Of a stretch of 64,000 nt of DNA, positions 1 to 64,000 are shown one piece after another. The DNA lies in IMG/VR virus record IMGVR_UViG_3300020577_007794; one strand, written 5' to 3'. This stretch comes from a virus. Lineage: Duplodnaviria; Caudoviricetes. The position numbers and the translations under genes were made by a program. Positions within the stretch are counted from its first letter, which is position 1; every line of letters starts with the position of its first letter. The notes below the pieces were generated by a model. It was not told where the DNA came from. It searched no databases and was given only the letters and a program-made list of their open reading frames with translations.

Positions 1-2
1 GC

Positions 3-437
3 AACAGATATGATTGGGGTGTATCACTCGCTTCCAACACCTATTACCAAACATTTCCATGGCCAGGAAGCAACTCAATGATTACTAATATAGGGTCAAC
101 CTATACACCTCTTAGTATAGCTGCTTCTGGTGCGTTCAGATTTACAGCAGCAGCGAGCGGTTCAGTTACTGTAGTGAAACTGGAATCAATAAACAATATT
201 ACGGGTGCGGCTACTGTTCTTTTAAACTACGTAGACAACACTCCATTGACTGGAGACAAATCCGGCTTCTTCCAGACAGCACATACCTCTGCAGGTACTA
301 CAGAAGAGAAATTGGTTAACGCTACCGCTGGGTTTGACAGAGTAGCCTTTGGTTTCGCTAACAGCAGCCAAGCGCAGGGAATAATGTTCCAAGCTAGAAT
401 TCAAGGAATAGGGAGACTTATAGATGTCGTTATATAG
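3..437 (+). CDS. 5'-truncated virion structural protein (C-terminal part)
   Basis: The frame of ORF 78..437 is open back to position 3, so the gene starts before the window; T/S/G/A-rich beta-type composition; head of the structural operon. Confidence 0.55.
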   Translation, partial: NRYDWGVSLASNTYYQTFPWPGSNSMITNIGSTYTPLSIAASGAFRFTAAASGSVTVVKLESINNITGAATVLLNYVDNTPLTGDKSGFFQTAHTSAGTTEEKLVNATAGFDRVAFGFANSSQAQGIMFQARIQGIGRLIDVVI

Positions 438-2682
438 GAGAGGCCAGCTATCAACATACAGCCCCGAAACATCAACAGTAGATAGTTTCGCAATCAAGAA
501 AAACTACACCTCCCTAGAGATTGATAGTCTAGAATCCTCAGACCATTTCAATCATTATTTTGATGCGTGTATCCAAATTGAAAAGCAGCTTCCTAAGTTT
601 TTAGGGACCAATATCAAAGCCTTCTACCCATTAACTTCGGATGAAATAAACTCATCAGTGTTTAAACAGGTAGAGGGTAACCAGATACTGCTAACAACTC
701 AAGTAACATCCGGTACAATGGTTGGGAACGGGCAGGAATTCTCTGTTACTATTCCTGACATATTCGGGTCTAACCCGTTCAGGGACAACTCCTTCAGCCT
801 TAGTGTCAGAGCAGATGAGTTTAACTACGGAGCAGAGGGTGTATTCGCAAATAAGAATCCAAACAGTTCAGATGTTTGGAACACTCTTTCAAATCAGAAC
901 CACTTTGTTTGTTCAGTTCAACCATCCAGCGGGCTGGAGGGAAGAACTTTTACAGTTAAAGTTAGTGCAGTGGGGCGAACTCCACTACCAGGTTCTCAGG
1001 TTTCGTTCTCAGAAAGATTCTCAGAAGCAACTCTTTCAAGCTCCACCCTACCAATAGTAGGTGGTAAAGACTTTTCTTTAACCCCTACAAGTACAGGAAT
1101 CTTCCCAAGAAGATTGTCCTCCTCTAGATACACTATAGATTACTACGGAGTATCTGGCGGCTTTGTATACCCAAATAACCCAGATCAGACTCCTTTTGCT
1201 GTAGCAGTTAAAAACATTCCACTAGGTGGGTTTAGTCTTCTTAGCACCCCAGATGACAGGGTTCTTGCTCTTACAAGCAATACCACAGCAGCAAGGTATG
1301 AAACCACTATGGGTGGTTACTTGTACGGTATAGCTGCCAGATCTGGAATTCTTTATGGAGTGGAAGGTTTGGATAGACCGGACGACCAGTTTGTTCAATT
1401 TAGGCTTTGTGGGTTTGCTGCTGATTCTCCATTTTTTGGAAGAAACTTTGGGTGTTTTGGCCCAGCAGTTAGAATGAATGGACCAGCAAACAATGCCAGC
1501 TTCTACGGCTTGGTTTTCGGAGAAGCTGCTGGTACGTTAACAACCTCCACCTCTGGGCTGCCCGCAGACGAAACAGCTCCAAGAATTGCATATCTAGCTA
1601 AGTTTAAGAACGTAAATCTGTCCCAGGTATTAGACGAGACTGTGACATTGAAAGGTTCTGGTACTGCCCCCTATGTCTCTACAACAGTCTCTGGGGCTAC
1701 TATTTTAACTGGAACATCTACATTGGTGTTCTCTGCTAGTGACATGTCTGTTTCATACAGACTAGCTGCGTCAGGCAACACAATTATTCTGCAACAAGAA
1801 GCTGCTTCAGGATTGTTTACAAACCTCCTGACCTACACAGACACAAACACAGTGTCCAACGGGTACCCAGGCTTCTTCTCTGTAGGAAAGAGTGTGCCAC
1901 AAACCGCGTCTACTAAGAGTAATAGATGGCTGTTATTTGACTCCCTTAAAATGGGTGATTTAGCGACTGGTGCCACGATACCTATTCAAATTAGAAGTTT
2001 CTTTTCTAAAACAGGTATGGCAAGTTCATACAATATATTCTCTTCATTCACCACCAATGAAACTATTATAGATGATAATACAACCCCGACTGCATCTGGT
2101 GTTGTGTTAAGGTGGAATGATACTCAGAACCATGTCTACAGAGGTTGTGATGTAAACCCAAGTCTGCCATGGTTCCTTGGTCTGGGAGGCTCTTCTAGGG
2201 CAATACCCGAACCTGGAAGCCTTCTCCTACAACTCACCTCCTACCAATTCAATGCGTGGAATATTCCGATAGTCCCTATATCAGTTCTTCTCGTAGCTCC
2301 CTCTGGTTACAATATTGCAAACGGTAACTATGTAGCTAAGTTTAGAATAACAACAGGAGATGCTTCAGGTTTTTACACCAATATCAACGGACAAGATTTG
2401 AGAACTAAATTTGAATTTGGTATTTCAGATTCCCCGACCGCAGTAGTGATATCATCCTCTTATGAATCTAATAAGATACAGTATATAAATGTACCTCTCT
2501 CGCAGATGACATTTAGTTCCCAAACTTTGGGTTCACCACAGGTAGTTGATTTCGTAATACCTATGAATCAATTTAACATAACCCCAAGATTCAATGCTTG
2601 CACTTTCTACATAAAGGGTGAGATGCTTCTTAGGGGTACACAAAACATTCACATTTCCGACATAGTGATCGGGGAGCCTTAA
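424..2682 (+). CDS. large virion structural protein (tail/baseplate-associated, beta-rich)
   Basis: 752 aa, S/T/G/F-rich; TAATG-coupled to the next gene. Confidence 0.55.
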   Translation: MSLYRRGQLSTYSPETSTVDSFAIKKNYTSLEIDSLESSDHFNHYFDACIQIEKQLPKFLGTNIKAFYPLTSDEINSSVFKQVEGNQILLTTQVTSGTMVGNGQEFSVTIPDIFGSNPFRDNSFSLSVRADEFNYGAEGVFANKNPNSSDVWNTLSNQNHFVCSVQPSSGLEGRTFTVKVSAVGRTPLPGSQVSFSERFSEATLSSSTLPIVGGKDFSLTPTSTGIFPRRLSSSRYTIDYYGVSGGFVYPNNPDQTPFAVAVKNIPLGGFSLLSTPDDRVLALTSNTTAARYETTMGGYLYGIAARSGILYGVEGLDRPDDQFVQFRLCGFAADSPFFGRNFGCFGPAVRMNGPANNASFYGLVFGEAAGTLTTSTSGLPADETAPRIAYLAKFKNVNLSQVLDETVTLKGSGTAPYVSTTVSGATILTGTSTLVFSASDMSVSYRLAASGNTIILQQEAASGLFTNLLTYTDTNTVSNGYPGFFSVGKSVPQTASTKSNRWLLFDSLKMGDLATGATIPIQIRSFFSKTGMASSYNIFSSFTTNETIIDDNTTPTASGVVLRWNDTQNHVYRGCDVNPSLPWFLGLGGSSRAIPEPGSLLLQLTSYQFNAWNIPIVPISVLLVAPSGYNIANGNYVAKFRITTGDASGFYTNINGQDLRTKFEFGISDSPTAVVISSSYESNKIQYINVPLSQMTFSSQTLGSPQVVDFVIPMNQFNITPRFNACTFYIKGEMLLRGTQNIHISDIVIGEP

Positions 2683-5600
2683 TGAACGAATACGCAAAAG
2701 TCTTTTTAACCACATTCCCATGGGCTAAGACAGCATACCAATATATGCTGGGTCTTAATACTGCGCCTGAGGTTTCTGTAAAAATAGAAGATCTAGCTTC
2801 CCCAGTATCAACTAAGGTTAACTCTTCAGACCAGATCGCTATAGAATCTTCATTAGATTGGAATAATTTCAGCATACATTCTGTATCGGACCTAGCAGGT
2901 CTTTACTCATCTATTGATCGAGCTCATCAGTATGTTGAAGCTTTGTCACAAAGATACAATGCGAATATAGGTGAGGGGGAAACTAGGCTTCTAAAATTGG
3001 AGGCAGCTTTAAGAGCCATAAGATCCTCTATCGCATCACCCGCGAATAATTCAGTATCTTTCTCAGGTGGAGATAGTAGTTGGGTTGACCCATCTCCTAG
3101 ATTCTATGTTAACTCCCCTATGCTGACTTTTGCACAGGAAGAGGGTTGTTACAGACTACCAGACACTGGTATGTTTAGTTCTATCAGATCTAATGGTGGG
3201 TTTGCAGGTACTGCAATTATCGAGAAATCCTTAGCACCTATAGAACAAAGAGGCACTCTAAACGATGTAACCGATGGCTCAAGAGCCTCTTTCTGGATGG
3301 GCACTTCTTATTTCCCGTCTATGGTTAGGGTATCAAGCGGAGATGTAGCATGGCTACCATCTTCCTACACACATGGTTCGGCAGTTCTCTTAACTTACTA
3401 CCTTGATAGACCTACATTAGTGGGCGAAGTTTTTATTGATCCAGTAACCACAGAACCATTCAAACTCCTCTCCGTTTCCTGGACCCCTCTAAACGAAAGA
3501 AACTGCCTACTCAATCCAGGCTTTACAGCGGCAGCAACAGGGTGGACACTCAGCCATACAACTTGGATGGCCTCAGGGCTGGGAGCTGTTAGCACGTTAA
3601 TTGACAGCACCTCTGGAAAAGTTAGTCAGAGCTTTAATATTCAAAACTCGTACACCCTATCTTTGAGTGGGGTTCCGACAGCTTCAGGTATAGCTACCGG
3701 CCAAAGATTTGAATTGCAATATGCCATAGCTGCTGAGGGAGACTGCTCAGCTGGTGCCAGAATAACTTGGTTCAATTCAGCTGGAGCAGCCATAGGTTCA
3801 GATCAATTAGCTGAGACGTTACCAGCTTTCTATAAATCCTCGAGACTTGTTTCTTACTCACCTACAGGAAGTGTTAGTGGAAGGGTTGATTTCCAAATCT
3901 TTTCAGCTACTACATCAGCCTCAGCTTTCGTATCCCAAGCTAAATTGTTTGCTGGTGAACAAAGATGGCAATGTAACGAAACAATAGAGAAGCCCACAAC
4001 CATCTCCCTTCCAAGATCTATCACAACTTCTAGATTTAGTTTTGTTCTACAACAAACTTCCCCTAGAAGAGAAACCTTAAACAGACAGGTACCTTCAGAA
4101 ACACTAAGCCCTATAACAGCTCCAAGAGAAGTATCAACTGAATTGGTGAACTCTGTAAATCAATTGGTTGACAGAACAAACTCTTCGGGGGTAGGCTCAA
4201 CTGTTTTTGCCTATAGATTCGGAATGAAGGAACTTGATTTGAGATACAGGGAATTTGTTCCTAGAGCAAGTCTTGTTTCTATTCCTTTAGAGACGAAGAA
4301 AGAGATCAGAAATATATGGGTCACTGCAGATGTAGGACAATATCAAACTGATGGGCTTGGGTTCTATATCATTCCTTTTGAAAAGGATGAATCATACCAA
4401 CTAGCTGTAAAGGCTTTTAGGGTTGGAGATATTGATGCATCCGGGGAGACTATAAGAAACCAAGGTGACATAGTTTCAATCTTCACGAGTGAAGAAGAAG
4501 AAGCAGGGTGGGCGGCTAACGCAGACCATAGAATCATTACTGACCCCACAAGAATCACAGAAACCTTTGACGGTACAGATCGAGATGGTAAGGTTATTCT
4601 CAAAAGAGTGCCACACCTACGAAGAGTTAAAATGCGAGATATTAATTCTTGGCTCTCTTCTTACTCTATCTGGCCGACATACTTCGACCCTAATCTAGAA
4701 ACACCAACAGGTATAGGAAGCCAACTTCTAAGAGAAGCCATTAAGGATGGTATTCTTAAAGAGGGTGGAAGAACTGGTACTACCGGTGATACACAAATAA
4801 ACGGAATACCTCTTGGTATGCCAGAAACACTGGAAGTAACCAGAGATGATATTGTCAGCACCGAAGGTTACCTTCCAATAAAACTAACAATATCTACAAG
4901 CAAGTGGACTGCATATCCAGACACATTTGGAAAACCTGATTCAGCTAGAGTAAGAGACGTATTGAAGGAACTTCTTGAACTGACAGCAGTCTCTGAAACA
5001 ACCACAAGCATTACAGCCAACTACATTACTTATGAGCAGTTCATAGCTAGAACTAAAGTTTCTGAACTGTTCTTTGGTGGTAACTTTAATAACAATCTGT
5101 GGAATGGTATAACACCAACCATGACTATTAAAGAGTACCTAGACAGACAGCAGAGTATGAATGTTGGTATAGGCTCTATTGAACAGACTGCTAAGAGAGA
5201 GTATGATTTAAGAAAAGCTAACGGCACTCTTGCTAAAGACGAAAACACTACAGAGACCAGGACATCCAAACTTAACAGTGGGGACTCTTATAAAACAAGA
5301 TTCAAACCTGTGGTTACTGGACCAATGGGTACAGTGTTTAGGGCGTATTGGTACGATCCTGATACCCAAGAAGCTAGACTTATTCCACCTAATGATTATA
5401 AGTTGGAAGCAAATTCTGGGATAATCACACTCAAAAATACAGCCCCAGCATCTAACTTCACAGACATTGTTGCAGATTACAAATACATATCCAAATCTGA
5501 AGAGGAAGACTTCTTCAGCGAGGCTATTGCTTTTGTGAATTCAACAGCCAGTGGAAGCGAGGATACAGGTATTGTAAGTAGGCATCTGCCAATAACAAGG

Positions 5601-5912
5601 AATATGACTGACTACAATACTGGAAGGGTTCCAACTCTTAGAGGTCCAGATTTTGACAGAATGAGTAGAACCTACTACCCAGTTATAGAGTACTACGTAA
5701 CACCTGAAGGGGATATTCAGTGTAGCAGGGACTTCTTCAAATATGGAGACATACCAGCAACTGTAACAGTTGAGTATGAAACATTGGGGGTCAAACCTAG
5801 ACTAAAAGTAGAGTCTTACCGACCATCAGGTCCAACTGTTACACCTGCCTTATTAGGGGCTTCTATGAGAACAAAAGAAGGCTCTCCTTCTCCACTTAGG
5901 GAGATTCAATAA
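2682..5912 (+). CDS. large virion structural protein with probable carbohydrate-binding (CBM-like) domain
   Basis: 1076 aa; N-terminal coiled coil; NCLLNPGF..AATGW resembles the start of CBM4/9-like jelly rolls; C-terminal ...TPALLG resembles the TP-x-I/L ending of neighbours. Confidence 0.55.
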   Translation: MNEYAKVFLTTFPWAKTAYQYMLGLNTAPEVSVKIEDLASPVSTKVNSSDQIAIESSLDWNNFSIHSVSDLAGLYSSIDRAHQYVEALSQRYNANIGEGETRLLKLEAALRAIRSSIASPANNSVSFSGGDSSWVDPSPRFYVNSPMLTFAQEEGCYRLPDTGMFSSIRSNGGFAGTAIIEKSLAPIEQRGTLNDVTDGSRASFWMGTSYFPSMVRVSSGDVAWLPSSYTHGSAVLLTYYLDRPTLVGEVFIDPVTTEPFKLLSVSWTPLNERNCLLNPGFTAAATGWTLSHTTWMASGLGAVSTLIDSTSGKVSQSFNIQNSYTLSLSGVPTASGIATGQRFELQYAIAAEGDCSAGARITWFNSAGAAIGSDQLAETLPAFYKSSRLVSYSPTGSVSGRVDFQIFSATTSASAFVSQAKLFAGEQRWQCNETIEKPTTISLPRSITTSRFSFVLQQTSPRRETLNRQVPSETLSPITAPREVSTELVNSVNQLVDRTNSSGVGSTVFAYRFGMKELDLRYREFVPRASLVSIPLETKKEIRNIWVTADVGQYQTDGLGFYIIPFEKDESYQLAVKAFRVGDIDASGETIRNQGDIVSIFTSEEEEAGWAANADHRIITDPTRITETFDGTDRDGKVILKRVPHLRRVKMRDINSWLSSYSIWPTYFDPNLETPTGIGSQLLREAIKDGILKEGGRTGTTGDTQINGIPLGMPETLEVTRDDIVSTEGYLPIKLTISTSKWTAYPDTFGKPDSARVRDVLKELLELTAVSETTTSITANYITYEQFIARTKVSELFFGGNFNNNLWNGITPTMTIKEYLDRQQSMNVGIGSIEQTAKREYDLRKANGTLAKDENTTETRTSKLNSGDSYKTRFKPVVTGPMGTVFRAYWYDPDTQEARLIPPNDYKLEANSGIITLKNTAPASNFTDIVADYKYISKSEEEDFFSEAIAFVNSTASGSEDTGIVSRHLPITRNMTDYNTGRVPTLRGPDFDRMSRTYYPVIEYYVTPEGDIQCSRDFFKYGDIPATVTVEYETLGVKPRLKVESYRPSGPTVTPALLGASMRTKEGSPSPLREIQ

Positions 5913-7945
5913 TGGAAAATGAGATCTTAAAAGATTGGTTAAATAGGGTTGATACCACTGGTGCTGATCTCCCAGAAATAGAGAGAAACCTTTCTGTTAC
6001 TCTCGCAAAAGGTGCTGCCAATAGGGGGGACTGGGCTCCTGCACCAATAGCTCCTTTGGCAGAACCAACAGACCTAGACGCAATGACTGGGGATCTTGCT
6101 AGATTTTATGCTGGAAAGATACGAAGTACGGCTGTACACACTGACACATTGTTTGATAGACTTGTTGAACTTAACAATGTGCTCGCGTCTGAGATGGAGT
6201 CGGCTAACAAGGCTTTAACTGAAGCATCTGATGATGTTCAGGTAGTTACAAGCATGACTCAGGACCAGATATCTCAATATGTTTGGGTCGCTGAAAGCTT
6301 TAACAATAATCTCAACATTGATACAACCAGGACTACCGCTCTTATTGATACAGACTATGGCCAGGTTAGTCTGCCGCCTCAAGAGTTTGCTAATATACAA
6401 GACTACGGAGTAGAAATTCCATCTAGTTCTATAGTTGGTATTCCTGGTTGTAACCTTCTAGTTCTAGATCTAACCAGCCCAGGGAGTGCCGAGAAAGGCC
6501 CAGAACCTACTTTAGAGAAAGCTGACACTACCAATATCTCTACCATGTTTGACAACAACAGCCAAACTTGGTTTGAAATGGAGAGAAACTTCATTCCCAA
6601 AGTACAGCCGCTAAGAAGGGCAGGAAGATCTTTGGTCTATGAACTAGGCGGAAAACCAGAAAACGTATTAGAGGAAACTAAAAACTACGATTGGAGAGCT
6701 ACTGTGGTTCTACCAGATGGTTCAACTAAAACTGGTTCAGATGGGAAGGGCGAGCTAATAGCGGAGTTTATAGAAGACACTGACCCCAGTGGTCTAGAAA
6801 AAAATGACACACAGGTTACTATAAAGTTCAATCTAACCACCCCACAACCTCTTTCAGAGATAAGAATCAATCCATATCTACGACCGGGACAAGGTGATCT
6901 AGTCATAGAACAAATTGATGTTGTGACTCAGGGAACTAATATCGTAGTAGCTAAGAATAAAAAAGCCAATATAGAAACTACATCATTACGGACTTTAGAG
7001 AAGGAAGTTCTACGAAGAACTGGTTCTCAAACAGTTGGATCTATGTTCGAAGTTCCAACAGACCGGGATATAAACCAGATCATAGTTAAACTCAGGGGTA
7101 AGACTGTTCCTGTAAAAGGACTTGCACACCCCTTTGCTGAAGAAGAAGTTGAAACTAAAACTACAAGAAGATTTCTTTTTATTCCATCTAAGTCCACTAA
7201 GACAGAGTGGAATAGAAAACCTATATCTGAATCTGGAAAAGTAATTGGCTCTAACTCAAGTACATCAAATATTTTAGGAGCATTATCGCCTATCCTTCAG
7301 TCAATCATGGGAGGCTCTTCATCAGCACTGTCCACTATAAGCAGTGTTGGGAGTCTGGTCAGTTCAATTGCCTCAACACCTAAAGCCCTAAACCTTGGTT
7401 CTAAAGATGTAGCAGGTCTTGGCAAGATCTTGGGTGGTCTTGGTAAAGTAGGTTCTGTAATTTCTAGTGTAGTTCCCATAGTTGGTGCAGTATTATCTAT
7501 TGGGGATTTGGCAAATGCTGCCTTTGGTACTTCCAGAACTTCCCAAGTAATCGGCCAAGCTTCAGGTTACGATATCTTCAAGGGATTTAGGTCCTGCATC
7601 TCTATCAGAGACATTGGTTTACTGAGAGTTGTATACGCCCCAGCAGCAGAGATTGTAACTAAAAAGCTGGTGTTCCCACGAAGGGTTACAAAGATTGGTT
7701 TGATTGTAGACCACTCAATCCCAGCAGACTGGGCTCAGGGGGATTGGGTTAAGTACTATCTCTCACTTGACGGAGTAGAGTGGAAACCAGTCCTTCCACT
7801 TTCAGATACAACCCTAGAAAACTCCCTAACACTAGATAAACCTGCAGATGCTGTTTATGTAAAGGCAGTGCTTTTGGGAAGTTCCGATGACCTGCATCGC
7901 TCCCCCAAAATCAATAACATAGTTCTTCAAGGATTACCGGCGTAA
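5912..7945 (+). CDS. virion structural protein (baseplate/tail) with internal hydrophobic Gly/Ser-rich insert
   Basis: 677 aa; coiled coil then ESFNN..ID...TTALID; discoidin-like MFDNNSQTWF; C-terminal VKYYLSLDGVEW...SPKI. Confidence 0.55.
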   Translation: MENEILKDWLNRVDTTGADLPEIERNLSVTLAKGAANRGDWAPAPIAPLAEPTDLDAMTGDLARFYAGKIRSTAVHTDTLFDRLVELNNVLASEMESANKALTEASDDVQVVTSMTQDQISQYVWVAESFNNNLNIDTTRTTALIDTDYGQVSLPPQEFANIQDYGVEIPSSSIVGIPGCNLLVLDLTSPGSAEKGPEPTLEKADTTNISTMFDNNSQTWFEMERNFIPKVQPLRRAGRSLVYELGGKPENVLEETKNYDWRATVVLPDGSTKTGSDGKGELIAEFIEDTDPSGLEKNDTQVTIKFNLTTPQPLSEIRINPYLRPGQGDLVIEQIDVVTQGTNIVVAKNKKANIETTSLRTLEKEVLRRTGSQTVGSMFEVPTDRDINQIIVKLRGKTVPVKGLAHPFAEEEVETKTTRRFLFIPSKSTKTEWNRKPISESGKVIGSNSSTSNILGALSPILQSIMGGSSSALSTISSVGSLVSSIASTPKALNLGSKDVAGLGKILGGLGKVGSVISSVVPIVGAVLSIGDLANAAFGTSRTSQVIGQASGYDIFKGFRSCISIRDIGLLRVVYAPAAEIVTKKLVFPRRVTKIGLIVDHSIPADWAQGDWVKYYLSLDGVEWKPVLPLSDTTLENSLTLDKPADAVYVKAVLLGSSDDLHRSPKINNIVLQGLPA

Positions 7946-10194
7946 TGATAATTGAGCAGACACAGAAAAACGTTCTTTTTAACGAAGCATCAAAAAGAGG
8001 TATCACCAGATTTGAATTAGAATCTGTTCCAGCAACATACCTTAAAATGCTGGGTACTCCTGATATGGGTGTCCAACAATTCGGGCTCCCCACTGCACCG
8101 ATTTACAAAGCAGTGGATGGTGACAAGATCAATGTCAAAAAGATTTCACTATTTTTTACTGGTCTGTCTAGGGACGTAACTGTATCAGAACAAGCTGTCA
8201 AAGCTGTGGATGACAAGATTCAAGCTCTACAGGAAGAGTTTTGGGCGAAGAGTCAGTTATTGAAATCGAGAGCCCTAAGCTTATCTAAAGCGGCGGCTGC
8301 AGAAAAGAAGAAAGCTGGTAGTCAAGCTTCATGGAGTTTTATTGAGGGCTTCACAAATACCAATTGGATTGATTGGTCCAGAAGCACAGTTTGGGTTGAT
8401 TCTAGTGAGGGTGTAACCTTTCTCCCAACGTCAACAACAGAAGCCTCTATAAATTATGCTGACATATCTGTAGAACAGATCGTCTACTCCTCTGGGGTTG
8501 ATTCGCTATCCTCAACACCGCATATGGCTGTAGACGGGTTGGATACAACTAACTGGAGGGCTCAGTTTACCTCAGTTGGCCAGATTGCCTCTGCTGTTTT
8601 CTCCTTCAATACCCCACAAGATATTTCATCAATACAGCTTGATCCAACAGGTTTTGGTATATCTGTAATTATAGAAGCTGAATCTGGCAAAGGCTTTACT
8701 GAAATTGCCAGAGAGATACTTTACAGGAAGACAACCCTATCATGTCCAATCTCTAAGGTAAACAAACTTAGGATTACGTTCTCCTCAGAGGGTGCTGCAT
8801 TACCTAAAGCTGCTGGCATACGGGACGTGAAATTTTATAAATCAGGCTCTGCTGATTCAGCTTCACTGTACTCAACCAGTATAGGTGTTCCTGTCTCCTT
8901 CTCAGAAATAAAACTTGATGTAACTGGTAAGTATCCTGAGGGATCAAATGCTAGAATTTATTACAGTTTTGATGACATTACTTGGAAGGAATGCACACCT
9001 GGGCAATGGACTGCAGTGCGGGACAATGAAGTAGCTACTTACACAGTTAAGCGAGAGGATGTCCTTTATGAAAATGGATTCTACACTATAGCTGTAGATA
9101 ATGCCCCAGCATCCATTACCACTGGCAAGATGCTTATTGGTGTTAATCAGGTAGAAGTCACTGCCTTTAGAAAGGACTATCTTGTTAGTGGGGAAGCACC
9201 ACACACACCAAGCTTAGATGATTTTCAAGATAATCAAGTTAGAAAATTCTCTACATGGCTAGGTGTTGGAACTTACAACGAAAGAAGTTCTTACCAAAAC
9301 CATCTCTACCTACAACCAGAATACAATCTTTTCACCTCGGTAGTGAAGGGAGCAGAAATACTGCCATTCCAATTCCAAACAGAGAATGAGAAGTATATGG
9401 ATATGGCTTTAGTGTTAATGGCGGGCACCGTTGGCACAAGAATAGCTCAACCTAACCATACGTACAAACTTTCATTCCAAGTGTATATAGAGGATGACTA
9501 CGTTCTGGATAGTTGTAAAGCTTACTTCTATCAAGGTATAAGAACACGGCCAGCCAAAACATTCAGAGATGCTGGAAAATGTTATGGTGCCTATTCAGTC
9601 TATATTAACAAAAACTTAGTTAATTCTTCATCTAAGCCTTACACAGTGTACAACACTCTGGAGAATGAAAGCTTTATAGAGGGCGGGGTAGCTGGTCAGG
9701 GTGAAGCTGGTTCATCATTCTCTATGTCGTTTAACCGGGGGTGGAATACAATTGATATTTTGGTTCACACTGTTGACCCCCTGATTTACGGAGAGGATTC
9801 CAGTTTTCCTGAAGGACTTTACCCCTATCTTCAAGTATCATTATTCCCATCTTTGTTTGACCCAAGATTGATGGAAGAGATGAAGATCACCAAGATATGC
9901 GCATCAGGAGAGCGTGGACCTATTTCAGAATTTGATCTTTTGTGGAACGTACCACAAGATCATAGATTCTGGGGATGGAGCACAGATGGGACTTCTATAC
10001 TATTTAACACTTGGAACACTCAAGCAATTGATGGTTTCTTGAAAGGTAGCGGGCCTAATTATGAACTTGACTACAAATCTTTACCAGATGCTGACTCTAA
10101 TTACTCCACTGTAAAAGTGAGAATGGATATGTTTAGAAGTCAGTTAACAAAAGATGGCCCTATTATAGATGAGTATAGAGTTTCTGTAAAGTAA
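7945..10194 (+). CDS. virion structural protein, distant paralogue of 5912..7945
   Basis: 749 aa; coiled coil then EGFTN..ID; AVDGLDTTNW discoidin-like; IYYSFDDITW; C-terminal GPII. Confidence 0.55.
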   Translation: MIIEQTQKNVLFNEASKRGITRFELESVPATYLKMLGTPDMGVQQFGLPTAPIYKAVDGDKINVKKISLFFTGLSRDVTVSEQAVKAVDDKIQALQEEFWAKSQLLKSRALSLSKAAAAEKKKAGSQASWSFIEGFTNTNWIDWSRSTVWVDSSEGVTFLPTSTTEASINYADISVEQIVYSSGVDSLSSTPHMAVDGLDTTNWRAQFTSVGQIASAVFSFNTPQDISSIQLDPTGFGISVIIEAESGKGFTEIAREILYRKTTLSCPISKVNKLRITFSSEGAALPKAAGIRDVKFYKSGSADSASLYSTSIGVPVSFSEIKLDVTGKYPEGSNARIYYSFDDITWKECTPGQWTAVRDNEVATYTVKREDVLYENGFYTIAVDNAPASITTGKMLIGVNQVEVTAFRKDYLVSGEAPHTPSLDDFQDNQVRKFSTWLGVGTYNERSSYQNHLYLQPEYNLFTSVVKGAEILPFQFQTENEKYMDMALVLMAGTVGTRIAQPNHTYKLSFQVYIEDDYVLDSCKAYFYQGIRTRPAKTFRDAGKCYGAYSVYINKNLVNSSSKPYTVYNTLENESFIEGGVAGQGEAGSSFSMSFNRGWNTIDILVHTVDPLIYGEDSSFPEGLYPYLQVSLFPSLFDPRLMEEMKITKICASGERGPISEFDLLWNVPQDHRFWGWSTDGTSILFNTWNTQAIDGFLKGSGPNYELDYKSLPDADSNYSTVKVRMDMFRSQLTKDGPIIDEYRVSVK

Positions 10195-10709
10195 TGAACG
10201 AAAGTATTTTTGTAAGACTTCCTGGAATAAGCAGTTCTCTTACCCCAAACTACACAGAGTATGGGACAAAGGGTACTGAGGCATTAACGCCAGAGATGTC
10301 AAGCACTAATACCCGTTTCTTTGATCTAGAATTGGAAGGGTATGCTGGTTCACAGTTCTATGAGGACAAGCCTGTTAAATACGTGGCAGCGTTCGTTGAA
10401 GTAGTAAGTACAGACTCCCCATACTTCCCAACCAGAGACACCAACACCTCACTCCTTCCGCTAAAAAGAAACTACAGATTTAGGGGTATAAAAGAATCTG
10501 AAAAGTTTCTTTTATTTAATCAAAATGTAGCTGGTGAAGTTCTAAGGGAAAGAAAAAGATTAGAGACAGCTGATCTAACTCTTACCACAGCAGAAGAACT
10601 TCTTTATCCCACAGACAGCGATATTTCTTCATTCTATAATGCTACTGCCCAGTTAAGATTCCATGAATGGAGGAGGTTACGAAAATTTGATGCGAGGTGG
10701 CTTATTTAA
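10194..10709 (+). CDS. putative virion protein, paralogue of 10697..11302
   Basis: Shares about 80 C-terminal aa with the next gene (NYRFRG..ES.KFL...EELLYPT..DISSFYN.TAQ..FHEW.RLRK). Confidence 0.6.
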   Translation: MNESIFVRLPGISSSLTPNYTEYGTKGTEALTPEMSSTNTRFFDLELEGYAGSQFYEDKPVKYVAAFVEVVSTDSPYFPTRDTNTSLLPLKRNYRFRGIKESEKFLLFNQNVAGEVLRERKRLETADLTLTTAEELLYPTDSDISSFYNATAQLRFHEWRRLRKFDARWLI

Positions 10710-11302
10710 TGCCTAGCGGCGACCCACTAATAGGTACTTCAGGCCAGCCCTCTATGGGTATTCCCCTACCTGGGGCAGTTTACACAGACCCTGCTAATAC
10801 TGTGCAGTATAGCGGTTTACAAGGTGTGTCTTCACAGCCTGTAACCCCTGCACAGCAAGTGGAATATGTTTCAATAATTGACACCAATCCTCCACCAGTG
10901 TTTGATAGGTTTAACACCCCAGCCAATGTTTTCGATGCCGTACTTCCAGCAATTGGATTTATAGGTGTGCATGAAGATACTGTTGGTGGTACAGACCCAG
11001 GTGCAGGAGATTCGTACACTAATCAAAGAGTTGTAGCTCATGATAATTTGTTTGTACGAAGTAATTTCAGGTTCCGAGGTAGCAGAGATTCCACTAAGTT
11101 TTTAAGCTTCCTGCAAAAAGCAGCGGGTTCCATTTTAAGAACTTCGAATAATCTCGAGATTCAAGATATAGCTCTGACCCAATCAGAGGAACTAGTGTAT
11201 CCAACTAATGAAGATATTAGTAGTTTCTACAATATTACAGCCCAGGCTTCCTTTCATGAGTGGAAGAGGTTAAGAAAAATAAACGCAAGTTGGTTAGTTT
11301 AA
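10697..11302 (+). CDS. putative virion protein, paralogue of 10194..10709
   Basis: Same C-terminal domain behind a Pro-rich N-terminus; the ATG at 10709 may be the true start. Confidence 0.6.
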   Translation: MAYLMPSGDPLIGTSGQPSMGIPLPGAVYTDPANTVQYSGLQGVSSQPVTPAQQVEYVSIIDTNPPPVFDRFNTPANVFDAVLPAIGFIGVHEDTVGGTDPGAGDSYTNQRVVAHDNLFVRSNFRFRGSRDSTKFLSFLQKAAGSILRTSNNLEIQDIALTQSEELVYPTNEDISSFYNITAQASFHEWKRLRKINASWLV

Positions 11303-11305
11303 GCA

Positions 11306-12403
11306 ATGAATAGCTCAGATAAATTTTCAAGAAAGCTAGAGACAACATCCTTTACTGTTGAGAGTGCAGACGCACCTAAGGTAAAGTCTGGTGGGTCCTC
11401 TTCCAGCAATGTTATTAACAGGTATCACGAGGCAGTAGCTAAGGATGTTGCAGGACTTGCGTTAGCCACTAACCAACTTAGTGATAAAGCATCTAGAATA
11501 TCTAACGCTGTAGCTGCGCAGAGCGGTGCCCTATCCAGTAATCTTAGTACGCTAAGTGGAAGGTTGGATGCATTGGCGTCTGGTTCTACTTTACTTTTAG
11601 CTACACTATTTGATAACAAGTACATATCTACATCTGGGAGTGACACAACAGCAGAAGTTAATTCTCTTTTTGGTCAAGCAACTCTACCTATACGTTCACA
11701 GGTTAATCTTCTTACTCAACAAAATGTGCAAGATGATTACATAGTCTCATCGGAAGTGAGGCTATCGTATTCTTATGAAGCTAACCCTGATCAGTTCCAG
11801 TTTACAGAAAGTAATGAAGGGATTGCTATGCTTCTAAGAAAACAGGCATGGATGGGGAGATCCGATCAACCTGTTTGGATTAAGTTGACTGCACCACTAC
11901 AATACTTAGGCCTCCCTGCCAATATGATAGAGATATACCCTATGCCAGCATTTAATTGCGCAATTAGCGATCTCTCATACCAATTAGCTGGTGCTGGCCC
12001 AGGAAGCACATGGTACGACGTAGACTGCTCATACCTTCCAAACTATAACCCATCCTCCTTGTTAGGTGATAATGTTCTAGAGATGATTGGTCCTGTACGA
12101 GCAGCCTTACCAGTTGTACCTATGGCTCAAATTAGATTTAGATTACATCCTTCTTCTGGTGTAAACTGGGGTCTTTTTGATTTAAGAGTTCTTAGTGTGG
12201 AGTTTGAACAAACTGGTGTACTAACTCTTATTAATCCGTACAACTCTACTGGTTTTTCATCTGCAACAATAAGAGGTAAAGATCCGTCAGATCTAGCTCA
12301 ATTAACAACTAGTACAACATTGAATAAGTTTAGAATTGACCTATCTAGTACTTCCTCACAAACTTCTCCAATAATCACTGGGGCTTTACTCTCATTATCT
12401 TAA
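11306..12403 (+). CDS. putative virion structural protein
   Basis: 365 aa; N-terminal G..SS...N......D helix/coil then beta-rich region; C-terminal SPII like neighbours. Confidence 0.5.
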   Translation: MNSSDKFSRKLETTSFTVESADAPKVKSGGSSSSNVINRYHEAVAKDVAGLALATNQLSDKASRISNAVAAQSGALSSNLSTLSGRLDALASGSTLLLATLFDNKYISTSGSDTTAEVNSLFGQATLPIRSQVNLLTQQNVQDDYIVSSEVRLSYSYEANPDQFQFTESNEGIAMLLRKQAWMGRSDQPVWIKLTAPLQYLGLPANMIEIYPMPAFNCAISDLSYQLAGAGPGSTWYDVDCSYLPNYNPSSLLGDNVLEMIGPVRAALPVVPMAQIRFRLHPSSGVNWGLFDLRVLSVEFEQTGVLTLINPYNSTGFSSATIRGKDPSDLAQLTTSTTLNKFRIDLSSTSSQTSPIITGALLSLS

Positions 12404-12421
12404 TTTTATGTGGTACTATAT

Positions 12422-12449
12422 CCTTGTTAATCGTATAATATTAACGGGG
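12422..12449 (+). promoter_or_regulatory. TATAAT -10 box (12434-12439) inside a small inverted repeat upstream of the sigma-like gene
   Basis: ccttgttaat-cgTATAAT-attaacgggg in the first sizeable intergenic gap of the window. Confidence 0.45.
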
Positions 12450-12453
12450 CTAT

Positions 12454-13065
12454 ATGGTTGCTACAGAAAATACTACAATAATTAATGACTCTACTGAATT
12501 AGCAAAAGCTGTAATTGCATTTAGAGAATCGAATGATGGGAAATCCCTCCATGCTACTCTTGCAAAAATGGTTTACACTGCTTTTTCAAAACAAGGCTAT
12601 AATCTTACAAAATTAAGAAGGGAAGAAAGAGAAGATCTAGTCTCTGATATGGTGGAATTTGCTCTTGGAAAGCTTCATAAAAAAGTGGCTTCCCCTGAGG
12701 ATAGATCTTTCGAAGGTTTAAGGGCTTGGAATAAAAGTGCCTTTAACTTTTTGATGATCAGCCTTAACTACCAAATAATGTATGTCTACAGGCAGAAGAA
12801 GAAGAGAGCCCATCTTTTAGATAGAAACTCTCACAAGATACTGCTCTCTGCATCCCCAACCACAAGAGAGTATTACGACATTGAGAGTTCATCTGAGAAC
12901 TTGAAGACCCAATTTAGCAACCCGCTAGATGGTCAGGTTGCTATGCTTCTTGCCCAACAATACAGCAAAGTTGATATCTCAAGAGAACTAAATATTACAC
13001 TTAAAAAGGTATATGCCTCAATAGAGAGGATAAAAAAAGAGTTATCGGACAATATTGATATATAG
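12454..13065 (+). CDS. phage sigma factor (T4 gp55-like region 2 plus C-terminal region-4 HTH)
   Basis: EREDLVSD..E.AL..L / SAFNFL....YQI....RQKKK resembles gp55; QQYSKVDISRELNITLKKVYASIERIKKEL is an HTH. Confidence 0.65.
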   Translation: MVATENTTIINDSTELAKAVIAFRESNDGKSLHATLAKMVYTAFSKQGYNLTKLRREEREDLVSDMVEFALGKLHKKVASPEDRSFEGLRAWNKSAFNFLMISLNYQIMYVYRQKKKRAHLLDRNSHKILLSASPTTREYYDIESSSENLKTQFSNPLDGQVAMLLAQQYSKVDISRELNITLKKVYASIERIKKELSDNIDI

Positions 13066-13068
13066 ACC

Positions 13069-13416
13069 ATGGTTTCAATGTCTTTGAATGAGGCGGTTTC
13101 ATTATTTGTAACTGCGAAAAGCGAACCTGGAGACGAAGTAGTTATCTCCATTACGTATAACGGGGAAAGTAAGCCCCTTGTCTATTTAGATACTGCAAAG
13201 TTTTCTAGAGATACGGGAAAGACCGTGGAGTCGAGGCTAGACCTCACTCCCTACCTGCATGACAAATATAGGTGGAAGACAGAGATTCCCTCCGGTGGGG
13301 AAGTTTTGGATGGATACCATTCTTGGAGTGAGTATGTGAAGCAGTTCCTGCTTCCTGCAGTAGCAAGTGTCACCAATGCAGGTCTTAGAAAATTAAAGAA
13401 GGTAACCAAAATTTAA
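13069..13416 (+). CDS. hypothetical protein
   Basis: 115 aa ORF in operon. Confidence 0.6.
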   Translation: MVSMSLNEAVSLFVTAKSEPGDEVVISITYNGESKPLVYLDTAKFSRDTGKTVESRLDLTPYLHDKYRWKTEIPSGGEVLDGYHSWSEYVKQFLLPAVASVTNAGLRKLKKVTKI

Positions 13417-13880
13417 TGACAAATCCATTTTTCGACCACGATGAGGAGGAAGATATGAGACCACAACTTCCACCAGAAACATTAGTTATCAACGGTTCCA
13501 GGAAGTCAGGGCAGTATGTAGTAGTATCCCAAGCTGCGGAAAAAGATCCAGTCAGAGACGCTCTTATGCTAGAGGTCTTCCTATCGACCAACCTTCCAAA
13601 CAAAACTCTTGTCATCTTAGCAAAACTTCTAGCTGATAGAATGGCACAAAACGAACAGTTGATGGCCCAACTAACAAGAAAGCCACCTGAGGAGCCAAAG
13701 AAAGAGCAGGACTCCTACGGGTTCTCTCCACCACTAACTGATGAAGAAAAAGAGTTTCTCAAAGAGGTTGATGAAGTTATAAGGGAAGCCTTCGAACGAG
13801 AAAAATCAGATGAAACAAAACCACCTAAAAAGCGAGGTAGGAAGCCTAAAAAAGAAGGTGGAGAAACTAAAGAAGACTAA
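13416..13880 (+). CDS. hypothetical protein with basic AT-hook-like tail
   Basis: 154 aa; KKRGRKPKK near the C-terminus. Confidence 0.6.
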   Translation: MTNPFFDHDEEEDMRPQLPPETLVINGSRKSGQYVVVSQAAEKDPVRDALMLEVFLSTNLPNKTLVILAKLLADRMAQNEQLMAQLTRKPPEEPKKEQDSYGFSPPLTDEEKEFLKEVDEVIREAFEREKSDETKPPKKRGRKPKKEGGETKED

Positions 13881-14073
13881 ATCGGTATCTGGTAGTGGGG
13901 GACTCTCGTGGTCTCCCCCTAATGGTGGTGAACAGGTGACAATATTTGGGCAGACCTGCACAGTAATAACCAACCAATTATACCCCGACATGCTCATTAT
14001 ACTCACAGATAATGAAGTCCTAACTTTGAAGAAAGGATTCTACCCTTTACGAGAAAAAAGAAATTACTACTAG
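13810..14073 (+). CDS. hypothetical protein
   Basis: 87 aa; overlaps the tail of the previous gene and abuts groES. Confidence 0.45.
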   Translation: MKQNHLKSEVGSLKKKVEKLKKTKSVSGSGGLSWSPPNGGEQVTIFGQTCTVITNQLYPDMLIILTDNEVLTLKKGFYPLREKRNYY

Positions 14074-14074
14074 T

Positions 14075-14692
14075 ATGAAGTACAAACCACTTAATAACTA
14101 TCTATCCTTGAAAATGATAGACAAAGCAGAGCAGGATATTCTTGTTCCTGATCTCCTAGCTGCAGAGGATAGATGGGCAAATGTTTTAGAAGTAGGTGTA
14201 GGTGTTCCAGATATGAAAGGCAATCTTATAACTAGTTTGCTTGCTCCTGGAGATATTGCATATGTTATGGCACACGGTAGAGAGTTGGTCAGACTTAACT
14301 CTGCAGGGTTGGGGGAAGACATCTTCACAGCCAGTGAGCTCGATGTTATGTGCAAAGCCGAATTAGTTAAAGAAGAAGATAAGGAAGAAATTGTAGACGT
14401 GAAAATAGTTCCCCTTGGCATGTTTGTTGAGATTGAGAAGGTAGAACCACCGAAGCCCAGTGTTCTTATAGTAGAGAGTAAAGCAGTTCCACCAACAGTT
14501 GCTGTAGTAAAGTCTGTGGGTGTTGGCTGGAAAGACTTCTTCGGAAACGAAGTTAAGCACCAAGTTAAGCCTGGGGATAAAATTGTTTTCGATCCTTACA
14601 AGGCCATGGTGTTAGATCTAGCACCTTTAGGCATAAAAGAGAAAAGATACCTAATCCTTCATGGTGATATATGGGGCAAGGTAGAGGAATAA
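14075..14692 (+). CDS. groES: co-chaperonin with two tandem GroES/Cpn10 domains (Cpn20-like)
   Basis: Two repeats: KPL.N.....K...A.VL.VG.G..D.KG.....GD and VPLG.....K...AVV.SVG.G..D..G....VKPGDKIVF...YLI...DI.GKVE. Confidence 0.8.
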   Translation: MKYKPLNNYLSLKMIDKAEQDILVPDLLAAEDRWANVLEVGVGVPDMKGNLITSLLAPGDIAYVMAHGRELVRLNSAGLGEDIFTASELDVMCKAELVKEEDKEEIVDVKIVPLGMFVEIEKVEPPKPSVLIVESKAVPPTVAVVKSVGVGWKDFFGNEVKHQVKPGDKIVFDPYKAMVLDLAPLGIKEKRYLILHGDIWGKVEE

Positions 14693-14693
14693 G

Positions 14694-15119
14694 ATGAGAA
14701 GTTTAGACGAAATTTTAGCAGACTCAGCACGAGTCCAATACGAAGAAAAGTTGACCCAACTATTGGATGTCAATGAGTGGACGGAAGATAACAGAGACAC
14801 TAGGCTTTTAGATGCGTTTGCTGTTATTAAAGATATCAGTACTCTCTCAGAAAGTGTTGTGAAACAATCTCTCGAGACCCTTATTGAAGGTGAATCAGTT
14901 ATTGCACTCACAGTGAGAAAAGAACTTCTTTATGGCCTAATCACTTTCCTTCAGACAGTCAGATCTAACATTGATCTTATGCCGCAAGAAGAAGTTGATG
15001 CTTGTGCGTATAATTACACTTGGCTGAATGATAAGATAAGACTGCTCGTAGATGCGGTAAATGAACTAGAAAGGGATACGTCTAATGCTATGGCTGTTTC
15101 CCCAGTTGAGGATCTTTAA
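14694..15119 (+). CDS. hypothetical helical protein
   Basis: 141 aa ORF in operon. Confidence 0.6.
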   Translation: MRSLDEILADSARVQYEEKLTQLLDVNEWTEDNRDTRLLDAFAVIKDISTLSESVVKQSLETLIEGESVIALTVRKELLYGLITFLQTVRSNIDLMPQEEVDACAYNYTWLNDKIRLLVDAVNELERDTSNAMAVSPVEDL

Positions 15120-15553
15120 TGCAAGCCGGTAATGTAGCTAGGGGGTATCTGTATCCTAACAATATGACATCCAGGTGCCCTATGTATTCACAGTGCAAGG
15201 TGACAGGTAAATGTCAGAGTTATGACAAACACTCCCTTATTTGCACTGTTTGTGAGCAAAGAGTTAGACCAGCTGCATATCTTGGTGGCTTTCTCCCAGA
15301 AGGTGAATTTGAACCTGATATCCAACAAGCTATGGTTGTTATTCAAAATGCTATGAATGCACCTATGGCAACCCCAGACTCTGACGGACAGAGAGTTGCT
15401 CAAGTGGATATGGTGCAGCAGAAGAAGATAGAACAAGCAAACGCAGTTATGGATAGGATGATGGAAGCTGGTAAGATGACTCAAACTATGGAAGATGAGA
15501 TTATCAATGTTTCCCCAGAAATTGCTGCACAGCTAGAAGACTTGAGGTATTAA
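15119..15553 (+). CDS. hypothetical Cys-rich (metal-binding) protein
   Basis: CPMYSQC..GKC...ICTVC. Confidence 0.55.
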   Translation: MQAGNVARGYLYPNNMTSRCPMYSQCKVTGKCQSYDKHSLICTVCEQRVRPAAYLGGFLPEGEFEPDIQQAMVVIQNAMNAPMATPDSDGQRVAQVDMVQQKKIEQANAVMDRMMEAGKMTQTMEDEIINVSPEIAAQLEDLRY

Positions 15554-16008
15554 TGCCAGCCGGTAGACCAAAGAAAGCACAATCAGAAAAAGTTATACAC
15601 GAACCTAAGGTAGTTTCCAAGCCTATTATGATTAATGTAGGCTTTGACAACATGGTTATGACAGATCAGATTGTGGCTCTCCTTGATTACCGATCTATAC
15701 CAATGAGGGAATTAATCAAGTCCGCTTTATCAGAGCGACCTAGATCTGTCTTAAAAGTGACAAAGGGTAGGAGAGCTGTTACTCTCATAATCTTGACTGG
15801 GGATCGGTACGTCCTTTCCGCAATCCCCAGCAAGAAACTACAAAGCAGACTTGGATTGAATAATGAGGTAAGAGTTGCAGAAAGCAATATTGCACGGAAT
15901 GAAGCCAAAAAAGAAAGAGCCATGGCCAATAATCGAGATAATGGGGCCTCCGAACACGGGGAAGAAGATGATAGCCTCTCTGGTAGCCCAGAGACTGATG
16001 GGGCATAA
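15553..16008 (+). CDS. remA: RemA/DUF370 family regulator
   Basis: INVGFDNMV..DQIVAL....S.P...LI......VT.GRR..T.II......LSAI....L..RL matches the DUF370 consensus. Confidence 0.75.
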   Translation: MPAGRPKKAQSEKVIHEPKVVSKPIMINVGFDNMVMTDQIVALLDYRSIPMRELIKSALSERPRSVLKVTKGRRAVTLIILTGDRYVLSAIPSKKLQSRLGLNNEVRVAESNIARNEAKKERAMANNRDNGASEHGEEDDSLSGSPETDGA

Positions 16009-16543
16009 TCTCAGTTTACCCCTACTTGATTTTAACAGTATAACCGGGAGTGCTCTTATACACAGCATCTCTCAACACGCTCAAGACCTAGAAAAGAATC
16101 CCCATTGGTGGGCTCATATTTATGCCGCCAATATTCATGAGCAAGCACACAAACTCTCAGAGTTAGTTGAAACAGGCCCAGTAGTCACCAGCAATTATTA
16201 CCACTCATTTAGGGTCTGGATGAGGGCTGCTGGTATGAAAGATCTCTCTGGATTTTTCGGGCCACTGCCCCTTCCAAAACACACATTCCTTCTTCACGGA
16301 GCTTCCTATAAAACAAAGAGTGTGGAAGGTGATTTCTCCGAGGAGTTTTTGTTAAAGGTTAACCGGGGGATGATGGGACCGAGAACCGGAGCAACTACAA
16401 AAATTCTTCTGGAGCAATATTCAGATAAGGAGGCTTGGAAAGCTTTTAATTCTGCTGCTCAGGAAATCACCCAAGTTTTAGAGAAAAAGTACAAGCTTCC
16501 AGTAGATTACGGACAACTTTATACCCACCTGCTAAGGAATTAA
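15899..16543 (+). CDS. thymidylate-kinase-like P-loop nucleoside monophosphate kinase
   Basis: IEIMGPPNTGK P-loop; P....ITG..I, L/IYAAN..E, VVTSNYYHS (cf. DRY..S), P.P..T..L; the ATG at 15899 is preferred to the TTG at 15875. Confidence 0.65.
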   Translation: MKPKKKEPWPIIEIMGPPNTGKKMIASLVAQRLMGHNLSLPLLDFNSITGSALIHSISQHAQDLEKNPHWWAHIYAANIHEQAHKLSELVETGPVVTSNYYHSFRVWMRAAGMKDLSGFFGPLPLPKHTFLLHGASYKTKSVEGDFSEEFLLKVNRGMMGPRTGATTKILLEQYSDKEAWKAFNSAAQEITQVLEKKYKLPVDYGQLYTHLLRN

Positions 16544-16546
16544 TTA

Positions 16547-17284
16547 ATGAGCCTCCCTAAAGTATTAACAGCTACATTGCTTTGTGATAGAAAGAAGTAC
16601 TCACAAAATGTTGCCCCACCTGCCCTCTTCAAACTTAAATACCCTAACAATACTCTTTACTTCAATATAGAAACTGAGGACTATGATGCAAACTACCAAG
16701 ACCTCCAAAAAATGATAGAGGCAAACCCAGATAAGTCTGTTGAGATTGATACATGGAAGTTTCAAAGTACTTGGTGGAAGAAGCCAGCATTTGATCAAGA
16801 CCAAGCTAGATTGGTCCCAATATGTACAGCTAGGAATATGGCTATTGATTGTGCCAGTCTAACTGGCTGTGATTATCTGTTCTTTGTAGACGCTGATGTT
16901 ATTCCATCTGCGGATTCTATCGAGAGATTGATGGCCCACGATAGACCAATTGTATCTGGCACTGTACCTGGAAGGGGCGCACATAGCCATGGCAGCTACA
17001 TTTTCCACCCGAGAGGTTACCCTAAACCAAACGTAGTCAACACAGCTCACGCTACTTGTGGCTATACACTTATTAAGAGGGAAGTTTTTGAACTTCTTAG
17101 ATTCAGACAGGGGCCACACCCAATTCACAAAGAAACACACCTTTCAGAAGACCCAGCTTACGGGGCTGATATGGAATGTATCTGGAAGTTCTGCGACGGG
17201 TGGTGGGTAGATTTAAGCCTCCTGGCCGCGCATGTAGATAATTTAAATGATCCGCTAACACTTGATAAGGTGGCTCAGTTTTAA
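16547..17284 (+). CDS. GT-A fold (GT2-like) glycosyltransferase
   Basis: ARN...YLFFVDADV (DxD), G.TLIKREVFE, SED, D.SLLAAH. Confidence 0.8.
   Translation: MSLPKVLTATLLCDRKKYSQNVAPPALFKLKYPNNTLYFNIETEDYDANYQDLQKMIEANPDKSVEIDTWKFQSTWWKKPAFDQDQARLVPICTARNMAIDCASLTGCDYLFFVDADVIPSADSIERLMAHDRPIVSGTVPGRGAHSHGSYIFHPRGYPKPNVVNTAHATCGYTLIKREVFELLRFRQGPHPIHKETHLSEDPAYGADMECIWKFCDGWWVDLSLLAAHVDNLNDPLTLDKVAQF
17221..17284 (+). repeat. copy 1 of the duplicated GT 3' end
   Basis: cctggccgcgcatgtagat... encodes LAAHVDNLNDPLTLDKVAQF*; 64 bp. Confidence 0.8.
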
Positions 17285-18156
17285 TGATAATAGTTGAAAA
17301 AGTTCCAGATTGGTGTCCACACACCCCAGAGTTGGTATCTTCTAGTCTTTTTCCTGTTGAGGAAAAAAGAAAGTGTAGATGCGTTTGCCCCAATTGTGGT
17401 GAAGGTAGAGTCCTATCTAAGGACAACGTGATTAGATATGTTAGATTAGGTGAGTTCACTGGTTTATGCACAGCTTGCGCTAAAGCCTGCCACAGTGAAG
17501 CTACGGCATCCCTTCCAAACGTAATGGATTGGGATTTTTCTAAAGCACCTGATTGGGTTAAAAGATGGGCACCTTATATTGATGGATTAGAAGATAGGGC
17601 GAATTCTTTTAAAAAATCATTAGTTTTTTGGGGAGAAAGAGGGGGGAAACGAAGGCTTTGCATAAAGACTTCTTGTATTAGATGCAATAAAGAAAGGGTG
17701 CTAGTGTACAACGATATACAGCAGTGTATGCGGCGGGGACATTTTTCTTGTACTTGTGCTAAATGCTCCCTCCTACTGCGTTCATCTAGTCCTGGGGGCA
17801 AAATTATTTTGTCCAGTGGGTATTGTTACATACCTATGTCTGCAATACCAGAGGAACACATTCATCTAGTTCCAAAAGGAAAAATTAGGAGCGGTATTCT
17901 AGAACACAGATATGTTATGTCTATTCATTTAGGGAGACAACTTTTGAAAACCGAGCATGTCCACCATATGAACGGAGTGAAGGACGATAATAGAATTGAA
18001 AACTTAGAGTTATGGACAACCTCTCATCCATGCGGACAGAGAGTAGTGGATAAGATCAAGTGGGCAAAAGAGTTTCTTAAACAATATGAAGACCTAGCCG
18101 CGCATGTAGATGATCCATCCAACCCCCTAACGTGGGAAACAGCATCCCAATTCTAA
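17284..18156 (+). mobile_element. free-standing HNH homing endonuclease with Zn-ribbon repeats
   Basis: EHRYVM...LGRQL...EHVHHMNGVKDDNRIENLELW; CxxC pairs; flanked by a diverged duplication of the 3' end of the upstream GT gene. Confidence 0.85.
18093..18156 (+). repeat. copy 2 of the duplicated GT 3' end, now the tail of the HNH ORF
   Basis: cctagccgcgcatgtagat... encodes LAAHVDDPSNPLTWETASQF*; 64 bp; first 19 bp match copy 1 at 18 positions. Confidence 0.8.
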
Positions 18157-18157
18157 T

Positions 18158-18604
18158 ATGGGATTAGCGGACACAATATCAAAACTACTCTGTAACAAAA
18201 GATGGGATTACAGAGTAGATATTTGCTTAGAGAGAACTAAGTTTTTCGCTTGGGAATCCGATATCCTCATTCTCAACAAATCAAAACACCTTGAAGAGGT
18301 TGAGATTAAAGTCAGTGTCAGTGACTTTAAAAGGGATTTCAAAGATAAGAAGGCGAAACATGATAAGCTTTCAAGAGGGCTTACTCCTATAGCATATTTT
18401 TGGTTTGCTGTCCCCAACACAATAGCAAAAGAAGTTAAACCACTCCTTCCACCCTATGCCGGTTTACTAGTAATTAACATAGAGGGTTTTTACAATGTCA
18501 CTACATATGTACAAGCACCAAAACTGTCTGGTGGGAAAACTCAAGGATTGGCCATGGAGAATAAACTTCTTAAAAAGATATATAGAAAAATGTGGAGAAT
18601 GTAA
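18158..18604 (+). CDS. MmcB-like PD-(D/E)XK nuclease
   Basis: ESDIL...EVEIKVSVSDFKRD..K..KH...FWFAVP...P.YAGL. Confidence 0.7.
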   Translation: MGLADTISKLLCNKRWDYRVDICLERTKFFAWESDILILNKSKHLEEVEIKVSVSDFKRDFKDKKAKHDKLSRGLTPIAYFWFAVPNTIAKEVKPLLPPYAGLLVINIEGFYNVTTYVQAPKLSGGKTQGLAMENKLLKKIYRKMWRM

Positions 18605-19299
18605 TGAGAGAAAAGAAGATTGCAGCAGCCTGGTTAACGTACAACAGGCAAGATTTATCAGACTTTATGGAGAAGCAATTCTTGAAGAAAGAAATGCTGT
18701 CCAATGTAGATTTATTCGTTATTGATAATGGTTCTACCACACCTATTACAGCAGAGACAGCCACAGTTCTTAGGAAAGAAGAGAATGGCTTTTTCTCAGG
18801 TGGGTGGAACTGGGCTATGGAGAAGTTCATTGAACTGGGCTACGATTATGTTTGGATGATGAATGACGACATCCAAGGTGCCAGTTGTAAGAACATAGAA
18901 TCAATGCTCCACGTATTCGATGTTAGACCGGAAGCCATGGCTGTGACCCCAGCCTTCAATTCCCCTCACCACCCCTTCCACCCATCCGCTGGACTCAATG
19001 GTGACGGTAGAGAGGTTAAGTGGATTGATTGGTGCTGCCCGATGGTTAAGTGCATAGCGTGGGAATATGCTAAGGGATTTGATGAAAGATTAAAGGGGTA
19101 TGGTGCAGATCTTATTTTGTGTAGAGCAGCTAGGGAAATGGGATTTAAGTTTTATGTGGATGATTTATTCATTATCTATCACTTAGGTTCTCAGACAGCT
19201 AATTCTGAAGGTATGGTTCAGGAAATGTGCAACACCGGTGAGATGGATAGATTGTTAAAGGAATACTATAACGTTGACGCATGGTGGGAGCTTACATAA
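18604..19299 (+). CDS. GT2 family glycosyltransferase
   Basis: LTYNR, VIDNGS, EN.FFSGGWN, WMMNDD, GFDERL.GYG.D, H.GS.T; start taken at the TAATG overlap at 18604. Confidence 0.85.
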   Translation: MREKKIAAAWLTYNRQDLSDFMEKQFLKKEMLSNVDLFVIDNGSTTPITAETATVLRKEENGFFSGGWNWAMEKFIELGYDYVWMMNDDIQGASCKNIESMLHVFDVRPEAMAVTPAFNSPHHPFHPSAGLNGDGREVKWIDWCCPMVKCIAWEYAKGFDERLKGYGADLILCRAAREMGFKFYVDDLFIIYHLGSQTANSEGMVQEMCNTGEMDRLLKEYYNVDAWWELT

Positions 19300-20087
19300 T
19301 GGTTATAGATGCTTTTCTATTTTACAATGAATTCGAATTATTAGAATTACGGCTTGAGGAAATGGGGCCTGTAGTTGATTATTTTCTTATCCAAGAAAGT
19401 CCTTTCACTTTTACAGGTAACAAAAAAGATCTGGTACTAGCGGACAAAAATAAATGGCCAGAGTTTATGAAGAAGTGGGGGGACAAAATCAGAGTAGTTT
19501 CCACCCCCTTAGATAGGCTTCCATGTGAAAACCCATGGGAAGAGGAAGCATTTCAGAGAAACTATTTAGAAGTTAACTTAGAAAATGAATTCCGGCTTTC
19601 TATTGATAGTGGGGTTAATAAAATAATCGTAAGTGACGTAGATGAAATTCTACGAAGATCCACAATCACCAACCCCCTTGAATCAAAGATAGCCTGGGCT
19701 ATACTGGACACCTATTACTATGGTATTAACCTAAAGGGTGGAGATAATGATTGGCCAGCACCTTTCATATACTACCATCATGTAAAGCCTGAAGGCACGT
19801 TTGACGCACTTAGACGAAAAAGATTCCAGGGCCCCCATATTCATTTTGCTGGATGGCATTATTCATATGTCATGTCCCCGAAGAAAATAATAAACAAGAT
19901 TAATTCCTTCTCCCACACAGAGTACCGAAATGACTATTATATGGACCTTAACAGAATAGAGACTCTTGTAGAAGAAGGTAAGGATTTATTCGACAGAGGG
20001 GTTACATATATAAAAATTCCAGTAGACAGTACTTTCCCCAAATGTGTTAGAGAGAACCCAGAGAAATGGAAACACTTGATGCGATAA
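19299..20087 (+). CDS. GT17 family (GnT-III-like) N-acetylglucosaminyltransferase
   Basis: IDAFLFYNE.ELLELRL.E...VVDYF.I.ES..TFTG..K; QRN; SDVDEI; GWHYSY; KI.SFSH.E. Confidence 0.85.
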   Translation: MVIDAFLFYNEFELLELRLEEMGPVVDYFLIQESPFTFTGNKKDLVLADKNKWPEFMKKWGDKIRVVSTPLDRLPCENPWEEEAFQRNYLEVNLENEFRLSIDSGVNKIIVSDVDEILRRSTITNPLESKIAWAILDTYYYGINLKGGDNDWPAPFIYYHHVKPEGTFDALRRKRFQGPHIHFAGWHYSYVMSPKKIINKINSFSHTEYRNDYYMDLNRIETLVEEGKDLFDRGVTYIKIPVDSTFPKCVRENPEKWKHLMR

Positions 20088-20797
20088 AACCAGCAATAGC
20101 TGTTCTAACATGGAACAACTTAAAATGCTGCACAGATTCAATTAAGACATGGGAAACCTTCGGCATTACAGATAATGCGGAGAAACTTGTAGCTATAAAT
20201 CAGTCTAATTTCGCATATGAAGTGGCTATGAAAGAAAGAAACTTCTTTCCTATTCCATTCCCTACAAATGTAGGCATTGCGATTGCTTTCAGAGAATTAG
20301 TGTTTAATACAAAAAGCCCATATCTTATGTTTCTTGAACATGATTGGAAGATTCTCTCTGATGTTGATGCAGTTAAACAAATTAGTGATTCCTGCAAACT
20401 TCTAGAATCTGGTAGAGCAGATGCAGTGAGACTGAGGCATAGAACCAATTATGGTGAGCCACTTTACACTATCCCTATCAAAGATCACATTGCAGAAACA
20501 CACCCCCACCATTTAATGGATTGCCCCCATTGGGAAGAAGATCCTGTTGGGAAGTACCCAGATGTTTTCTGGGAAGATCAAATTGACACTACAAGGTTTA
20601 TCTTGTGTAAAGCCAAGAACGGAGCTTTCACTAATAATCCAACTATCTACAAGACAGAGTTTCTTAAAAAACATATCGTACCCCTCAGTGGCATCCCAGG
20701 CGGAACACTAGAGTCTGATATACAGACTTGGTGGTGCGAACAAGACTTTAATGTAGCAAGACCATACGAAGGCGTTTTCACACACGCACCCACATAA
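20066..20797 (+). CDS. putative GT-A fold glycosyltransferase
   Basis: AVLTWN, N.GIA, YLMFLEHDW, VRLRH, FTNNP.IY; lies inside the GT cluster. Confidence 0.65.
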   Translation: METLDAIKPAIAVLTWNNLKCCTDSIKTWETFGITDNAEKLVAINQSNFAYEVAMKERNFFPIPFPTNVGIAIAFRELVFNTKSPYLMFLEHDWKILSDVDAVKQISDSCKLLESGRADAVRLRHRTNYGEPLYTIPIKDHIAETHPHHLMDCPHWEEDPVGKYPDVFWEDQIDTTRFILCKAKNGAFTNNPTIYKTEFLKKHIVPLSGIPGGTLESDIQTWWCEQDFNVARPYEGVFTHAPT

Positions 20798-20798
20798 T

Positions 20799-21719
20799 AT
20801 GAATATAGGACTACACACCCAGTCATTGCCTCTCAGGGGCACAGATAGAGCTATTAGAGACTACGCAGAGGGTCTCGCGTTGATGGGGCATAGCCCAATT
20901 GTTTTGATCCCTGAAGGATGCCATATAGAGCAGGAATCTTTTGACAGTATTTCCAAGTATGCTCCTGTTAAACAGTACGCCTCCCCACAAGTTCTCTCTG
21001 ACTTCTCAACACACCTTGACAGCTGCTATTTTATTCGTTATGGCTATCCTGAACAAGTTTTTCTTGAATGCAAGGAATTGGTTCATGCAGTATTTGATGC
21101 CACAAAACCTAACGGAGATAGATTTGCTGCAGTATCTGAGTGGCTCGCTGACCACCATAAATGTGGAAGCTGGGTACCCCATATCGTTAAAGAACCTCTG
21201 GGCACGAGAAATAAAGAAGCATTAGGTATTCCTGAAAAGTCTTATGTTGTTGGCTACCATGGCGGACATGACAGCTTTGATATTGGTTTTGCAAAGGAAG
21301 GTTTGTTAGAGGCTTTAGAGAAAAGAAAAGATTTGTGGGCTGTACTGAAAGGAGTGGCCCCCTTTGCGGAACATGAAAGACTCCTCTTCCTACCGAGGAA
21401 CGAAAACACCGGGGATTTTATACACACCTGCGATGCTATGTTTCATGCTAGATATAGGGGAGAGACTTTTGGGCTAGCTATAGCTGAGTTTGCAATTCTT
21501 GGAAAGCCAGTTGTTTGTTGGGATTCCCCTGAGGAAAAAGCACACTTACACCACCTCTCAGAGGACAAGGGTCTTATCATATACAAAGACAAGCTTGACA
21601 TAATCAATATCCTTCAAAGCCTTAACAAAAAAACTCCTGGCTGCAACGCTGCGTCTTGGAAGAAAAGGTTTAATACTGAGACTGTGATGACTAAGTTTCA
21701 GGAAGTCTTTCTTAGATGA
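20799..21719 (+). CDS. GT4-like GT-B glycosyltransferase
   Basis: RGT..A..DYA, AVSEW, VPHIV, CDAMFHAR..GETFGLAIAEF...GKPV. Confidence 0.85.
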   Translation: MNIGLHTQSLPLRGTDRAIRDYAEGLALMGHSPIVLIPEGCHIEQESFDSISKYAPVKQYASPQVLSDFSTHLDSCYFIRYGYPEQVFLECKELVHAVFDATKPNGDRFAAVSEWLADHHKCGSWVPHIVKEPLGTRNKEALGIPEKSYVVGYHGGHDSFDIGFAKEGLLEALEKRKDLWAVLKGVAPFAEHERLLFLPRNENTGDFIHTCDAMFHARYRGETFGLAIAEFAILGKPVVCWDSPEEKAHLHHLSEDKGLIIYKDKLDIINILQSLNKKTPGCNAASWKKRFNTETVMTKFQEVFLR

Positions 21720-21940
21720 ACAAAACATTGTTTCTAAGAGGAAGTGATTGGGTTCTTACCCATTACGGTGTTATCAACCACCAGAAAGCGGATTCAGTTT
21801 TGTATAGAAGCAAAATGAATGAAAAGGAGTGGCTGAGAATGAGATCAGCACTCCTTAATATTGATACCTGTGTAGACTTAAGTTATAAAAAATACGCTAG
21901 AGCTATTATCAAAATGGGAGAGATTTATTTCGTTGTCTAA
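21716..21940 (+). CDS. hypothetical protein
   Basis: 74 aa, ATGA-coupled. Confidence 0.5.
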   Translation: MNKTLFLRGSDWVLTHYGVINHQKADSVLYRSKMNEKEWLRMRSALLNIDTCVDLSYKKYARAIIKMGEIYFVV

Positions 21941-22469
21941 GATGAACAGTCAAGAATTTTACAAAAAATATTTAGAGGATTTTGTATGGGTTGGAGACCT
22001 ATATATTGATGATGGGTGGGGCCCAAAACAGAGAGTTATCAGTGATCTTTGTAAGTTCTCTTTTGCGGTGTTAGATAAGGTTGTGGAAGAGAGTATAGAG
22101 GACCCTCTGTTCCTATGCAGTCCAACCTCAGATCAGGTCACTTTACACATACCTACATGTCAGGTTCCGGGATTTCGTTCAATAAACCAAAGATATTCTG
22201 TGGCACTGCTTAATCAGACATTTGAAACATTTGATCCCATTCTAGAAATCATTTCTAGTTTAACTCTAGATAAATTCCAGTTAGTGTTAAAAGCCTATAC
22301 AGTAGTGAATGGTGTATTAAAAGGGGGCAATATTTTATTGGCCATTACTAAAAAAGATGCACTTTCAGAGCCTACGTTCAAGTTAGTAGAGGGTCGGTCT
22401 GTTATCGTTTATGATAGGCCAAGAGTACTAGCAGAGTGGGTTCAAGACAATAGTAATAAAGGAACCTAA
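21933..22469 (+). CDS. hypothetical protein
   Basis: 178 aa ORF in operon. Confidence 0.55.
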   Translation: MSKMNSQEFYKKYLEDFVWVGDLYIDDGWGPKQRVISDLCKFSFAVLDKVVEESIEDPLFLCSPTSDQVTLHIPTCQVPGFRSINQRYSVALLNQTFETFDPILEIISSLTLDKFQLVLKAYTVVNGVLKGGNILLAITKKDALSEPTFKLVEGRSVIVYDRPRVLAEWVQDNSNKGT

Positions 22470-22470
22470 A

Positions 22471-22641
22471 ATGGATAAGATCTATTTTGAGGATGCGGAT
22501 GGTTCTCTGCAAAACGCAGAAGAAGTTTTAAAACCTAAAAAGAAAAGTACAGAAGATGAGCACAGAAAACCCGATTCAGATAGTGGAAACAAAGTTCAAC
22601 GAGTGGGAACTGACAAAGAAGACAAAAGAGGAACAGATTGA
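22471..22641 (+). CDS. small charged hypothetical protein (56 aa, not in the ORF track)
   Basis: ATG 1 nt after the previous stop, preceded by AAGGA; MDKIYFEDADGSLQNAEEVLKPKKK... Confidence 0.4.
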   Translation: MDKIYFEDADGSLQNAEEVLKPKKKSTEDEHRKPDSDSGNKVQRVGTDKEDKRGTD

Positions 22642-23176
22642 AGAGCTAAAGCCTCTCCTCTCAGACGCTATACTTAGATTCGCCACAAGTGGTGACGCTA
22701 TTGAGTCTCTGACTGTTCACGAAGATTTGTACGAAACAGTTTCAGAGGCACTTAGTTTAGCAGACTTGCCTAAAGACTTCAATGATTCAAGCGGGCTGGA
22801 TTGGGAAACAGTCAACGAAGAATTCAGAAAAATGTGTAAATCCATTCCAGTAAAGTCTGCTCCTACTGGTTATTTTGCACAGGCTAACCCAGAGTATCTT
22901 AATGCTCTAGCCCCTGTTCAACTCTTTGTTTCGTTTATGACAAAATCTAAGAGAGAAATGATCGCACTTCAACAGTTTGATATGAAGTACGGTGTTTCCC
23001 AGCTCTTGGCAAAGGCTGGTATTGGCTTCCAACCAACCCCAGCTGAGATGAGAATTATGTGCATGATTGTTGCAATCTTTGAAAGTGCCAGCCAACAGCA
23101 GCCACAACAGATTGATCAAAAAGCAATTCTGCAAGCAACAGCTGGACCTGATTTCAGCAAAATTGTGACGAAGTAA
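22556..23176 (+). CDS. hypothetical protein
   Basis: 206 aa ORF. Confidence 0.6.
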   Translation: MSTENPIQIVETKFNEWELTKKTKEEQIEELKPLLSDAILRFATSGDAIESLTVHEDLYETVSEALSLADLPKDFNDSSGLDWETVNEEFRKMCKSIPVKSAPTGYFAQANPEYLNALAPVQLFVSFMTKSKREMIALQQFDMKYGVSQLLAKAGIGFQPTPAEMRIMCMIVAIFESASQQQPQQIDQKAILQATAGPDFSKIVTK

Positions 23177-23179
23177 ACT

Positions 23180-24034
23180 ATGTCAATTCCATTTATTGGA
23201 AAGAGAATGACCCGAGAGGAATTTAAACAGTACCTCTCGGGCTTAACTTTTTCTTCCTTCAAACCTATTTCAGTTACTTACCACCACACTGCATCCCCTT
23301 CCTTGGCGCAGAGACCTAACGGTTTTTCAGCCCAACACCTAATTAATCTTCGAGATTATTACGGAAAGACTTTGGGGTGGAACGGCGCACCTCACATTTT
23401 CATTGATGATGTTGGTGATGGCATTATTGTATTCCAAAGAATGGATAGAAGAGGGGTACACGCTGTTTCGTTCAACTCCAGATATTGGGGTATGGAAATG
23501 CTTGGGGACTACGACAATGAATCTTTTACAACTGGGCGAGGAGCTAAAGTTAGAGATAATGCTATCGCTGCGGGTGCAATTATGTTGGAGAGTTTGGGAG
23601 CTTCACCAGAGAGTATTAAGTTTCACAGAGATGATCCCAAAACATCTAAGACCTGCCCAGGGACTAAAGTAAACAAGGCGGACATTATAGCTAGGCTTCA
23701 TCAATATATGGGGTCTCAGGATGATCATGAAGATCAGGTTGAAACATTTGAATCACCCACAATTACCCTTCCAAACAAAACATTGTTTACCAATACTAGG
23801 GAGAAGGATGGAAGGATTCAAGTACCTGCACGAGCTTTCTTAACTGCTCTTGACAGCAGTCTAGTTAGCACTCTTAAAAAGTCTGGGAACTTTATTACGT
23901 TCTCAACGTTCAAACTTAACATAAGCAGCATTGATGAAAAAGGAAATACCTGGGTATTTTTACGAGATGTTGCTAACGCTCTTCACCTCAAGATCAAGCT
24001 CCTGCAATCTGGCGCAGTTGAGCTGACTAACTAA
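23180..24034 (+). CDS. endolysin: Amidase_2 N-acetylmuramoyl-L-alanine amidase with C-terminal cell-wall-binding domain
   Basis: HHT, HIFI, GVHA..FN, G.EM.G, HRD, KTCPG; C-terminus DGRIQVPAR / GNTWVFLRDVANAL resembles the copper-amine-oxidase N-terminal (stalk) domain. Confidence 0.85.
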   Translation: MSIPFIGKRMTREEFKQYLSGLTFSSFKPISVTYHHTASPSLAQRPNGFSAQHLINLRDYYGKTLGWNGAPHIFIDDVGDGIIVFQRMDRRGVHAVSFNSRYWGMEMLGDYDNESFTTGRGAKVRDNAIAAGAIMLESLGASPESIKFHRDDPKTSKTCPGTKVNKADIIARLHQYMGSQDDHEDQVETFESPTITLPNKTLFTNTREKDGRIQVPARAFLTALDSSLVSTLKKSGNFITFSTFKLNISSIDEKGNTWVFLRDVANALHLKIKLLQSGAVELTN

Positions 24035-24047
24035 GAGCCTCTATTTG

Positions 24048-24184
24048 GGTGAGTCACCTCCTGTGGCTCACCTGTGCAACTAAGCTTAGCTTAGCATTGG
24101 CCACTTGGCAACTAAAGGCACACTCTCTTGTAAGGAACTTCTCCTAAAGTTAGTGAGTCATCGCCTTTAGGAGTTTTAGGAGAA
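24048..24184 (+). promoter_or_regulatory. structured 5' leader with alternative anti-SD/SD pairing
   Basis: Hairpin 24048-24072; ttctcctaaag (24139-24149) can pair with either ctttaggag (24165-24173) or the SD-containing ttttaggagaa (24174-24184). Confidence 0.5.
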
Positions 24185-24188
24185 ATTT

Positions 24189-25322
24189 TTGGCATACCGT
24201 AAAAAGCGCACAGAATCAGATCTCGATCTACTTCTCACCATTCTCCCTACGAAAATCAAATCAATGATTGATGATCCAGACTCTCTAGTAGAGATAGCAT
24301 TGGACCTTGATCGTTGTGTAGAACTTCTCTACCTTGGTAACCGCACCGTTATAACAGACGTGGTGGTAGATCTAAAAACTTTAGAGCATATTATATCTAG
24401 GGTTGAGGAACCGGGGATAGATAATAGATCTGGTATTAACGGCACACTGCACAGAGTCTCTAGAATTGTTAATAAGAAAGGTGCCCCTGTTGGGTTAACC
24501 ATTAGGGTTGCAAGACCCTTCGCAGGTAACGCATCACTTATTAAAGATCTTCTAGAAGAGAATAAAAGTCTTTTATTGTTGGGATCTCCCGGTACTGGAA
24601 AAACTACACTTCTTCGAGAAGTAGCAAGAATCCTCTCTTCAGATCTTGGAAAGAGGGTTGTGGTAGTAGATACTAGTAATGAAATTGGTGGTGAAGGAAA
24701 TGCTCCACACCCAGCTATTGGCAGGGCTAGGAGAATACAAGTTCCACCAACTAAAGCCCAGCATGATGTCATGATTGAGGCTGTAGAGAATCACAATCCG
24801 CAGGTTATCATCATTGATGAAGTTTCTACTGTTGAAGAAAGTTTGGCTGTACAAACAATTGCGAAGCGTGGTGTCCAAATTATTGCAACGGCGCACGGAC
24901 AGGTACTGGAAGACTTAGTGCTTAATAAGCCTCTAGCGGGGCTTGTAGGCGGCGTTAAGACAGTTACCCTATCAGACGACGAAGCGAAGCGAAGAGGGTC
25001 ACAGAAGACCGTACAAGAGCGAGAAACGGTACCTCCGTTTGACTGTGCTATAGAAATTCACGCTTTTGATGAGTTAGCTGTACATCACGATATTGTTAAG
25101 GCTGCAGATGCAATTCTAACTAAGAAAATAGTAAAACCAGAATTGAGAAGACTTCTAGACGGAGAACCAAGAGTCATATCACCCTCTTCCATATCTGAAT
25201 CTAAGTTTTCAAAACCAAGATATCATCACGATGATGATGAAGATATCTTTGAAAGAATGACTTTTGAAAAAAGTAGAACAAGGCCCTCTAAACCACAAAG
25301 AAGATCTAGAGGTAGTCGGTAA
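24189..25322 (+). CDS. Ycf45/SpoIIIAA-like AAA+ ATPase
   Basis: EIALDLDR, DNRSGI.GTLHRVS, GLT.RV.R, GSPGTGKTT.LRE.AR, VDTSNEIGG.G..PH.AIG.ARR, QH.VMIEAVENH.PQVIIIDE, ATAHG. Confidence 0.85.
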   Translation: MAYRKKRTESDLDLLLTILPTKIKSMIDDPDSLVEIALDLDRCVELLYLGNRTVITDVVVDLKTLEHIISRVEEPGIDNRSGINGTLHRVSRIVNKKGAPVGLTIRVARPFAGNASLIKDLLEENKSLLLLGSPGTGKTTLLREVARILSSDLGKRVVVVDTSNEIGGEGNAPHPAIGRARRIQVPPTKAQHDVMIEAVENHNPQVIIIDEVSTVEESLAVQTIAKRGVQIIATAHGQVLEDLVLNKPLAGLVGGVKTVTLSDDEAKRRGSQKTVQERETVPPFDCAIEIHAFDELAVHHDIVKAADAILTKKIVKPELRRLLDGEPRVISPSSISESKFSKPRYHHDDDEDIFERMTFEKSRTRPSKPQRRSRGSR

Positions 25323-25330
25323 ATTTTGTA

Positions 25331-25927
25331 ATGAAGAAGAAAGCATCCTCTACAGAGAGATTCAATCCAGATGATATCCCAGCTTTACTAGAAAAAGCTA
25401 AGGCTGGTGATATAGAGGCACGAGACCGCCTTTTATACATGTTTCAAAGAATGGTGGTTAGCTTAGTCCATGTTTGTATGACTGGGCGAGTTAACTGGAG
25501 ATCTAGTTATCAAAAAACTTTTCTTAGATACTTTGGTAGTAAGGACACCCCATTTGATGTTATAGCTGGATCGTTAAAGAAACAACTATCCGTCTTCGAC
25601 AAAGAGGAACTATACAACACAGGTAGGGAAGCTGTCTTAGAAGCCATTATCCGGTGCGAAACTAATCTAGCGTCTACTATAGTTCTTTGTTTCAAGGAAG
25701 CTATAGTTGATATGACAAAAGGCAATATTAGCTGTAAACATATTGACCTAGAGGAGTGCGAGGATGTCCACGAATTTGAGGACGAAGTTCTGTTCAATCT
25801 TTGGATTCAGAGCTTAGAACTCAGGGAACAGTTAATTGTTGATTCCATATTAAGTGGGGAGACTGTTCCTAAATCAGAAATTCCTGAGAGTTTGAAAACA
25901 AAGCTCTTAGAATACATGTCAGGTTAG
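25331..25927 (+). CDS. sigma-70-like factor (degenerate)
   Basis: LLEKAKAGD.EARD.L (region 1.2), DKEELY..G..A.LEAI (region 2), L..REQ.IV (start of region 4). Confidence 0.6.
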   Translation: MKKKASSTERFNPDDIPALLEKAKAGDIEARDRLLYMFQRMVVSLVHVCMTGRVNWRSSYQKTFLRYFGSKDTPFDVIAGSLKKQLSVFDKEELYNTGREAVLEAIIRCETNLASTIVLCFKEAIVDMTKGNISCKHIDLEECEDVHEFEDEVLFNLWIQSLELREQLIVDSILSGETVPKSEIPESLKTKLLEYMSG

Positions 25928-25931
25928 AAAG

Positions 25932-26309
25932 ATGAAAGTCAAAATTAAAGCAAGCGGCGAATACTCTATTAAGTTTAGAGATCAGATCGGTCCATTTAAA
26001 TGGAACAAGACAGTTAAGTCAACTGTGAATCAGGAGTTCGAAGTAGCAGACATCAAGCTTGGTGGGCAGCAAACTTTGTCAATTCCTGGACCAGCTGATG
26101 TGATTATCGGGCTGGAAAAAACAACCCTCAATGGCGTAGAAGTCAACATCTTGAAGGCTTCATTGATTATGGATAACTCTCCATGGGCTTTGTACAGTAC
26201 TTCAATTGTTATTAATGCTCAGGTTGATAAAACTCCACCTCTTAGAATTAGAATCAACAATGTTAGAGGTTTTACCGCTGACATTAGCTTAAAACTAGGC
26301 GTAGCCTAA
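25932..26309 (+). CDS. hypothetical beta-rich protein
   Basis: 125 aa; last gene of the plus block. Confidence 0.55.
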   Translation: MKVKIKASGEYSIKFRDQIGPFKWNKTVKSTVNQEFEVADIKLGGQQTLSIPGPADVIIGLEKTTLNGVEVNILKASLIMDNSPWALYSTSIVINAQVDKTPPLRIRINNVRGFTADISLKLGVA

Positions 26310-26321
26310 TTCGATTCTAAA

Positions 26322-26356
26322 AAAATAACCCCGTCTGTTCTAGGCGGGGTTATTTT
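26322..26356. terminator. bidirectional intrinsic terminator between convergent blocks
   Basis: aaaataaccccgtct-gttct-aggcggggttatttt with A/T tracts on both sides. Confidence 0.75.
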
Positions 26357-26825
26357 GCATTAAGCTAGGCTTAAATTTAGATAAGACATCTGTCATAGTT
26401 CTTCCATAAGTATAAGAAGAATACACTTTTTCAGGATAAGATTTATCTCTACTTAACATAAAGAAATCAATACCATCATTATCTTCTCCGTAGAAGAGTG
26501 TGAAACCATGGGATGTCTTTGCCTGTATAGTTTCAGCTAAATAACCCATAGCAACTTGTTTACTTGAAAACAAGTAATTCGACTTTGTAGTAATAGTTAC
26601 GGAGAGAGGTGAATCCCCCTCTTCTCCATTCACAACTACTTTATCTTTCTTTCCCTTAAGAATTGTGGAACCTTTATTTATAACAGTTCCAGTGGGAGAG
26701 ATAGTATAGGAGGTAGCTGGTTCACCTACAAAGTCTTTATAGATCTGAGAATTTACGATCAGTTGATATATTCCTAGAAAAAGAAATATCACTCGGATAG
26801 CTAATAGAACTACCTCCTGTAACAT
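26340..26825 (-). CDS. membrane-anchored hypothetical protein
   Basis: N-terminal hydrophobic helix VVLLAIRVIFLFLGIYQLIV. Confidence 0.55.
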   Translation of the reverse strand: MLQEVVLLAIRVIFLFLGIYQLIVNSQIYKDFVGEPATSYTISPTGTVINKGSTILKGKKDKVVVNGEEGDSPLSVTITTKSNYLFSSKQVAMGYLAETIQAKTSHGFTLFYGEDNDGIDFFMLSRDKSYPEKVYSSYTYGRTMTDVLSKFKPSLMQNNPA

Positions 26826-27232
26826 TAGTTAGATACTCCGTCTTCTAGAACAGCTCTTTCCTCTTCTAAGTCTCTATTAATCGCAGAATCTTCAGAAAAC
26901 TTATCAGGATATCTTTTGCTTAGTTTTCTGGTATTTATAGCTAGCACTTCTTGAGGAGTAATCCCAGCTAGTTCTGCGGTTAGGGTTAGAAGTTGTCCAG
27001 CATACCAATGTATATCGCCAACCTCTTCGACAAGATTAGGAATGTCAATATCTTTATTGTAATAAATATGCTTCTTCAGAGCATCTAAAAGCTCTGCGTT
27101 TTCTGTTACTATGCCTATGCAATGGTGAAGCATCTCAACATAATTGGAGATTCTATCTTTGCATTTTTCATAACCCTCTTTGGTTATGTTAAAGTTTGAG
27201 GAATCTTTTGTGTACTTATTGTAATCTAACAT
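26825..27232 (-). CDS. MazG-like nucleotide pyrophosphohydrolase
   Basis: IGIVTE.AEL.D.LKKH.YY, EEVGD..WY, N..KL.KRYP.KFS...AI.R; start at the TAATG overlap at 27232. Confidence 0.85.
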   Translation of the reverse strand: MLDYNKYTKDSSNFNITKEGYEKCKDRISNYVEMLHHCIGIVTENAELLDALKKHIYYNKDIDIPNLVEEVGDIHWYAGQLLTLTAELAGITPQEVLAINTRKLSKRYPDKFSEDSAINRDLEEERAVLEDGVSN

Positions 27233-27582
27233 TAAATTAACTTTGCTCCGTAAATAAAGCCATTTGTGATCTCTACCTTTGGTTCCGTCCTTCCACCTAT
27301 CCACTTTAAAGTTTTCTCTTCTATAGTTACTGGAAAGGGGGTTAAGGAGTAAATATCATTATACTTATCCGATATAACTCTAGATAGACTCTTATCATCA
27401 GTGTAGAGTAGAAGGACTTTTTTATTCTTTTTCGGTCCTTGTGAAATACATACCAAACCATAGCCTTCTGCAAAAAGATCTATAATTTTCTGTCTAACAG
27501 AATAGGGAACCGAATAGATATCAATTGTTGATTTATTCTGCTCTTCAACAACAGTTAAATAGTAATGGTTTGGTATGTCCAT
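27232..27582 (-). CDS. hypothetical protein
   Basis: 116 aa ORF. Confidence 0.55.
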   Translation of the reverse strand: MDIPNHYYLTVVEEQNKSTIDIYSVPYSVRQKIIDLFAEGYGLVCISQGPKKNKKVLLLYTDDKSLSRVISDKYNDIYSLTPFPVTIEEKTLKWIGGRTEPKVEITNGFIYGAKLI

Positions 27583-27584
27583 AG

Positions 27585-27869
27585 TTAAATAATTAGAGGG
27601 TCTTCAACCTCTATATCCCCGTCCTCATCTACGTAATATACTTCAGTGACATCTGCAACAGAACCTATAGCAGAGATTTTGTATTCTACTTCGTTAGCAT
27701 GAAAGAGGGCTTTTTCAGCAGCCTGAATAGCAGCTTTTTTAACAAGAGAAACTGGTGCAGTTTCTGGGGTGTCAATAGGTACAAGTATGGTGCCTTTTTC
27801 TACTATAGTTCTAGTAAAAGTAATGGAGGCTACTCTTGAGTTGGGTTTATAATTCGTTTCTGAATTCAT
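27585..27869 (-). CDS. hypothetical protein
   Basis: Start moved to ATG 27869 because the longer ORF runs through a terminator and promoter. Confidence 0.5.
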   Translation of the reverse strand: MNSETNYKPNSRVASITFTRTIVEKGTILVPIDTPETAPVSLVKKAAIQAAEKALFHANEVEYKISAIGSVADVTEVYYVDEDGDIEVEDPLII

Positions 27870-27879
27870 GTATAAGACC

Positions 27880-27923
27880 ATTATAACACAAAAAAGGGTG
27901 GTCACTAGGACCACCCTTTTTGT
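27880..27923 (-). terminator. nrdA terminator hairpin followed directly by extended -10 TGnTATAAT
   Basis: Minus strand: acaaaaagggtggtc-ctagt-gaccacccttttttg-TGtTATAAT. Confidence 0.7.
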
Positions 27924-27961
27924 CTCAACCACCTGTAGATTGCACTAATGGGTTTGCACAC

Positions 27962-29605
27962 TTAGCCTTCACAAGATACACATGTAAGGACATTTCTACT
28001 CAGTTCTTGAGCAGGATTAGTCCCTCTCTGATAGTACAATGATTTTAGACCTAAATCGTAAGCTTGTATTAAAAGCAAAGCTGTGTCCTCTGGTGGGACG
28101 GTTCTATCAATCATGAGGTTGATAGACTGGCCTTGATCAATGTATTTCTGTCTTTGAGCAGCCTGGATGATAATTTCTTTTTGAGAGATCTCACCAAACG
28201 TTTTGAAAACAGCTTTTTCTTCGTCTGTTAAGAATGTTAGATGTTGTACAGAACCACCCTTCTTCAGAATACTTCTCCAAGTTGCAGGAGTATTCTTTTC
28301 CTTCTTTTCTAAGAGTTCTAGAAGAGCTGGATTTTTGTATGTAAATTTACCCTTCTCGAGATCCTTAACAAAGTAATTATCTCTTAAAGGCTCTACAGAA
28401 GGTGATACCTGTCCGAGAATAGCTGATGAAGTTGTAGTTGGTGCAATAGCCATAACTGTAGCATTTCGCATTCCTCTTCCCTTCATAATAGGGGCTTCAC
28501 CAAGAAGGTTAGCTAAGTCTTGACTTGCTTTGGTAGCCTTCTCAAATATGTTTTTATGAATCGAGTTGTTAAGCATCTTTGCTTTCATTGACTCAAAAGG
28601 AATCATATTTTTCTGAAGGTAGCTGTGCCAGCCAAGAACACCAAGTCCCAAAGCTCTGTGTCTGGTAACAAAATTGTATGGAGCTGACATAAAAGGAATA
28701 TCCTTTATTTTTTCAGCATACTCAGTTACAGATGCATCCAGAAGTTGGAGAAGAACTTCTACAGCATCAGTATCCTTCCAGTCATCATAATAGAATAAAT
28801 TCATTGATGATAGAACACATACAAAAGATTCATCAAGCAAGAGTGGAAGGAAAATTTCCGTACATAGATTTGAAGACAGAATCTTCATATCCAAGTCTTT
28901 GTAAACTTGTGGTTTCCCTCTTTCTGCATTACCTGTAAATACAATATAGGGATAACCTGTTTCGTATCTTTTCTTAATGATTCGTGTCCAGACTTCCCAG
29001 TTTCTACCTTTACCTGCCTTTAGGTCAGCCATCCATTCATCTGAAATGCAGACACCAAGAGATATATGCTGGATGAAATGACCCTCTTCTCGAGCATCAA
29101 GAAATTCCATAATATCTGGATGATCAGCATCTAGATAAGCAGCAAACCCACCTCTTCGAATGTTTGATTGACTGACAATACTGGTTGTAGATTCAAACAG
29201 ACTCATAAAGTGGACGGAACCACTTGTAGTTCCACCCCTAGATATCTTTTCTCCTCTACCTCTAACATGACCAAAATAAGCAGAGGTACCCGCACCATAT
29301 TTGGTCATCATGCCTACCTCAGAGGCTTTCTCCAGAATTCCACCTAAATCATCTGGAATATAGGAACCATTACAACTAATAGGGAGTCCTCTATCATTAC
29401 CAAAGTTTGCCCACATAGGCGTAGATAATGAGAACCACCCCCTAGCCATGTAATCTTGGAATTTAACAGAGTAGCCAGGAATCCCTAGAATCTCCTCGGC
29501 CCTATCCCCAATTTGCTTCAATCTTTCTTCTACAGTAAGACCATTAAGATAACCCCTATTTAAGATCTGCTTTGAATCTTCATTAAGCCAAACAATTTCT
29601 GACAT
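27962..29605 (-). CDS. nrdA: class I ribonucleotide reductase alpha subunit (short, no ATP cone)
   Basis: LPISC, SNLCTEI, VC.LSS.N, R.LGLG, A.APT, IDQGQS.N, KSLYY.R, C-terminal CVSCEG. Confidence 0.95.
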   Translation of the reverse strand: MSEIVWLNEDSKQILNRGYLNGLTVEERLKQIGDRAEEILGIPGYSVKFQDYMARGWFSLSTPMWANFGNDRGLPISCNGSYIPDDLGGILEKASEVGMMTKYGAGTSAYFGHVRGRGEKISRGGTTSGSVHFMSLFESTTSIVSQSNIRRGGFAAYLDADHPDIMEFLDAREEGHFIQHISLGVCISDEWMADLKAGKGRNWEVWTRIIKKRYETGYPYIVFTGNAERGKPQVYKDLDMKILSSNLCTEIFLPLLLDESFVCVLSSMNLFYYDDWKDTDAVEVLLQLLDASVTEYAEKIKDIPFMSAPYNFVTRHRALGLGVLGWHSYLQKNMIPFESMKAKMLNNSIHKNIFEKATKASQDLANLLGEAPIMKGRGMRNATVMAIAPTTTSSAILGQVSPSVEPLRDNYFVKDLEKGKFTYKNPALLELLEKKEKNTPATWRSILKKGGSVQHLTFLTDEEKAVFKTFGEISQKEIIIQAAQRQKYIDQGQSINLMIDRTVPPEDTALLLIQAYDLGLKSLYYQRGTNPAQELSRNVLTCVSCEG

Positions 29606-30627
29606 TAACCTTGATCCTCCGAATATCTTTGAAGAACGTTATTCCTAATTTCATCTGCATTAAAGTTTGCAAACTTCTTAGCATATTCAGTAGGTCTTTT
29701 GTGGAAGAAGTCCGTCATAGCATTGCCTTCGGTATCTTCAATCATCCACTCAGTCTTAGCAAACAATTCTGGATCAATCTCAAAGAGGACTTCAAAACCA
29801 ATTCCGTGAAGGGATTCATTGATTCGATTCTTCACATACTCCTTCAGAACAGGAGCAGAAAGATTAGGTTCGTTATACTCACCTAGCATCCAATCAATAA
29901 TTTTAGCTTCTGCTTTAAAAGCTTCCTCAGCTTCGTGCCTTATTCGGGCTTCCAATTCCTCATCAAATAGTTCTGGATATTCTGATTTAATCGTATTGAT
30001 AACCTTAGTACCAATCTGAGCATGAATCAGTTCTTCGTTTTTAGTGTACTGAACTTGCTGCGCAGTATCCTTTAAAACATTCTTGTATCTGTTAAACCAT
30101 AGGATGATATAAAACTGGCTGAAGAGAGATACGTTCTCAACAAACAAAGTAAAGAGAATTAAAGCATAGACATACTGCTTCTTATCGTTAGTATAAACTT
30201 TGTCTAAGTACTTTCTTAAATAGGTGACTCTACCATTAACAACATCAATCTTAAGGTTCTGTTCAAAAGAATCCTGTAACTGTAGAATGTCTAAAAGCTT
30301 TTCATAAGCTTTATTATGGATAACTTCGATAGCCGACATAACAATACCCATATCTGTTAATGACGGATGGGGAAGATTGTCCCCGAGTCTTGACCAAAAC
30401 TTCTTGACTGCAATCTCAATCTGAGCTATCGCTGATAGAGTGTTGGTTATAATAACCCTTTCCTCTTCGGACATAACAGTCTTAAATTGGTGATAATCGT
30501 TAATAAAGTTAAACTCTTCAGGCGTCCAGTGGCCGTTCCACATTGCCTTGATAAACTCTTGAGCCCACGGATAGTTATCCGGTTTTCGTGCAATTTGTTC
30601 TTTAAAAATCATTGTACTGAACTTCAA
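29605..30627 (-). CDS. nrdB: class I ribonucleotide reductase beta subunit
   Basis: W.P.E, E..H..AY, E.V.LFS.F, E..H, DFF.KRP.EY; ATG 30612 is an alternative start. Confidence 0.95.
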   Translation of the reverse strand: MKFSTMIFKEQIARKPDNYPWAQEFIKAMWNGHWTPEEFNFINDYHQFKTVMSEEERVIITNTLSAIAQIEIAVKKFWSRLGDNLPHPSLTDMGIVMSAIEVIHNKAYEKLLDILQLQDSFEQNLKIDVVNGRVTYLRKYLDKVYTNDKKQYVYALILFTLFVENVSLFSQFYIILWFNRYKNVLKDTAQQVQYTKNEELIHAQIGTKVINTIKSEYPELFDEELEARIRHEAEEAFKAEAKIIDWMLGEYNEPNLSAPVLKEYVKNRINESLHGIGFEVLFEIDPELFAKTEWMIEDTEGNAMTDFFHKRPTEYAKKFANFNADEIRNNVLQRYSEDQG

Positions 30628-30684
30628 ATTAAAATGTTCAAGTCACTAGATATTCAATAGTTAGAGGTAATCAGTATTATTGTT

Positions 30685-30730
30685 ATTATAGGACAAAATT
30701 TGCCAGTTGATCCGAGTCAACTGGCAAATT
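30685..30730 (-). terminator. perfect 14-bp hairpin followed by TATAAT upstream of nrdB
   Basis: Minus strand: aatttgccagttga-ctcgga-tcaactggcaaatt-ttgtcc-TATAAT. Confidence 0.7.
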
Positions 30731-30766
30731 CTTAGGAGATTAATACTGTATCCCAAATAGAGGGTT

Positions 30767-31159
30767 CTATCTCTTTATGGGAAAGATTACTCTTATTTTC
30801 ACGGGAGTTTGCACGTTTTCTCCGAGATTTTCAGAAATGAATCCCTCAGAGTTTTCAATTAGATTAGCATTAGTAAGTCTTGTGGCTAAACCGCCACTTA
30901 CTACCTGATCGCTTCCACATTTCTTACAGACAAATAATCTGATATCAACAGGTCCCCAGCATTCTGAACAAGAATAACCTTTGTTAGGTATGTACCCAAT
31001 ATGCCTACCATCAACAAAGACAGCTATAGCAAATGGATCATAGGGGTTATCAGGTTCTCTTACTAATTTTACTGGAGTACCAACAGGTAATGTTTGACAA
31101 AAGCTTAAGGCACCGGGAATATACCCGGTACCCAAAACAGGAGTCTCACATTCCTTCAT
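30767..31159 (-). CDS. stand-alone HIRAN domain protein with Zn-ribbon insertion
   Basis: L.REPDNPYD..AI.V......IGYIP; CSEC...CKKC. Confidence 0.8.
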   Translation of the reverse strand: MKECETPVLGTGYIPGALSFCQTLPVGTPVKLVREPDNPYDPFAIAVFVDGRHIGYIPNKGYSCSECWGPVDIRLFVCKKCGSDQVVSGGLATRLTNANLIENSEGFISENLGENVQTPVKIRVIFPIKR

Positions 31160-31575
31160 TAGATTTCAATATCAGGAAGATCTGGAGTAGCTGGTGCTGT
31201 AACCTTAGCACTTACAGCTTTGGTTGCACCACTTCCAACTGGTTTGGAGTCCTCCTGAGAACTTTGACCAGTAGAGATAAACTCAAGTGTAGTTACATTA
31301 AGTTCAGTTGACATTCCTTTAGCAGTTTCTGTTGACCAGGATCTATTTTCAAGTTCTCCTGATACCATAACTGGCTTGCCTTTAGTCAAATATTCAGCAA
31401 GCTTTTCACCTCTTTCACCCCAAATGGAACACACCACAAAAGTAGCACCAGGATTAACACCCTTCTTCTTAGGTTTGTTATTTGAAGCTACAGTGAACTT
31501 CAGTAGTTTAGAGCCAGATAGCTCTAGGTATTCAGCGTCAGCTGTTAAGTTGCCATGTACAGTAGAAATAATCAT
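31159..31575 (-). CDS. ssb: single-stranded DNA-binding protein
   Basis: GNLTADAE, FTVA.N, C..WG...E..AEYL.KG..V.V.G.L..R.W; acidic tail. Confidence 0.9.
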   Translation of the reverse strand: MIISTVHGNLTADAEYLELSGSKLLKFTVASNNKPKKKGVNPGATFVVCSIWGERGEKLAEYLTKGKPVMVSGELENRSWSTETAKGMSTELNVTTLEFISTGQSSQEDSKPVGSGATKAVSAKVTAPATPDLPDIEI

Positions 31576-32778
31576 TTATTCTTCTTCGATACCTTCTGGT
31601 ACCACCAATACTTCGTCAAGATCAACAAAGTCAGTTTCTTTCTCAGGAACTGCCTGTATCTTTAACGCTTCTGTTAATTCCGCTTTAAGTGCTCTGTCTT
31701 CTCGGACTAAAGCTCTTGCAACGTCAATACCACCTTCGACAAGAAATTCTCTGATTTCTCCGTCTTCATTAGGTATTTTAAATAGGTAGTTTGCCTTACC
31801 ACTTTTAGATATAATTCCAGCAGATAGAGCATTTGTAAAGATCTCCATGCTGTCATCAACACCCAAACCATAAAGCACATTATATTGACCTCTTCCAAGT
31901 CTGCCTACGATGTTGTTCTTTCTAACATCAAATGCGACTGTGTGACCAATATCATCCTCGCCATCCTTGCCCTTAGTAGGTGCCTTCTCCAATTTCTTTT
32001 TAGCAAGAACTGTTATTAGCTTCGAGAAGAATCTAACCGCATTACCTCCAGAAATTTGATCTGGCGCACCATAAGCATTGATATTAGTTCTAAGTTGAGC
32101 TATATTTACAAGGGCTGTTCCCTCTCTAAGCATACCTCGACCGGCCAACTCTTCAAGCCATTTAGAAAGCATAGCGGCTCTTCTACCTATTGTAGAACCA
32201 GCTAAACCATCTTTTTCGCCCTTATCGTACTGTGCTTTAGGCACCATACCATTCAAAGAGTCAACAATAACTAAATCAACAATCCCTCTGGTAAGTCTAT
32301 TATCGGGATCATACAGCAGTTCATGCAGTATGTCTAGAATCTGCTCACCATAGTCTGCAGCTCGTACAATTATAAGAGAGTCAATATCTACACCCAAAAG
32401 AATGGCCATGAGATATGGGAACGGAGGCTCTGCGTCAATCCAGACTGCAGTTCCACCCTGTTTCTGTACTTCAGCAACAAGCATGAGACCTAAACAAGTT
32501 TTACCAGAACCGGGGGTCCCAGATATTGTAGAGACAGCTCCTTTAGGAATACCACCCCCAAGTTTTTCATCTAAGATACCAATCCCTGTCTTAATAAACT
32601 TAGGAGAAAGCTGTTCCTTTATATCCTTTCCAACAGATATAATAGGGGTAACATCTTCTTTACCACCTAGATATTTTTTGTTAATATCGTTTGTTATCTT
32701 TTGAAGAATAGAAAGCTTTGCTACAGCTTGTTGTTCAGGTGTTTCTATGGCTGCATCTTTTTCTTTTCGTTTTGCCAT
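31576..32778 (-). CDS. recA: RecA/UvsX recombinase
   Basis: TG...LD..LGGGIP.G, GTPGSGKT, WIDAE, VDS, QLR, GG.A..F, KN; start ATG 32778. Confidence 0.92.
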   Translation of the reverse strand: MAKRKEKDAAIETPEQQAVAKLSILQKITNDINKKYLGGKEDVTPIISVGKDIKEQLSPKFIKTGIGILDEKLGGGIPKGAVSTISGTPGSGKTCLGLMLVAEVQKQGGTAVWIDAEPPFPYLMAILLGVDIDSLIIVRAADYGEQILDILHELLYDPDNRLTRGIVDLVIVDSLNGMVPKAQYDKGEKDGLAGSTIGRRAAMLSKWLEELAGRGMLREGTALVNIAQLRTNINAYGAPDQISGGNAVRFFSKLITVLAKKKLEKAPTKGKDGEDDIGHTVAFDVRKNNIVGRLGRGQYNVLYGLGVDDSMEIFTNALSAGIISKSGKANYLFKIPNEDGEIREFLVEGGIDVARALVREDRALKAELTEALKIQAVPEKETDFVDLDEVLVVPEGIEEE

Positions 32779-32784
32779 GTATTT

Positions 32785-32824
32785 ATTATACCGTAAAAAA
32801 CAGAAAGGACCGGTAAAGGTCCTT
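32785..32824 (-). terminator. polA terminator followed by TATAAT 6 nt before the recA ATG
   Basis: Minus strand: aaggacc-tttacc-ggtcctt-tctgtttttt-acgg-TATAAT-aaatac-ATG. Confidence 0.65.
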
Positions 32825-32828
32825 ACCA

Positions 32829-34898
32829 TTACTTAGTCCAAGAATTCCCAATTGACATACTGACTTCCACTGGAATTCGTTTGTCAAGGGATTTCTCTCC
32901 ACACTCAATCATAATTTTCACAAGTAAATCAGCTGCTTCATCAACATTGCTTTCCCAAGCTTCACTTACTATTTCGTCATGGACGTTTAGAAGTACAACT
33001 GGAATATCAGTTTCAAATCTAGTGTTGAAAGAAGCCGTAGCTTCAACCAAACTCATTTTTGTAGCGTCTGCGTTAGACGCCTGGAACACAGCATTCACAG
33101 CCTGTCTTTGTGCATCTGCAAGTTTTTGTTCGTAGTACCTTGTCTGATACGCAGGAGGTAAAGTGAAAAACCTCTTTCTTCCACAGAAAGTTTCTATAAA
33201 TCCAGGGTTCTTTACTCTTTCATGAGTTTCTTTAATAAACTGTGCAACCTTAGGAAGCTGTTTCATAAAGACATCTCGGTAATAGGAACAATCCTTGATA
33301 GTGATATTAAAGAATCCCTCTCCATAAAGCTGTTCCAGCATTCTACCAGGACCAGCTCCATAAAGCAGAGCATACCCTAAAGTTTTTCCAAGACCTCTAT
33401 CTTTGTCAGTTACCTGACTAACGTCCGTACCCAGAACAAGAGCAGAGTTTCTTCTGTGAACGTCAGTAAAGGCAAATTTATCCACCATCTCCAGCTCTCC
33501 CGGAGTTACTGTAATCTTGCCCTTTTTAACAGACTTAACAAAGTGATCTGGATCTGCCTCTCCATACTTTGATGCGATGTTCTTTATGATTGGAAGAAGA
33601 TCCGCTCTCTCACAATACAGATCAATTAGAACTTGTTCACCGGTGTACGCACCAGCTGCTCTAAATTCAAACTGGCTATAGTCTGCAGTAATGATTTTTC
33701 TACCAGGCTTAGCAATAATTAGATGCCTCAAGCCAGGAGGAATATTCTGCATGTTGGGATCTGAAGATGCCATTCTTCCAGTATCTGCGTGACAGCTTTT
33801 AAAGTTAGGATGAATACACCCTGTGGAAGGATTAATATGTTCTTCAAGCCAAGCTTTAAAGTACTTTATACTTCCATTATGTATCTTTCTATACTCTAAT
33901 ATGAGTTTTGCAATATCGGCATCAGGATATTTCAGAAGCACATTGCTCAAAGCATCTTTGCTTGAACTTGTAATCATATATCCCATTGCTGACAAGATTG
34001 AAATAACTTGCTGACTGGAGTTAGGATTAAAGAGATTATCCTTAGTAACCGGTTTTATAGCAGGGGGCATACTTGAATAGACACTCTGAATATCATCGTA
34101 TACCTTCTTCTGATTGATCTTTGCAGAACTATACGCTTCCTTAACCGCAGGTATGTCAACAGCTACCCCAGTAACTTCACTAATAATAAGGCTTGTAATC
34201 AAAGGAAGCTCAATCTCCTTCCACACATTATAGAGATTATTATTATGAAGTCTAGATATAAGAGGTTCAACAAGTCTATGGCTGACTAGTGAGTCATTAG
34301 CAGCATAGTGTACTTGGTCCCACGTTGGCTCCTGTGTCACTGGTTGACCAATGAACGATGTTTGCTGCCCCTTGGATATTTCCATAGGGTAGAGGATGTA
34401 TTTAACAATGTTATCCAGAGCAAATGTCATTGCTGGCCAGCAACCTGCATAGCAGAGCTGTGAAGCCACCATGGTATCGAAGAAAATATTGACTAGGATA
34501 CCATATTGGTAATACCACCACTTTGCATCAAACTTGATGTTTTGGTTGCTGATAGGGACAACTTCAAGAACCTTTAACAATAAATCATAGCATCTGTTAG
34601 TTTCCCTAGTTGGATTCTCCCCAAACATAAAGTATGGAGAAAAGACCATGGCGTGTTTTCCATTCCATGATATAGAAAACAAAAGGATATTTCCATTAAT
34701 GTAATCTAAACCATCTGTTTCAAGATCAATTGTTAAGAAGAAATTGGAGTTGGCTTTGTACGTGTTAAGAAAAGACTGCATTAATTCGCAGAATTGTTCT
34801 TCATCTTCCTTAACCATGTAGACATACTTGCCAATTAATTTCCCATTCTTTTCCCTGCAAAAACTACTATTAAGTTGTTTAACCTCAGGTGTTGTCAC
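32829..34898 (-). CDS. polA: family A DNA polymerase with 3'-5' exonuclease (no 5'-3' exonuclease)
   Basis: DLETDGL, QNIKFD, YAAND; TGRMASSDPNMQNIP, ADYSQFE.R, K...YALLYG, ET..GR.R, N..FQ..NAD, VHDE. Confidence 0.95.
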   Translation of the reverse strand: MTTPEVKQLNSSFCREKNGKLIGKYVYMVKEDEEQFCELMQSFLNTYKANSNFFLTIDLETDGLDYINGNILLFSISWNGKHAMVFSPYFMFGENPTRETNRCYDLLLKVLEVVPISNQNIKFDAKWWYYQYGILVNIFFDTMVASQLCYAGCWPAMTFALDNIVKYILYPMEISKGQQTSFIGQPVTQEPTWDQVHYAANDSLVSHRLVEPLISRLHNNNLYNVWKEIELPLITSLIISEVTGVAVDIPAVKEAYSSAKINQKKVYDDIQSVYSSMPPAIKPVTKDNLFNPNSSQQVISILSAMGYMITSSSKDALSNVLLKYPDADIAKLILEYRKIHNGSIKYFKAWLEEHINPSTGCIHPNFKSCHADTGRMASSDPNMQNIPPGLRHLIIAKPGRKIITADYSQFEFRAAGAYTGEQVLIDLYCERADLLPIIKNIASKYGEADPDHFVKSVKKGKITVTPGELEMVDKFAFTDVHRRNSALVLGTDVSQVTDKDRGLGKTLGYALLYGAGPGRMLEQLYGEGFFNITIKDCSYYRDVFMKQLPKVAQFIKETHERVKNPGFIETFCGRKRFFTLPPAYQTRYYEQKLADAQRQAVNAVFQASNADATKMSLVEATASFNTRFETDIPVVLLNVHDEIVSEAWESNVDEAADLLVKIMIECGEKSLDKRIPVEVSMSIGNSWTK

Positions 34899-35331
34899 TG
34901 AATAAGTCCTCCCTCATGCTGTTAAACACTTCTCTGTTAAATGCATTTCTCGAGATAGGCATTATACCTATTTGGTCTACAACTTTCTCTAGGAGACTGA
35001 AATCATTAGAAGAAATTTGATAATCTACTTCTTTAATTTTAGCTAAAGATAGTGGATCAGCTTCCTTTATGTCAAACTGTTTGCATAGATCTTTATATGT
35101 TTCTTCTGCAGTTGTTATTGGATCACCACCCCAAATAAGGAGGGATAATTCCCATAGACACGCATGTTCTACTAATTCTTTAGATACTGATTGAATTCTT
35201 GCAACTAACCTGTGGGCTGACATGTATGCAAGAGAAAAATAAGGGTTTACAGGCGTATAAAGCGAAACCTGTAAACCCTTTCTGTATAGATTTTTTAAAC
35301 TTAGATTTTCATCTATTACTAATTTGCTCAT
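34885..35331 (-). CDS. hypothetical protein
   Basis: 148 aa ORF. Confidence 0.55.
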   Translation of the reverse strand: MSKLVIDENLSLKNLYRKGLQVSLYTPVNPYFSLAYMSAHRLVARIQSVSKELVEHACLWELSLLIWGGDPITTAEETYKDLCKQFDIKEADPLSLAKIKEVDYQISSNDFSLLEKVVDQIGIMPISRNAFNREVFNSMREDLFSDNT

Positions 35332-35536
35332 TTAAAACTTTTGTACTACCACAATAATCGCACTTCTCAATAATTAAAATTCTGAAGAAGTTAGGTTCAG
35401 TGGGCAGATTTTGGAGACTAAATAGTTTCTTTTCGACAGAAAGAACTGAACTATCTTGCACCAACTCATCCGCCCCTAGTATACCTATAACTAAGGTCTT
35501 GATTTCACCTTTTGGGCACAGTTTACACCGAAACAC
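35309..35536 (-). CDS. small Zn-finger protein
   Basis: CKLC...CDYC. Confidence 0.5.
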   Translation of the reverse strand: MFRCKLCPKGEIKTLVIGILGADELVQDSSVLSVEKKLFSLQNLPTEPNFFRILIIEKCDYCGSTKVLNEQISNR

Positions 35537-36362
35537 CAGGTTTTTCCTTTTTCAAGTATCTAACATGGCTGAATCCGTACTTCAACCTGTTATTGTATTC
35601 CTGAATAGACATAGGAATAATAGTTTCAGGAGAGCTGTCCTCCATAGCATTTATATAATACAAAGAAGCCATGTTAATGAAAAATCTCCCTGGATCTTCA
35701 CTTTTCTCTTCAACAATAGAAAGTATGAGAGGATTTCTATCCATTGAATCTGGTCCTCTATATTTACCCTTAAGCAAAATATTATCACTTCTTTTCGGAG
35801 ATGTAATAACTATTTTAGGTTCGCTGCAAATCTCGGTAAGTGGAGTATAGTCATCAGGATATACTAGGTAAGTAAAATCTGGTTTTTCTTTTTTAACTAT
35901 ATCTAAATACTTTTCTAAGCTTTGCGGGCAAAGTATATCGTAGTTAGTTGGCTCTTTAATGGAAGGAGTAAGATAGTGGGGTTCATAGTATATCCCCAGT
36001 TTAGATGTAACTAAAGCTCTAGCTATTCTTGCTATAGAATGCGGGCCCTTTGCTTGTTCCTCAGAGATATTAACACCATGGTTCTTGTAGGTGTACTCTT
36101 GCCATTGTTTTGCAAATAGCTCATCTAGATGTTCGTAAACATCCTCCTCTGGTTCCTCTAAGACAATAACTTCACCCTCTATACTCTCAGGTAAAATTTC
36201 AGAATCAGACTTGAAAGGGTAGTTATTTTTGAAGGAAGCCCCCTTGAAGTTAATAAAAGCAGTTCCACCTAGGTTATTAATCTCTTTAACTGCAGCACAG
36301 AAAGCACAAAACCATTCTATACTTTTAGTATTAAATATGATTGTAGGTAATTTTTTAGTCAT
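35523..36362 (-). CDS. hypothetical protein
   Basis: 279 aa ORF. Confidence 0.6.
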   Translation of the reverse strand: MTKKLPTIIFNTKSIEWFCAFCAAVKEINNLGGTAFINFKGASFKNNYPFKSDSEILPESIEGEVIVLEEPEEDVYEHLDELFAKQWQEYTYKNHGVNISEEQAKGPHSIARIARALVTSKLGIYYEPHYLTPSIKEPTNYDILCPQSLEKYLDIVKKEKPDFTYLVYPDDYTPLTEICSEPKIVITSPKRSDNILLKGKYRGPDSMDRNPLILSIVEEKSEDPGRFFINMASLYYINAMEDSSPETIIPMSIQEYNNRLKYGFSHVRYLKKEKPGVSV

Positions 36363-36981
36363 TGATAACTCTTTCTACTGAAGAAATTCCTTGGTTGTTC
36401 TTCGTTACTAGATATTTTACATTAGAGTCCATTTGCATGTGTGATATAATACCTACTTGAACACCAGTTTTTTCAGCCATGGTCTTTATGTAGTTCCAGG
36501 CTCTTTTACTGAGAGCAGAGTTAATATTAGAAAAAGGTTCATCGAAAAAGATAAACTTGGGAGTTGACCCAAGAAAAAGAAGAACTGCCGTATTAATGAT
36601 TACAGATACAGTTTGATATGCAGCATCTCCAAAAACAGAAATAGAATCAAATTCTCCACCTGGAGATTTCATTTTAGGTGTAACACCTTTAAGAAGATCT
36701 TTTTCGTAGAAAGGTTCGTATATAAAGGAATACTCCTTTCCGAATAAAGTTGTTAAACCATCTGAACAAAGCTTGGCTAGATGTTCAGATAGAGATAGTG
36801 TTCGTTTTGAACAAGCCTTTCCAAGAAATATAGCATCCTGCAAAACTTCCTTTCTTTTTTTTAGTTCCGCTATCTGTTCATTAGTCTCCTGATTTAAACG
36901 GGCCTCTGACATAAATGAGCCCAGTCTCATAGAGAACTGTTGCTTAACAGAAGATGTATTAAAGTTTGTCGAATTGCTCAA
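36355..36981 (-). CDS. sbcC: SbcC/Rad50 C-terminal half (signature, Walker B, H-loop)
   Basis: Coiled coil, then S.FGDA...TVS, FIFFDEPFSNI, QVGIISH; no Walker A. Confidence 0.8.
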   Translation of the reverse strand: MSNSTNFNTSSVKQQFSMRLGSFMSEARLNQETNEQIAELKKRKEVLQDAIFLGKACSKRTLSLSEHLAKLCSDGLTTLFGKEYSFIYEPFYEKDLLKGVTPKMKSPGGEFDSISVFGDAAYQTVSVIINTAVLLFLGSTPKFIFFDEPFSNINSALSKRAWNYIKTMAEKTGVQVGIISHMQMDSNVKYLVTKNNQGISSVERVIND

Positions 36982-37258
36982 TTAAATCCATCACGTTCCT
37001 AAGATCGTTCTGCAATTGTTCTTTATTCACTTCGATGGAGTTTATTATTTCACTTGTTAGGTTAGCCAGAGATGATAGACTATCACTACCGACTAATTCT
37101 GTTAATTCTAAATAAAAGGATTCTAATTCTTTTTTAGAGTTTTCCTGCTGAACGGACAATCTTAAAGAAGCTTGTTCAGCTTTTTTTATATTCTGTTCTG
37201 TCTCAGCTAATGTTTTTTTAAGAGAATCTATAGATTCTTGAGAAAGTAAGTTGCTCAT
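36959..37258 (-). CDS. coiled-coil protein, probable part of the SbcC arm
   Basis: 99 aa heptad-rich sequence directly upstream of and overlapping the SbcC C-half. Confidence 0.55.
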   Translation of the reverse strand: MSNLLSQESIDSLKKTLAETEQNIKKAEQASLRLSVQQENSKKELESFYLELTELVGSDSLSSLANLTSEIINSIEVNKEQLQNDLRNVMDLIEQFDKL

Positions 37259-37264
37259 ATATAG

Positions 37265-37858
37265 TTATAAATAAGTTGCATCACTTGTTCTTCTTCTTGC
37301 AGTAGTAGGTATCTCTAATTCAACAGATTCTAAAAAGTAAGGAAATTGTTGGTAGGGTGGGTCGGATGGGTTAACTACGTAAGGTCCATTACCACCAGGA
37401 TCCTTGATTACAAATCTTAAATTAGTGTAGTCAGTAATACTATTGGCTTCGGACACAGTAAGATAGTATTCAAAAGTCTTAAGACCATCTCCAACACCTT
37501 GACTTAGTGAGCTGGTTGTAGCTATAACAGTACTTCCTTCACGGAGTTCAAACTGTACATAAATAGTTGTGGAAGAGGATGAGTTAACTCGCAGGATATG
37601 TCCCGACTCTGCAGGGGAGTTATCTGGATAACCACTTCTTCGACCAGGAGTTAACCCAGGAGAAAGACCTAATATATTGTTAACAGATAGAGGAAGATTG
37701 ACTGCAACCATATCTGAATAACCAAAAGTCTCGCCATCTACAATAGGAAAAGGAGAATCATTAAGTCTATCCCAACAGGGTGTTGTTAAAACACCTTCAC
37801 GCCACGGGACTAAATCGGTTACAGTAATATCTGAATTAGGTTTTAAATGCTGGGGCAT
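37265..37858 (-). CDS. putative virion/tail-fibre-associated protein
   Basis: Beta-rich; L..SEA.SITDY..LR motif; coupled to the tail fibre gene. Confidence 0.5.
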   Translation of the reverse strand: MPQHLKPNSDITVTDLVPWREGVLTTPCWDRLNDSPFPIVDGETFGYSDMVAVNLPLSVNNILGLSPGLTPGRRSGYPDNSPAESGHILRVNSSSSTTIYVQFELREGSTVIATTSSLSQGVGDGLKTFEYYLTVSEANSITDYTNLRFVIKDPGGNGPYVVNPSDPPYQQFPYFLESVELEIPTTARRRTSDATYL

Positions 37859-39618
37859 TATTGTTCTCTTAATTGTACCTGAACTGTGTATTCTTCTACA
37901 CCTGTACCTATATTCTCAAAAAATGCAGCTATTTTATCTCCAGAGGTAATGGTACTAACCGCAAAGTGGGGTGTAATTCCCGATGTTTCTCTTGTAGTAT
38001 TTCCAATCCACATTTCATTAGTCAAGAGTTTCGTGCCTGAGAAAGCACCATTACCACTAGATTTCATTATATTAATTCTTGCACTTGAAGAACCAGGAGT
38101 TTCCACTCTTGCGTCTACTCTTAGAACATTATAGACCACAGCATTTCCTGTTACAGGGTGGAAGGGAGCCATCCACTTTACTGAGTCAATACCTGATCCA
38201 GCTGGTGTATAGCCAGCTACCAATAGTACATTAGGAGTTAACTTTATCTGGCCGCTTAACGCTGCAGTTACAAAGCTGGTTGTAGCAAGCTGTTGGGTTG
38301 CAGCTCCGGTAGGTGCTGAAGGACCAGTTACTGGAACTGTAAAAGCAGCTTCTGAAGGGGTTAAAGAAAATTTAGTGCTTCCACCTGGACGCATATACAT
38401 TGAATCTGCATCTATGAATAGCGGAGCGTAGGAAAAACTATTTCTATTATACGCTTGGAAAAATACGCTGCTGGATGAAACAAAGATTTCAAATGATGGA
38501 GCTACACCATCAATCCCACCAACTGCAAAGGGAACCAGATTATCATCGTTCTGGACCCCAAAATAACCGGTTGTTTTACCGTAAGTAATGACTGTATTTT
38601 GCGCGTCAAGGTCCCCTACTTGAAGAGATGCTTTTACATACCCAGAAGCTGAAGTATTAACAGTTGTGCTAGGTTCTTCAAAAGATCCAGTAAATAACCT
38701 ATACCAACCATCAGTAGCATCTCTAAATAATCCAGTAAATCTAGGAAAACCTATAAAGTTATACTCTGAATAGAAACCTAGGTCGGTAATATCATAGGGG
38801 TTCCCAGATCCAAATTTAACAAGAGTATCAGTCAAGCTAACTGAGTTGGATTGGATTGAAGTAAGATCACCATTAACAACCAGGTTGCCGCCTATGCTAA
38901 CATCGCTACTTACATGCAATCCTGTTGCAAAGTTCCAGGACAATGCTGAAGTACCTGTTACAGTATGCGTACCAGTAAAGAATGGAATTTGGTAAGTTGA
39001 ACCAGCCCCCATTAACCCTCCTGCACCGGAAACAGAGACTGCCAAAGAGGAGGCTGCAGTCAATCTGCCTTGAGCATCAACAGTGAAGGAGGGTATTAGT
39101 GTAGAAGTGCCGTAACTACCTGCGGCAACAGATGTATCGGCTAGAGAGAAAGTTGGATTTCCACCACCAGTTGTGTTAGTTATGTTTAAACCAGTTCCAG
39201 CAACTAGGGTTCTTTTAGTAAAAGTTGAAGCACCTGTTTGTACTAAGTAACCAGGTGTAGAATCTAGACTGCTAAGAGCATTAAGATTGGCAGACAAGCT
39301 AAAAGCAAAATGACCTGGTGATGAATTAAGAACAACACCACCACTTGCAGCTAGAGTTCTATAAGATAGGTTCCCACCATAAGAAGAAAGAAGTGAGTCG
39401 GAGCTTCCAATAGGAAACCTTGCCCACTCACTTCCAGAAAAATAAACCAAGTCTCCAGTTGATTGAGAAGAATCGTATAACCTATTTAAGGTTATAAGTC
39501 CAGATACAGAAATAGAATTAGAAGAAAAAGACTGTCTTTGGAGTTCTTCTAAAACTCTTGGAATCTGCTCATCGTATAAGATTTTCTCAAATCCATCAGG
39601 AAACTTTTCTAAAGCCAT
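37858..39618 (-). CDS. tail fibre protein
   Basis: V.AGSYG....IPSFTVDAQGRLTAAS, I.GNL.V.G, YTG/FTGLFRDATDG, P.AP.G..TQQLATT.FV fibre motifs. Confidence 0.7.
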   Translation of the reverse strand: MALEKFPDGFEKILYDEQIPRVLEELQRQSFSSNSISVSGLITLNRLYDSSQSTGDLVYFSGSEWARFPIGSSDSLLSSYGGNLSYRTLAASGGVVLNSSPGHFAFSLSANLNALSSLDSTPGYLVQTGASTFTKRTLVAGTGLNITNTTGGGNPTFSLADTSVAAGSYGTSTLIPSFTVDAQGRLTAASSLAVSVSGAGGLMGAGSTYQIPFFTGTHTVTGTSALSWNFATGLHVSSDVSIGGNLVVNGDLTSIQSNSVSLTDTLVKFGSGNPYDITDLGFYSEYNFIGFPRFTGLFRDATDGWYRLFTGSFEEPSTTVNTSASGYVKASLQVGDLDAQNTVITYGKTTGYFGVQNDDNLVPFAVGGIDGVAPSFEIFVSSSSVFFQAYNRNSFSYAPLFIDADSMYMRPGGSTKFSLTPSEAAFTVPVTGPSAPTGAATQQLATTSFVTAALSGQIKLTPNVLLVAGYTPAGSGIDSVKWMAPFHPVTGNAVVYNVLRVDARVETPGSSSARINIMKSSGNGAFSGTKLLTNEMWIGNTTRETSGITPHFAVSTITSGDKIAAFFENIGTGVEEYTVQVQLREQ

Positions 39619-39629
39619 TATTAAATTCT

Positions 39630-40142
39630 CTAGGGGTTATCCAAATAGAGCTTAGCCTTAGTACCATTAAGTTCTTCCTCAAGAAGATTAATTTTTCGCA
39701 CTAATTCAGAATTTTCCCTAACTCTATCTGCCAGAAAAGAATTGTATTTAATAAGAAGATCATTTTCTTGCTCCCAAATAACTAAAAGATTTACAAAATC
39801 ATGAAATTCCTTCCCCTTTTTAGGGGAAGATAGAGTAAATTCGACTATTATTTCATCAGAATCCATCTCTATAGAATAAGCATAACCATCATTTATGTAC
39901 TCATGACAAGATTCAATAAAAGAATAAAACCAATGCTTTCCATCTGTTGCAGAAAGGGTGCAACGTTTTGTATCTATTGTCCTATTATTCATTGGTCTTG
40001 ATACTATTGATATCTTTTCAGTATCAAGATCAGTTTGATTACCATAGCTTGGGGAATATAAATACCTATACTTCTTGTCCCCAAAAAATTCTCTAACAAC
40101 AGAAGCAAAGGGTCCTGATTTTTCTTTGTGTAGTATATTCAT
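39630..40142 (-). CDS. hypothetical protein
   Basis: 170 aa; accessory region. Confidence 0.55.
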   Translation of the reverse strand: MNILHKEKSGPFASVVREFFGDKKYRYLYSPSYGNQTDLDTEKISIVSRPMNNRTIDTKRCTLSATDGKHWFYSFIESCHEYINDGYAYSIEMDSDEIIVEFTLSSPKKGKEFHDFVNLLVIWEQENDLLIKYNSFLADRVRENSELVRKINLLEEELNGTKAKLYLDNP

Positions 40143-40438
40143 AAGAAAGATGCTTTCATTCGTATGTAATCTCGCCCAACATTAGTGTGACTAGTTTCAA
40201 TAAAGTAGATAATTTGTCCCCTTAAATCGAAAAAATTGTTATAAAATTTGGGCATATTGGGTTTAAATACACTGATTTCTTTATAGTTAGCTCCTCTATA
40301 GACAGTGCATAGAAAACCATTTTCGTTTATAGAAAATTTTCTAGTACAATTTATTACGCTGTACCTTCCCTTGCTATCTTTTGTATAAAGCTGTAATTTG
40401 TTTTGAACTAAAAAGTCCTCGAATTTTTGAACCTCCAT
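40139..40438 (-). CDS. hypothetical protein
   Basis: 99 aa; coupled ORF. Confidence 0.5.
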   Translation of the reverse strand: MEVQKFEDFLVQNKLQLYTKDSKGRYSVINCTRKFSINENGFLCTVYRGANYKEISVFKPNMPKFYNNFFDLRGQIIYFIETSHTNVGRDYIRMKASFL

Positions 40439-40875
40439 TAAAATTCATCCATAGGGATAGAAATTTGTACGCCATTTTCCCATTTTTCAATTTCTAGAAA
40501 ATCTCCAGCTTCCCAAACAAGTCTTGCACTTAGTTTCCCGGTGGATTGAGCAAGTAATGGTGTTACAAAGTTTCTATGCCAAGTACCAGAACCTTCACCA
40601 TAATTCTCGATATGCTCAATTTTTAACATATCTTTTTCACAAATTACAGCCTTTAATTCAAATCCTTCAGAACCACCCTGTACAGTTAGACCCCCATCTG
40701 TCCACACCATATTGTCAAGACGTAATTTCCAGCCATCCTCTAGTCTGTTATTAACTTCGTTGAAATGTGAAATAGATACTTGAAGATTCTCAATTAATAA
40801 AGTCTTCCAATTAGTTATGTTATAACTCATACTTAAAATTTTCTCTAGATTCCTAAGAGGAATTTTTTGTTTCAC
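40438..40875 (-). CDS. hypothetical protein
   Basis: 145 aa; GEGSG...WEAGD motif. Confidence 0.55.
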   Translation of the reverse strand: MKQKIPLRNLEKILSMSYNITNWKTLLIENLQVSISHFNEVNNRLEDGWKLRLDNMVWTDGGLTVQGGSEGFELKAVICEKDMLKIEHIENYGEGSGTWHRNFVTPLLAQSTGKLSARLVWEAGDFLEIEKWENGVQISIPMDEF

Positions 40876-41209
40876 TAGATGTAAATTTCATTGGTAAAAT
40901 TGAGATATCAATATAGGGGGCTAATCCCCCGTATTCATTAGAGATATCATAGATTGACCATGCCATTCGTCCATGTGGTTTTATAGACGGTGATCCCACT
41001 AGTTTACCCCCAACATAGGCACAAATAGCATTTAGTAGGTCTTCTGGTGGTTTGGCTTGTTCAATCCAAGGAATAGCAACAAGATCAAGATCTGTAGAGA
41101 GTGATCCATGAAAACAGATAGCATAGCCAAAAAGCTTGCCTAAATGCTGCAATTCTGGTATTAAAGCAGCGTAAAGTAAAGCTCTTTTAGGTTCTTTTAT
41201 TCTTTCCAT
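40853..41209 (-). CDS. minimal nucleotidyltransferase-fold protein
   Basis: GYAI..HGS...DLDL.AIPW ... YIDIS (hGS, DxD, distal D). Confidence 0.55.
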   Translation of the reverse strand: MERIKEPKRALLYAALIPELQHLGKLFGYAICFHGSLSTDLDLVAIPWIEQAKPPEDLLNAICAYVGGKLVGSPSIKPHGRMAWSIYDISNEYGGLAPYIDISILPMKFTSSETKNSS

Positions 41210-41214
41210 TGTAG

Positions 41215-41847
41215 TTATTCATCGTGGTCAAAAAATAAATTTGCAAAGTAACATATCTCTTCTGGGCAGAAGTTCCCTTCTATTTTCTTATAACCGAAGT
41301 CTTTAGTCACTTCCATAAAGTAGAGACACTTATCTGCTTCAAGAACAACGGAACATCTTTTCTTTCTCCCCCAATGCCGTAGTATAATTCTTACACTTTC
41401 TTCATCGTGAAATTCTATAGATACACTTACATCACTCTTAAGGGCAAAAGTTTTTATAAATACGTAACCGTATTTCCGAGTTTGTGCAATAAGTTCAGGC
41501 GGGATTATGCATTCAAACTCTGTTTTCATAGTCAGAATTTCATCCGCTAACTCAACTTCAAAATTCTTTGTCTCGATATCAATGTTTTCCTGAGTCTTCT
41601 TTACTAACTCTTTCTCAGTAAATCCTTCCAAAACAGAATTAGCTGTACGAAGAGCTGCATCAAAAGATTTCATATAGGGAATCTGTATGCTAAAAGACGT
41701 ATCTGGATCGTATGCACTGAGAGTATGGCAGTCATATATGGACATGCCCCAAGTGCTTCGTTTGATAGTAAAACATTTATCAGCCTCTTTATAAATCCAA
41801 CCAGACTTCTCCATGAAAGCTTTTGTCTCTTCATCGTAAAAATTCAT
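41215..41847 (-). CDS. hypothetical protein, C-terminal paralogue of 42399..42839
   Basis: Shared YGY..IK.F ... KRCSVV ... EVTK.FG.K.I.G.F.P.EICYF..L.F.H.E. Confidence 0.6.
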   Translation of the reverse strand: MNFYDEETKAFMEKSGWIYKEADKCFTIKRSTWGMSIYDCHTLSAYDPDTSFSIQIPYMKSFDAALRTANSVLEGFTEKELVKKTQENIDIETKNFEVELADEILTMKTEFECIIPPELIAQTRKYGYVFIKTFALKSDVSVSIEFHDEESVRIILRHWGRKKRCSVVLEADKCLYFMEVTKDFGYKKIEGNFCPEEICYFANLFFDHDE

Positions 41848-41857
41848 AATTCACTTT

Positions 41858-42406
41858 TCAATTCGTTCTTAGCTCTCGTGAAATTGCAGAATCTCTATAA
41901 CTATCATCATCAGTGTTGTAATACTTACTCATTTCCACCAGCTTTTTTTCTACAGCTGCCAAAGCTTTTACAAATTTCTTCTTAGTTGCAGCTAAAACAT
42001 CTGATTCTGTTTTTGATTCAAATTTCTGCACTAGCTCTAGAACAGAAATAATATTTTCTAGGTTTATGTCAAATTTTAAGATCCAACAATACCTTTTACC
42101 ATTTTGCATGTATAAAGTACCAGCTAATGTAGGTATTGATGAGGATGGTTGTTCTGATCCGCAAAATTCATAGCAGACATTATCAAAAGGATTCTGTGTC
42201 AGTTCCCAATCAATAGAAGAGTCATCTTCTGTAAAGTCAACAATAGATTTGTAACGAACTTCCTGTGTACCACCATAATAGTCCCAGAAATCTGAAATTC
42301 GTGTTCCAGCTGACCAGGATTCTTCGTGGGGTTCAAGGTGTGTAACTAAAACACCTTTAGAAATTATGTAAAACCACAAAGTTTGTTTAATTGTATTTTT
42401 ATTCAT
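41858..42406 (-). CDS. hypothetical protein
   Basis: 182 aa ORF. Confidence 0.55.
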   Translation of the reverse strand: MNKNTIKQTLWFYIISKGVLVTHLEPHEESWSAGTRISDFWDYYGGTQEVRYKSIVDFTEDDSSIDWELTQNPFDNVCYEFCGSEQPSSSIPTLAGTLYMQNGKRYCWILKFDINLENIISVLELVQKFESKTESDVLAATKKKFVKALAAVEKKLVEMSKYYNTDDDSYRDSAISRELRTN

Positions 42407-42839
42407 TATGATTGAAATATAGCTTTACAAAGTAACAAATCTCTGCCGGAGAAAACTTCCCATCTATTCTTTTAGATCCAAAACCTTTCGTTACTTCGTG
42501 ATAGTAGACACAGCCATAATCATTAACAACTACAGAGCATCTTTTGATTAATTCTCTGTTCTGTAAAACGATTCTGCAGACCCCTGGTTCTTCAAAACCA
42601 GACACAACTGCAGTTGCTTCATTATCTCCAAATTCTTTAATAAGTGCGTAGCCGTAACGCTTAATTTGGTTGACTAATTCTTCAGAAGGAGTTTCTTCAG
42701 TGACTTTTTGAGAATCTTCGTAGTCCTCGTATTCTTCTAAAAGCATACCAAGACGATTATCAAATTTCTCTATTCTAAGTTTTAATATTTCTTCTGTCAC
42801 ACTATGATTCTCTTTTTTGAGTGCTAGCAGCAACATCAC
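42399..42839 (-). CDS. hypothetical protein, C-terminal paralogue of 41215..41847
   Basis: Same C-terminal domain; true start uncertain. Confidence 0.6.
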   Translation of the reverse strand: MMLLLALKKENHSVTEEILKLRIEKFDNRLGMLLEEYEDYEDSQKVTEETPSEELVNQIKRYGYALIKEFGDNEATAVVSGFEEPGVCRIVLQNRELIKRCSVVVNDYGCVYYHEVTKGFGSKRIDGKFSPAEICYFVKLYFNHNE

Positions 42840-43002
42840 GAAACCAGTTTAACACCGTACGTTCTTGTTCTTTAGCAAACCTCTCGTCTTCCTGTTTTCT
42901 CTCTTCAACCTGCCTGAGAATCCTTTCAAGCATCACTTTCCGCCGATATTCTTCAGTTCTGGCTTCTCGTAGCATCCTATTGAAAAATGCGCTTGCACTC
43001 AC
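42802..43002 (-). CDS. small charged helical protein
   Basis: 66 aa, R/E-rich; GTG start overlaps the stop of the upstream small ORF. Confidence 0.45.
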   Translation of the reverse strand: MSASAFFNRMLREARTEEYRRKVMLERILRQVEERKQEDERFAKEQERTVLNWFRDVAASTQKRES

Positions 43003-43151
43003 TACTCATCACCTTCTTTCTTAGGAGGTTTTGTGGGCTCCTCAAGCCTTCTAACAGCCTTGTAAAAAGCCTCCCTTTTTGACTCTGACCAATGGCTTAC
43101 TCTTTTGTCTGACGCTCGTATATACGCTTCTCTTTTTTCTTTTTCAGTCAT
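43002..43151 (-). CDS. small basic hypothetical protein (49 aa, not in track)
   Basis: MTEKEKREAYIRASDKRVSHWSESKREAFYKAVRRL... Confidence 0.45.
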   Translation of the reverse strand: MTEKEKREAYIRASDKRVSHWSESKREAFYKAVRRLEEPTKPPKKEGDE

Positions 43152-43338
43152 CACTCTTTTACTCCGCCCAAAATATCTCCAGCAACTTTAAGAGAAATGT
43201 CAAAAGATTTCAAGGGAATAAAACATATTCCTGCTCCTGGGTCAGTAAGGTAGATAGGCTAGCCATCTCTTTCTTTATATTTTCTATGTTCTTAATAATC
43301 TGATCTTTCATGATATAAATCTGTTGTTTTACAAGTAA

Positions 43339-43512
43339 TTATCCTAACCCCAATGCTAAACAAATAAAAATGTACACAAAAGCAAAGAGTACAATGTTAA
43401 TACCAAAATATTCAAGATCCCCTCTTTTCTTAAAGATACCTACAAAAGCAACTATAGTTCCTACAATAGCGTGGGATACTAAAAGAGAACATAAATAAGA
43501 CAGTAACATCAT
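43339..43512 (-). CDS. small two-TM membrane protein (57 aa, not in track)
   Basis: Two hydrophobic stretches separated by KKRGDLEY; ATGA-coupled to 43509..43871. Confidence 0.5.
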   Translation of the reverse strand: MMLLSYLCSLLVSHAIVGTIVAFVGIFKKRGDLEYFGINIVLFAFVYIFICLALGLG

Positions 43513-43871
43513 TTTTGTTTTAAAAACCTTAGCTCAGGGAAAGTAATAGTAGGTCGAAGGGTTTCGAGAACATTTCCACGAAAATACATTATTCCATCAG
43601 GATAGTCATTTGACCCGTACTCTTTTATGCAAATAAGATATTTTGGGAATTTTGTAGCTAATGAAATAAATATCTCTAAGGGATCAAGTGTATCATAGTA
43701 ATGAAAAGAGGAGGAGTCTACATCCACATTAGATTCAACTATATAATACTCTTCAAAGACCTCTTTAATAGCTTCTGCTAATTTCTCTGGATTATCATCA
43801 GCTTTACTTTCTCCAATAAATTCCCAATCACCACTATAATAACACTCCTCACTTGCCATAGATTTGGCCAT
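43509..43871 (-). CDS. hypothetical protein
   Basis: 120 aa, acidic. Confidence 0.55.
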   Translation of the reverse strand: MAKSMASEECYYSGDWEFIGESKADDNPEKLAEAIKEVFEEYYIVESNVDVDSSSFHYYDTLDPLEIFISLATKFPKYLICIKEYGSNDYPDGIMYFRGNVLETLRPTITFPELRFLKQK

Positions 43872-44844
43872 CCTTAGCAGTTATTTTGTCTAAGAAAAGA
43901 TCAAGACTTTCTTGCGGAGTACCTATTTCAAGTGCTACTTCTTCTAACAATTCTTTAGGATCCACTGCTTTAGCATTTTTAGCTGCTTCTATAGCTGAGT
44001 TATAATCATTTTCAATAACTTCTGTAGAATCCTTTTCAAAGTAGAATAGTTCTTCTTTAGTTGGCCCAGGAATTAGAACTCTTAGTATTTCTCTTGAGGG
44101 ATAGAGTAAAAAGAGAGATGGAGTATTGTTTGCTTCGCCTATATGTTTTCTAACTACAGCACCAGGATTTCCACATACAGTATGTTTGTTTGAATGCAAA
44201 GCTGGGCCGTAACCATTGTGTATATCTCCAGAGAAGAAATAATCAATTCTCTTATGTATAGGCTCAGTCTTCCAATAATAAGTATGCTCAGATTCTCTAT
44301 CTGCCAAGTTATGGTGACATGAAACTACAACAATATGATTATTATTGATCAAAGACATGTTCTCTTCTATGAATTCTGAAAGTTGGTAGAAATACCCCCA
44401 ATCACAACATATAAGACAAAAATTATCAATAAACTCTATAAGAAAACCTTTCCTACTTGACTTACGAGTCATGCTTGTAGAAATATTAGCTTGAGAATAC
44501 GCTATACCTGCTGCAGTATATGGAAGAAAGTTTATCTCGTCTGCTGGAACATCGTGGTTCCCTATAGCAGCAAAAGTCGGAATAGGTGCAAAATCTTCTA
44601 ACATTTTAGTAAGAAGATAGATATCCATTACACGCCAATCAAATATATCTGTAAGATCTCCTCCAAATAAAACGGAACAGGCGTTGTATTGTTTTGCTGT
44701 CTCAATTACAAACTTCAAAGATTTTGACATGTCTTCCCAGAGACCTATCTTTCTATTAGAGTATTTCTTTTTATCTATGTGGAGATCTGTAAAGAATAGG
44801 ACTGGGTTTCCTAGTTGTTTAGACTTTTTTGAAGTTCTTGGCAT
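43849..44844 (-). CDS. sbcD: SbcD/Mre11 metallophosphoesterase nuclease
   Basis: TDLH, GGDL.D, GNHD, HH, SGDIH, NPGA..R. Confidence 0.88.
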   Translation of the reverse strand: MPRTSKKSKQLGNPVLFFTDLHIDKKKYSNRKIGLWEDMSKSLKFVIETAKQYNACSVLFGGDLTDIFDWRVMDIYLLTKMLEDFAPIPTFAAIGNHDVPADEINFLPYTAAGIAYSQANISTSMTRKSSRKGFLIEFIDNFCLICCDWGYFYQLSEFIEENMSLINNNHIVVVSCHHNLADRESEHTYYWKTEPIHKRIDYFFSGDIHNGYGPALHSNKHTVCGNPGAVVRKHIGEANNTPSLFLLYPSREILRVLIPGPTKEELFYFEKDSTEVIENDYNSAIEAAKNAKAVDPKELLEEVALEIGTPQESLDLFLDKITAKDGQIYGK

Positions 44845-45251
44845 ACTTTCTTTATTCTATCAAGATCTTTAATAATGGCGGAAAAGGTTTCGTTAGAATC
44901 AACTTTTTTAACTGGAGCAGGAGTTGGTTTTGGCTCTGCCGCTTTTCTAGTTCTCTTAGGTTTCTCTGAAGCAGTTTTAAGAGCCTCTTTATTTAGTTTA
45001 GGAAACTTAGTTTCCAAGAATTCATCTAACTTTTTTTTATAGTTATTAGTTAGCTCAGAAAGAGGGTTTAATACAGCCGAACTTTCAAAAAACACAACCT
45101 GACCATCTTTAGAATACATAAAAGCTTCAGTATAGCCATATCCTTCTTCATCGTATAGTCGAGAAACTTTGATTGTGTAGTCCTTATGAGATACTACTTT
45201 GTTTTGAGGTTTTGGTGCGCTGCTCATTGATTGCTGCCGCAAGTTGGACAT
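44811..45251 (-). CDS. hypothetical protein
   Basis: 146 aa between the sbcC N-half and sbcD. Confidence 0.55.
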   Translation of the reverse strand: MSNLRQQSMSSAPKPQNKVVSHKDYTIKVSRLYDEEGYGYTEAFMYSKDGQVVFFESSAVLNPLSELTNNYKKKLDEFLETKFPKLNKEALKTASEKPKRTRKAAEPKPTPAPVKKVDSNETFSAIIKDLDRIKKVCQELQKSLNN

Positions 45252-46198
45252 ATACCAAGTTGCTTTAAGATTTTTTGTTTTTGTTCGTTCAATAGTAGTA
45301 ATTCTTCACTTGTTAATTCTATCTGTTGTGTTAAAGTATGTAACTTTTCGGTGTTAGACACATACTTATTAAGCAATTGTAACACAGAGTGGCCCTTTTC
45401 AAGACACTTCTTTAAAACTGAGATCCTTCCATTAATAGCTTCTAAATTGCCTGGTATCTTTTCAATAAGACCTATTTTCTTAGAAACAATAGATAGTCTA
45501 TTTAACTTTACAAGTTTGTTTTCAAGAGCTTTTATTTCGTCTTCTTTATCAGATGTTACTTTAAGAAGATTTTCTATTTCTGAAAGAAGAGTTTGTTTTG
45601 AATCAAGAACCTCTTTTGAGTTTAGACTAAGCTTTTCTAGTTTGGTTATTTCAGAGTTAACCTTAGTTAATTCAGAAGTAAAAGACGAAACAGCCTCTTC
45701 AATCTCCTGGCACCCCATTATTAAAGAGAATTTCTTTAGAATAGTATCACCCCTTTCATCAAGAAGTGGTGGTGTTCTTCTAGTAGTGATAAAGTTAAAA
45801 TCAATACCAGAAACATCTTTTTCTTCTAACTTTACCTTAGTAAAATTAGTTATACTCTTTACTAAAGCTGCCGTATCATTAGTTCCTTTTAACTTCTCTG
45901 TTTTATTCTTAGGATCAGTTACATAAGTAAAATGAACTTTTCCTTCCCAGGCTCTTCTTATTTTATAGCCATTTGAAAGATGGACTTCTACGTAGCCATC
46001 TTTTTCACCATATCTTAGATGTGTTATAGGAAAACTTTCATGAAACAGAATCATTCTAAGTGCCCTAAAGATGTGAGTTTTTCCACAATCATTAGGATTA
46101 GAAAGATCCCCTGGCTCAATTACAAATATTGAATCAAGTTCTATTTCACTATGTTCATAGCTCCTATAGTTATCTAAAATAAGTTTTTGTACTATCAT
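45224..46198 (-). CDS. sbcC: SbcC/Rad50 N-terminal half ending at the zinc hook
   Basis: L.L.NY.SY....I, N..GKT.I.RAL, long coiled coil, terminal CPTCG then stop after 3 more residues. Confidence 0.85.
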   Translation of the reverse strand: MIVQKLILDNYRSYEHSEIELDSIFVIEPGDLSNPNDCGKTHIFRALRMILFHESFPITHLRYGEKDGYVEVHLSNGYKIRRAWEGKVHFTYVTDPKNKTEKLKGTNDTAALVKSITNFTKVKLEEKDVSGIDFNFITTRRTPPLLDERGDTILKKFSLIMGCQEIEEAVSSFTSELTKVNSEITKLEKLSLNSKEVLDSKQTLLSEIENLLKVTSDKEDEIKALENKLVKLNRLSIVSKKIGLIEKIPGNLEAINGRISVLKKCLEKGHSVLQLLNKYVSNTEKLHTLTQQIELTSEELLLLNEQKQKILKQLGICPTCGSNQ

Positions 46199-46824
46199 AC
46201 GCCAAGCAATACCGGACAGGTCATAGGATTAATGTCTTTGCCATAATAAAGACAGGAAACAACTTCCTTGTATGAATCAGTGATAAGAACTTTAGCTTCT
46301 TGATTAGACATCTTTCCAATTGAAGTGTATACCGTCTCTGGGTACTTCTTTAAAAAGTCAAGATCTGTAGAGAAGACTGCTTGTTCTATTTTAAGCATGA
46401 GCTTATCAACATTTAAAAGATCATCATATGAAATATTTTCTTTGTAGCAGTCTATTCTCAAAGCTTTAATAATGGTTTCAAAAATTTCATTCTCTTTCTC
46501 CCTAAAAGATATATAAGAAAGAGTTTTTTCATCTTTAATATAGAGGTTATTCTTAATAGGGGTTGGAATATCCATTACATAGGCTTCTTGAAAATCATGA
46601 ATTAGTGCCCAAAGAATTTGTTCGTTAGACACATATCTATCAAGAGCCTGAAGTCTGGCGCAAAGTACAGAATGCTGGGCTACAGTATAGTCAGGCTCCA
46701 TTTGCCCCATAAATCTTTGCTGTTTAGAGAGGCCGTGAAAAATATCCCCAAGGAGAATATCATTTTCTGTAAGATTAAGAACATCAATGACGTTCCCGGA
46801 ATACATTAACATTTCAGCTTTCAT
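46195..46824 (-). CDS. HD-domain 5'-deoxynucleotidase (YfbR/YfdR-like)
   Basis: DI.H.LS...RF.G, Y.VAQHS, AL.HD..EAY..DIPTPIK. Confidence 0.85.
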   Translation of the reverse strand: MKAEMLMYSGNVIDVLNLTENDILLGDIFHGLSKQQRFMGQMEPDYTVAQHSVLCARLQALDRYVSNEQILWALIHDFQEAYVMDIPTPIKNNLYIKDEKTLSYISFREKENEIFETIIKALRIDCYKENISYDDLLNVDKLMLKIEQAVFSTDLDFLKKYPETVYTSIGKMSNQEAKVLITDSYKEVVSCLYYGKDINPMTCPVLLGV

Positions 46825-47314
46825 TTTCGTATTTGTACAAGTCTAATTGTACCCCAGCCTCTTCGAACATTAACACTGTATACTGAAAATGTTCTTCCCA
46901 CCATCTTTCAGTCCTTTCATCAAGAGTAATATAAGAAACAACTCTTTTAATACCTGCTTGAATAATCAATCCAGCACAAGTAGTACAGGGCATAAATGGA
47001 TAACAGTAAAGTGTAGCTCCTTTAAGATCTTTTTGGGCAAACACAATAGCATTAGCTTCTGCGTGTACTACAAGTTTATACTTAAGAAGTCTTTCCTCGT
47101 ATCTTGACGATAGATCTTTAACACCAATAGGAAAACCATTATATCCACTAGAGATTATCTGTCTTGTTTCTGTATTTACAATTACAGCACCTACTTGTGT
47201 GGATGGGTCTTTACTCCAAAGAGAAACTTGCTTTGCATGTTCTAAAAATCTAGCATCCCACTTATCCGAAAGTGTAAGAGCTTCTACCTTAAAATCCACT
47301 TTCTGCCCTCTCAT
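46814..47314 (-). CDS. dCMP deaminase
   Basis: SKDPSTQVGAVIV, GYNG.P, HAEANA, PCTTC..IIQAGI. Confidence 0.92.
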   Translation of the reverse strand: MRGQKVDFKVEALTLSDKWDARFLEHAKQVSLWSKDPSTQVGAVIVNTETRQIISSGYNGFPIGVKDLSSRYEERLLKYKLVVHAEANAIVFAQKDLKGATLYCYPFMPCTTCAGLIIQAGIKRVVSYITLDERTERWWEEHFQYTVLMFEEAGVQLDLYKYENES

Positions 47315-47987
47315 TGATCCAAGTATCTATCATAGGTTTTAGGTTTTCTGAAAAGTCATTGTAAAGCTTATCATACTCCCTAAAGTTTATTATATCAAAA
47401 TCACACTCAAAATTAAGGTGTTCTTTTTCTGAAGGATTGTCGTCAATTTCTGTGGGATCATCTGGCCAGATAACTTTTACAACTTTACCGCCAAGTTTTT
47501 TCAACCAGTCATACTCAGATTGGAATCTTAGATCAGGGATAACAATTAAATTGTATCCTGGTTTAGCTGGCATATTTGAAACCCTATTTTCCCACTTCTT
47601 TATCCAGATATCTTCTCCATGGAGAGTTTTAAATGTCTGACCAAAAGAAACAATAAAAGGTCTAAACAATTCTTTTAGTTCAATATCTACACCATTTACA
47701 GATACTTTATCACGACTTAAAAACTTGTGAAGAATATCTTCATGTGAAGAGATCAATTTAGAGACTTCTTTTTGGTTAGCAAACATATTTTCTATGCCGC
47801 CATAACAAAGGGCTTTTGCTGCCCTTTCTCTAACTTCCGTTGCAAATGCAAGAGATGCTGTGTTAGGATAAAAAGACGGAAAGAAGCTCGTTAAGGTATC
47901 TTTACCCGCCCCCTTCCTTCCACAAATACCAATAATAAGAACTTTACTTGAAAATATATCCATAGTTTTAAAAATCATAACCAGCAT
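47289..47987 (-). CDS. deoxynucleoside monophosphate kinase
   Basis: IIGICGRKGAGKDT, FA, R......G, ED.W, IPDLRF..E, H/PSE. Confidence 0.85.
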   Translation of the reverse strand: MLVMIFKTMDIFSSKVLIIGICGRKGAGKDTLTSFFPSFYPNTASLAFATEVRERAAKALCYGGIENMFANQKEVSKLISSHEDILHKFLSRDKVSVNGVDIELKELFRPFIVSFGQTFKTLHGEDIWIKKWENRVSNMPAKPGYNLIVIPDLRFQSEYDWLKKLGGKVVKVIWPDDPTEIDDNPSEKEHLNFECDFDIINFREYDKLYNDFSENLKPMIDTWINERAESGF

Positions 47988-48981
47988 ATACTGCTGCTTG
48001 TCTGAAGGTTTCTGCTAGTTTAGCATAACCATACGCCTGAGCCTCTTTGTTGTTTTCTCGCATTATAGCTGCAGGATGTGTTTGGAAGAAGATCCTCCCA
48101 TACTTAGTATCTAAAACTTGTCCTGGAGCTACTCCTGCTGCGGCCACATCACTGCCTAGAAAGCTCTCTAAGGCCGGTCTACCAAGACATACGATAGATT
48201 TAGGCTGGGTCAATGCCCAGTGACAGAGAAGCCATTTCTTACAGCTTTTTCGTGGCACACTTTCTGGTGTCGTATCCTGAAATCTTATTGGATCGTAGGA
48301 TCTGCACAGAACAGAGTTAGTGATAAACCATGGCGAGACATCAACTCCAGCATAATTTGGGTTGTCCTTCTTCCATTTATTTATCCAATTCTGTCTAGGC
48401 ATCATAGTACCAAATGTTGTTAGAATTATGCCATCTATGATTGACCCCGCACTTCGCAAGTAAAAACCTTCTTTAGGTAAAGTAGGAGTAGTACTTGGAA
48501 CATTAGCGCAGATAACATGTTTAGCTCTTCTACCCCAATCATCTGGAGCTTTAAGAAGTCTATGAGAATAACATTTTTGACTTTTTGTGCATAGATTACA
48601 TCTGCTATTTACAAGTTCTTTTGGACCTACTAAAGGAATCCCTGATAGATCCTCCAAAAAGCCTGGACCTTCTCCTACAACTAGAATATCCGAACTTATT
48701 CCACCATCTGGTTGAACAACAAGTGTTCTACCTTCACACAAAGCACAAGCTTGACATTTAGTTGTTTCATTATAGAGATAGTCAAAAAATTCTTCATCTG
48801 TTGCTGGAATTTTAGTCAAATCCTCTACTTCAGCCCAGTGTTCAACAAGTTTCTTGTCCCTTAGCATAATTTTTTGCACATAGGGCGGTACTTGTTCAAA
48901 GAATAGTTTTTCTGCCTTTTTAAACTTCTTGTAGGCTTCTGCTTCCAGTATTGTGAAATTGTGTTCTATCTTGTTTTCCAT
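47968..48981 (-). CDS. family-4-like uracil-DNA glycosylase with Cys-rich insertion
   Basis: C.AC.LC..R..VV, VGEGPG..ED..G.P.VG, ITN.V.CR, C..WL, IVCLG..A, HPAA. Confidence 0.8.
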   Translation of the reverse strand: MENKIEHNFTILEAEAYKKFKKAEKLFFEQVPPYVQKIMLRDKKLVEHWAEVEDLTKIPATDEEFFDYLYNETTKCQACALCEGRTLVVQPDGGISSDILVVGEGPGFLEDLSGIPLVGPKELVNSRCNLCTKSQKCYSHRLLKAPDDWGRRAKHVICANVPSTTPTLPKEGFYLRSAGSIIDGIILTTFGTMMPRQNWINKWKKDNPNYAGVDVSPWFITNSVLCRSYDPIRFQDTTPESVPRKSCKKWLLCHWALTQPKSIVCLGRPALESFLGSDVAAAGVAPGQVLDTKYGRIFFQTHPAAIMRENNKEAQAYGYAKLAETFRQAAVYAGYDF

Positions 48982-49964
48982 GCTTGCTCGAGAAGAAAAT
49001 AAAGATCCTCCTCCCCTTCCGAAACTAAGAAAGAATCTAAATCCTGCTTAGTTTGGTTTGTTAATAGTGGTAAAGTAACTTTTACAGCGTTCGGTAGTGT
49101 TTTAGCTAAGTATTCAGCTTGAAAGGTTGATAATGAAACTTCATTAGGTTTAATTTCATTATCGTAGATTATAAAGATTCTCTGTATTTTACCTTTTTTT
49201 ATATATTTAGGCAAGTGCAATACTGCTGCAGAAGCTCCATTAATTCCATTAGTTGATGCTGCTGTAAAGCCTAAGTCACAAGCAGCAGCAGCTTTAAACT
49301 CCCCTTCAGTGATTATAACATCCCCACATAAAGGTTTGGGGCACCATAAATGCTTAGCTATCTTAGAGCCAAAAGGTATTGCATACTTTGGTTCTTGCTC
49401 AAAATCTAAAGGATCAACTCTAGTTTTGCAGCCAATTATAGAATCTTCAACCCAGTACGGGATAAAAATTCTATCAGGCTTGAGTGCTGGCCAACCTGTT
49501 ATACCACTCTTTAGTGAAGGCTTAAAAAAGCCACTAGCAAGAAGTTCTTCAATAGTAAAAACTCTTTGTAAGTGGGCCTCCACTTGGAAAGGCACTGTTG
49601 ATATTCTATACTTATCGGGGTTGTAAAGACCTCTTTCTTTTAAGTATTTTCTGTGCTCGTTGGAGAGAGTAAGATTATCACAAAGCCAGTGTAAAACTCG
49701 TAGATGCATATTATGATCTACTCTAGTTCTACTTGATGTTGTCTTAGAAGCAATTAAAGGTTTCTCACCTTTACCAAAAAAGCAGACAAAACAATAAAAT
49801 ACTCCAGCATCTAAACTTGCAACCAGAGATTTATGGCCGCATTTAGGGCAGATAAACTTTATTTCGGAACCAGTGTTTGACACCGGTGTTCCAAATTTTT
49901 TTATTAGTTCGTCTTCTAAGCTGTTTACCATGTTTTTAGGGAATCTAATGGATACAGTTCCCAA
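48966..49964 (-). CDS. DNA primase (Zn finger plus TOPRIM)
   Basis: CPKC...CFVC, YL..RGL, ITEGEFKA, IYDNE, K.DLD.FL. Confidence 0.85.
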   Translation of the reverse strand: MGTVSIRFPKNMVNSLEDELIKKFGTPVSNTGSEIKFICPKCGHKSLVASLDAGVFYCFVCFFGKGEKPLIASKTTSSRTRVDHNMHLRVLHWLCDNLTLSNEHRKYLKERGLYNPDKYRISTVPFQVEAHLQRVFTIEELLASGFFKPSLKSGITGWPALKPDRIFIPYWVEDSIIGCKTRVDPLDFEQEPKYAIPFGSKIAKHLWCPKPLCGDVIITEGEFKAAAACDLGFTAASTNGINGASAAVLHLPKYIKKGKIQRIFIIYDNEIKPNEVSLSTFQAEYLAKTLPNAVKVTLPLLTNQTKQDLDSFLVSEGEEDLYFLLEQAWKTR

Positions 49965-50191
49965 GTCTGTTTAGGTGTTTCTATAAATTGCGGAAGGCTG
50001 TCATGTTTAACTTCTCGAGTAGACCATTCTTGAGTTGTTTTTTGTCCACCTATCGGGTAGTAAACATAGCCGTCCTTAAAAAAGAAAATTGCAAGGGCAA
50101 CTTCATGATCTAATTCATATGTTTCTAAGATTCGAAACCAGTTGTATTGAAGGGTTAGTGTTTCGGAATTAGTTTGCTTAACCTCAACCAA
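49925..50191 (-). CDS. hypothetical protein
   Basis: 88 aa; start uncertain. Confidence 0.4.
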   Translation of the reverse strand: MVEVKQTNSETLTLQYNWFRILETYELDHEVALAIFFFKDGYVYYPIGGQKTTQEWSTREVKHDSLPQFIETPKQTWELYPLDSLKTW

Positions 50192-50231
50192 CCTACTTCG
50201 CCCATTAATGGCATCTCCTCTTATAAATTTA

Positions 50232-50274
50232 TTGCCAGAACCGGGGGTAATTTTACCCCCGATAAGTCTGGCAA
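50232..50274. repeat. nested inverted repeat (long hairpin) in an intergenic gap
   Basis: ttgccaga..cgggggtaa-tt-ttacccccg.....tctggcaa; the T-tract follows on the plus strand. Confidence 0.7.
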
Positions 50275-50297
50275 CTTTTTGTTCTGCTGTCTTCCAG

Positions 50298-50504
50298 TTA
50301 GGAGTTATTTTTAAACCCCCTTTTGATGTCAGAAACTATTCTTTTATGTGCGAATTTACTCGCAGTTGAAGAACTTACAGTTGTAATAATTTCTTTACCA
50401 CCTGAATTTTTGCATTTCAATATGTAGTGTTTCTTATGTCGAAGGACTTCAATAGTTATTTTTTCTTTTTTTAAGACATCTTGTATTTCTCTTAAAAATT
50501 TCAT
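50298..50504 (-). CDS. HicA-like small basic protein
   Basis: 68 aa alpha-beta-beta-beta-alpha pattern with KHY in the hairpin; TVS.S.......I.SDIKR. Confidence 0.45.
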   Translation of the reverse strand: MKFLREIQDVLKKEKITIEVLRHKKHYILKCKNSGGKEIITTVSSSTASKFAHKRIVSDIKRGFKNNS

Positions 50505-50514
50505 TTAACTATTA

Positions 50515-50955
50515 TCAGCCTTCGTACTTAGTTATTTCTACCTTTAGATATGGTTGGTTTTGTTTATGCTTATCTGCTTCTGACTGAGAAGATTCAACAA
50601 AATACTCAAGAACTTCTCCTGAATTGCTTTTAATAAAAGACATTAATTCATCAGAAGTCAGCTCTTTTATGTTTAAATCTCCATCATCACTATCATACGC
50701 AGGAGAGTCATCAAAGAAATCAGAGTTATCATAAAGGTAATCTGTTATCTGGCCATAAAGTACAACCTTCTCTTCACCCTTGGTGATATTCTTAAAGTCA
50801 TCTGTTTCTTCAATTTGAAGAAGTTGTGCTGATAAAGTTTCTTTCAAAAGCTCAAAAGGTATAGGAGAGCTTTCTTGATCAGAGTAAGGTGTTTTCCCAC
50901 CAAGTACTGATCTAAGTGTCATTAATAGGGATCTTAGTTCTTTCGTCATTATCAA
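50515..50955 (-). CDS. hypothetical acidic protein
   Basis: 146 aa ORF. Confidence 0.55.
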   Translation of the reverse strand: MIMTKELRSLLMTLRSVLGGKTPYSDQESSPIPFELLKETLSAQLLQIEETDDFKNITKGEEKVVLYGQITDYLYDNSDFFDDSPAYDSDDGDLNIKELTSDELMSFIKSNSGEVLEYFVESSQSEADKHKQNQPYLKVEITKYEG

Positions 50956-51428
50956 TACCTGCTACTACTATTCCTTAGAGTCATTATTCTATTCAGAAGG
51001 TAGGATCCTTTTTTCTCTAGAAGGTCTTCTAAACCTTCCAAAGAAGAACCAGCCTTTCTAGCATAGTACTCTCTAGCGTCGTGTGCAATAGGTTTTTTCT
51101 TTACGTCATCTGCTGGTGCTTCCAACATCTTAATATAAAGGTCACTTTTAGTTCTTCTAAAAATAGCTTTACATAGACCAGAAATATCAGCATGAGCTTC
51201 TTGAAGCATAAATAGATGTTCCAGCAATAATTCTGGGTCTTCTCTATGTTCAATTTCGTAAAATCTAGCAACCGCTATTAACCAGTTATTAGCTGAAGGA
51301 AACAACAGTTCGTCTTGTATTTTTATAAGCTCTTCTGGTGTAGCATCTCTGCTAGCAATAAGAGCCTTAAAAAAGGTTGTTGAGGGCGGGAGTTTAACTC
51401 CCATAATTTCTACGTTCTTTTCGCTCAC
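50952..51428 (-). CDS. hypothetical helical protein (possibly a UvsY-like mediator)
   Basis: All-helical, next to the helicase; the family call is weak. Confidence 0.4.
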   Translation of the reverse strand: MSEKNVEIMGVKLPPSTTFFKALIASRDATPEELIKIQDELLFPSANNWLIAVARFYEIEHREDPELLLEHLFMLQEAHADISGLCKAIFRRTKSDLYIKMLEAPADDVKKKPIAHDAREYYARKAGSSLEGLEDLLEKKGSYLLNRIMTLRNSSSRY

Positions 51429-52483
51429 TTAGCCTTCCTCCCCTTCCATAACTCATAATAAGATGTATATGATATAGGCGGAATAGGGGTCATTCTACAG
51501 GATCCACTATTAAGGATCATAAACAAAGGATAGTCCCACTCAGAAACTTTAGTCTTATGGACTTCTAAGGTTAGAATTGGGTGAAGATCACCGACTTCAT
51601 CCTCCCACATTAAAGGATCAGATAAAGCATTTTCTCTATACTCATTTCTAGCAATCATAATAGAGACTGCATCAAACTCCATATTGGAAGTACCTTTTAT
51701 GTCTTGAACGCTTGGTCTTTTTTCTAATGATTTTCTAAGATGAGATGAAAGAAAGAGTTTAACCTCATATTCTTCAGAAGCAGATTGAAGCCTCTTCAAC
51801 ATTTCGTTATATATCTGAAGCTCACTATAACCTTTAAGGCTTCCTGTATCTAGGTTATTCCATCCATCTACAAAGAACACAAGTTTAGCTGAAGGGAATT
51901 GACTTCTATATGTTTTCATTTTTCTAATGATAACATTGAAATCTCTAACATTTACCCTAGCTTTATTAGGTACAGTTTCAACATGACTAAATGGTACTAA
52001 TCTACCAGAACTAACCCAGTCAAAGAACTTGTTTCTAGCCTCTTCATACATAGAAGCTTTTACTGATTTTAGTTCACCTACTTGAGCAATATCTATAAAA
52101 CGTAGACCGCTTATATTTGCTATGATTTGTTGAAGCCTTTTTCTAGGAGGATCATCAAAAGAAAAGTCTAAAACAATAGTATCTTCATTTGATTCTAAAA
52201 CACCAGTCATTGTCGAAACAAAGGCAGTTGATTTACCTGCATTTGCTCTACCAGCAAGGCATAGAATTCCCGAAGTATAGTCATTCAAAGCTTGATCAAA
52301 GGTGGGGACACCATCAGAGAAATTTCTCTTTGGTATTCTAATGATTGAATCATTTTCCCCAGAATCAAAGTAACTCATATGAGGCTTTCCGGTACTATTT
52401 TTTACCATCTTTTCCTCAACTTCTAAAAATTTATTAACTAAAAAGTCTGTATCAACATAATCTATCGCTGTTGGATCGTTCAT
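51425..52483 (-). CDS. dnaB: DnaB-like SF4 replicative helicase
   Basis: LAGRANAGKST, FS.D, VD...L, SHL.K....RP...DIKGT...E.DA. Confidence 0.85.
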   Translation of the reverse strand: MNDPTAIDYVDTDFLVNKFLEVEEKMVKNSTGKPHMSYFDSGENDSIIRIPKRNFSDGVPTFDQALNDYTSGILCLAGRANAGKSTAFVSTMTGVLESNEDTIVLDFSFDDPPRKRLQQIIANISGLRFIDIAQVGELKSVKASMYEEARNKFFDWVSSGRLVPFSHVETVPNKARVNVRDFNVIIRKMKTYRSQFPSAKLVFFVDGWNNLDTGSLKGYSELQIYNEMLKRLQSASEEYEVKLFLSSHLRKSLEKRPSVQDIKGTSNMEFDAVSIMIARNEYRENALSDPLMWEDEVGDLHPILTLEVHKTKVSEWDYPLFMILNSGSCRMTPIPPISYTSYYELWKGRKAK

Positions 52484-52953
52484 TTAGAGATTCGTTCTTC
52501 CAAAATTAAGCGTTTTACATTAGTTATTGCAATTGGTGCATAGTCTAGTATAGAGAGTATACTTGGTCTTTGATTCTTTTTAGAGTCTGAAGGGACTATT
52601 TCGTCTATAGAGAAAAGAACAACATCTAATCCTAGAGAATTTACAGAATTATAGATGAAGTCAATTTCTTTTTGATCAGGTTCTTTCTCAGTTTCTAATA
52701 ACTTCTCTCTCTGTGTTTTAAGATCTTCTTTCGAAATATGAAGACCTAATGGGGATGCTTCCTGGTAATTAAATGACAGAATAAAGTATGCCCAAAGATC
52801 TTGCACTGTATAAGATGTTTTTCTATGAATAATGTTCTTATCCATATACTTTAACTGCCTATGAAGAAAGAGTGTTTTAGAGGGGCCAGAATCCGATATG
52901 AGGTTATCATCTAAAGATGCCATATTTTTTGCACTCAGCATTAAGAAGGTCAT
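52480..52953 (-). CDS. hypothetical protein upstream of the helicase
   Basis: 157 aa; ATG 52923 may be the true start. Confidence 0.5.
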   Translation of the reverse strand: MTFLMLSAKNMASLDDNLISDSGPSKTLFLHRQLKYMDKNIIHRKTSYTVQDLWAYFILSFNYQEASPLGLHISKEDLKTQREKLLETEKEPDQKEIDFIYNSVNSLGLDVVLFSIDEIVPSDSKKNQRPSILSILDYAPIAITNVKRLILEERISK

Positions 52954-53029
52954 AATCTTCTTTCAAAGAAGTAACCTCCTTACTTAGCTCAGCTATCCTC
53001 CATATGAGAGTCTTCTGGTTTAGTGTCAT
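52907..53029 (-). CDS. small coiled-coil protein (40 aa, not in track)
   Basis: MTLNQKTLIWRIAELSKEVTSLKEDYDLLNAECKKYGIFR fills the gap between neighbours. Confidence 0.35.
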   Translation of the reverse strand: MTLNQKTLIWRIAELSKEVTSLKEDYDLLNAECKKYGIFR

Positions 53030-53291
53030 CTGGTTCTGAGAATTGTTTAATAAATTGTTCTTCTTGTGAGTCTTCAATTTTCTCATATTCTTGATTTTTC
53101 AAAGGCTTACCAACATGATAAGATTTACAGCAAACACAATAAAATACACGAGATTTTCGTCCTGCGTCCCCCCTTCTTGCTATTAGTTTTTTTCTATTCT
53201 TAATAGCATCCGCTTTCGTAGGAAATTTTGCTTTCTTCTTACACACAGATGGTTTTTGGTTAATATAAAAGGAAAAGAGTGAGGAATTCAT
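52989..53291 (-). CDS. small Zn-binding phage protein
   Basis: C..K..F.TK..A ... Y.C..C..YH. Confidence 0.55.
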   Translation of the reverse strand: MNSSLFSFYINQKPSVCKKKAKFPTKADAIKNRKKLIARRGDAGRKSRVFYCVCCKSYHVGKPLKNQEYEKIEDSQEEQFIKQFSEPDDTKPEDSHMEDS

Positions 53292-53297
53292 AGGTAA

Positions 53298-53618
53298 TTA
53301 ATCAATAACTTTTTTTTGAAGTTTGTCAAATATGTTTGGAAATGGATCGCCTTTTAAGTCATGAACAAATTGCCCAGCAATATCCATAAGGTCTACATCA
53401 TAGAGAGGTTCTAGCAGTTTCCTTGGTTCATAAATTTGGGCCTTGTATATGCCCTTGCAAAAAGTACCAATGATGATACCATCAGTACCTTCCTCCATTT
53501 CTAACATTTCGTCGTCAAGGGGAATAATAGTAAATTGTTCTTTTGTTGATCTGTCTTGGACTATTACCTCCCCTTTACTTGTATGTGATACAATTGAGCC
53601 GATTATAACAAATGTCAT
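53298..53618 (-). CDS. hypothetical OB-fold-like protein
   Basis: Beta-strand pattern IIGSI ... IIIGT. Confidence 0.45.
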   Translation of the reverse strand: MTFVIIGSIVSHTSKGEVIVQDRSTKEQFTIIPLDDEMLEMEEGTDGIIIGTFCKGIYKAQIYEPRKLLEPLYDVDLMDIAGQFVHDLKGDPFPNIFDKLQKKVID

Positions 53619-54070
53619 GCTGTGGATTCCAGAGACTTAGCCCATTTCTTAAGACCTGCTATTAGAGCTGTTGTCTGCAACATAGTATACCCTTTAGCAG
53701 AGGTATTTATCTTTTCAATACCTAAAGTCTCACAAAGAATATTAAGCTCTTTTTGTTTATGCTCATCACATGGACTTTGAAGGAGTTTAAGAGTTTCTTC
53801 GTCTAGAAGATTTCCTTCCTTGTATCCCTTCATTACTGCATCTTGTGTAAGAGAAATAACAATGTCAGGATAGTGATTTTTATTAGCCACTTCTAGTTGA
53901 GATTTACATTTTTCAACTGCAGTATCCATGGCTTTTTGAATATCTGCTTCACTATCAGAAGTAGCAATGGCAAAGTTAGATACTGTTTCTGTGCCCTCAG
54001 AGCACTCAACAGTAACAACTATCCCACCACCACGCATTCTCTCAATTGGGTGAGGTAATCTAATTATCAT
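53615..54070 (-). CDS. hypothetical protein
   Basis: 151 aa ORF. Confidence 0.55.
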   Translation of the reverse strand: MIIRLPHPIERMRGGGIVVTVECSEGTETVSNFAIATSDSEADIQKAMDTAVEKCKSQLEVANKNHYPDIVISLTQDAVMKGYKEGNLLDEETLKLLQSPCDEHKQKELNILCETLGIEKINTSAKGYTMLQTTALIAGLKKWAKSLESTA

Positions 54071-54829
54071 TTAAAATCCTTTCGCTAATACTTTTGCAAG
54101 AAAAGCCCAAAAACCTTTTTGTGTCACTGGGCCGTAATTGAAAACTTCTGTTTTCTGTTTGCCATTTTCTACTTCTAAGAAAGCACTCTCAAAGCCAGGA
54201 GACAATCTCCCAGTAAAATGGGAGACAAAATGTTCACTTTTGCCTTTCCCACCTTTCACTAAGATTTGGTGGCCATAAAGTTCTCTGTCATAATAGAACC
54301 TCTTTCCAAAACTTAAAAAGATCCTTTCTCCCCATAAGTCAGTAGCCTTGTACTTTTCTCTCTCTGCGGCTATAACAGTGTTAAGCGGATTGATCTTTCT
54401 TAAAGAAACCGCCGTCTGTTCTAAACTTCCCCCATCTGGCATCAGGCTCCCTTGATCAAAGATAAATATTATTGGTTCACCAAATTCTTGAAAAATAGCT
54501 GAAGCCAGTTCTATGACAGGGAGATGCGAAGAAGGCTGCACAAAGATAAAATTGTCTGTTTTTATATGTTGAGTCCGATCTGAGTTAAGATTTTTATTTA
54601 CATCAACATATACAACAAGGTTCTTTTTTGAAAAGTGTTCTGCAATTTGCAGACAGAAAGCTGTAATACCTACATAGGGTTCACCTTTTACAAGAGTGAA
54701 CCCACCAGATTGCAGGTGTACAGCTCTGTCAATTAACTTAGACCCTGAAGTAGAAGATCTAATCTCCTTCAAACCTTTCTTAAAAAGTTTATTATATAGG
54801 TTGCTCATCGTCTGTTGAAGGGAAATCAA
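54071..54829 (-). CDS. RecA-fold paralogue with degenerate Walker A
   Basis: ID....L..G..T...GEPYVGIT.FCLQ.A, VVYVD, IFIFD; Walker A Lys replaced by Ile. Confidence 0.7.
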   Translation of the reverse strand: MISLQQTMSNLYNKLFKKGLKEIRSSTSGSKLIDRAVHLQSGGFTLVKGEPYVGITAFCLQIAEHFSKKNLVVYVDVNKNLNSDRTQHIKTDNFIFVQPSSHLPVIELASAIFQEFGEPIIFIFDQGSLMPDGGSLEQTAVSLRKINPLNTVIAAEREKYKATDLWGERIFLSFGKRFYYDRELYGHQILVKGGKGKSEHFVSHFTGRLSPGFESAFLEVENGKQKTEVFNYGPVTQKGFWAFLAKVLAKGF

Positions 54830-55172
54830 TATCTAAGAAAGACATAACATCTCTGTGTTTCCCATTTACAATTGTTACCTTAGAGGGTTTATTTACTCGA
54901 CCGCTATCTTTGAAATAGGCTGAGTGAGCAGTTTTCCATATCTCTACCAAGCCATGGAAACAGTCATCTACTTCATCACTATCCTTTACCATTAAACTCT
55001 TTGCCTCAATAGTAGGAAGGTTTGTGTCTAAAGTAACTGTGTAACCAAATCCAGATTTAGTAGCAGTGAGTTTAAGATAAAGACCCCCATATCCAAAAAC
55101 AGTCTGCTGTTTACCAGTAATATCAATAGGGGTTTCGGTTAAATGTTCGTCAGGATTACTACTCAATATCAA
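54792..55172 (-). CDS. hypothetical protein
   Basis: 126 aa ORF. Confidence 0.5.
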   Translation of the reverse strand: MILSSNPDEHLTETPIDITGKQQTVFGYGGLYLKLTATKSGFGYTVTLDTNLPTIEAKSLMVKDSDEVDDCFHGLVEIWKTAHSAYFKDSGRVNKPSKVTIVNGKHRDVMSFLDIDFPSTDDEQPI

Positions 55173-56511
55173 TTATCTCCCCAAATGGAAAATCTTTGTA
55201 ACCATTTTTAGCTCTTACCCAAATAACAGGGTACTCGGGTTGTTCTGGAAAGTCTCCATAGCCATCTGTAAAATAGACAAATACTGACGGAGGCGCAATC
55301 TCTCCGTTTTCATACAGCTCATTTACATAAGTAATTGGCGGAACAAAAGTAGTGCCGCCCCTACCAGCTATTGAAAATTTTTCCCAGTTAATATCCTGCG
55401 AATCATCATAGACTTTAACGTCACTGATTGCATAGTCACATTGAATAACTGTTAAAGTCATAGGGTAGGTATCTCTCAAACCTTTCAACTCACCCAAAGC
55501 CTCTGAAATATCCCTGTCCGACATTGAACCAGAAGTATCTAGAGCAACGTAGACATTGTAAACAGGCTTGGGATCTAAGAGTGGAAGGATAGCAATATGA
55601 GCTTTTCTTGAATTTACTCTAAATGAGAAATCTTCCTTAACTATGCTTTGTTCAACAGAAGATCTCAATCTTCTTGTCCAGGAGATCTTAGGAGAGAAAA
55701 GGGCACTAATGTACATTTCAACCTCACCTGGACAAGAGCCTGGAGTAGAAGAATGATTTTGGGAAATTCCGCTTACTCTGGTCAAAAAGCTGGTTCTATC
55801 TGTAGACAAAGAAGAAGAATCTGCTTCTGGATCTTCTAGTGTATCGAGAAATTTATCACCAAAAGCCTCCGCCGCTATCTTTAGTTTTCCAGCATCAGAG
55901 CCTTGAGAAGCCTTAATTAGGCACTCGTAAATATAGGGCCAATCTGCATTTAAAAGACCTGGAATTTTGATGGAGTAAAAAGTATCAGAACCTGGGATCC
56001 CAATTTCTAGGACATCAGTATCTGATCCTATAAATACACCACCAGCAATATCAGTTCTAATTGCTTCCTTATAGGAAGAAAACTTGCCACCCTTGTCACA
56101 AAGAATTCTGTTAATAACAGCGTCCATTGCAATATTTTGAAGCCTGTGGTTATAGGCATTACTTGCTGGGTAGGAGCAGTGCCCTAACGATGGATGTAGA
56201 AGCTCGTGACACAAAAGAAACAATCTTGTGTCAGATTTTAGTTCTGGATAGCTCTTACAGCCATTTTTTCTTCTAGAGGAGTGGATTGGGTTGAAGAAGA
56301 TTTTAGTATAGGTGACTCCAGCAATAGGAATTTCTTGGCTTGCATTAAGAGAAAGCCCCATAATAATCATGCCAAACCATGGATGTTGAAGAAGAAGCTG
56401 ATTTCTGTCACTGGAATATGTTTCCTTAATTGCCCTAAGCTCCTCTGGTGTAGCATCAGGTGCTTTATTTTCCGGTTTAGTTTCTACTTTTTCTAACGTT
56501 GCTTCATCCAT
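55159..56511 (-). CDS. DUF2201-type metallopeptidase-vWA protein
   Basis: HELLH zincin motif, NIA.D..IN; DTSGSM MIDAS, QCD, GRGGT.F, YFTDGYG, PV.W. Confidence 0.85.
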   Translation of the reverse strand: MDEATLEKVETKPENKAPDATPEELRAIKETYSSDRNQLLLQHPWFGMIIMGLSLNASQEIPIAGVTYTKIFFNPIHSSRRKNGCKSYPELKSDTRLFLLCHELLHPSLGHCSYPASNAYNHRLQNIAMDAVINRILCDKGGKFSSYKEAIRTDIAGGVFIGSDTDVLEIGIPGSDTFYSIKIPGLLNADWPYIYECLIKASQGSDAGKLKIAAEAFGDKFLDTLEDPEADSSSLSTDRTSFLTRVSGISQNHSSTPGSCPGEVEMYISALFSPKISWTRRLRSSVEQSIVKEDFSFRVNSRKAHIAILPLLDPKPVYNVYVALDTSGSMSDRDISEALGELKGLRDTYPMTLTVIQCDYAISDVKVYDDSQDINWEKFSIAGRGGTTFVPPITYVNELYENGEIAPPSVFVYFTDGYGDFPEQPEYPVIWVRAKNGYKDFPFGEIIDIE

Positions 56512-56758
56512 TGTATAGTTCTCCTTTTTGGATAATGTCTTCTACACTATCTTCATCCTCAATGACTTTTAAGGAAATAAATCCAGCATCATAGGCCTTA
56601 AAAAATGCTTTATCATTACCAATCTGTTTCCTAAGAAATTCTTTGCCGATTTCTTTATCAACAAAGTATACCATCTTATTGTTAAAGACTAGTATGCTTT
56701 CGGGATAGTGCCCCTTATTTTTATCTATAACGGGCACTATTACTACTTTGTTGCTCAC
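56504..56758 (-). CDS. hypothetical protein
   Basis: 84 aa between the AAA and vWA genes. Confidence 0.55.
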   Translation of the reverse strand: MSNKVVIVPVIDKNKGHYPESILVFNNKMVYFVDKEIGKEFLRKQIGNDKAFFKAYDAGFISLKVIEDEDSVEDIIQKGELYNG

Positions 56759-56760
56759 AA

Positions 56761-58026
56761 TTATCCGGTCCTAGTATTAGCAGTACTTGCAAGAATGTTA
56801 ATCAACTCCCTCCAAGACTTAAACTCTTCGGTAGTATTAGTAATCTTTCTGATTGTATTAATAGCCGCCTTGCTTTGAAGTCTATGTACAAGAGTAATAA
56901 AGGCTACGTCTGCATTGCCATCCTTATAGGCTTTGAGCATCCAGTCACCAATATTCTTGAGAACCTTTCTGTCTTCCTCAGTCAGCATCGAAGCATTAGG
57001 TTCAACCTTCTTCTGCTCTACTATCTTTTCTAGATAGCTTCCCATCTTGCTGATTCGGAATGCAAATTCACCGCAAGCCATGTACCATACATCCATCTTC
57101 TCTGAGGACGGTGCTGCCGGACTGTGACCTGCACAAACACTCTCAATATTGAGCGAATCAAGAGTTTTGCAGAATTCTAGGAAGGGTCCTGCAGCTCCTG
57201 CGCCAATTGTTCCAGAAACAATTGAAGGTGTTAAAGGTGACTTAGCCCACTCCGTAAGAGTTCCTGGCCAAGCCTTGATAAAAGAACTTACCTTATGCCA
57301 CGTTCTTGGATTATGATAAGTAACCAGGTCAGCAGGTGGATTAGGGTGTTGGAAGTAAGTACCGTGGTAATTTTCCAGAAAACCAAGTACAACACCTGAG
57401 ATTTTTTGAGTTTCGATACCCCATGTTCGCCATTCATCATATGTCAAATTAATGTTAATAGTTGTTAGTCGAGTTTTTACGTTTGATGGTGTATCGTAAG
57501 TAGCAGCGTTATCCTGCTTTCTGTTTCCAGATGTGATAATAAGAGTTCTAGAAAAGTCTAGGGTATTGTCACCAATAACTCCGTCAATGATATTAGCAGC
57601 AAGATTTTGCATACTCTTTGGTGCTTGTGGCATTTCATCAAGGTGAATTACCACAAAATCAGCTTTGCCAGAAGTTGGACATCCTACTAGAGGAAAAACT
57701 TCTGGAGAAGCAAAAGTACACATTTGTTTTCCGTCAACTTCGATAAAGCAGGGAACACCCTTCAAGTCTGTAGGGTCTGCCTGGTTTAGTCGAAGGGAAT
57801 ACAAAGCTGTTGTACCAAGCTGTTGATCTTCTCTGACTTTACGAAGTTTCTCCGTAAACTGTTGAACAATACTGGTCTTAGCATTGCCAGGTGCGCCGAT
57901 CAGATTCATAACGCATCTTTCACCCTCAGTCCTTTCGACATCATAAGCCCACATTAAGGCTTGCGCAGCCTCTCGGCCAGTCATTGTGTAAGTTGCTTCT
58001 TGTTCGATTTTAAGGGAAGTGCTCAT
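56761..58026 (-). CDS. MoxR/dynein-related AAA+ ATPase
   Basis: GAPGNAKT, DPTDL.G.P, LDE..QA....Q, GNR..D.A, P....R, PRTW. Confidence 0.88.
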   Translation of the reverse strand: MSTSLKIEQEATYTMTGREAAQALMWAYDVERTEGERCVMNLIGAPGNAKTSIVQQFTEKLRKVREDQQLGTTALYSLRLNQADPTDLKGVPCFIEVDGKQMCTFASPEVFPLVGCPTSGKADFVVIHLDEMPQAPKSMQNLAANIIDGVIGDNTLDFSRTLIITSGNRKQDNAATYDTPSNVKTRLTTININLTYDEWRTWGIETQKISGVVLGFLENYHGTYFQHPNPPADLVTYHNPRTWHKVSSFIKAWPGTLTEWAKSPLTPSIVSGTIGAGAAGPFLEFCKTLDSLNIESVCAGHSPAAPSSEKMDVWYMACGEFAFRISKMGSYLEKIVEQKKVEPNASMLTEEDRKVLKNIGDWMLKAYKDGNADVAFITLVHRLQSKAAINTIRKITNTTEEFKSWRELINILASTANTRTG

Positions 58027-58304
58027 TTGTCTAGTTTGGTCTCAATTGTGATTTTATCAATGGTTGGTGGATGAATAGTGGAAGTGTGCTGGTTGCCGCA
58101 AGCACATTCCCAAACTGTGTCTATTGTTTTTTGTTCTTTATCGTCGAAGTCTTCTTTCGTTAGTTCGTTGACATGCTTTCCAGCAGTTTCAACAAGACAT
58201 TCGGTATGGATAAGTGCGGGCGTATATGCCCCGCAAGAACATGTAATTTCAGATCCCTCACAGTGGAGGAAACTTTGACAGTGTAGTTTTAGATTTTGAC
58301 GCAT
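58023..58304 (-). CDS. small Zn-ribbon protein
   Basis: CSCG ... CACG. Confidence 0.5.
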   Translation of the reverse strand: MRQNLKLHCQSFLHCEGSEITCSCGAYTPALIHTECLVETAGKHVNELTKEDFDDKEQKTIDTVWECACGNQHTSTIHPPTIDKITIETKLDK

Positions 58305-58501
58305 TCTAAGAGTATGTCTCCGTTGCTCATTTTAGTTTTATGTGTACAAATTAGAAAGAAATTATTAAGAGAAAAAAGAGACTGGTTTTCTACATCGAAA
58401 TCCTTCTCAAAAACAGTTGTCTTTGCAGTAAGCAAAAAACCATCATGAAAAGGTACAGCTCCCCTTATTATCTTTATAGCTTCTGAATTGGGTGTGCTCA
58501 T
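58289..58501 (-). CDS. hypothetical protein
   Basis: 70 aa; coupled ORF. Confidence 0.45.
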   Translation of the reverse strand: MSTPNSEAIKIIRGAVPFHDGFLLTAKTTVFEKDFDVENQSLFSLNNFFLICTHKTKMSNGDILLECVKI

Positions 58502-59121
58502 TTTTCTAAATACTTCTCTATTCTTTCTATTCTAGGAATTATTTTTTCTGAAAATTTAGTCAGCTCAGATGATTTGTTTCTAAAAAACTTAGCCTTAATA
58601 TCTTCCAAACTACCATTATCAATAAGACAGGAAAGTACTAGAGGAGCTACTTTTAGGAAAAATTTGTCTTTATTAAAAACTTTATCGTAGTTATTGTTAT
58701 TTATAGAGTTAACTCTCTTAAGAAGTTTTTCTAATTCTGTCTTTTCGTAAACAGCTTCTGTAAGAGTTTCAACCATTAAAGGTTCTCTCAAACAATTTCT
58801 GTAAGTTTCTTCTGAATAGGTACTTTTGCAGGTATAAAGTTCTACAGTTTGCTCTGTCAAACCGTTTGGGACCCAGTTAGGCTCAACGGCTAGGTATCCA
58901 GGTAGAGTAGAACGAGTATAGACTTTATTAGCCATTCTAGTAGCACACCTCTTCAAATAATTATAAGGATCACCCTGTAAAGAATCTGAAGAAGAAGCTT
59001 TTAAAAGATTACCATAGACGATAGAAACAGCATCATCGCAGACATCCAGATTAAATCTAGATTTAAAATTTGCACTGCGGACTGCGGCTTCCGCCATTTT
59101 AAAGAGCTTCGGGGGTTCCAT
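58498..59121 (-). CDS. ECF-sigma region-2-like protein
   Basis: DDAVS.VY..LL......P.NYL.R.A.R.A...; start moved to ATG 59121, after the terminator. Confidence 0.45.
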   Translation of the reverse strand: MEPPKLFKMAEAAVRSANFKSRFNLDVCDDAVSIVYGNLLKASSSDSLQGDPYNYLKRCATRMANKVYTRSTLPGYLAVEPNWVPNGLTEQTVELYTCKSTYSEETYRNCLREPLMVETLTEAVYEKTELEKLLKRVNSINNNNYDKVFNKDKFFLKVAPLVLSCLIDNGSLEDIKAKFFRNKSSELTKFSEKIIPRIERIEKYLEK

Positions 59122-59125
59122 AATT

Positions 59126-59158
59126 AAAAAAAAGATCTGTTGGGGTGTTGCCACCCCA
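59126..59158 (-). terminator. GNRA-capped hairpin with downstream U8
   Basis: Minus strand: tggggtg-gcaa-cacccca-acagatc-tttttttt. Confidence 0.6.
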
Positions 59159-59170
59159 CATTTGTCATCA

Positions 59171-59275
59171 CTAGTTGGACTGGCAATAGCTATCATCCGT
59201 ATGCGAGCTGCAATAAGCATTGTATGCCATTGCTACAGCTCTCACTATATCAGAAAGTACATTTCCTATTGACAT
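59171..59275 (-). CDS. 34-aa peptide (not in track)
   Basis: MSIGNVLSDIVRAVAMAYNAYCSSHTDDSYCQSN, ended by TAG TGA TGA and flanked by two hairpins. Confidence 0.45.
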   Translation of the reverse strand: MSIGNVLSDIVRAVAMAYNAYCSSHTDDSYCQSN

Positions 59276-59315
59276 TAGTAGTTTCAGGATATTTAGTATG
59301 CTGTCCACATAGGTA

Positions 59316-59369
59316 TGTTACCAGATACTTTAGGACAAAATGAAGAAAAACCTAAAGTACCTAGTAACA
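59316..59369 (-). repeat. 19-bp RNA hairpin directly after the stop of the 798-aa gene
   Basis: tgttactaggtactttagg / cctaaagtatctggtaaca; both DNA mismatches are G-U pairs only on the minus strand. Confidence 0.7.
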
Positions 59370-59373
59370 AATT

Positions 59374-61770
59374 TTAGTAAAGAGTATCGTCACTAGGATG
59401 CAAAGCTTCCCACAAATCATTTAACATAAGTTGATAGTGTTCATCTGTAAAATCTTCTTTTGAAGACTTAGGATGAATCAACTTCACTTTTGTGTAGATA
59501 GCGCAAAGAAATGCGTAAGTGTTTAGATACCCACAATCAATGATTAAGAAATCAAGAAATTTCTCAACCTTATCTTCGAACCTTTCATAGACTTCCGAAT
59601 AAGAAAGAACTTCCTTATTTGGTCCAACAGGGAGAGAGCTGGCACAATCTGCGAGATACATAAGATTATCCTCCACATTTGGGTATGGATATTCGAACTC
59701 TGCATTGCAGAAATTCTCAGCAAAATAGGCAGCTATCTTTCTAATTTGGGACGATGAATATTTGAGATCACAGTTGGTTAAGTCAGTTTTTTTTAAACCC
59801 AAGGTTTTTAAAAAATGAGTAAAACCTTGCATCAGAGGATGGGCACCTTTCTTAGAAAGACCAATCCCACCAGCTGCTTTGAATCTCTTAATATCACCCG
59901 AAGCATATCTAAGAGCGGTATCTATCGTAGTAGTCGAAGTATCCATTCCAGAAGGTTTCTTGGCTGAATTCTTCTTTTGGCTGTTTTGAAAAGGGGTTCC
60001 CGATTGGGGGCCTCCTTCGGATGACTTATATCCACTATTAGAAGAGTTCTGCCAACTATAGGATTTTTCGACACTAGTTTTAATAAGGTTGCCCTCATCA
60101 TCCTTACAGTTGGAAATATCAAGAATATCGTTAGTACCTTCTGTACCAGCTGTTGTTGGTGGATCTACAAATCTATTACAGTTTTCGATTCTATCGTAAG
60201 AAAGTGCAATATACCAACCATTGCCTTTATATCCCCTAGGAGAGGAATAACTAGCATGTCCCAAACCAGCAGCCCAAGTTGTTGAACCTGAACCACCATT
60301 CATAATAACAAGTGGAACTTTCGGAAGTTCGTCCACATACTCAAAATCCCAAGAAGACGCATTAAGAAATTCTCTAGCTTCTTCTGGAAGAGAGCTTAGG
60401 AATTCTTCATTAGATGCATCTCGAGTCATTTGAGCAGTTGGATTAATACCTAGTACCTGCTGCCATTTAAGAGTTTCTGGGAATGCAGAAGTGCCCTTTC
60501 TACAGTAAACCTTCTTAATACCAATACCGTAAATAGATACAAGATCATTCAATACAGTAATAGTGTGCTCCTGTGGAAGACCGTTAGTTGTAATTAACGG
60601 ATGAGATTTATACCACGAGGCATCATCAGAGTCAATCTTAACACCTAAGATCGAATCTAAGAACTTTGAGGTAGCATCATAGGCACACATTAAAGGATTC
60701 TTAGAAGTATCCTTTTTCCAAGCAGTATGCTCAGGTTTAATGGTAAAGACTTTTGACAGTTGACCATCAACCGTCTCAGATTCATAGCTTATCTTAGCCA
60801 TGGCTTTATCCATCTCATCTTTGTTAAAGTAAGTTGGATAGAGGATATTTCCGCCATACACCTTAAAATACACCTTTGTATTATATGATGTGGAAGGGGT
60901 GGACTTAGATGAGCTACTGCTAGTGGTAGGCTGGTAGTTCATGTCCTGACCACCATCTACATAGCTCTTAATAGTACCATTAGGCACTAGAAAATCCTTA
61001 GCTAAAGCCAAAGCTTCCTTAGGAAGATCCGATGTTTTAATGAAATCTACAGAGTAAGTATTTGACTCAGCATTATAGTAATTAACCTTCACTAAGTTGC
61101 TGCTAAATCCTAGAGGAACATACTGCTTGTCTAGGAAAAGAACCTTACCAGATTCATAAATAGGGAGAGCCTTTGGTGTTGCTGGCTTATCACCATCCTT
61201 AATTGGGGTGAGAACTTTGAAGATTTGATTTGACCAGGCATTGACATAACTACCGCCATCAACAATCTTCGCAGTAAACCCCTCCTCCTTCCGATTTATT
61301 GCAGTAACAACAGCTGTCTTTCCAAAACCAGACCACGAACCTGTGTAATCACCAGGGTTATCCCTGAATATAACATGATCCCCAATCTTAAGGTTTTTGT
61401 AGTACATAAAGGAGTTTTGATCTAATTCAAACTTCTTCTCTATTACAGATTCCTCAACTTCTTTGGAAAACTGCTCTTCAAAGATATCCTCAATTGCCCT
61501 CGCAGTCAGTTCTCCAGGATTTAAAACAGAGTTGTCCTCTGTCAACTTCTTGATTGTGTTTGGAGAAACTGATGTATAAACTTCACCAGTTGGTGAAGAA
61601 TAGGTAAGATAAATTCTATCATTCTCAAAGAAGCTTGCTATTTTTGCAAGAATTGGTGTCTTTGAATGTTCCGGCGTGTAGGTTACGTCTTCTTCTAAAT
61701 AGAAAGGCTTACCATTAATAATTTTCATTCCAGGAGAATCGTTACTCACTTGGTGCTCCATTAGGGTCAA
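59374..61770 (-). CDS. multidomain protein with putative papain-fold (C39-like) cysteine peptidase
   Basis: LMC362AYDA..K.L...LG ... NG ... ELP.VPLVI ... GH505; SH3/KOW-like segments N-terminally; S/T-rich linkers. Confidence 0.5.
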   Translation of the reverse strand: MTLMEHQVSNDSPGMKIINGKPFYLEEDVTYTPEHSKTPILAKIASFFENDRIYLTYSSPTGEVYTSVSPNTIKKLTEDNSVLNPGELTARAIEDIFEEQFSKEVEESVIEKKFELDQNSFMYYKNLKIGDHVIFRDNPGDYTGSWSGFGKTAVVTAINRKEEGFTAKIVDGGSYVNAWSNQIFKVLTPIKDGDKPATPKALPIYESGKVLFLDKQYVPLGFSSNLVKVNYYNAESNTYSVDFIKTSDLPKEALALAKDFLVPNGTIKSYVDGGQDMNYQPTTSSSSSKSTPSTSYNTKVYFKVYGGNILYPTYFNKDEMDKAMAKISYESETVDGQLSKVFTIKPEHTAWKKDTSKNPLMCAYDATSKFLDSILGVKIDSDDASWYKSHPLITTNGLPQEHTITVLNDLVSIYGIGIKKVYCRKGTSAFPETLKWQQVLGINPTAQMTRDASNEEFLSSLPEEAREFLNASSWDFEYVDELPKVPLVIMNGGSGSTTWAAGLGHASYSSPRGYKGNGWYIALSYDRIENCNRFVDPPTTAGTEGTNDILDISNCKDDEGNLIKTSVEKSYSWQNSSNSGYKSSEGGPQSGTPFQNSQKKNSAKKPSGMDTSTTTIDTALRYASGDIKRFKAAGGIGLSKKGAHPLMQGFTHFLKTLGLKKTDLTNCDLKYSSSQIRKIAAYFAENFCNAEFEYPYPNVEDNLMYLADCASSLPVGPNKEVLSYSEVYERFEDKVEKFLDFLIIDCGYLNTYAFLCAIYTKVKLIHPKSSKEDFTDEHYQLMLNDLWEALHPSDDTLY

Positions 61771-62482
61771 TGTAGAAAGTCATTTCTTTCCAGTAGTTCA
61801 TAGAATTAATACTTGTCTTCCAAGTAGAGAAAAGGCCTCTTTCTGCAACATTTTCACCATCACTCATAAAAGTCTTAGTGTTGTCACAACCAATGGAGAT
61901 AAAGTAAGCAGTGACTGCAGCCATGGCTGTATTTCTAATCAACTGCCTAAAAGCATTAAGCTGGCACGGAGGAAGTTTAACATCAGGTGCCTCCTTCAAC
62001 TTAGCCTGCATATCAGGTGAAGTATTTTTAGGAGACAACGAGAAGGAATCCATTTCTTTATAATTCCAACTTACTTGGCCATTTCCATCAGTAGCCATTC
62101 CTGCGTGCAATACTGGAACATTAAGAGCCTGTCCAGCTGTCCATAGAAGAACACGAGTAGGATAGTTATCTACTACGTCAACAATAGTTGTATTCTCATC
62201 TACTTCCAGTAGGGACTCCCAATTCTCCTCAGTAACCTTTTCTGTTACTGCTTTCGCAGTAATAAGAGGAAACTGTGATATTCGGTTGATAACGCTCTCT
62301 GCTTTCAAAGTTCCAACTTCTGAAGGAAGGAATCCTTGAGAAGCCAGATTTCTCTCTTCAATAGTGTCGAAATCAATAAGTGTTATTTGAAGTGGCATTT
62401 GTTGAGCAAAAGCTCTCCTGGCAGCTTCAATACAGAAGTCTTCGCCAAGAGAGCCAGCCCCTACTACAATTAGTTTATACAT
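61742..62482 (-). CDS. ThiF/MoeB/E1-like adenylating enzyme
   Basis: VVGAGSLG, LIDFD.IEERNL..Q, VG..KA, IVD.VDN...R, PVLH; candidate thiolation Cys173 (LPPC); no Zn CxxC. Confidence 0.9.
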   Translation of the reverse strand: MYKLIVVGAGSLGEDFCIEAARRAFAQQMPLQITLIDFDTIEERNLASQGFLPSEVGTLKAESVINRISQFPLITAKAVTEKVTEENWESLLEVDENTTIVDVVDNYPTRVLLWTAGQALNVPVLHAGMATDGNGQVSWNYKEMDSFSLSPKNTSPDMQAKLKEAPDVKLPPCQLNAFRQLIRNTAMAAVTAYFISIGCDNTKTFMSDGENVAERGLFSTWKTSINSMNYWKEMTFYIDPNGAPSE

Positions 62483-62490
62483 TTTGTTCT

Positions 62491-63927
62491 TTATTTCAAT
62501 AGTTGTTCTAGTTTAGCGAGCTTAGCTTTATTACTGACACCATTAGTTGTCATAATACCTGGAAGCTCACTACCAGTCTTTTCTCTGTACCTGCTAGCAA
62601 GAGAACCTAGTGTCCAAGTAAGAAGGGAGTTTCTTCTCTGCATAGGTGAAGATAGGTCGTAGCCTCGATGATAGTTATGAGAACCATTTCGTTCACACCA
62701 CTGAGGATTGGCAATATACATAAGCGGAGCCCATGGTTTCCAATCGCTAGGAAGAAGGTCAGGTCTATATTGACTAAAAGCTTCTCTTACTTGTTCTTCA
62801 GTAGCAACAAGAACGTGGTTTCCAGCTAAAGGATCAAGACCACCAACAGTATAGTGAACAGCCCATGCCCTGCCAATGTAAATTACTGCAGGACTGACTA
62901 CGCTTCCACTTACATCATGGCCAGCCATCTTTGTATTTTCAAAGATCTTCTTGCCAAATTTAGGGTGATTGAAGGCATCCTGCGTAAGCTCCCATCTCTT
63001 TTCACCTGATTCGTCAGATACATACATAATGTATCTTTGAGAGATGTCAGTAACTTCTACATCAGGAACCAAAGCTAGTTCTTGTTTTACAATTTCAAGA
63101 ACCCTTTCTCTTTCTTCAAAATCAAGTTCACATTTATGTGAATACACAGTAACCCAGCTTGAGATTCTTCGTGCTGGTAGAGAAAGATATTCACTAATTT
63201 GTTTGTCTGTAAGCTCACCAGGCTTTGGAACCCTAAATGACTTAAGATCCAGGGGACTTACAGCAAGCGGATTTACTTTTGTTTTTGTTTGCAGATAACT
63301 AGAAACGTAGTAATTAGAAACACCAAAGATTTCAGTGATAAGATTAACAATTTCTACACCTACATTGTAGACTTCAGAACCAGTATTATGTGACTTCTTT
63401 CTAAATCTTACTCTGAAGCCAGGATTTTCCTTAGAAATCATATCATTTTGAAAATCCAATTCTTCAGAAACTTCTTCAGAAGTTTGAGACGTATAGTTTT
63501 CTACTATCCAGTTTACAAAAATTGAAGCATAGCCTGAATTTGCATATGGAGAAATAATGTTTAAGAATTGAGAAACATTTGCCTCGGGGAATTTCTCAAT
63601 AAATTCTTCTCTTATTGCTGAGTAGTTTTGTGGTGTAAGGTTTGGTTTTTGAGTCGGCTTTTTAACCTTACATACACCCTCCTCCACGGAAATATGAGAA
63701 AGATCTAGGTTATGTAGATTAACTCGTCCAGAGGGTGCGTTTTGAGAATAAAACCTAGCAGCTAGTACACTAGGAATTCCAAACTTTTTCTCAACAAATT
63801 CTTTAGGTAGGGTTAAAGCGAAAGAATAACCACCTGATGACAAAGCTCTTGTATTATATGCCGGAGCCCCCCAGAAGTGGTTTTCTTTGAAATTCTGAAG
63901 TTTTTCCTTAAGGTCAATAGTTTTCAT
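62491..63927 (-). CDS. hypothetical protein with possible C-terminal E2/UBC-like domain
   Basis: PLMY....WC411 ... YD.S ... LLTW....LA..Y resembles prokaryotic E2 active-site spacing; directly upstream of the E1. Confidence 0.4.
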   Translation of the reverse strand: MKTIDLKEKLQNFKENHFWGAPAYNTRALSSGGYSFALTLPKEFVEKKFGIPSVLAARFYSQNAPSGRVNLHNLDLSHISVEEGVCKVKKPTQKPNLTPQNYSAIREEFIEKFPEANVSQFLNIISPYANSGYASIFVNWIVENYTSQTSEEVSEELDFQNDMISKENPGFRVRFRKKSHNTGSEVYNVGVEIVNLITEIFGVSNYYVSSYLQTKTKVNPLAVSPLDLKSFRVPKPGELTDKQISEYLSLPARRISSWVTVYSHKCELDFEERERVLEIVKQELALVPDVEVTDISQRYIMYVSDESGEKRWELTQDAFNHPKFGKKIFENTKMAGHDVSGSVVSPAVIYIGRAWAVHYTVGGLDPLAGNHVLVATEEQVREAFSQYRPDLLPSDWKPWAPLMYIANPQWCERNGSHNYHRGYDLSSPMQRRNSLLTWTLGSLASRYREKTGSELPGIMTTNGVSNKAKLAKLEQLLK

Positions 63928-63949
63928 TTGGGTTTATAAAAAATAGAAA

Positions 63950-63975
63950 TTTGGCTGGGGGAAACCCCAGCCAAA
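63950..63975. terminator. GC-rich hairpin between the cut-off upstream gene and 62491..63927
   Basis: tttggctgggg-gaaa-ccccagccaaa; the minus strand continues tttctatttttTATAAAcccaaATG. Confidence 0.7.
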
Positions 63976-63979
63976 AAGA

Positions 63980-64000
63980 TTACTTACCCCAAACAGCAGT
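63980..64000 (-). CDS. 3' end of a gene running in from beyond the window (...TAVWGK*)
   Basis: act gct gtt tgg ggt aag taa just before the hairpin; the frame cannot be fixed from 21 nt. Confidence 0.35.
   Translation of the reverse strand, partial: TAVWGK

What the first reader, a model, noticed from the sequence alone, without database searches (positions are those of the whole stretch)
59374..64000. Candidate phage-encoded ubiquitin-like conjugation cassette (Ubl? - E2-like - E1 - papain-fold protease)
Seen: three tightly linked minus-strand genes. The middle one is a clear ThiF/E1 with a lone crossover-loop Cys (LPPC173) and no Zn CxxC. No thiamine or molybdopterin genes are in the window. 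The upstream 478-aa protein ends in PLMY....WC411...YD.S...LLTW....LA..Y, which resembles E2/UBC spacing. The downstream 798-aa protein has C362 at a helix start and H505 after a hydrophobic strand, like C39/papain peptidases. Known: bacterial E1-E2-protease systems (CBASS Cap2/Cap3, Bil) conjugate proteins in anti-phage defence. Inference: here the phage itself carries writer and eraser, perhaps to tag host or phage proteins or to counter host Ubl defences. The MoxR-AAA/vWA-peptidase pair about 1.3 kb downstream could handle tagged substrates. The E2 and protease calls are by eye only.
Basis: partly seen in the sequence, partly recalled or inferred. Interest (0 to 1): 0.85.

Follow-up and report, generated by a model that had tools for sequence, protein, structure and literature searches.

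The report
Phage glycine-ended protein-tagging gene cassette
A large uncultured phage and at least nine divergent relatives carry four linked genes that look like a self-contained ubiquitin-style tagging kit, but only the activating enzyme belongs to a catalogued family: the rest are a 160-residue tag ending in Trp-Gly, a papain-type trimming protease and a cysteine-bearing protein of unrecognised fold.

Summary
The three genes are real. The middle one is a ThiF/E1 adenylyltransferase (Pfam 2.4e-18) with an invariant LPPC173.

The E2 call does not hold as membership. The C-terminal domain of the 478-aa protein models confidently (pLDDT 91.2) but matches no UBC fold or profile. Its Cys411 is nearly invariant.

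Just past the window edge lies a 163-aa gene ending VWG-K. Of eight orthologues, five end exactly at WG, two carry one extra residue, and one carries 37 extra residues. That is the pattern of a processed, Gly-activated modifier.

All four genes co-occur in ten divergent uncultured-phage contigs, once in a different order. None was found in GenBank phages or GTDB genomes.

Most likely this is an uncatalogued phage Ubl-type conjugation cassette whose target is unknown. The MoxR/vWA link is not conserved.

This scan has noted phage cassettes of the JAB/Prok-E2 type on other DNA, but not this family.

The parts
63980..64000 (-). 3' end (T-A-V-W-G-K-stop) of the 163-aa tag gene. The rest lies beyond the window edge (G000:C1:53722-54213 = L002:13723-14214).
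   Evidence: The C-terminal VWG is invariant in 8 orthologues. Five end at WG, two carry +1 aa and one carries +37 aa.
63950..63975 (-). Terminator-like hairpin (11-bp stem, 7 GC pairs, T-rich tail) directly after the tag gene's stop codon.
   Evidence: This is a consensus scan only; function was not tested.
62491..63927 (-). 478-aa protein (P0001) with a variable N-terminal half and a conserved C-terminal Cys domain.
   Evidence: 44 cluster representatives at E<=1e-3, matching mainly residues 250-478.
62494..63255 (-). Conserved 'CERN' domain (residues 225-478). It has no recognised fold and is a candidate thioester carrier.
   Evidence: AF2 pLDDT is 91.2. No significant match in PDB or BFVD. 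Y350, G352, A354, C411, R413 and W438 are nearly invariant.
62695..62697 (-). Codon of Cys411 (motif WCERNG).
   Evidence: Conserved in 8/8 main copies and 12/12 paralogs.
61742..62482 (-). 246-aa ThiF/E1-type adenylyltransferase (P0002).
   Evidence: Pfam ThiF 2.4e-18. The orthologue profile's best PDB hits are the active adenylation domains of Uba1/UBA6, then ThiF and MoeB. GxGxxG, D37, N45, Q49, K60, D105 and R110 are conserved.
61964..61966 (-). Codon of Cys173 (LPPC), the candidate E1 catalytic Cys.
   Evidence: Invariant in 7/7 orthologues. Position verified.
59374..61770 (-). 798-aa multidomain protein (P0003) with a papain-fold peptidase core.
   Evidence: Short orthologues (430 and 501 aa) begin at the core, so the N-terminal 295 aa are dispensable.
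60166..60702 (-). Papain-like (C39-like) peptidase core, residues about 357-535.
60685..60687 (-). Codon of Cys362, the putative nucleophile at a helix N-terminus.
   Evidence: Invariant in 8/8. It is the first residue of helix 67-80 in the model. The aligned ranges put it on ComA Cys17 and PCAT1 Cys21 (the identity of those catalytic residues is from my own knowledge).
60256..60258 (-). Codon of His505, the putative general base (GHA motif at a strand start).
   Evidence: Invariant in 8/8. Model strand 210-214.
60193..60195 (-). Codon of Asp526, the putative third triad member (YD on the following strand).
   Evidence: Invariant in 8/8. Model strand 224-232.

Best explanation
This is a phage-borne ubiquitin-like (C-terminal-glycine) protein-conjugation cassette of an uncatalogued type. 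It has four components.

(1) Tag. A ~160-aa protein carries an invariant C-terminal V/Q-W-G and is made either mature or with a C-terminal extension of 1 to 37 residues.
(2) Peptidase. The papain/C39-like Cys-His-Asp peptidase (C362/H505/D526) cuts after the Gly to expose it, and probably also removes the tag from conjugates.
(3) E1. The minimal ThiF-type E1 adenylates the exposed Gly and probably holds the tag as a thioester on the invariant C173.
(4) Carrier. The tag then passes to the invariant Cys (C411) of the 'CERN'-domain protein. The phage's 1-4 upstream paralogs, with different N-terminal domains, may accept it too. This protein would act like an E2 or E2/E3 hybrid and deliver the tag to still unknown targets.

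Shown here: the E1 family, the papain fold with its conserved triad residues, the Gly terminus with variable extensions, the strict four-gene linkage, and model support for E1-tag binding.

Inferred: adenylation of this particular tag, the thioesters, the E2-like role, the deconjugation, and every target.
For: E1. Pfam ThiF 2.4e-18. The ATP-site residues and C173 are invariant. The family profile scores Uba1/UBA6 adenylation domains slightly above ThiF and MoeB.

Tag. All 8 orthologues carry ...V/Q-W-G. Five stop there, two add K or N, and one (L082) adds 37 residues.

E1-tag binding. Complex prediction on the E1 dimer plus tag gave 'supports binding'. The score was 0.63 against a best of 3 controls of 0.15. 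That mark was reached by 58 of 80 solved complexes and 2 of 110 mismatched pairs. The runs agree in at least 53% of contacts, and the partner's pLDDT is at least 69.

Carrier candidate. C411 is nearly invariant in 43 sequences and is kept in all 20 main and paralogous copies examined.

Linkage. HMMs of all four genes hit 8 DNA-verified divergent phage loci. Two more contigs show it by gene table. In L008 the order is permuted to tag-E1-CERN-peptidase. Even family members at E 1e-6 to 1e-10 keep the neighbours.

Sulfur pathway. The phage record has no ThiS, rhodanese, cysteine desulfurase or JAB.
Against: The CERN domain has no detectable UBC fold or sequence relationship, so the E2-like step rests on context and one invariant Cys.

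The tag's fold was not determined. It matches no Pfam or PDB sequence, is twice the size of typical Ubls, and ends WG rather than GG.

The confident part of the predicted E1-tag interface involves the tag's helical middle (residues 58-98), not its C-terminal tail.

The canonical Arg of the E1 'NLxRQ' motif is Ser or Ala in this clade, with an invariant R44 one helical turn earlier.

No conjugate, target or host is known, and all relatives are uncultured.
Confidence: 0.55

Rival explanations
1. E1-only conjugation or activation, as in archaeal SAMP/UbaA or Urm1/Uba4. ThiF and the tag work without an E2. The CERN-domain proteins would be targets, adaptors or regulators rather than thioester carriers, and the peptidase would still process the tag.
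For: No UBC fold or profile signal was found for the CERN domain. E2-independent Ubl conjugation is established for SAMPs and Urm1 (my knowledge; PMC9574740 title and abstract, listed). The paralogs vary in everything except a small core.
Against: A Cys kept in 20/20 copies across very divergent paralogs, together with several conserved polar residues, looks catalytic rather than like a mere target. The main copy is always immediately adjacent to the E1.
Confidence: 0.2
2. Sulfur-carrier pathway. The Gly-ended protein is adenylated and converted to a thiocarboxylate, as with ThiS, MoaD or TtuB, to donate sulfur for a phage-specific thio-modification of a nucleotide or cofactor. The peptidase only unmasks the Gly.
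For: The enzyme is a small ThiF/MoeB-sized protein with a single conserved Cys. Masked sulfur carriers unmasked by a protease are known (CysO/Mec+, QbsE/QbsD; my knowledge).
Against: The 194-kb record has no rhodanese, cysteine desulfurase or ThiS-family hit, though it is only 84% complete. No sulfur-insertion enzyme is linked in any of the 10 contigs. The carrier is 160 aa and ends WG. The profile sits marginally closer to Uba1/UBA6 than to ThiF/MoeB. The conserved multi-paralog Cys-domain family has no role in this scheme.
Confidence: 0.12
3. Peptide or protein maturation of the RiPP or microcin type. A ThiF-like enzyme would modify the C-terminus of a precursor (MccB-like), and a C39-like peptidase would remove a leader or follower. 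The product would be a secreted or toxic factor, not a protein tag.
For: The top structural matches of the peptidase are bacteriocin-processing double-glycine C39 domains. MccB-type ThiF enzymes act on peptide C-termini (my knowledge).
Against: The 'precursor' is a conserved, folded 160-aa protein. Its conserved cut site is at the extreme C-terminus, and most orthologues have nothing to remove. No ABC exporter, YcaO or immunity gene is linked. The terminal residue is Gly, not Asn.
Confidence: 0.05
4. Counter-defence decoy. The cassette exists mainly to intercept or reverse host Ubl-based immunity (Bil, CBASS Cap2/Cap3). The peptidase would strip host tags from phage proteins, and the phage tag and E1 would compete with the host machinery.
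For: Bacterial Ubl systems target phages (PMC10097602 and PMC10557695 abstracts). The module is phage-restricted in every search done.
Against: None of the four proteins is similar to Bil or Cap components beyond the generic E1 Rossmann half. A deconjugase alone would suffice for that task. Strict retention of tag, E1 and Cys-domain protein argues for an autonomous pathway. This is a biological-role hypothesis that is compatible with the best explanation's chemistry rather than exclusive of it.
Confidence: 0.08

Closest known systems
Eukaryotic UFM1 (UBA5-UFC1-UFM1-UfSP) and ATG8/ATG12 (ATG7-ATG3/ATG10-ATG4) systems
   Different: There is no sequence relationship for the tag, the carrier or the peptidase. 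The tag is about 160 aa and its fold is undetermined. The carrier candidate shows no detectable UBC fold. The system is encoded by bacteriophages.
Prokaryotic E1-E2-JAB cassettes: Bil (BilABCD), CBASS Cap2/Cap3, PRTRC
   Same: All have a ThiF-type E1 linked to a tag, a Cys-dependent transfer step and a deconjugating or processing peptidase in one operon. The E1 half gives weak hits to PADLOC E1-E2/BilD models (4e-7 to 6e-4) and to the PRTRC ThiF model (41.7 bits against a cut-off of 144.75).
   Different: The peptidase is papain/C39-like, not a JAB metalloprotease, and the record has no Prok-JAB. No Prok-E2 is recognisable. The tag is not a Prok_Ub or ThiS-like small protein. The carrier is phage-borne rather than on a defence island or plasmid.
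Bub operons (Ye et al., bioRxiv 10.1101/2024.11.21.623953, PMC11601596)
   Same: Bub is a diverged bacterial Ubl pathway whose tag is generated by proteolytic cleavage and whose peptidase is not a JAB (abstract and section list).
   Different: According to that abstract, Bub works through oxyester (Ser) intermediates with an E1 lacking the catalytic Cys, and it uses a Ser-His protease. Here E1 C173, carrier C411 and peptidase C362 are all invariant cysteines.
C39 double-glycine peptidase domains (PCAT1, ComA, LahT150)
   Different: Here the domain is not fused to an ABC exporter. Sequence similarity is absent (no Pfam hit). The conserved cut site is at the C-terminus of a folded protein rather than after an N-terminal leader.
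ThiF-ThiS and MoeB-MoaD sulfur-carrier pairs
   Same: Both use the same E1 fold and size class and activate a Gly terminus by adenylation.
   Different: No sulfur-transfer partners were found. There is no zinc CxxC. The partner is large and ends WG. A Cys peptidase and a Cys-domain family are associated.

Membership tests
ThiF/E1 adenylyltransferase superfamily (PF00899) | Profile match above the curated cut-off | tested here: met
   66.6 bits against a cut-off of 28.1, E 2.4e-18. Orthologues in L007 and other contigs also match.
ThiF/E1 adenylyltransferase superfamily (PF00899) | Nucleotide-binding residues: GxGxxG, ribose Asp, N/Q of the SNLxRQ motif, Lys, and Asp/Arg of the DNxxxR motif | tested here: met
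   G8/G10/G13, D37, N45, Q49, K60, D105 and R110 are invariant in 7/7 and align to Uba1. One deviation: the canonical Arg of 'RQ' is Ser or Ala, with an invariant R44 four residues earlier.
Thioester-forming (Ubl-conjugating) E1 | Catalytic Cys after the adenylation core that accepts the tag | tested here: inconclusive
   C173 (LPPC) is invariant in 7/7. PDB profile alignments stop at residue ~137, so positional equivalence and chemistry were not tested.
UBC/E2 superfamily (UQ_con, Prok-E2_A-E, UFC1, Atg3/10, RWD/UEV) | Sequence-profile match to a UBC-clan family | tested here: not met
   0 of 44 family members hit any such Pfam model. No PADLOC or NCBIfam E2 hit. hhalign of the family profile against a Prok-E2_D alignment gave probability 0.3%.
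UBC/E2 superfamily (UQ_con, Prok-E2_A-E, UFC1, Atg3/10, RWD/UEV) | UBC fold (helix, 4-stranded meander, Cys loop, C-terminal helices) | tested here: inconclusive
UBC/E2 superfamily (UQ_con, Prok-E2_A-E, UFC1, Atg3/10, RWD/UEV) | HPN motif upstream of the catalytic Cys | tested here: not met
   No HPN is present. The conserved context is (D/Q)WCERNG. Some true E2s also lack HPN (UFC1, Atg10; my knowledge).
UBC/E2 superfamily (UQ_con, Prok-E2_A-E, UFC1, Atg3/10, RWD/UEV) | Invariant active-site Cys | tested here: met
   C411 is at least 90% conserved in 43 sequences and is present in 8/8 main copies and 12/12 paralogs.
Clan CA (papain-fold) cysteine peptidases, C39-like | Papain-like fold | tested here: met
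Clan CA (papain-fold) cysteine peptidases, C39-like | Nucleophile Cys at a helix N-terminus, with His at a strand start and Asp/Asn on the next strand, all conserved | tested here: met
   C362 is the first residue of model helix 67-80. H505 is in strand 210-214 and D526 in strand 224-232. All three are invariant in 8/8.
Clan CA (papain-fold) cysteine peptidases, C39-like | Cys and His side chains adjacent in 3D | not testable with these tools
   Model coordinates are not exposed to scripts. The loop just before H505 (model 199-208) has pLDDT below 50.
Clan CA (papain-fold) cysteine peptidases, C39-like | Sequence match to Peptidase_C39 or related Pfam models | tested here: not met
   No Pfam, PHROG, NCBIfam or PADLOC hit for the 798-aa protein. 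No PDB sequence hit for the core profile.
Ubiquitin-like / ThiS-MoaD-like modifiers | Conserved C-terminal Gly, either exposed or followed by a removable extension | tested here: met
   8/8 orthologues carry ...(V/Q)WG. There are 5 with no extension, 2 with +1 residue and 1 with +37 residues.
Ubiquitin-like / ThiS-MoaD-like modifiers | Beta-grasp fold | not tested
There is no Pfam or PDB sequence match.
Ubiquitin-like / ThiS-MoaD-like modifiers | Di-glycine terminus | tested here: not met
   The terminus is Trp-Gly. Single-Gly termini do occur in ATG8, ATG12 and UFM1 (my knowledge).
Bil / CBASS Cap2-Cap3 / PRTRC cassettes | JAB-family deconjugase together with a recognisable Prok-E2 (or E1-E2 fusion) | tested here: not met
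   The record has no Prok-JAB and no E2 model hit. PRTRC ThiF scored 41.7 bits against a cut-off of 144.75.

The most novel reading that the evidence does not exclude
A phage-restricted ubiquitin-like conjugation pathway assembled from non-canonical parts. The ~160-aa WG-ended tag would not be a simple beta-grasp protein. A family of Cys-bearing carrier proteins with a previously unseen fold would act as analogues of E2 rather than homologues, with 2-5 paralogs per phage whose variable N-terminal domains choose the targets. A C39-like peptidase would serve as both maturase and eraser. This would be an independent invention of the E2 step and the first such tagging system owned by phages.
Probability: 0.33. 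Interest if true: 0.88.

Novelty: new variant of a known kind. Interest (0 to 1): 0.72.

Why it matters
Ubiquitin-type tagging in prokaryotes has so far been characterised only on the cellular side: Bil, CBASS Cap2/Cap3, Bub, and the archaeal and Thermus sulfur-carrier-derived tags.

This cassette would put a complete writer-and-eraser set in phage hands. Three of its four parts lie outside every catalogued family, and a papain/C39-type protease stands where prokaryotic systems normally use JAB.

If the Cys domain really carries the tag, it is a new structural solution to the E2 step.

The system is compact: four genes, with short natural versions such as the L008 and L082 loci. The natural WG, WG+1 and WG+37 tag variants give ready-made processing substrates. 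The chemistry can therefore be tested in E. coli even though no cultured phage carries the cassette.

Tried and rejected
Searches that found nothing:
- Word-indexed search of the 478-aa protein found only itself.
- IMG/VR scan with the ThiF protein found nothing.
- The A5 alignment was too diverse for a pattern scan.
- blastn of the region and tblastn of both unknown domains against 50,697 GenBank phages gave no match.
- A GTDB genome scan with the CERN profile gave no relative.
- A GTDB scan with the ThiF profile gave 71 bacterial ThiF relatives. They match only the N-terminal half at 38% identity or less, and none has a neighbouring tag, CERN or peptidase gene.

E2 tests that failed:
- Pfam on 44 family members, PADLOC and NCBIfam.
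- PDB sequence-profile search.
- Foldseek PDB, VIA wide, VIA second look and BFVD.
- hhalign against Prok-E2_D.

Other points:
- The tag profile against PDB and Pfam gave nothing meaningful.
- The rhodanese idea for 'CERNGS' was dropped, because the confident model shows no rhodanese-like match.
- The MoxR-like ATPase and DUF2201 vWA/metallopeptidase pair (window 55159-58026) as a partner was rejected. It follows the module only in close relatives (L003, probably L007 and the 3300059473 contig). It is absent within the flanks in L006, L008, L009, L010, L082 and ERZ1426598.
- Literature searches found no description of a phage-encoded E1/papain cassette.
Full report
CONTEXT. The window is the minus strand of bases 54193-118192 of a 194,459-bp IMG/VR virus record, estimated 84% complete. 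It carries virion-structural, ribonucleotide-reductase, clamp-loader, DnaB-like and recombinase-like genes. The finding sits at the window's right edge, so I fetched the adjoining DNA (L002 = record 40000-59000).

OBSERVATION. The three minus-strand ORFs are as described.
- The 246-aa protein is a ThiF/E1 adenylyltransferase: Pfam PF00899 at 66.6 bits against a cut-off of 28.1. It falls below every NCBIfam equivalog cut-off, so it is not ThiF, MoeB, TcdA, UbaA or PRTRC proper.
- Seven orthologues keep G8xG10xxG13, D37, N45, Q49, K60, D105, R110 and the LPPC173 cysteine. There is no CxxC.
- One deviation was seen. The Arg of the canonical NLxRQ motif is Ser or Ala, with an invariant R44 one helical turn earlier.
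- A profile of the clade scores the active adenylation domains of Uba1/UBA6 (9e-11) slightly above E. coli ThiF (9e-10) and MoeB (2e-8).

THE PROTEASE CALL HOLDS.
- The 798-aa protein has no family hit, but it has seven homologues whose only shared part is residues ~300-560. Short natural versions of 430 and 501 aa start at this core.
- C362, H390, H505 and D526 are invariant in 8/8.
- An AF2 model of residues 296-565 (pLDDT 84.6) places C362 as the first residue of a helix, H505 at the start of a strand and D526 on the following strand.
- Foldseek alone gave only weak PLpro and PCAT1 rows.
- The aligned ranges put C362 on ComA Cys17 and PCAT1 Cys21; the identity of those catalytic residues is from my own knowledge.

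THE E2 CALL DOES NOT HOLD AS MEMBERSHIP.
- The 478-aa protein has no word-index homologue. A full HMMER scan found 44 cluster representatives that match mainly residues 250-478.
- The domain's near-invariant residues are Y350, G352, A354, C411, R413 and W438, in the motif (D/Q)WCERNG.
- No UBC-clan Pfam, PADLOC or NCBIfam model hits any of the 44 members.
- hhalign against a Prok-E2_D alignment built from Bacteroidota genomes gives 0.3% probability.
- So the E2-like idea survives only as a functional inference from the invariant Cys and the neighbourhood.
- The same domain, with the Cys, recurs in 1-4 further paralogs just upstream in each phage. This phage has 311-aa and 216-aa copies. The Cys is kept in 20 of 20 copies.

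THE TAG. Immediately upstream lies a 163-aa gene; only its last six codons are inside the window.
- It ends ...TGTAVWGK.
- Across eight orthologues of 29-85% identity, the C-terminal (V/Q)WG is invariant. Five proteins stop exactly at the Gly, two add one residue (K or N), and the L082 orthologue adds 37 residues.
- An invariant terminal Gly with dispensable extensions of variable length is the signature of a modifier that is proteolytically matured and activated at that Gly.
- A complex prediction of the E1 dimer with this protein returned 'supports binding'. The score was 0.63 against a best of 3 controls of 0.15. That mark was reached by 58 of 80 solved complexes and 2 of 110 mismatched pairs. 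The runs agree in at least 53% of contacts, and the partner's pLDDT is at least 69.
- The confident contacts join the E1's 115-121 helix and its long 142-159 loop to the tag's helical middle, not to its tail.
- The tag's fold is undetermined, and it has no sequence match.
- A terminator-like hairpin follows its stop codon.

LINKAGE.
- HMMs of all four genes hit every one of eight DNA-verified, mutually divergent phage loci: own, L003, L006, L007, L008, L009, L010 and L082.
- Two further contigs show the same gene sizes and ThiF call.
- In L008 the order is tag-E1-CERN-peptidase, so the four stay together when rearranged.
- Flanking genes differ between loci: RNR, helicase, SLT, S24 peptidase.
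- Nothing comparable was found in GenBank phages or in GTDB species genomes.
- The record lacks ThiS, rhodanese, cysteine desulfurase and JAB.

INTERPRETATION. The best-supported reading is a phage-owned, Gly-terminus protein-conjugation pathway.
- The peptidase exposes, and possibly later removes, the tag.
- The E1 adenylates it and probably forms a thioester on C173.
- The CERN-domain Cys proteins are the likeliest acceptors or transferases.
- I put about 0.55 on the whole scheme. I put roughly 0.75 on 'E1 activates this tag and the peptidase processes it', and about 0.4 on the E2-like step.
- Rivals are E1-only conjugation (0.2), a sulfur-carrier pathway (0.12), a counter-defence role (0.08) and RiPP-like maturation (0.05).
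- The logic resembles the eukaryotic UFM1 and ATG8/12 systems more than Bil, Cap2 or PRTRC, which use JAB and recognisable E2s. It also differs from Bub, which uses oxyesters and a Ser-His protease (PMC11601596 abstract).
- The MoxR/vWA pair downstream is not a conserved neighbour.

EARLIER NOTES OF THIS SCAN. They record phage Ubl cassettes of the JAB/Prok-E2 type on other genomes. A sequence look-up found this family only here.

Noticed in passing
L002:6601-9432 (G000:C1:46600-49431, beyond the window's right edge): Nine tandem small genes (86-137 aa) form one paralogous family. They share a motif like GK(I/V)VxF(K/R)GxxY(F/I) and end in ...LE(A/P/E)(I/V). No function is known.
   Followed up: no
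L002:3245-4030: A 261-aa ORF matches only the N-terminal part of the class-II alanyl-tRNA synthetase core (PF01411, 1.6e-16, profile positions 50-139). It is a truncated AlaRS-like fragment in a phage.
   Followed up: no
L002:11511-12020; also L006:7750-8112 and L009:12684-13109: A 3D-domain (MltA/Rpf-like) protein with a hydrophobic N-terminus lies just upstream of the CERN paralogs here and in L003. SLT lytic-transglycosylase genes lie just downstream of the module in L006 and L009. This is a recurrent but loose association with cell-wall enzymes.
   Followed up: partly
window 55159-58026 (-): A MoxR-like ATPase (phrog_1297, 2e-45) sits beside a DUF2201_N/DUF2201 vWA-like putative metallopeptidase (phrog_1314, labelled 'HNH endonuclease' in PHROGs, which looks like a misnomer), with an 84-aa gene between them. 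The pair is near the Ubl-like module only in close relatives.
   Followed up: partly
L014:4055-8570 and L017:5583-8576 (cyanobacterial genomes): The nearest cellular relatives of the phage ThiF are ~212-aa ThiF proteins in cyanobacteria, Acidobacteriota and Bacteroidota. In the two loci examined they sit beside a 477-aa vWA-domain protein and an unannotated 274-294-aa protein. This may be an uncharacterised ThiF-vWA module.
   Followed up: partly
P0003 residues 296-353 (window 60712-60885, -): The ~58 residues preceding the papain core are modelled as beta-beta-alpha-beta-beta-beta. The arrangement recalls the Ubl domain that precedes coronavirus PLpro. The fold search did not test this part.
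   Followed up: no
contig of L008 (IMGVR_UViG_3300010885_025649), downstream of the module: The gene table shows a Thy1 (ThyX) gene interrupted by an intein with an HNH domain, next to a 1204-aa Phage_tail_beta protein.
   Followed up: no
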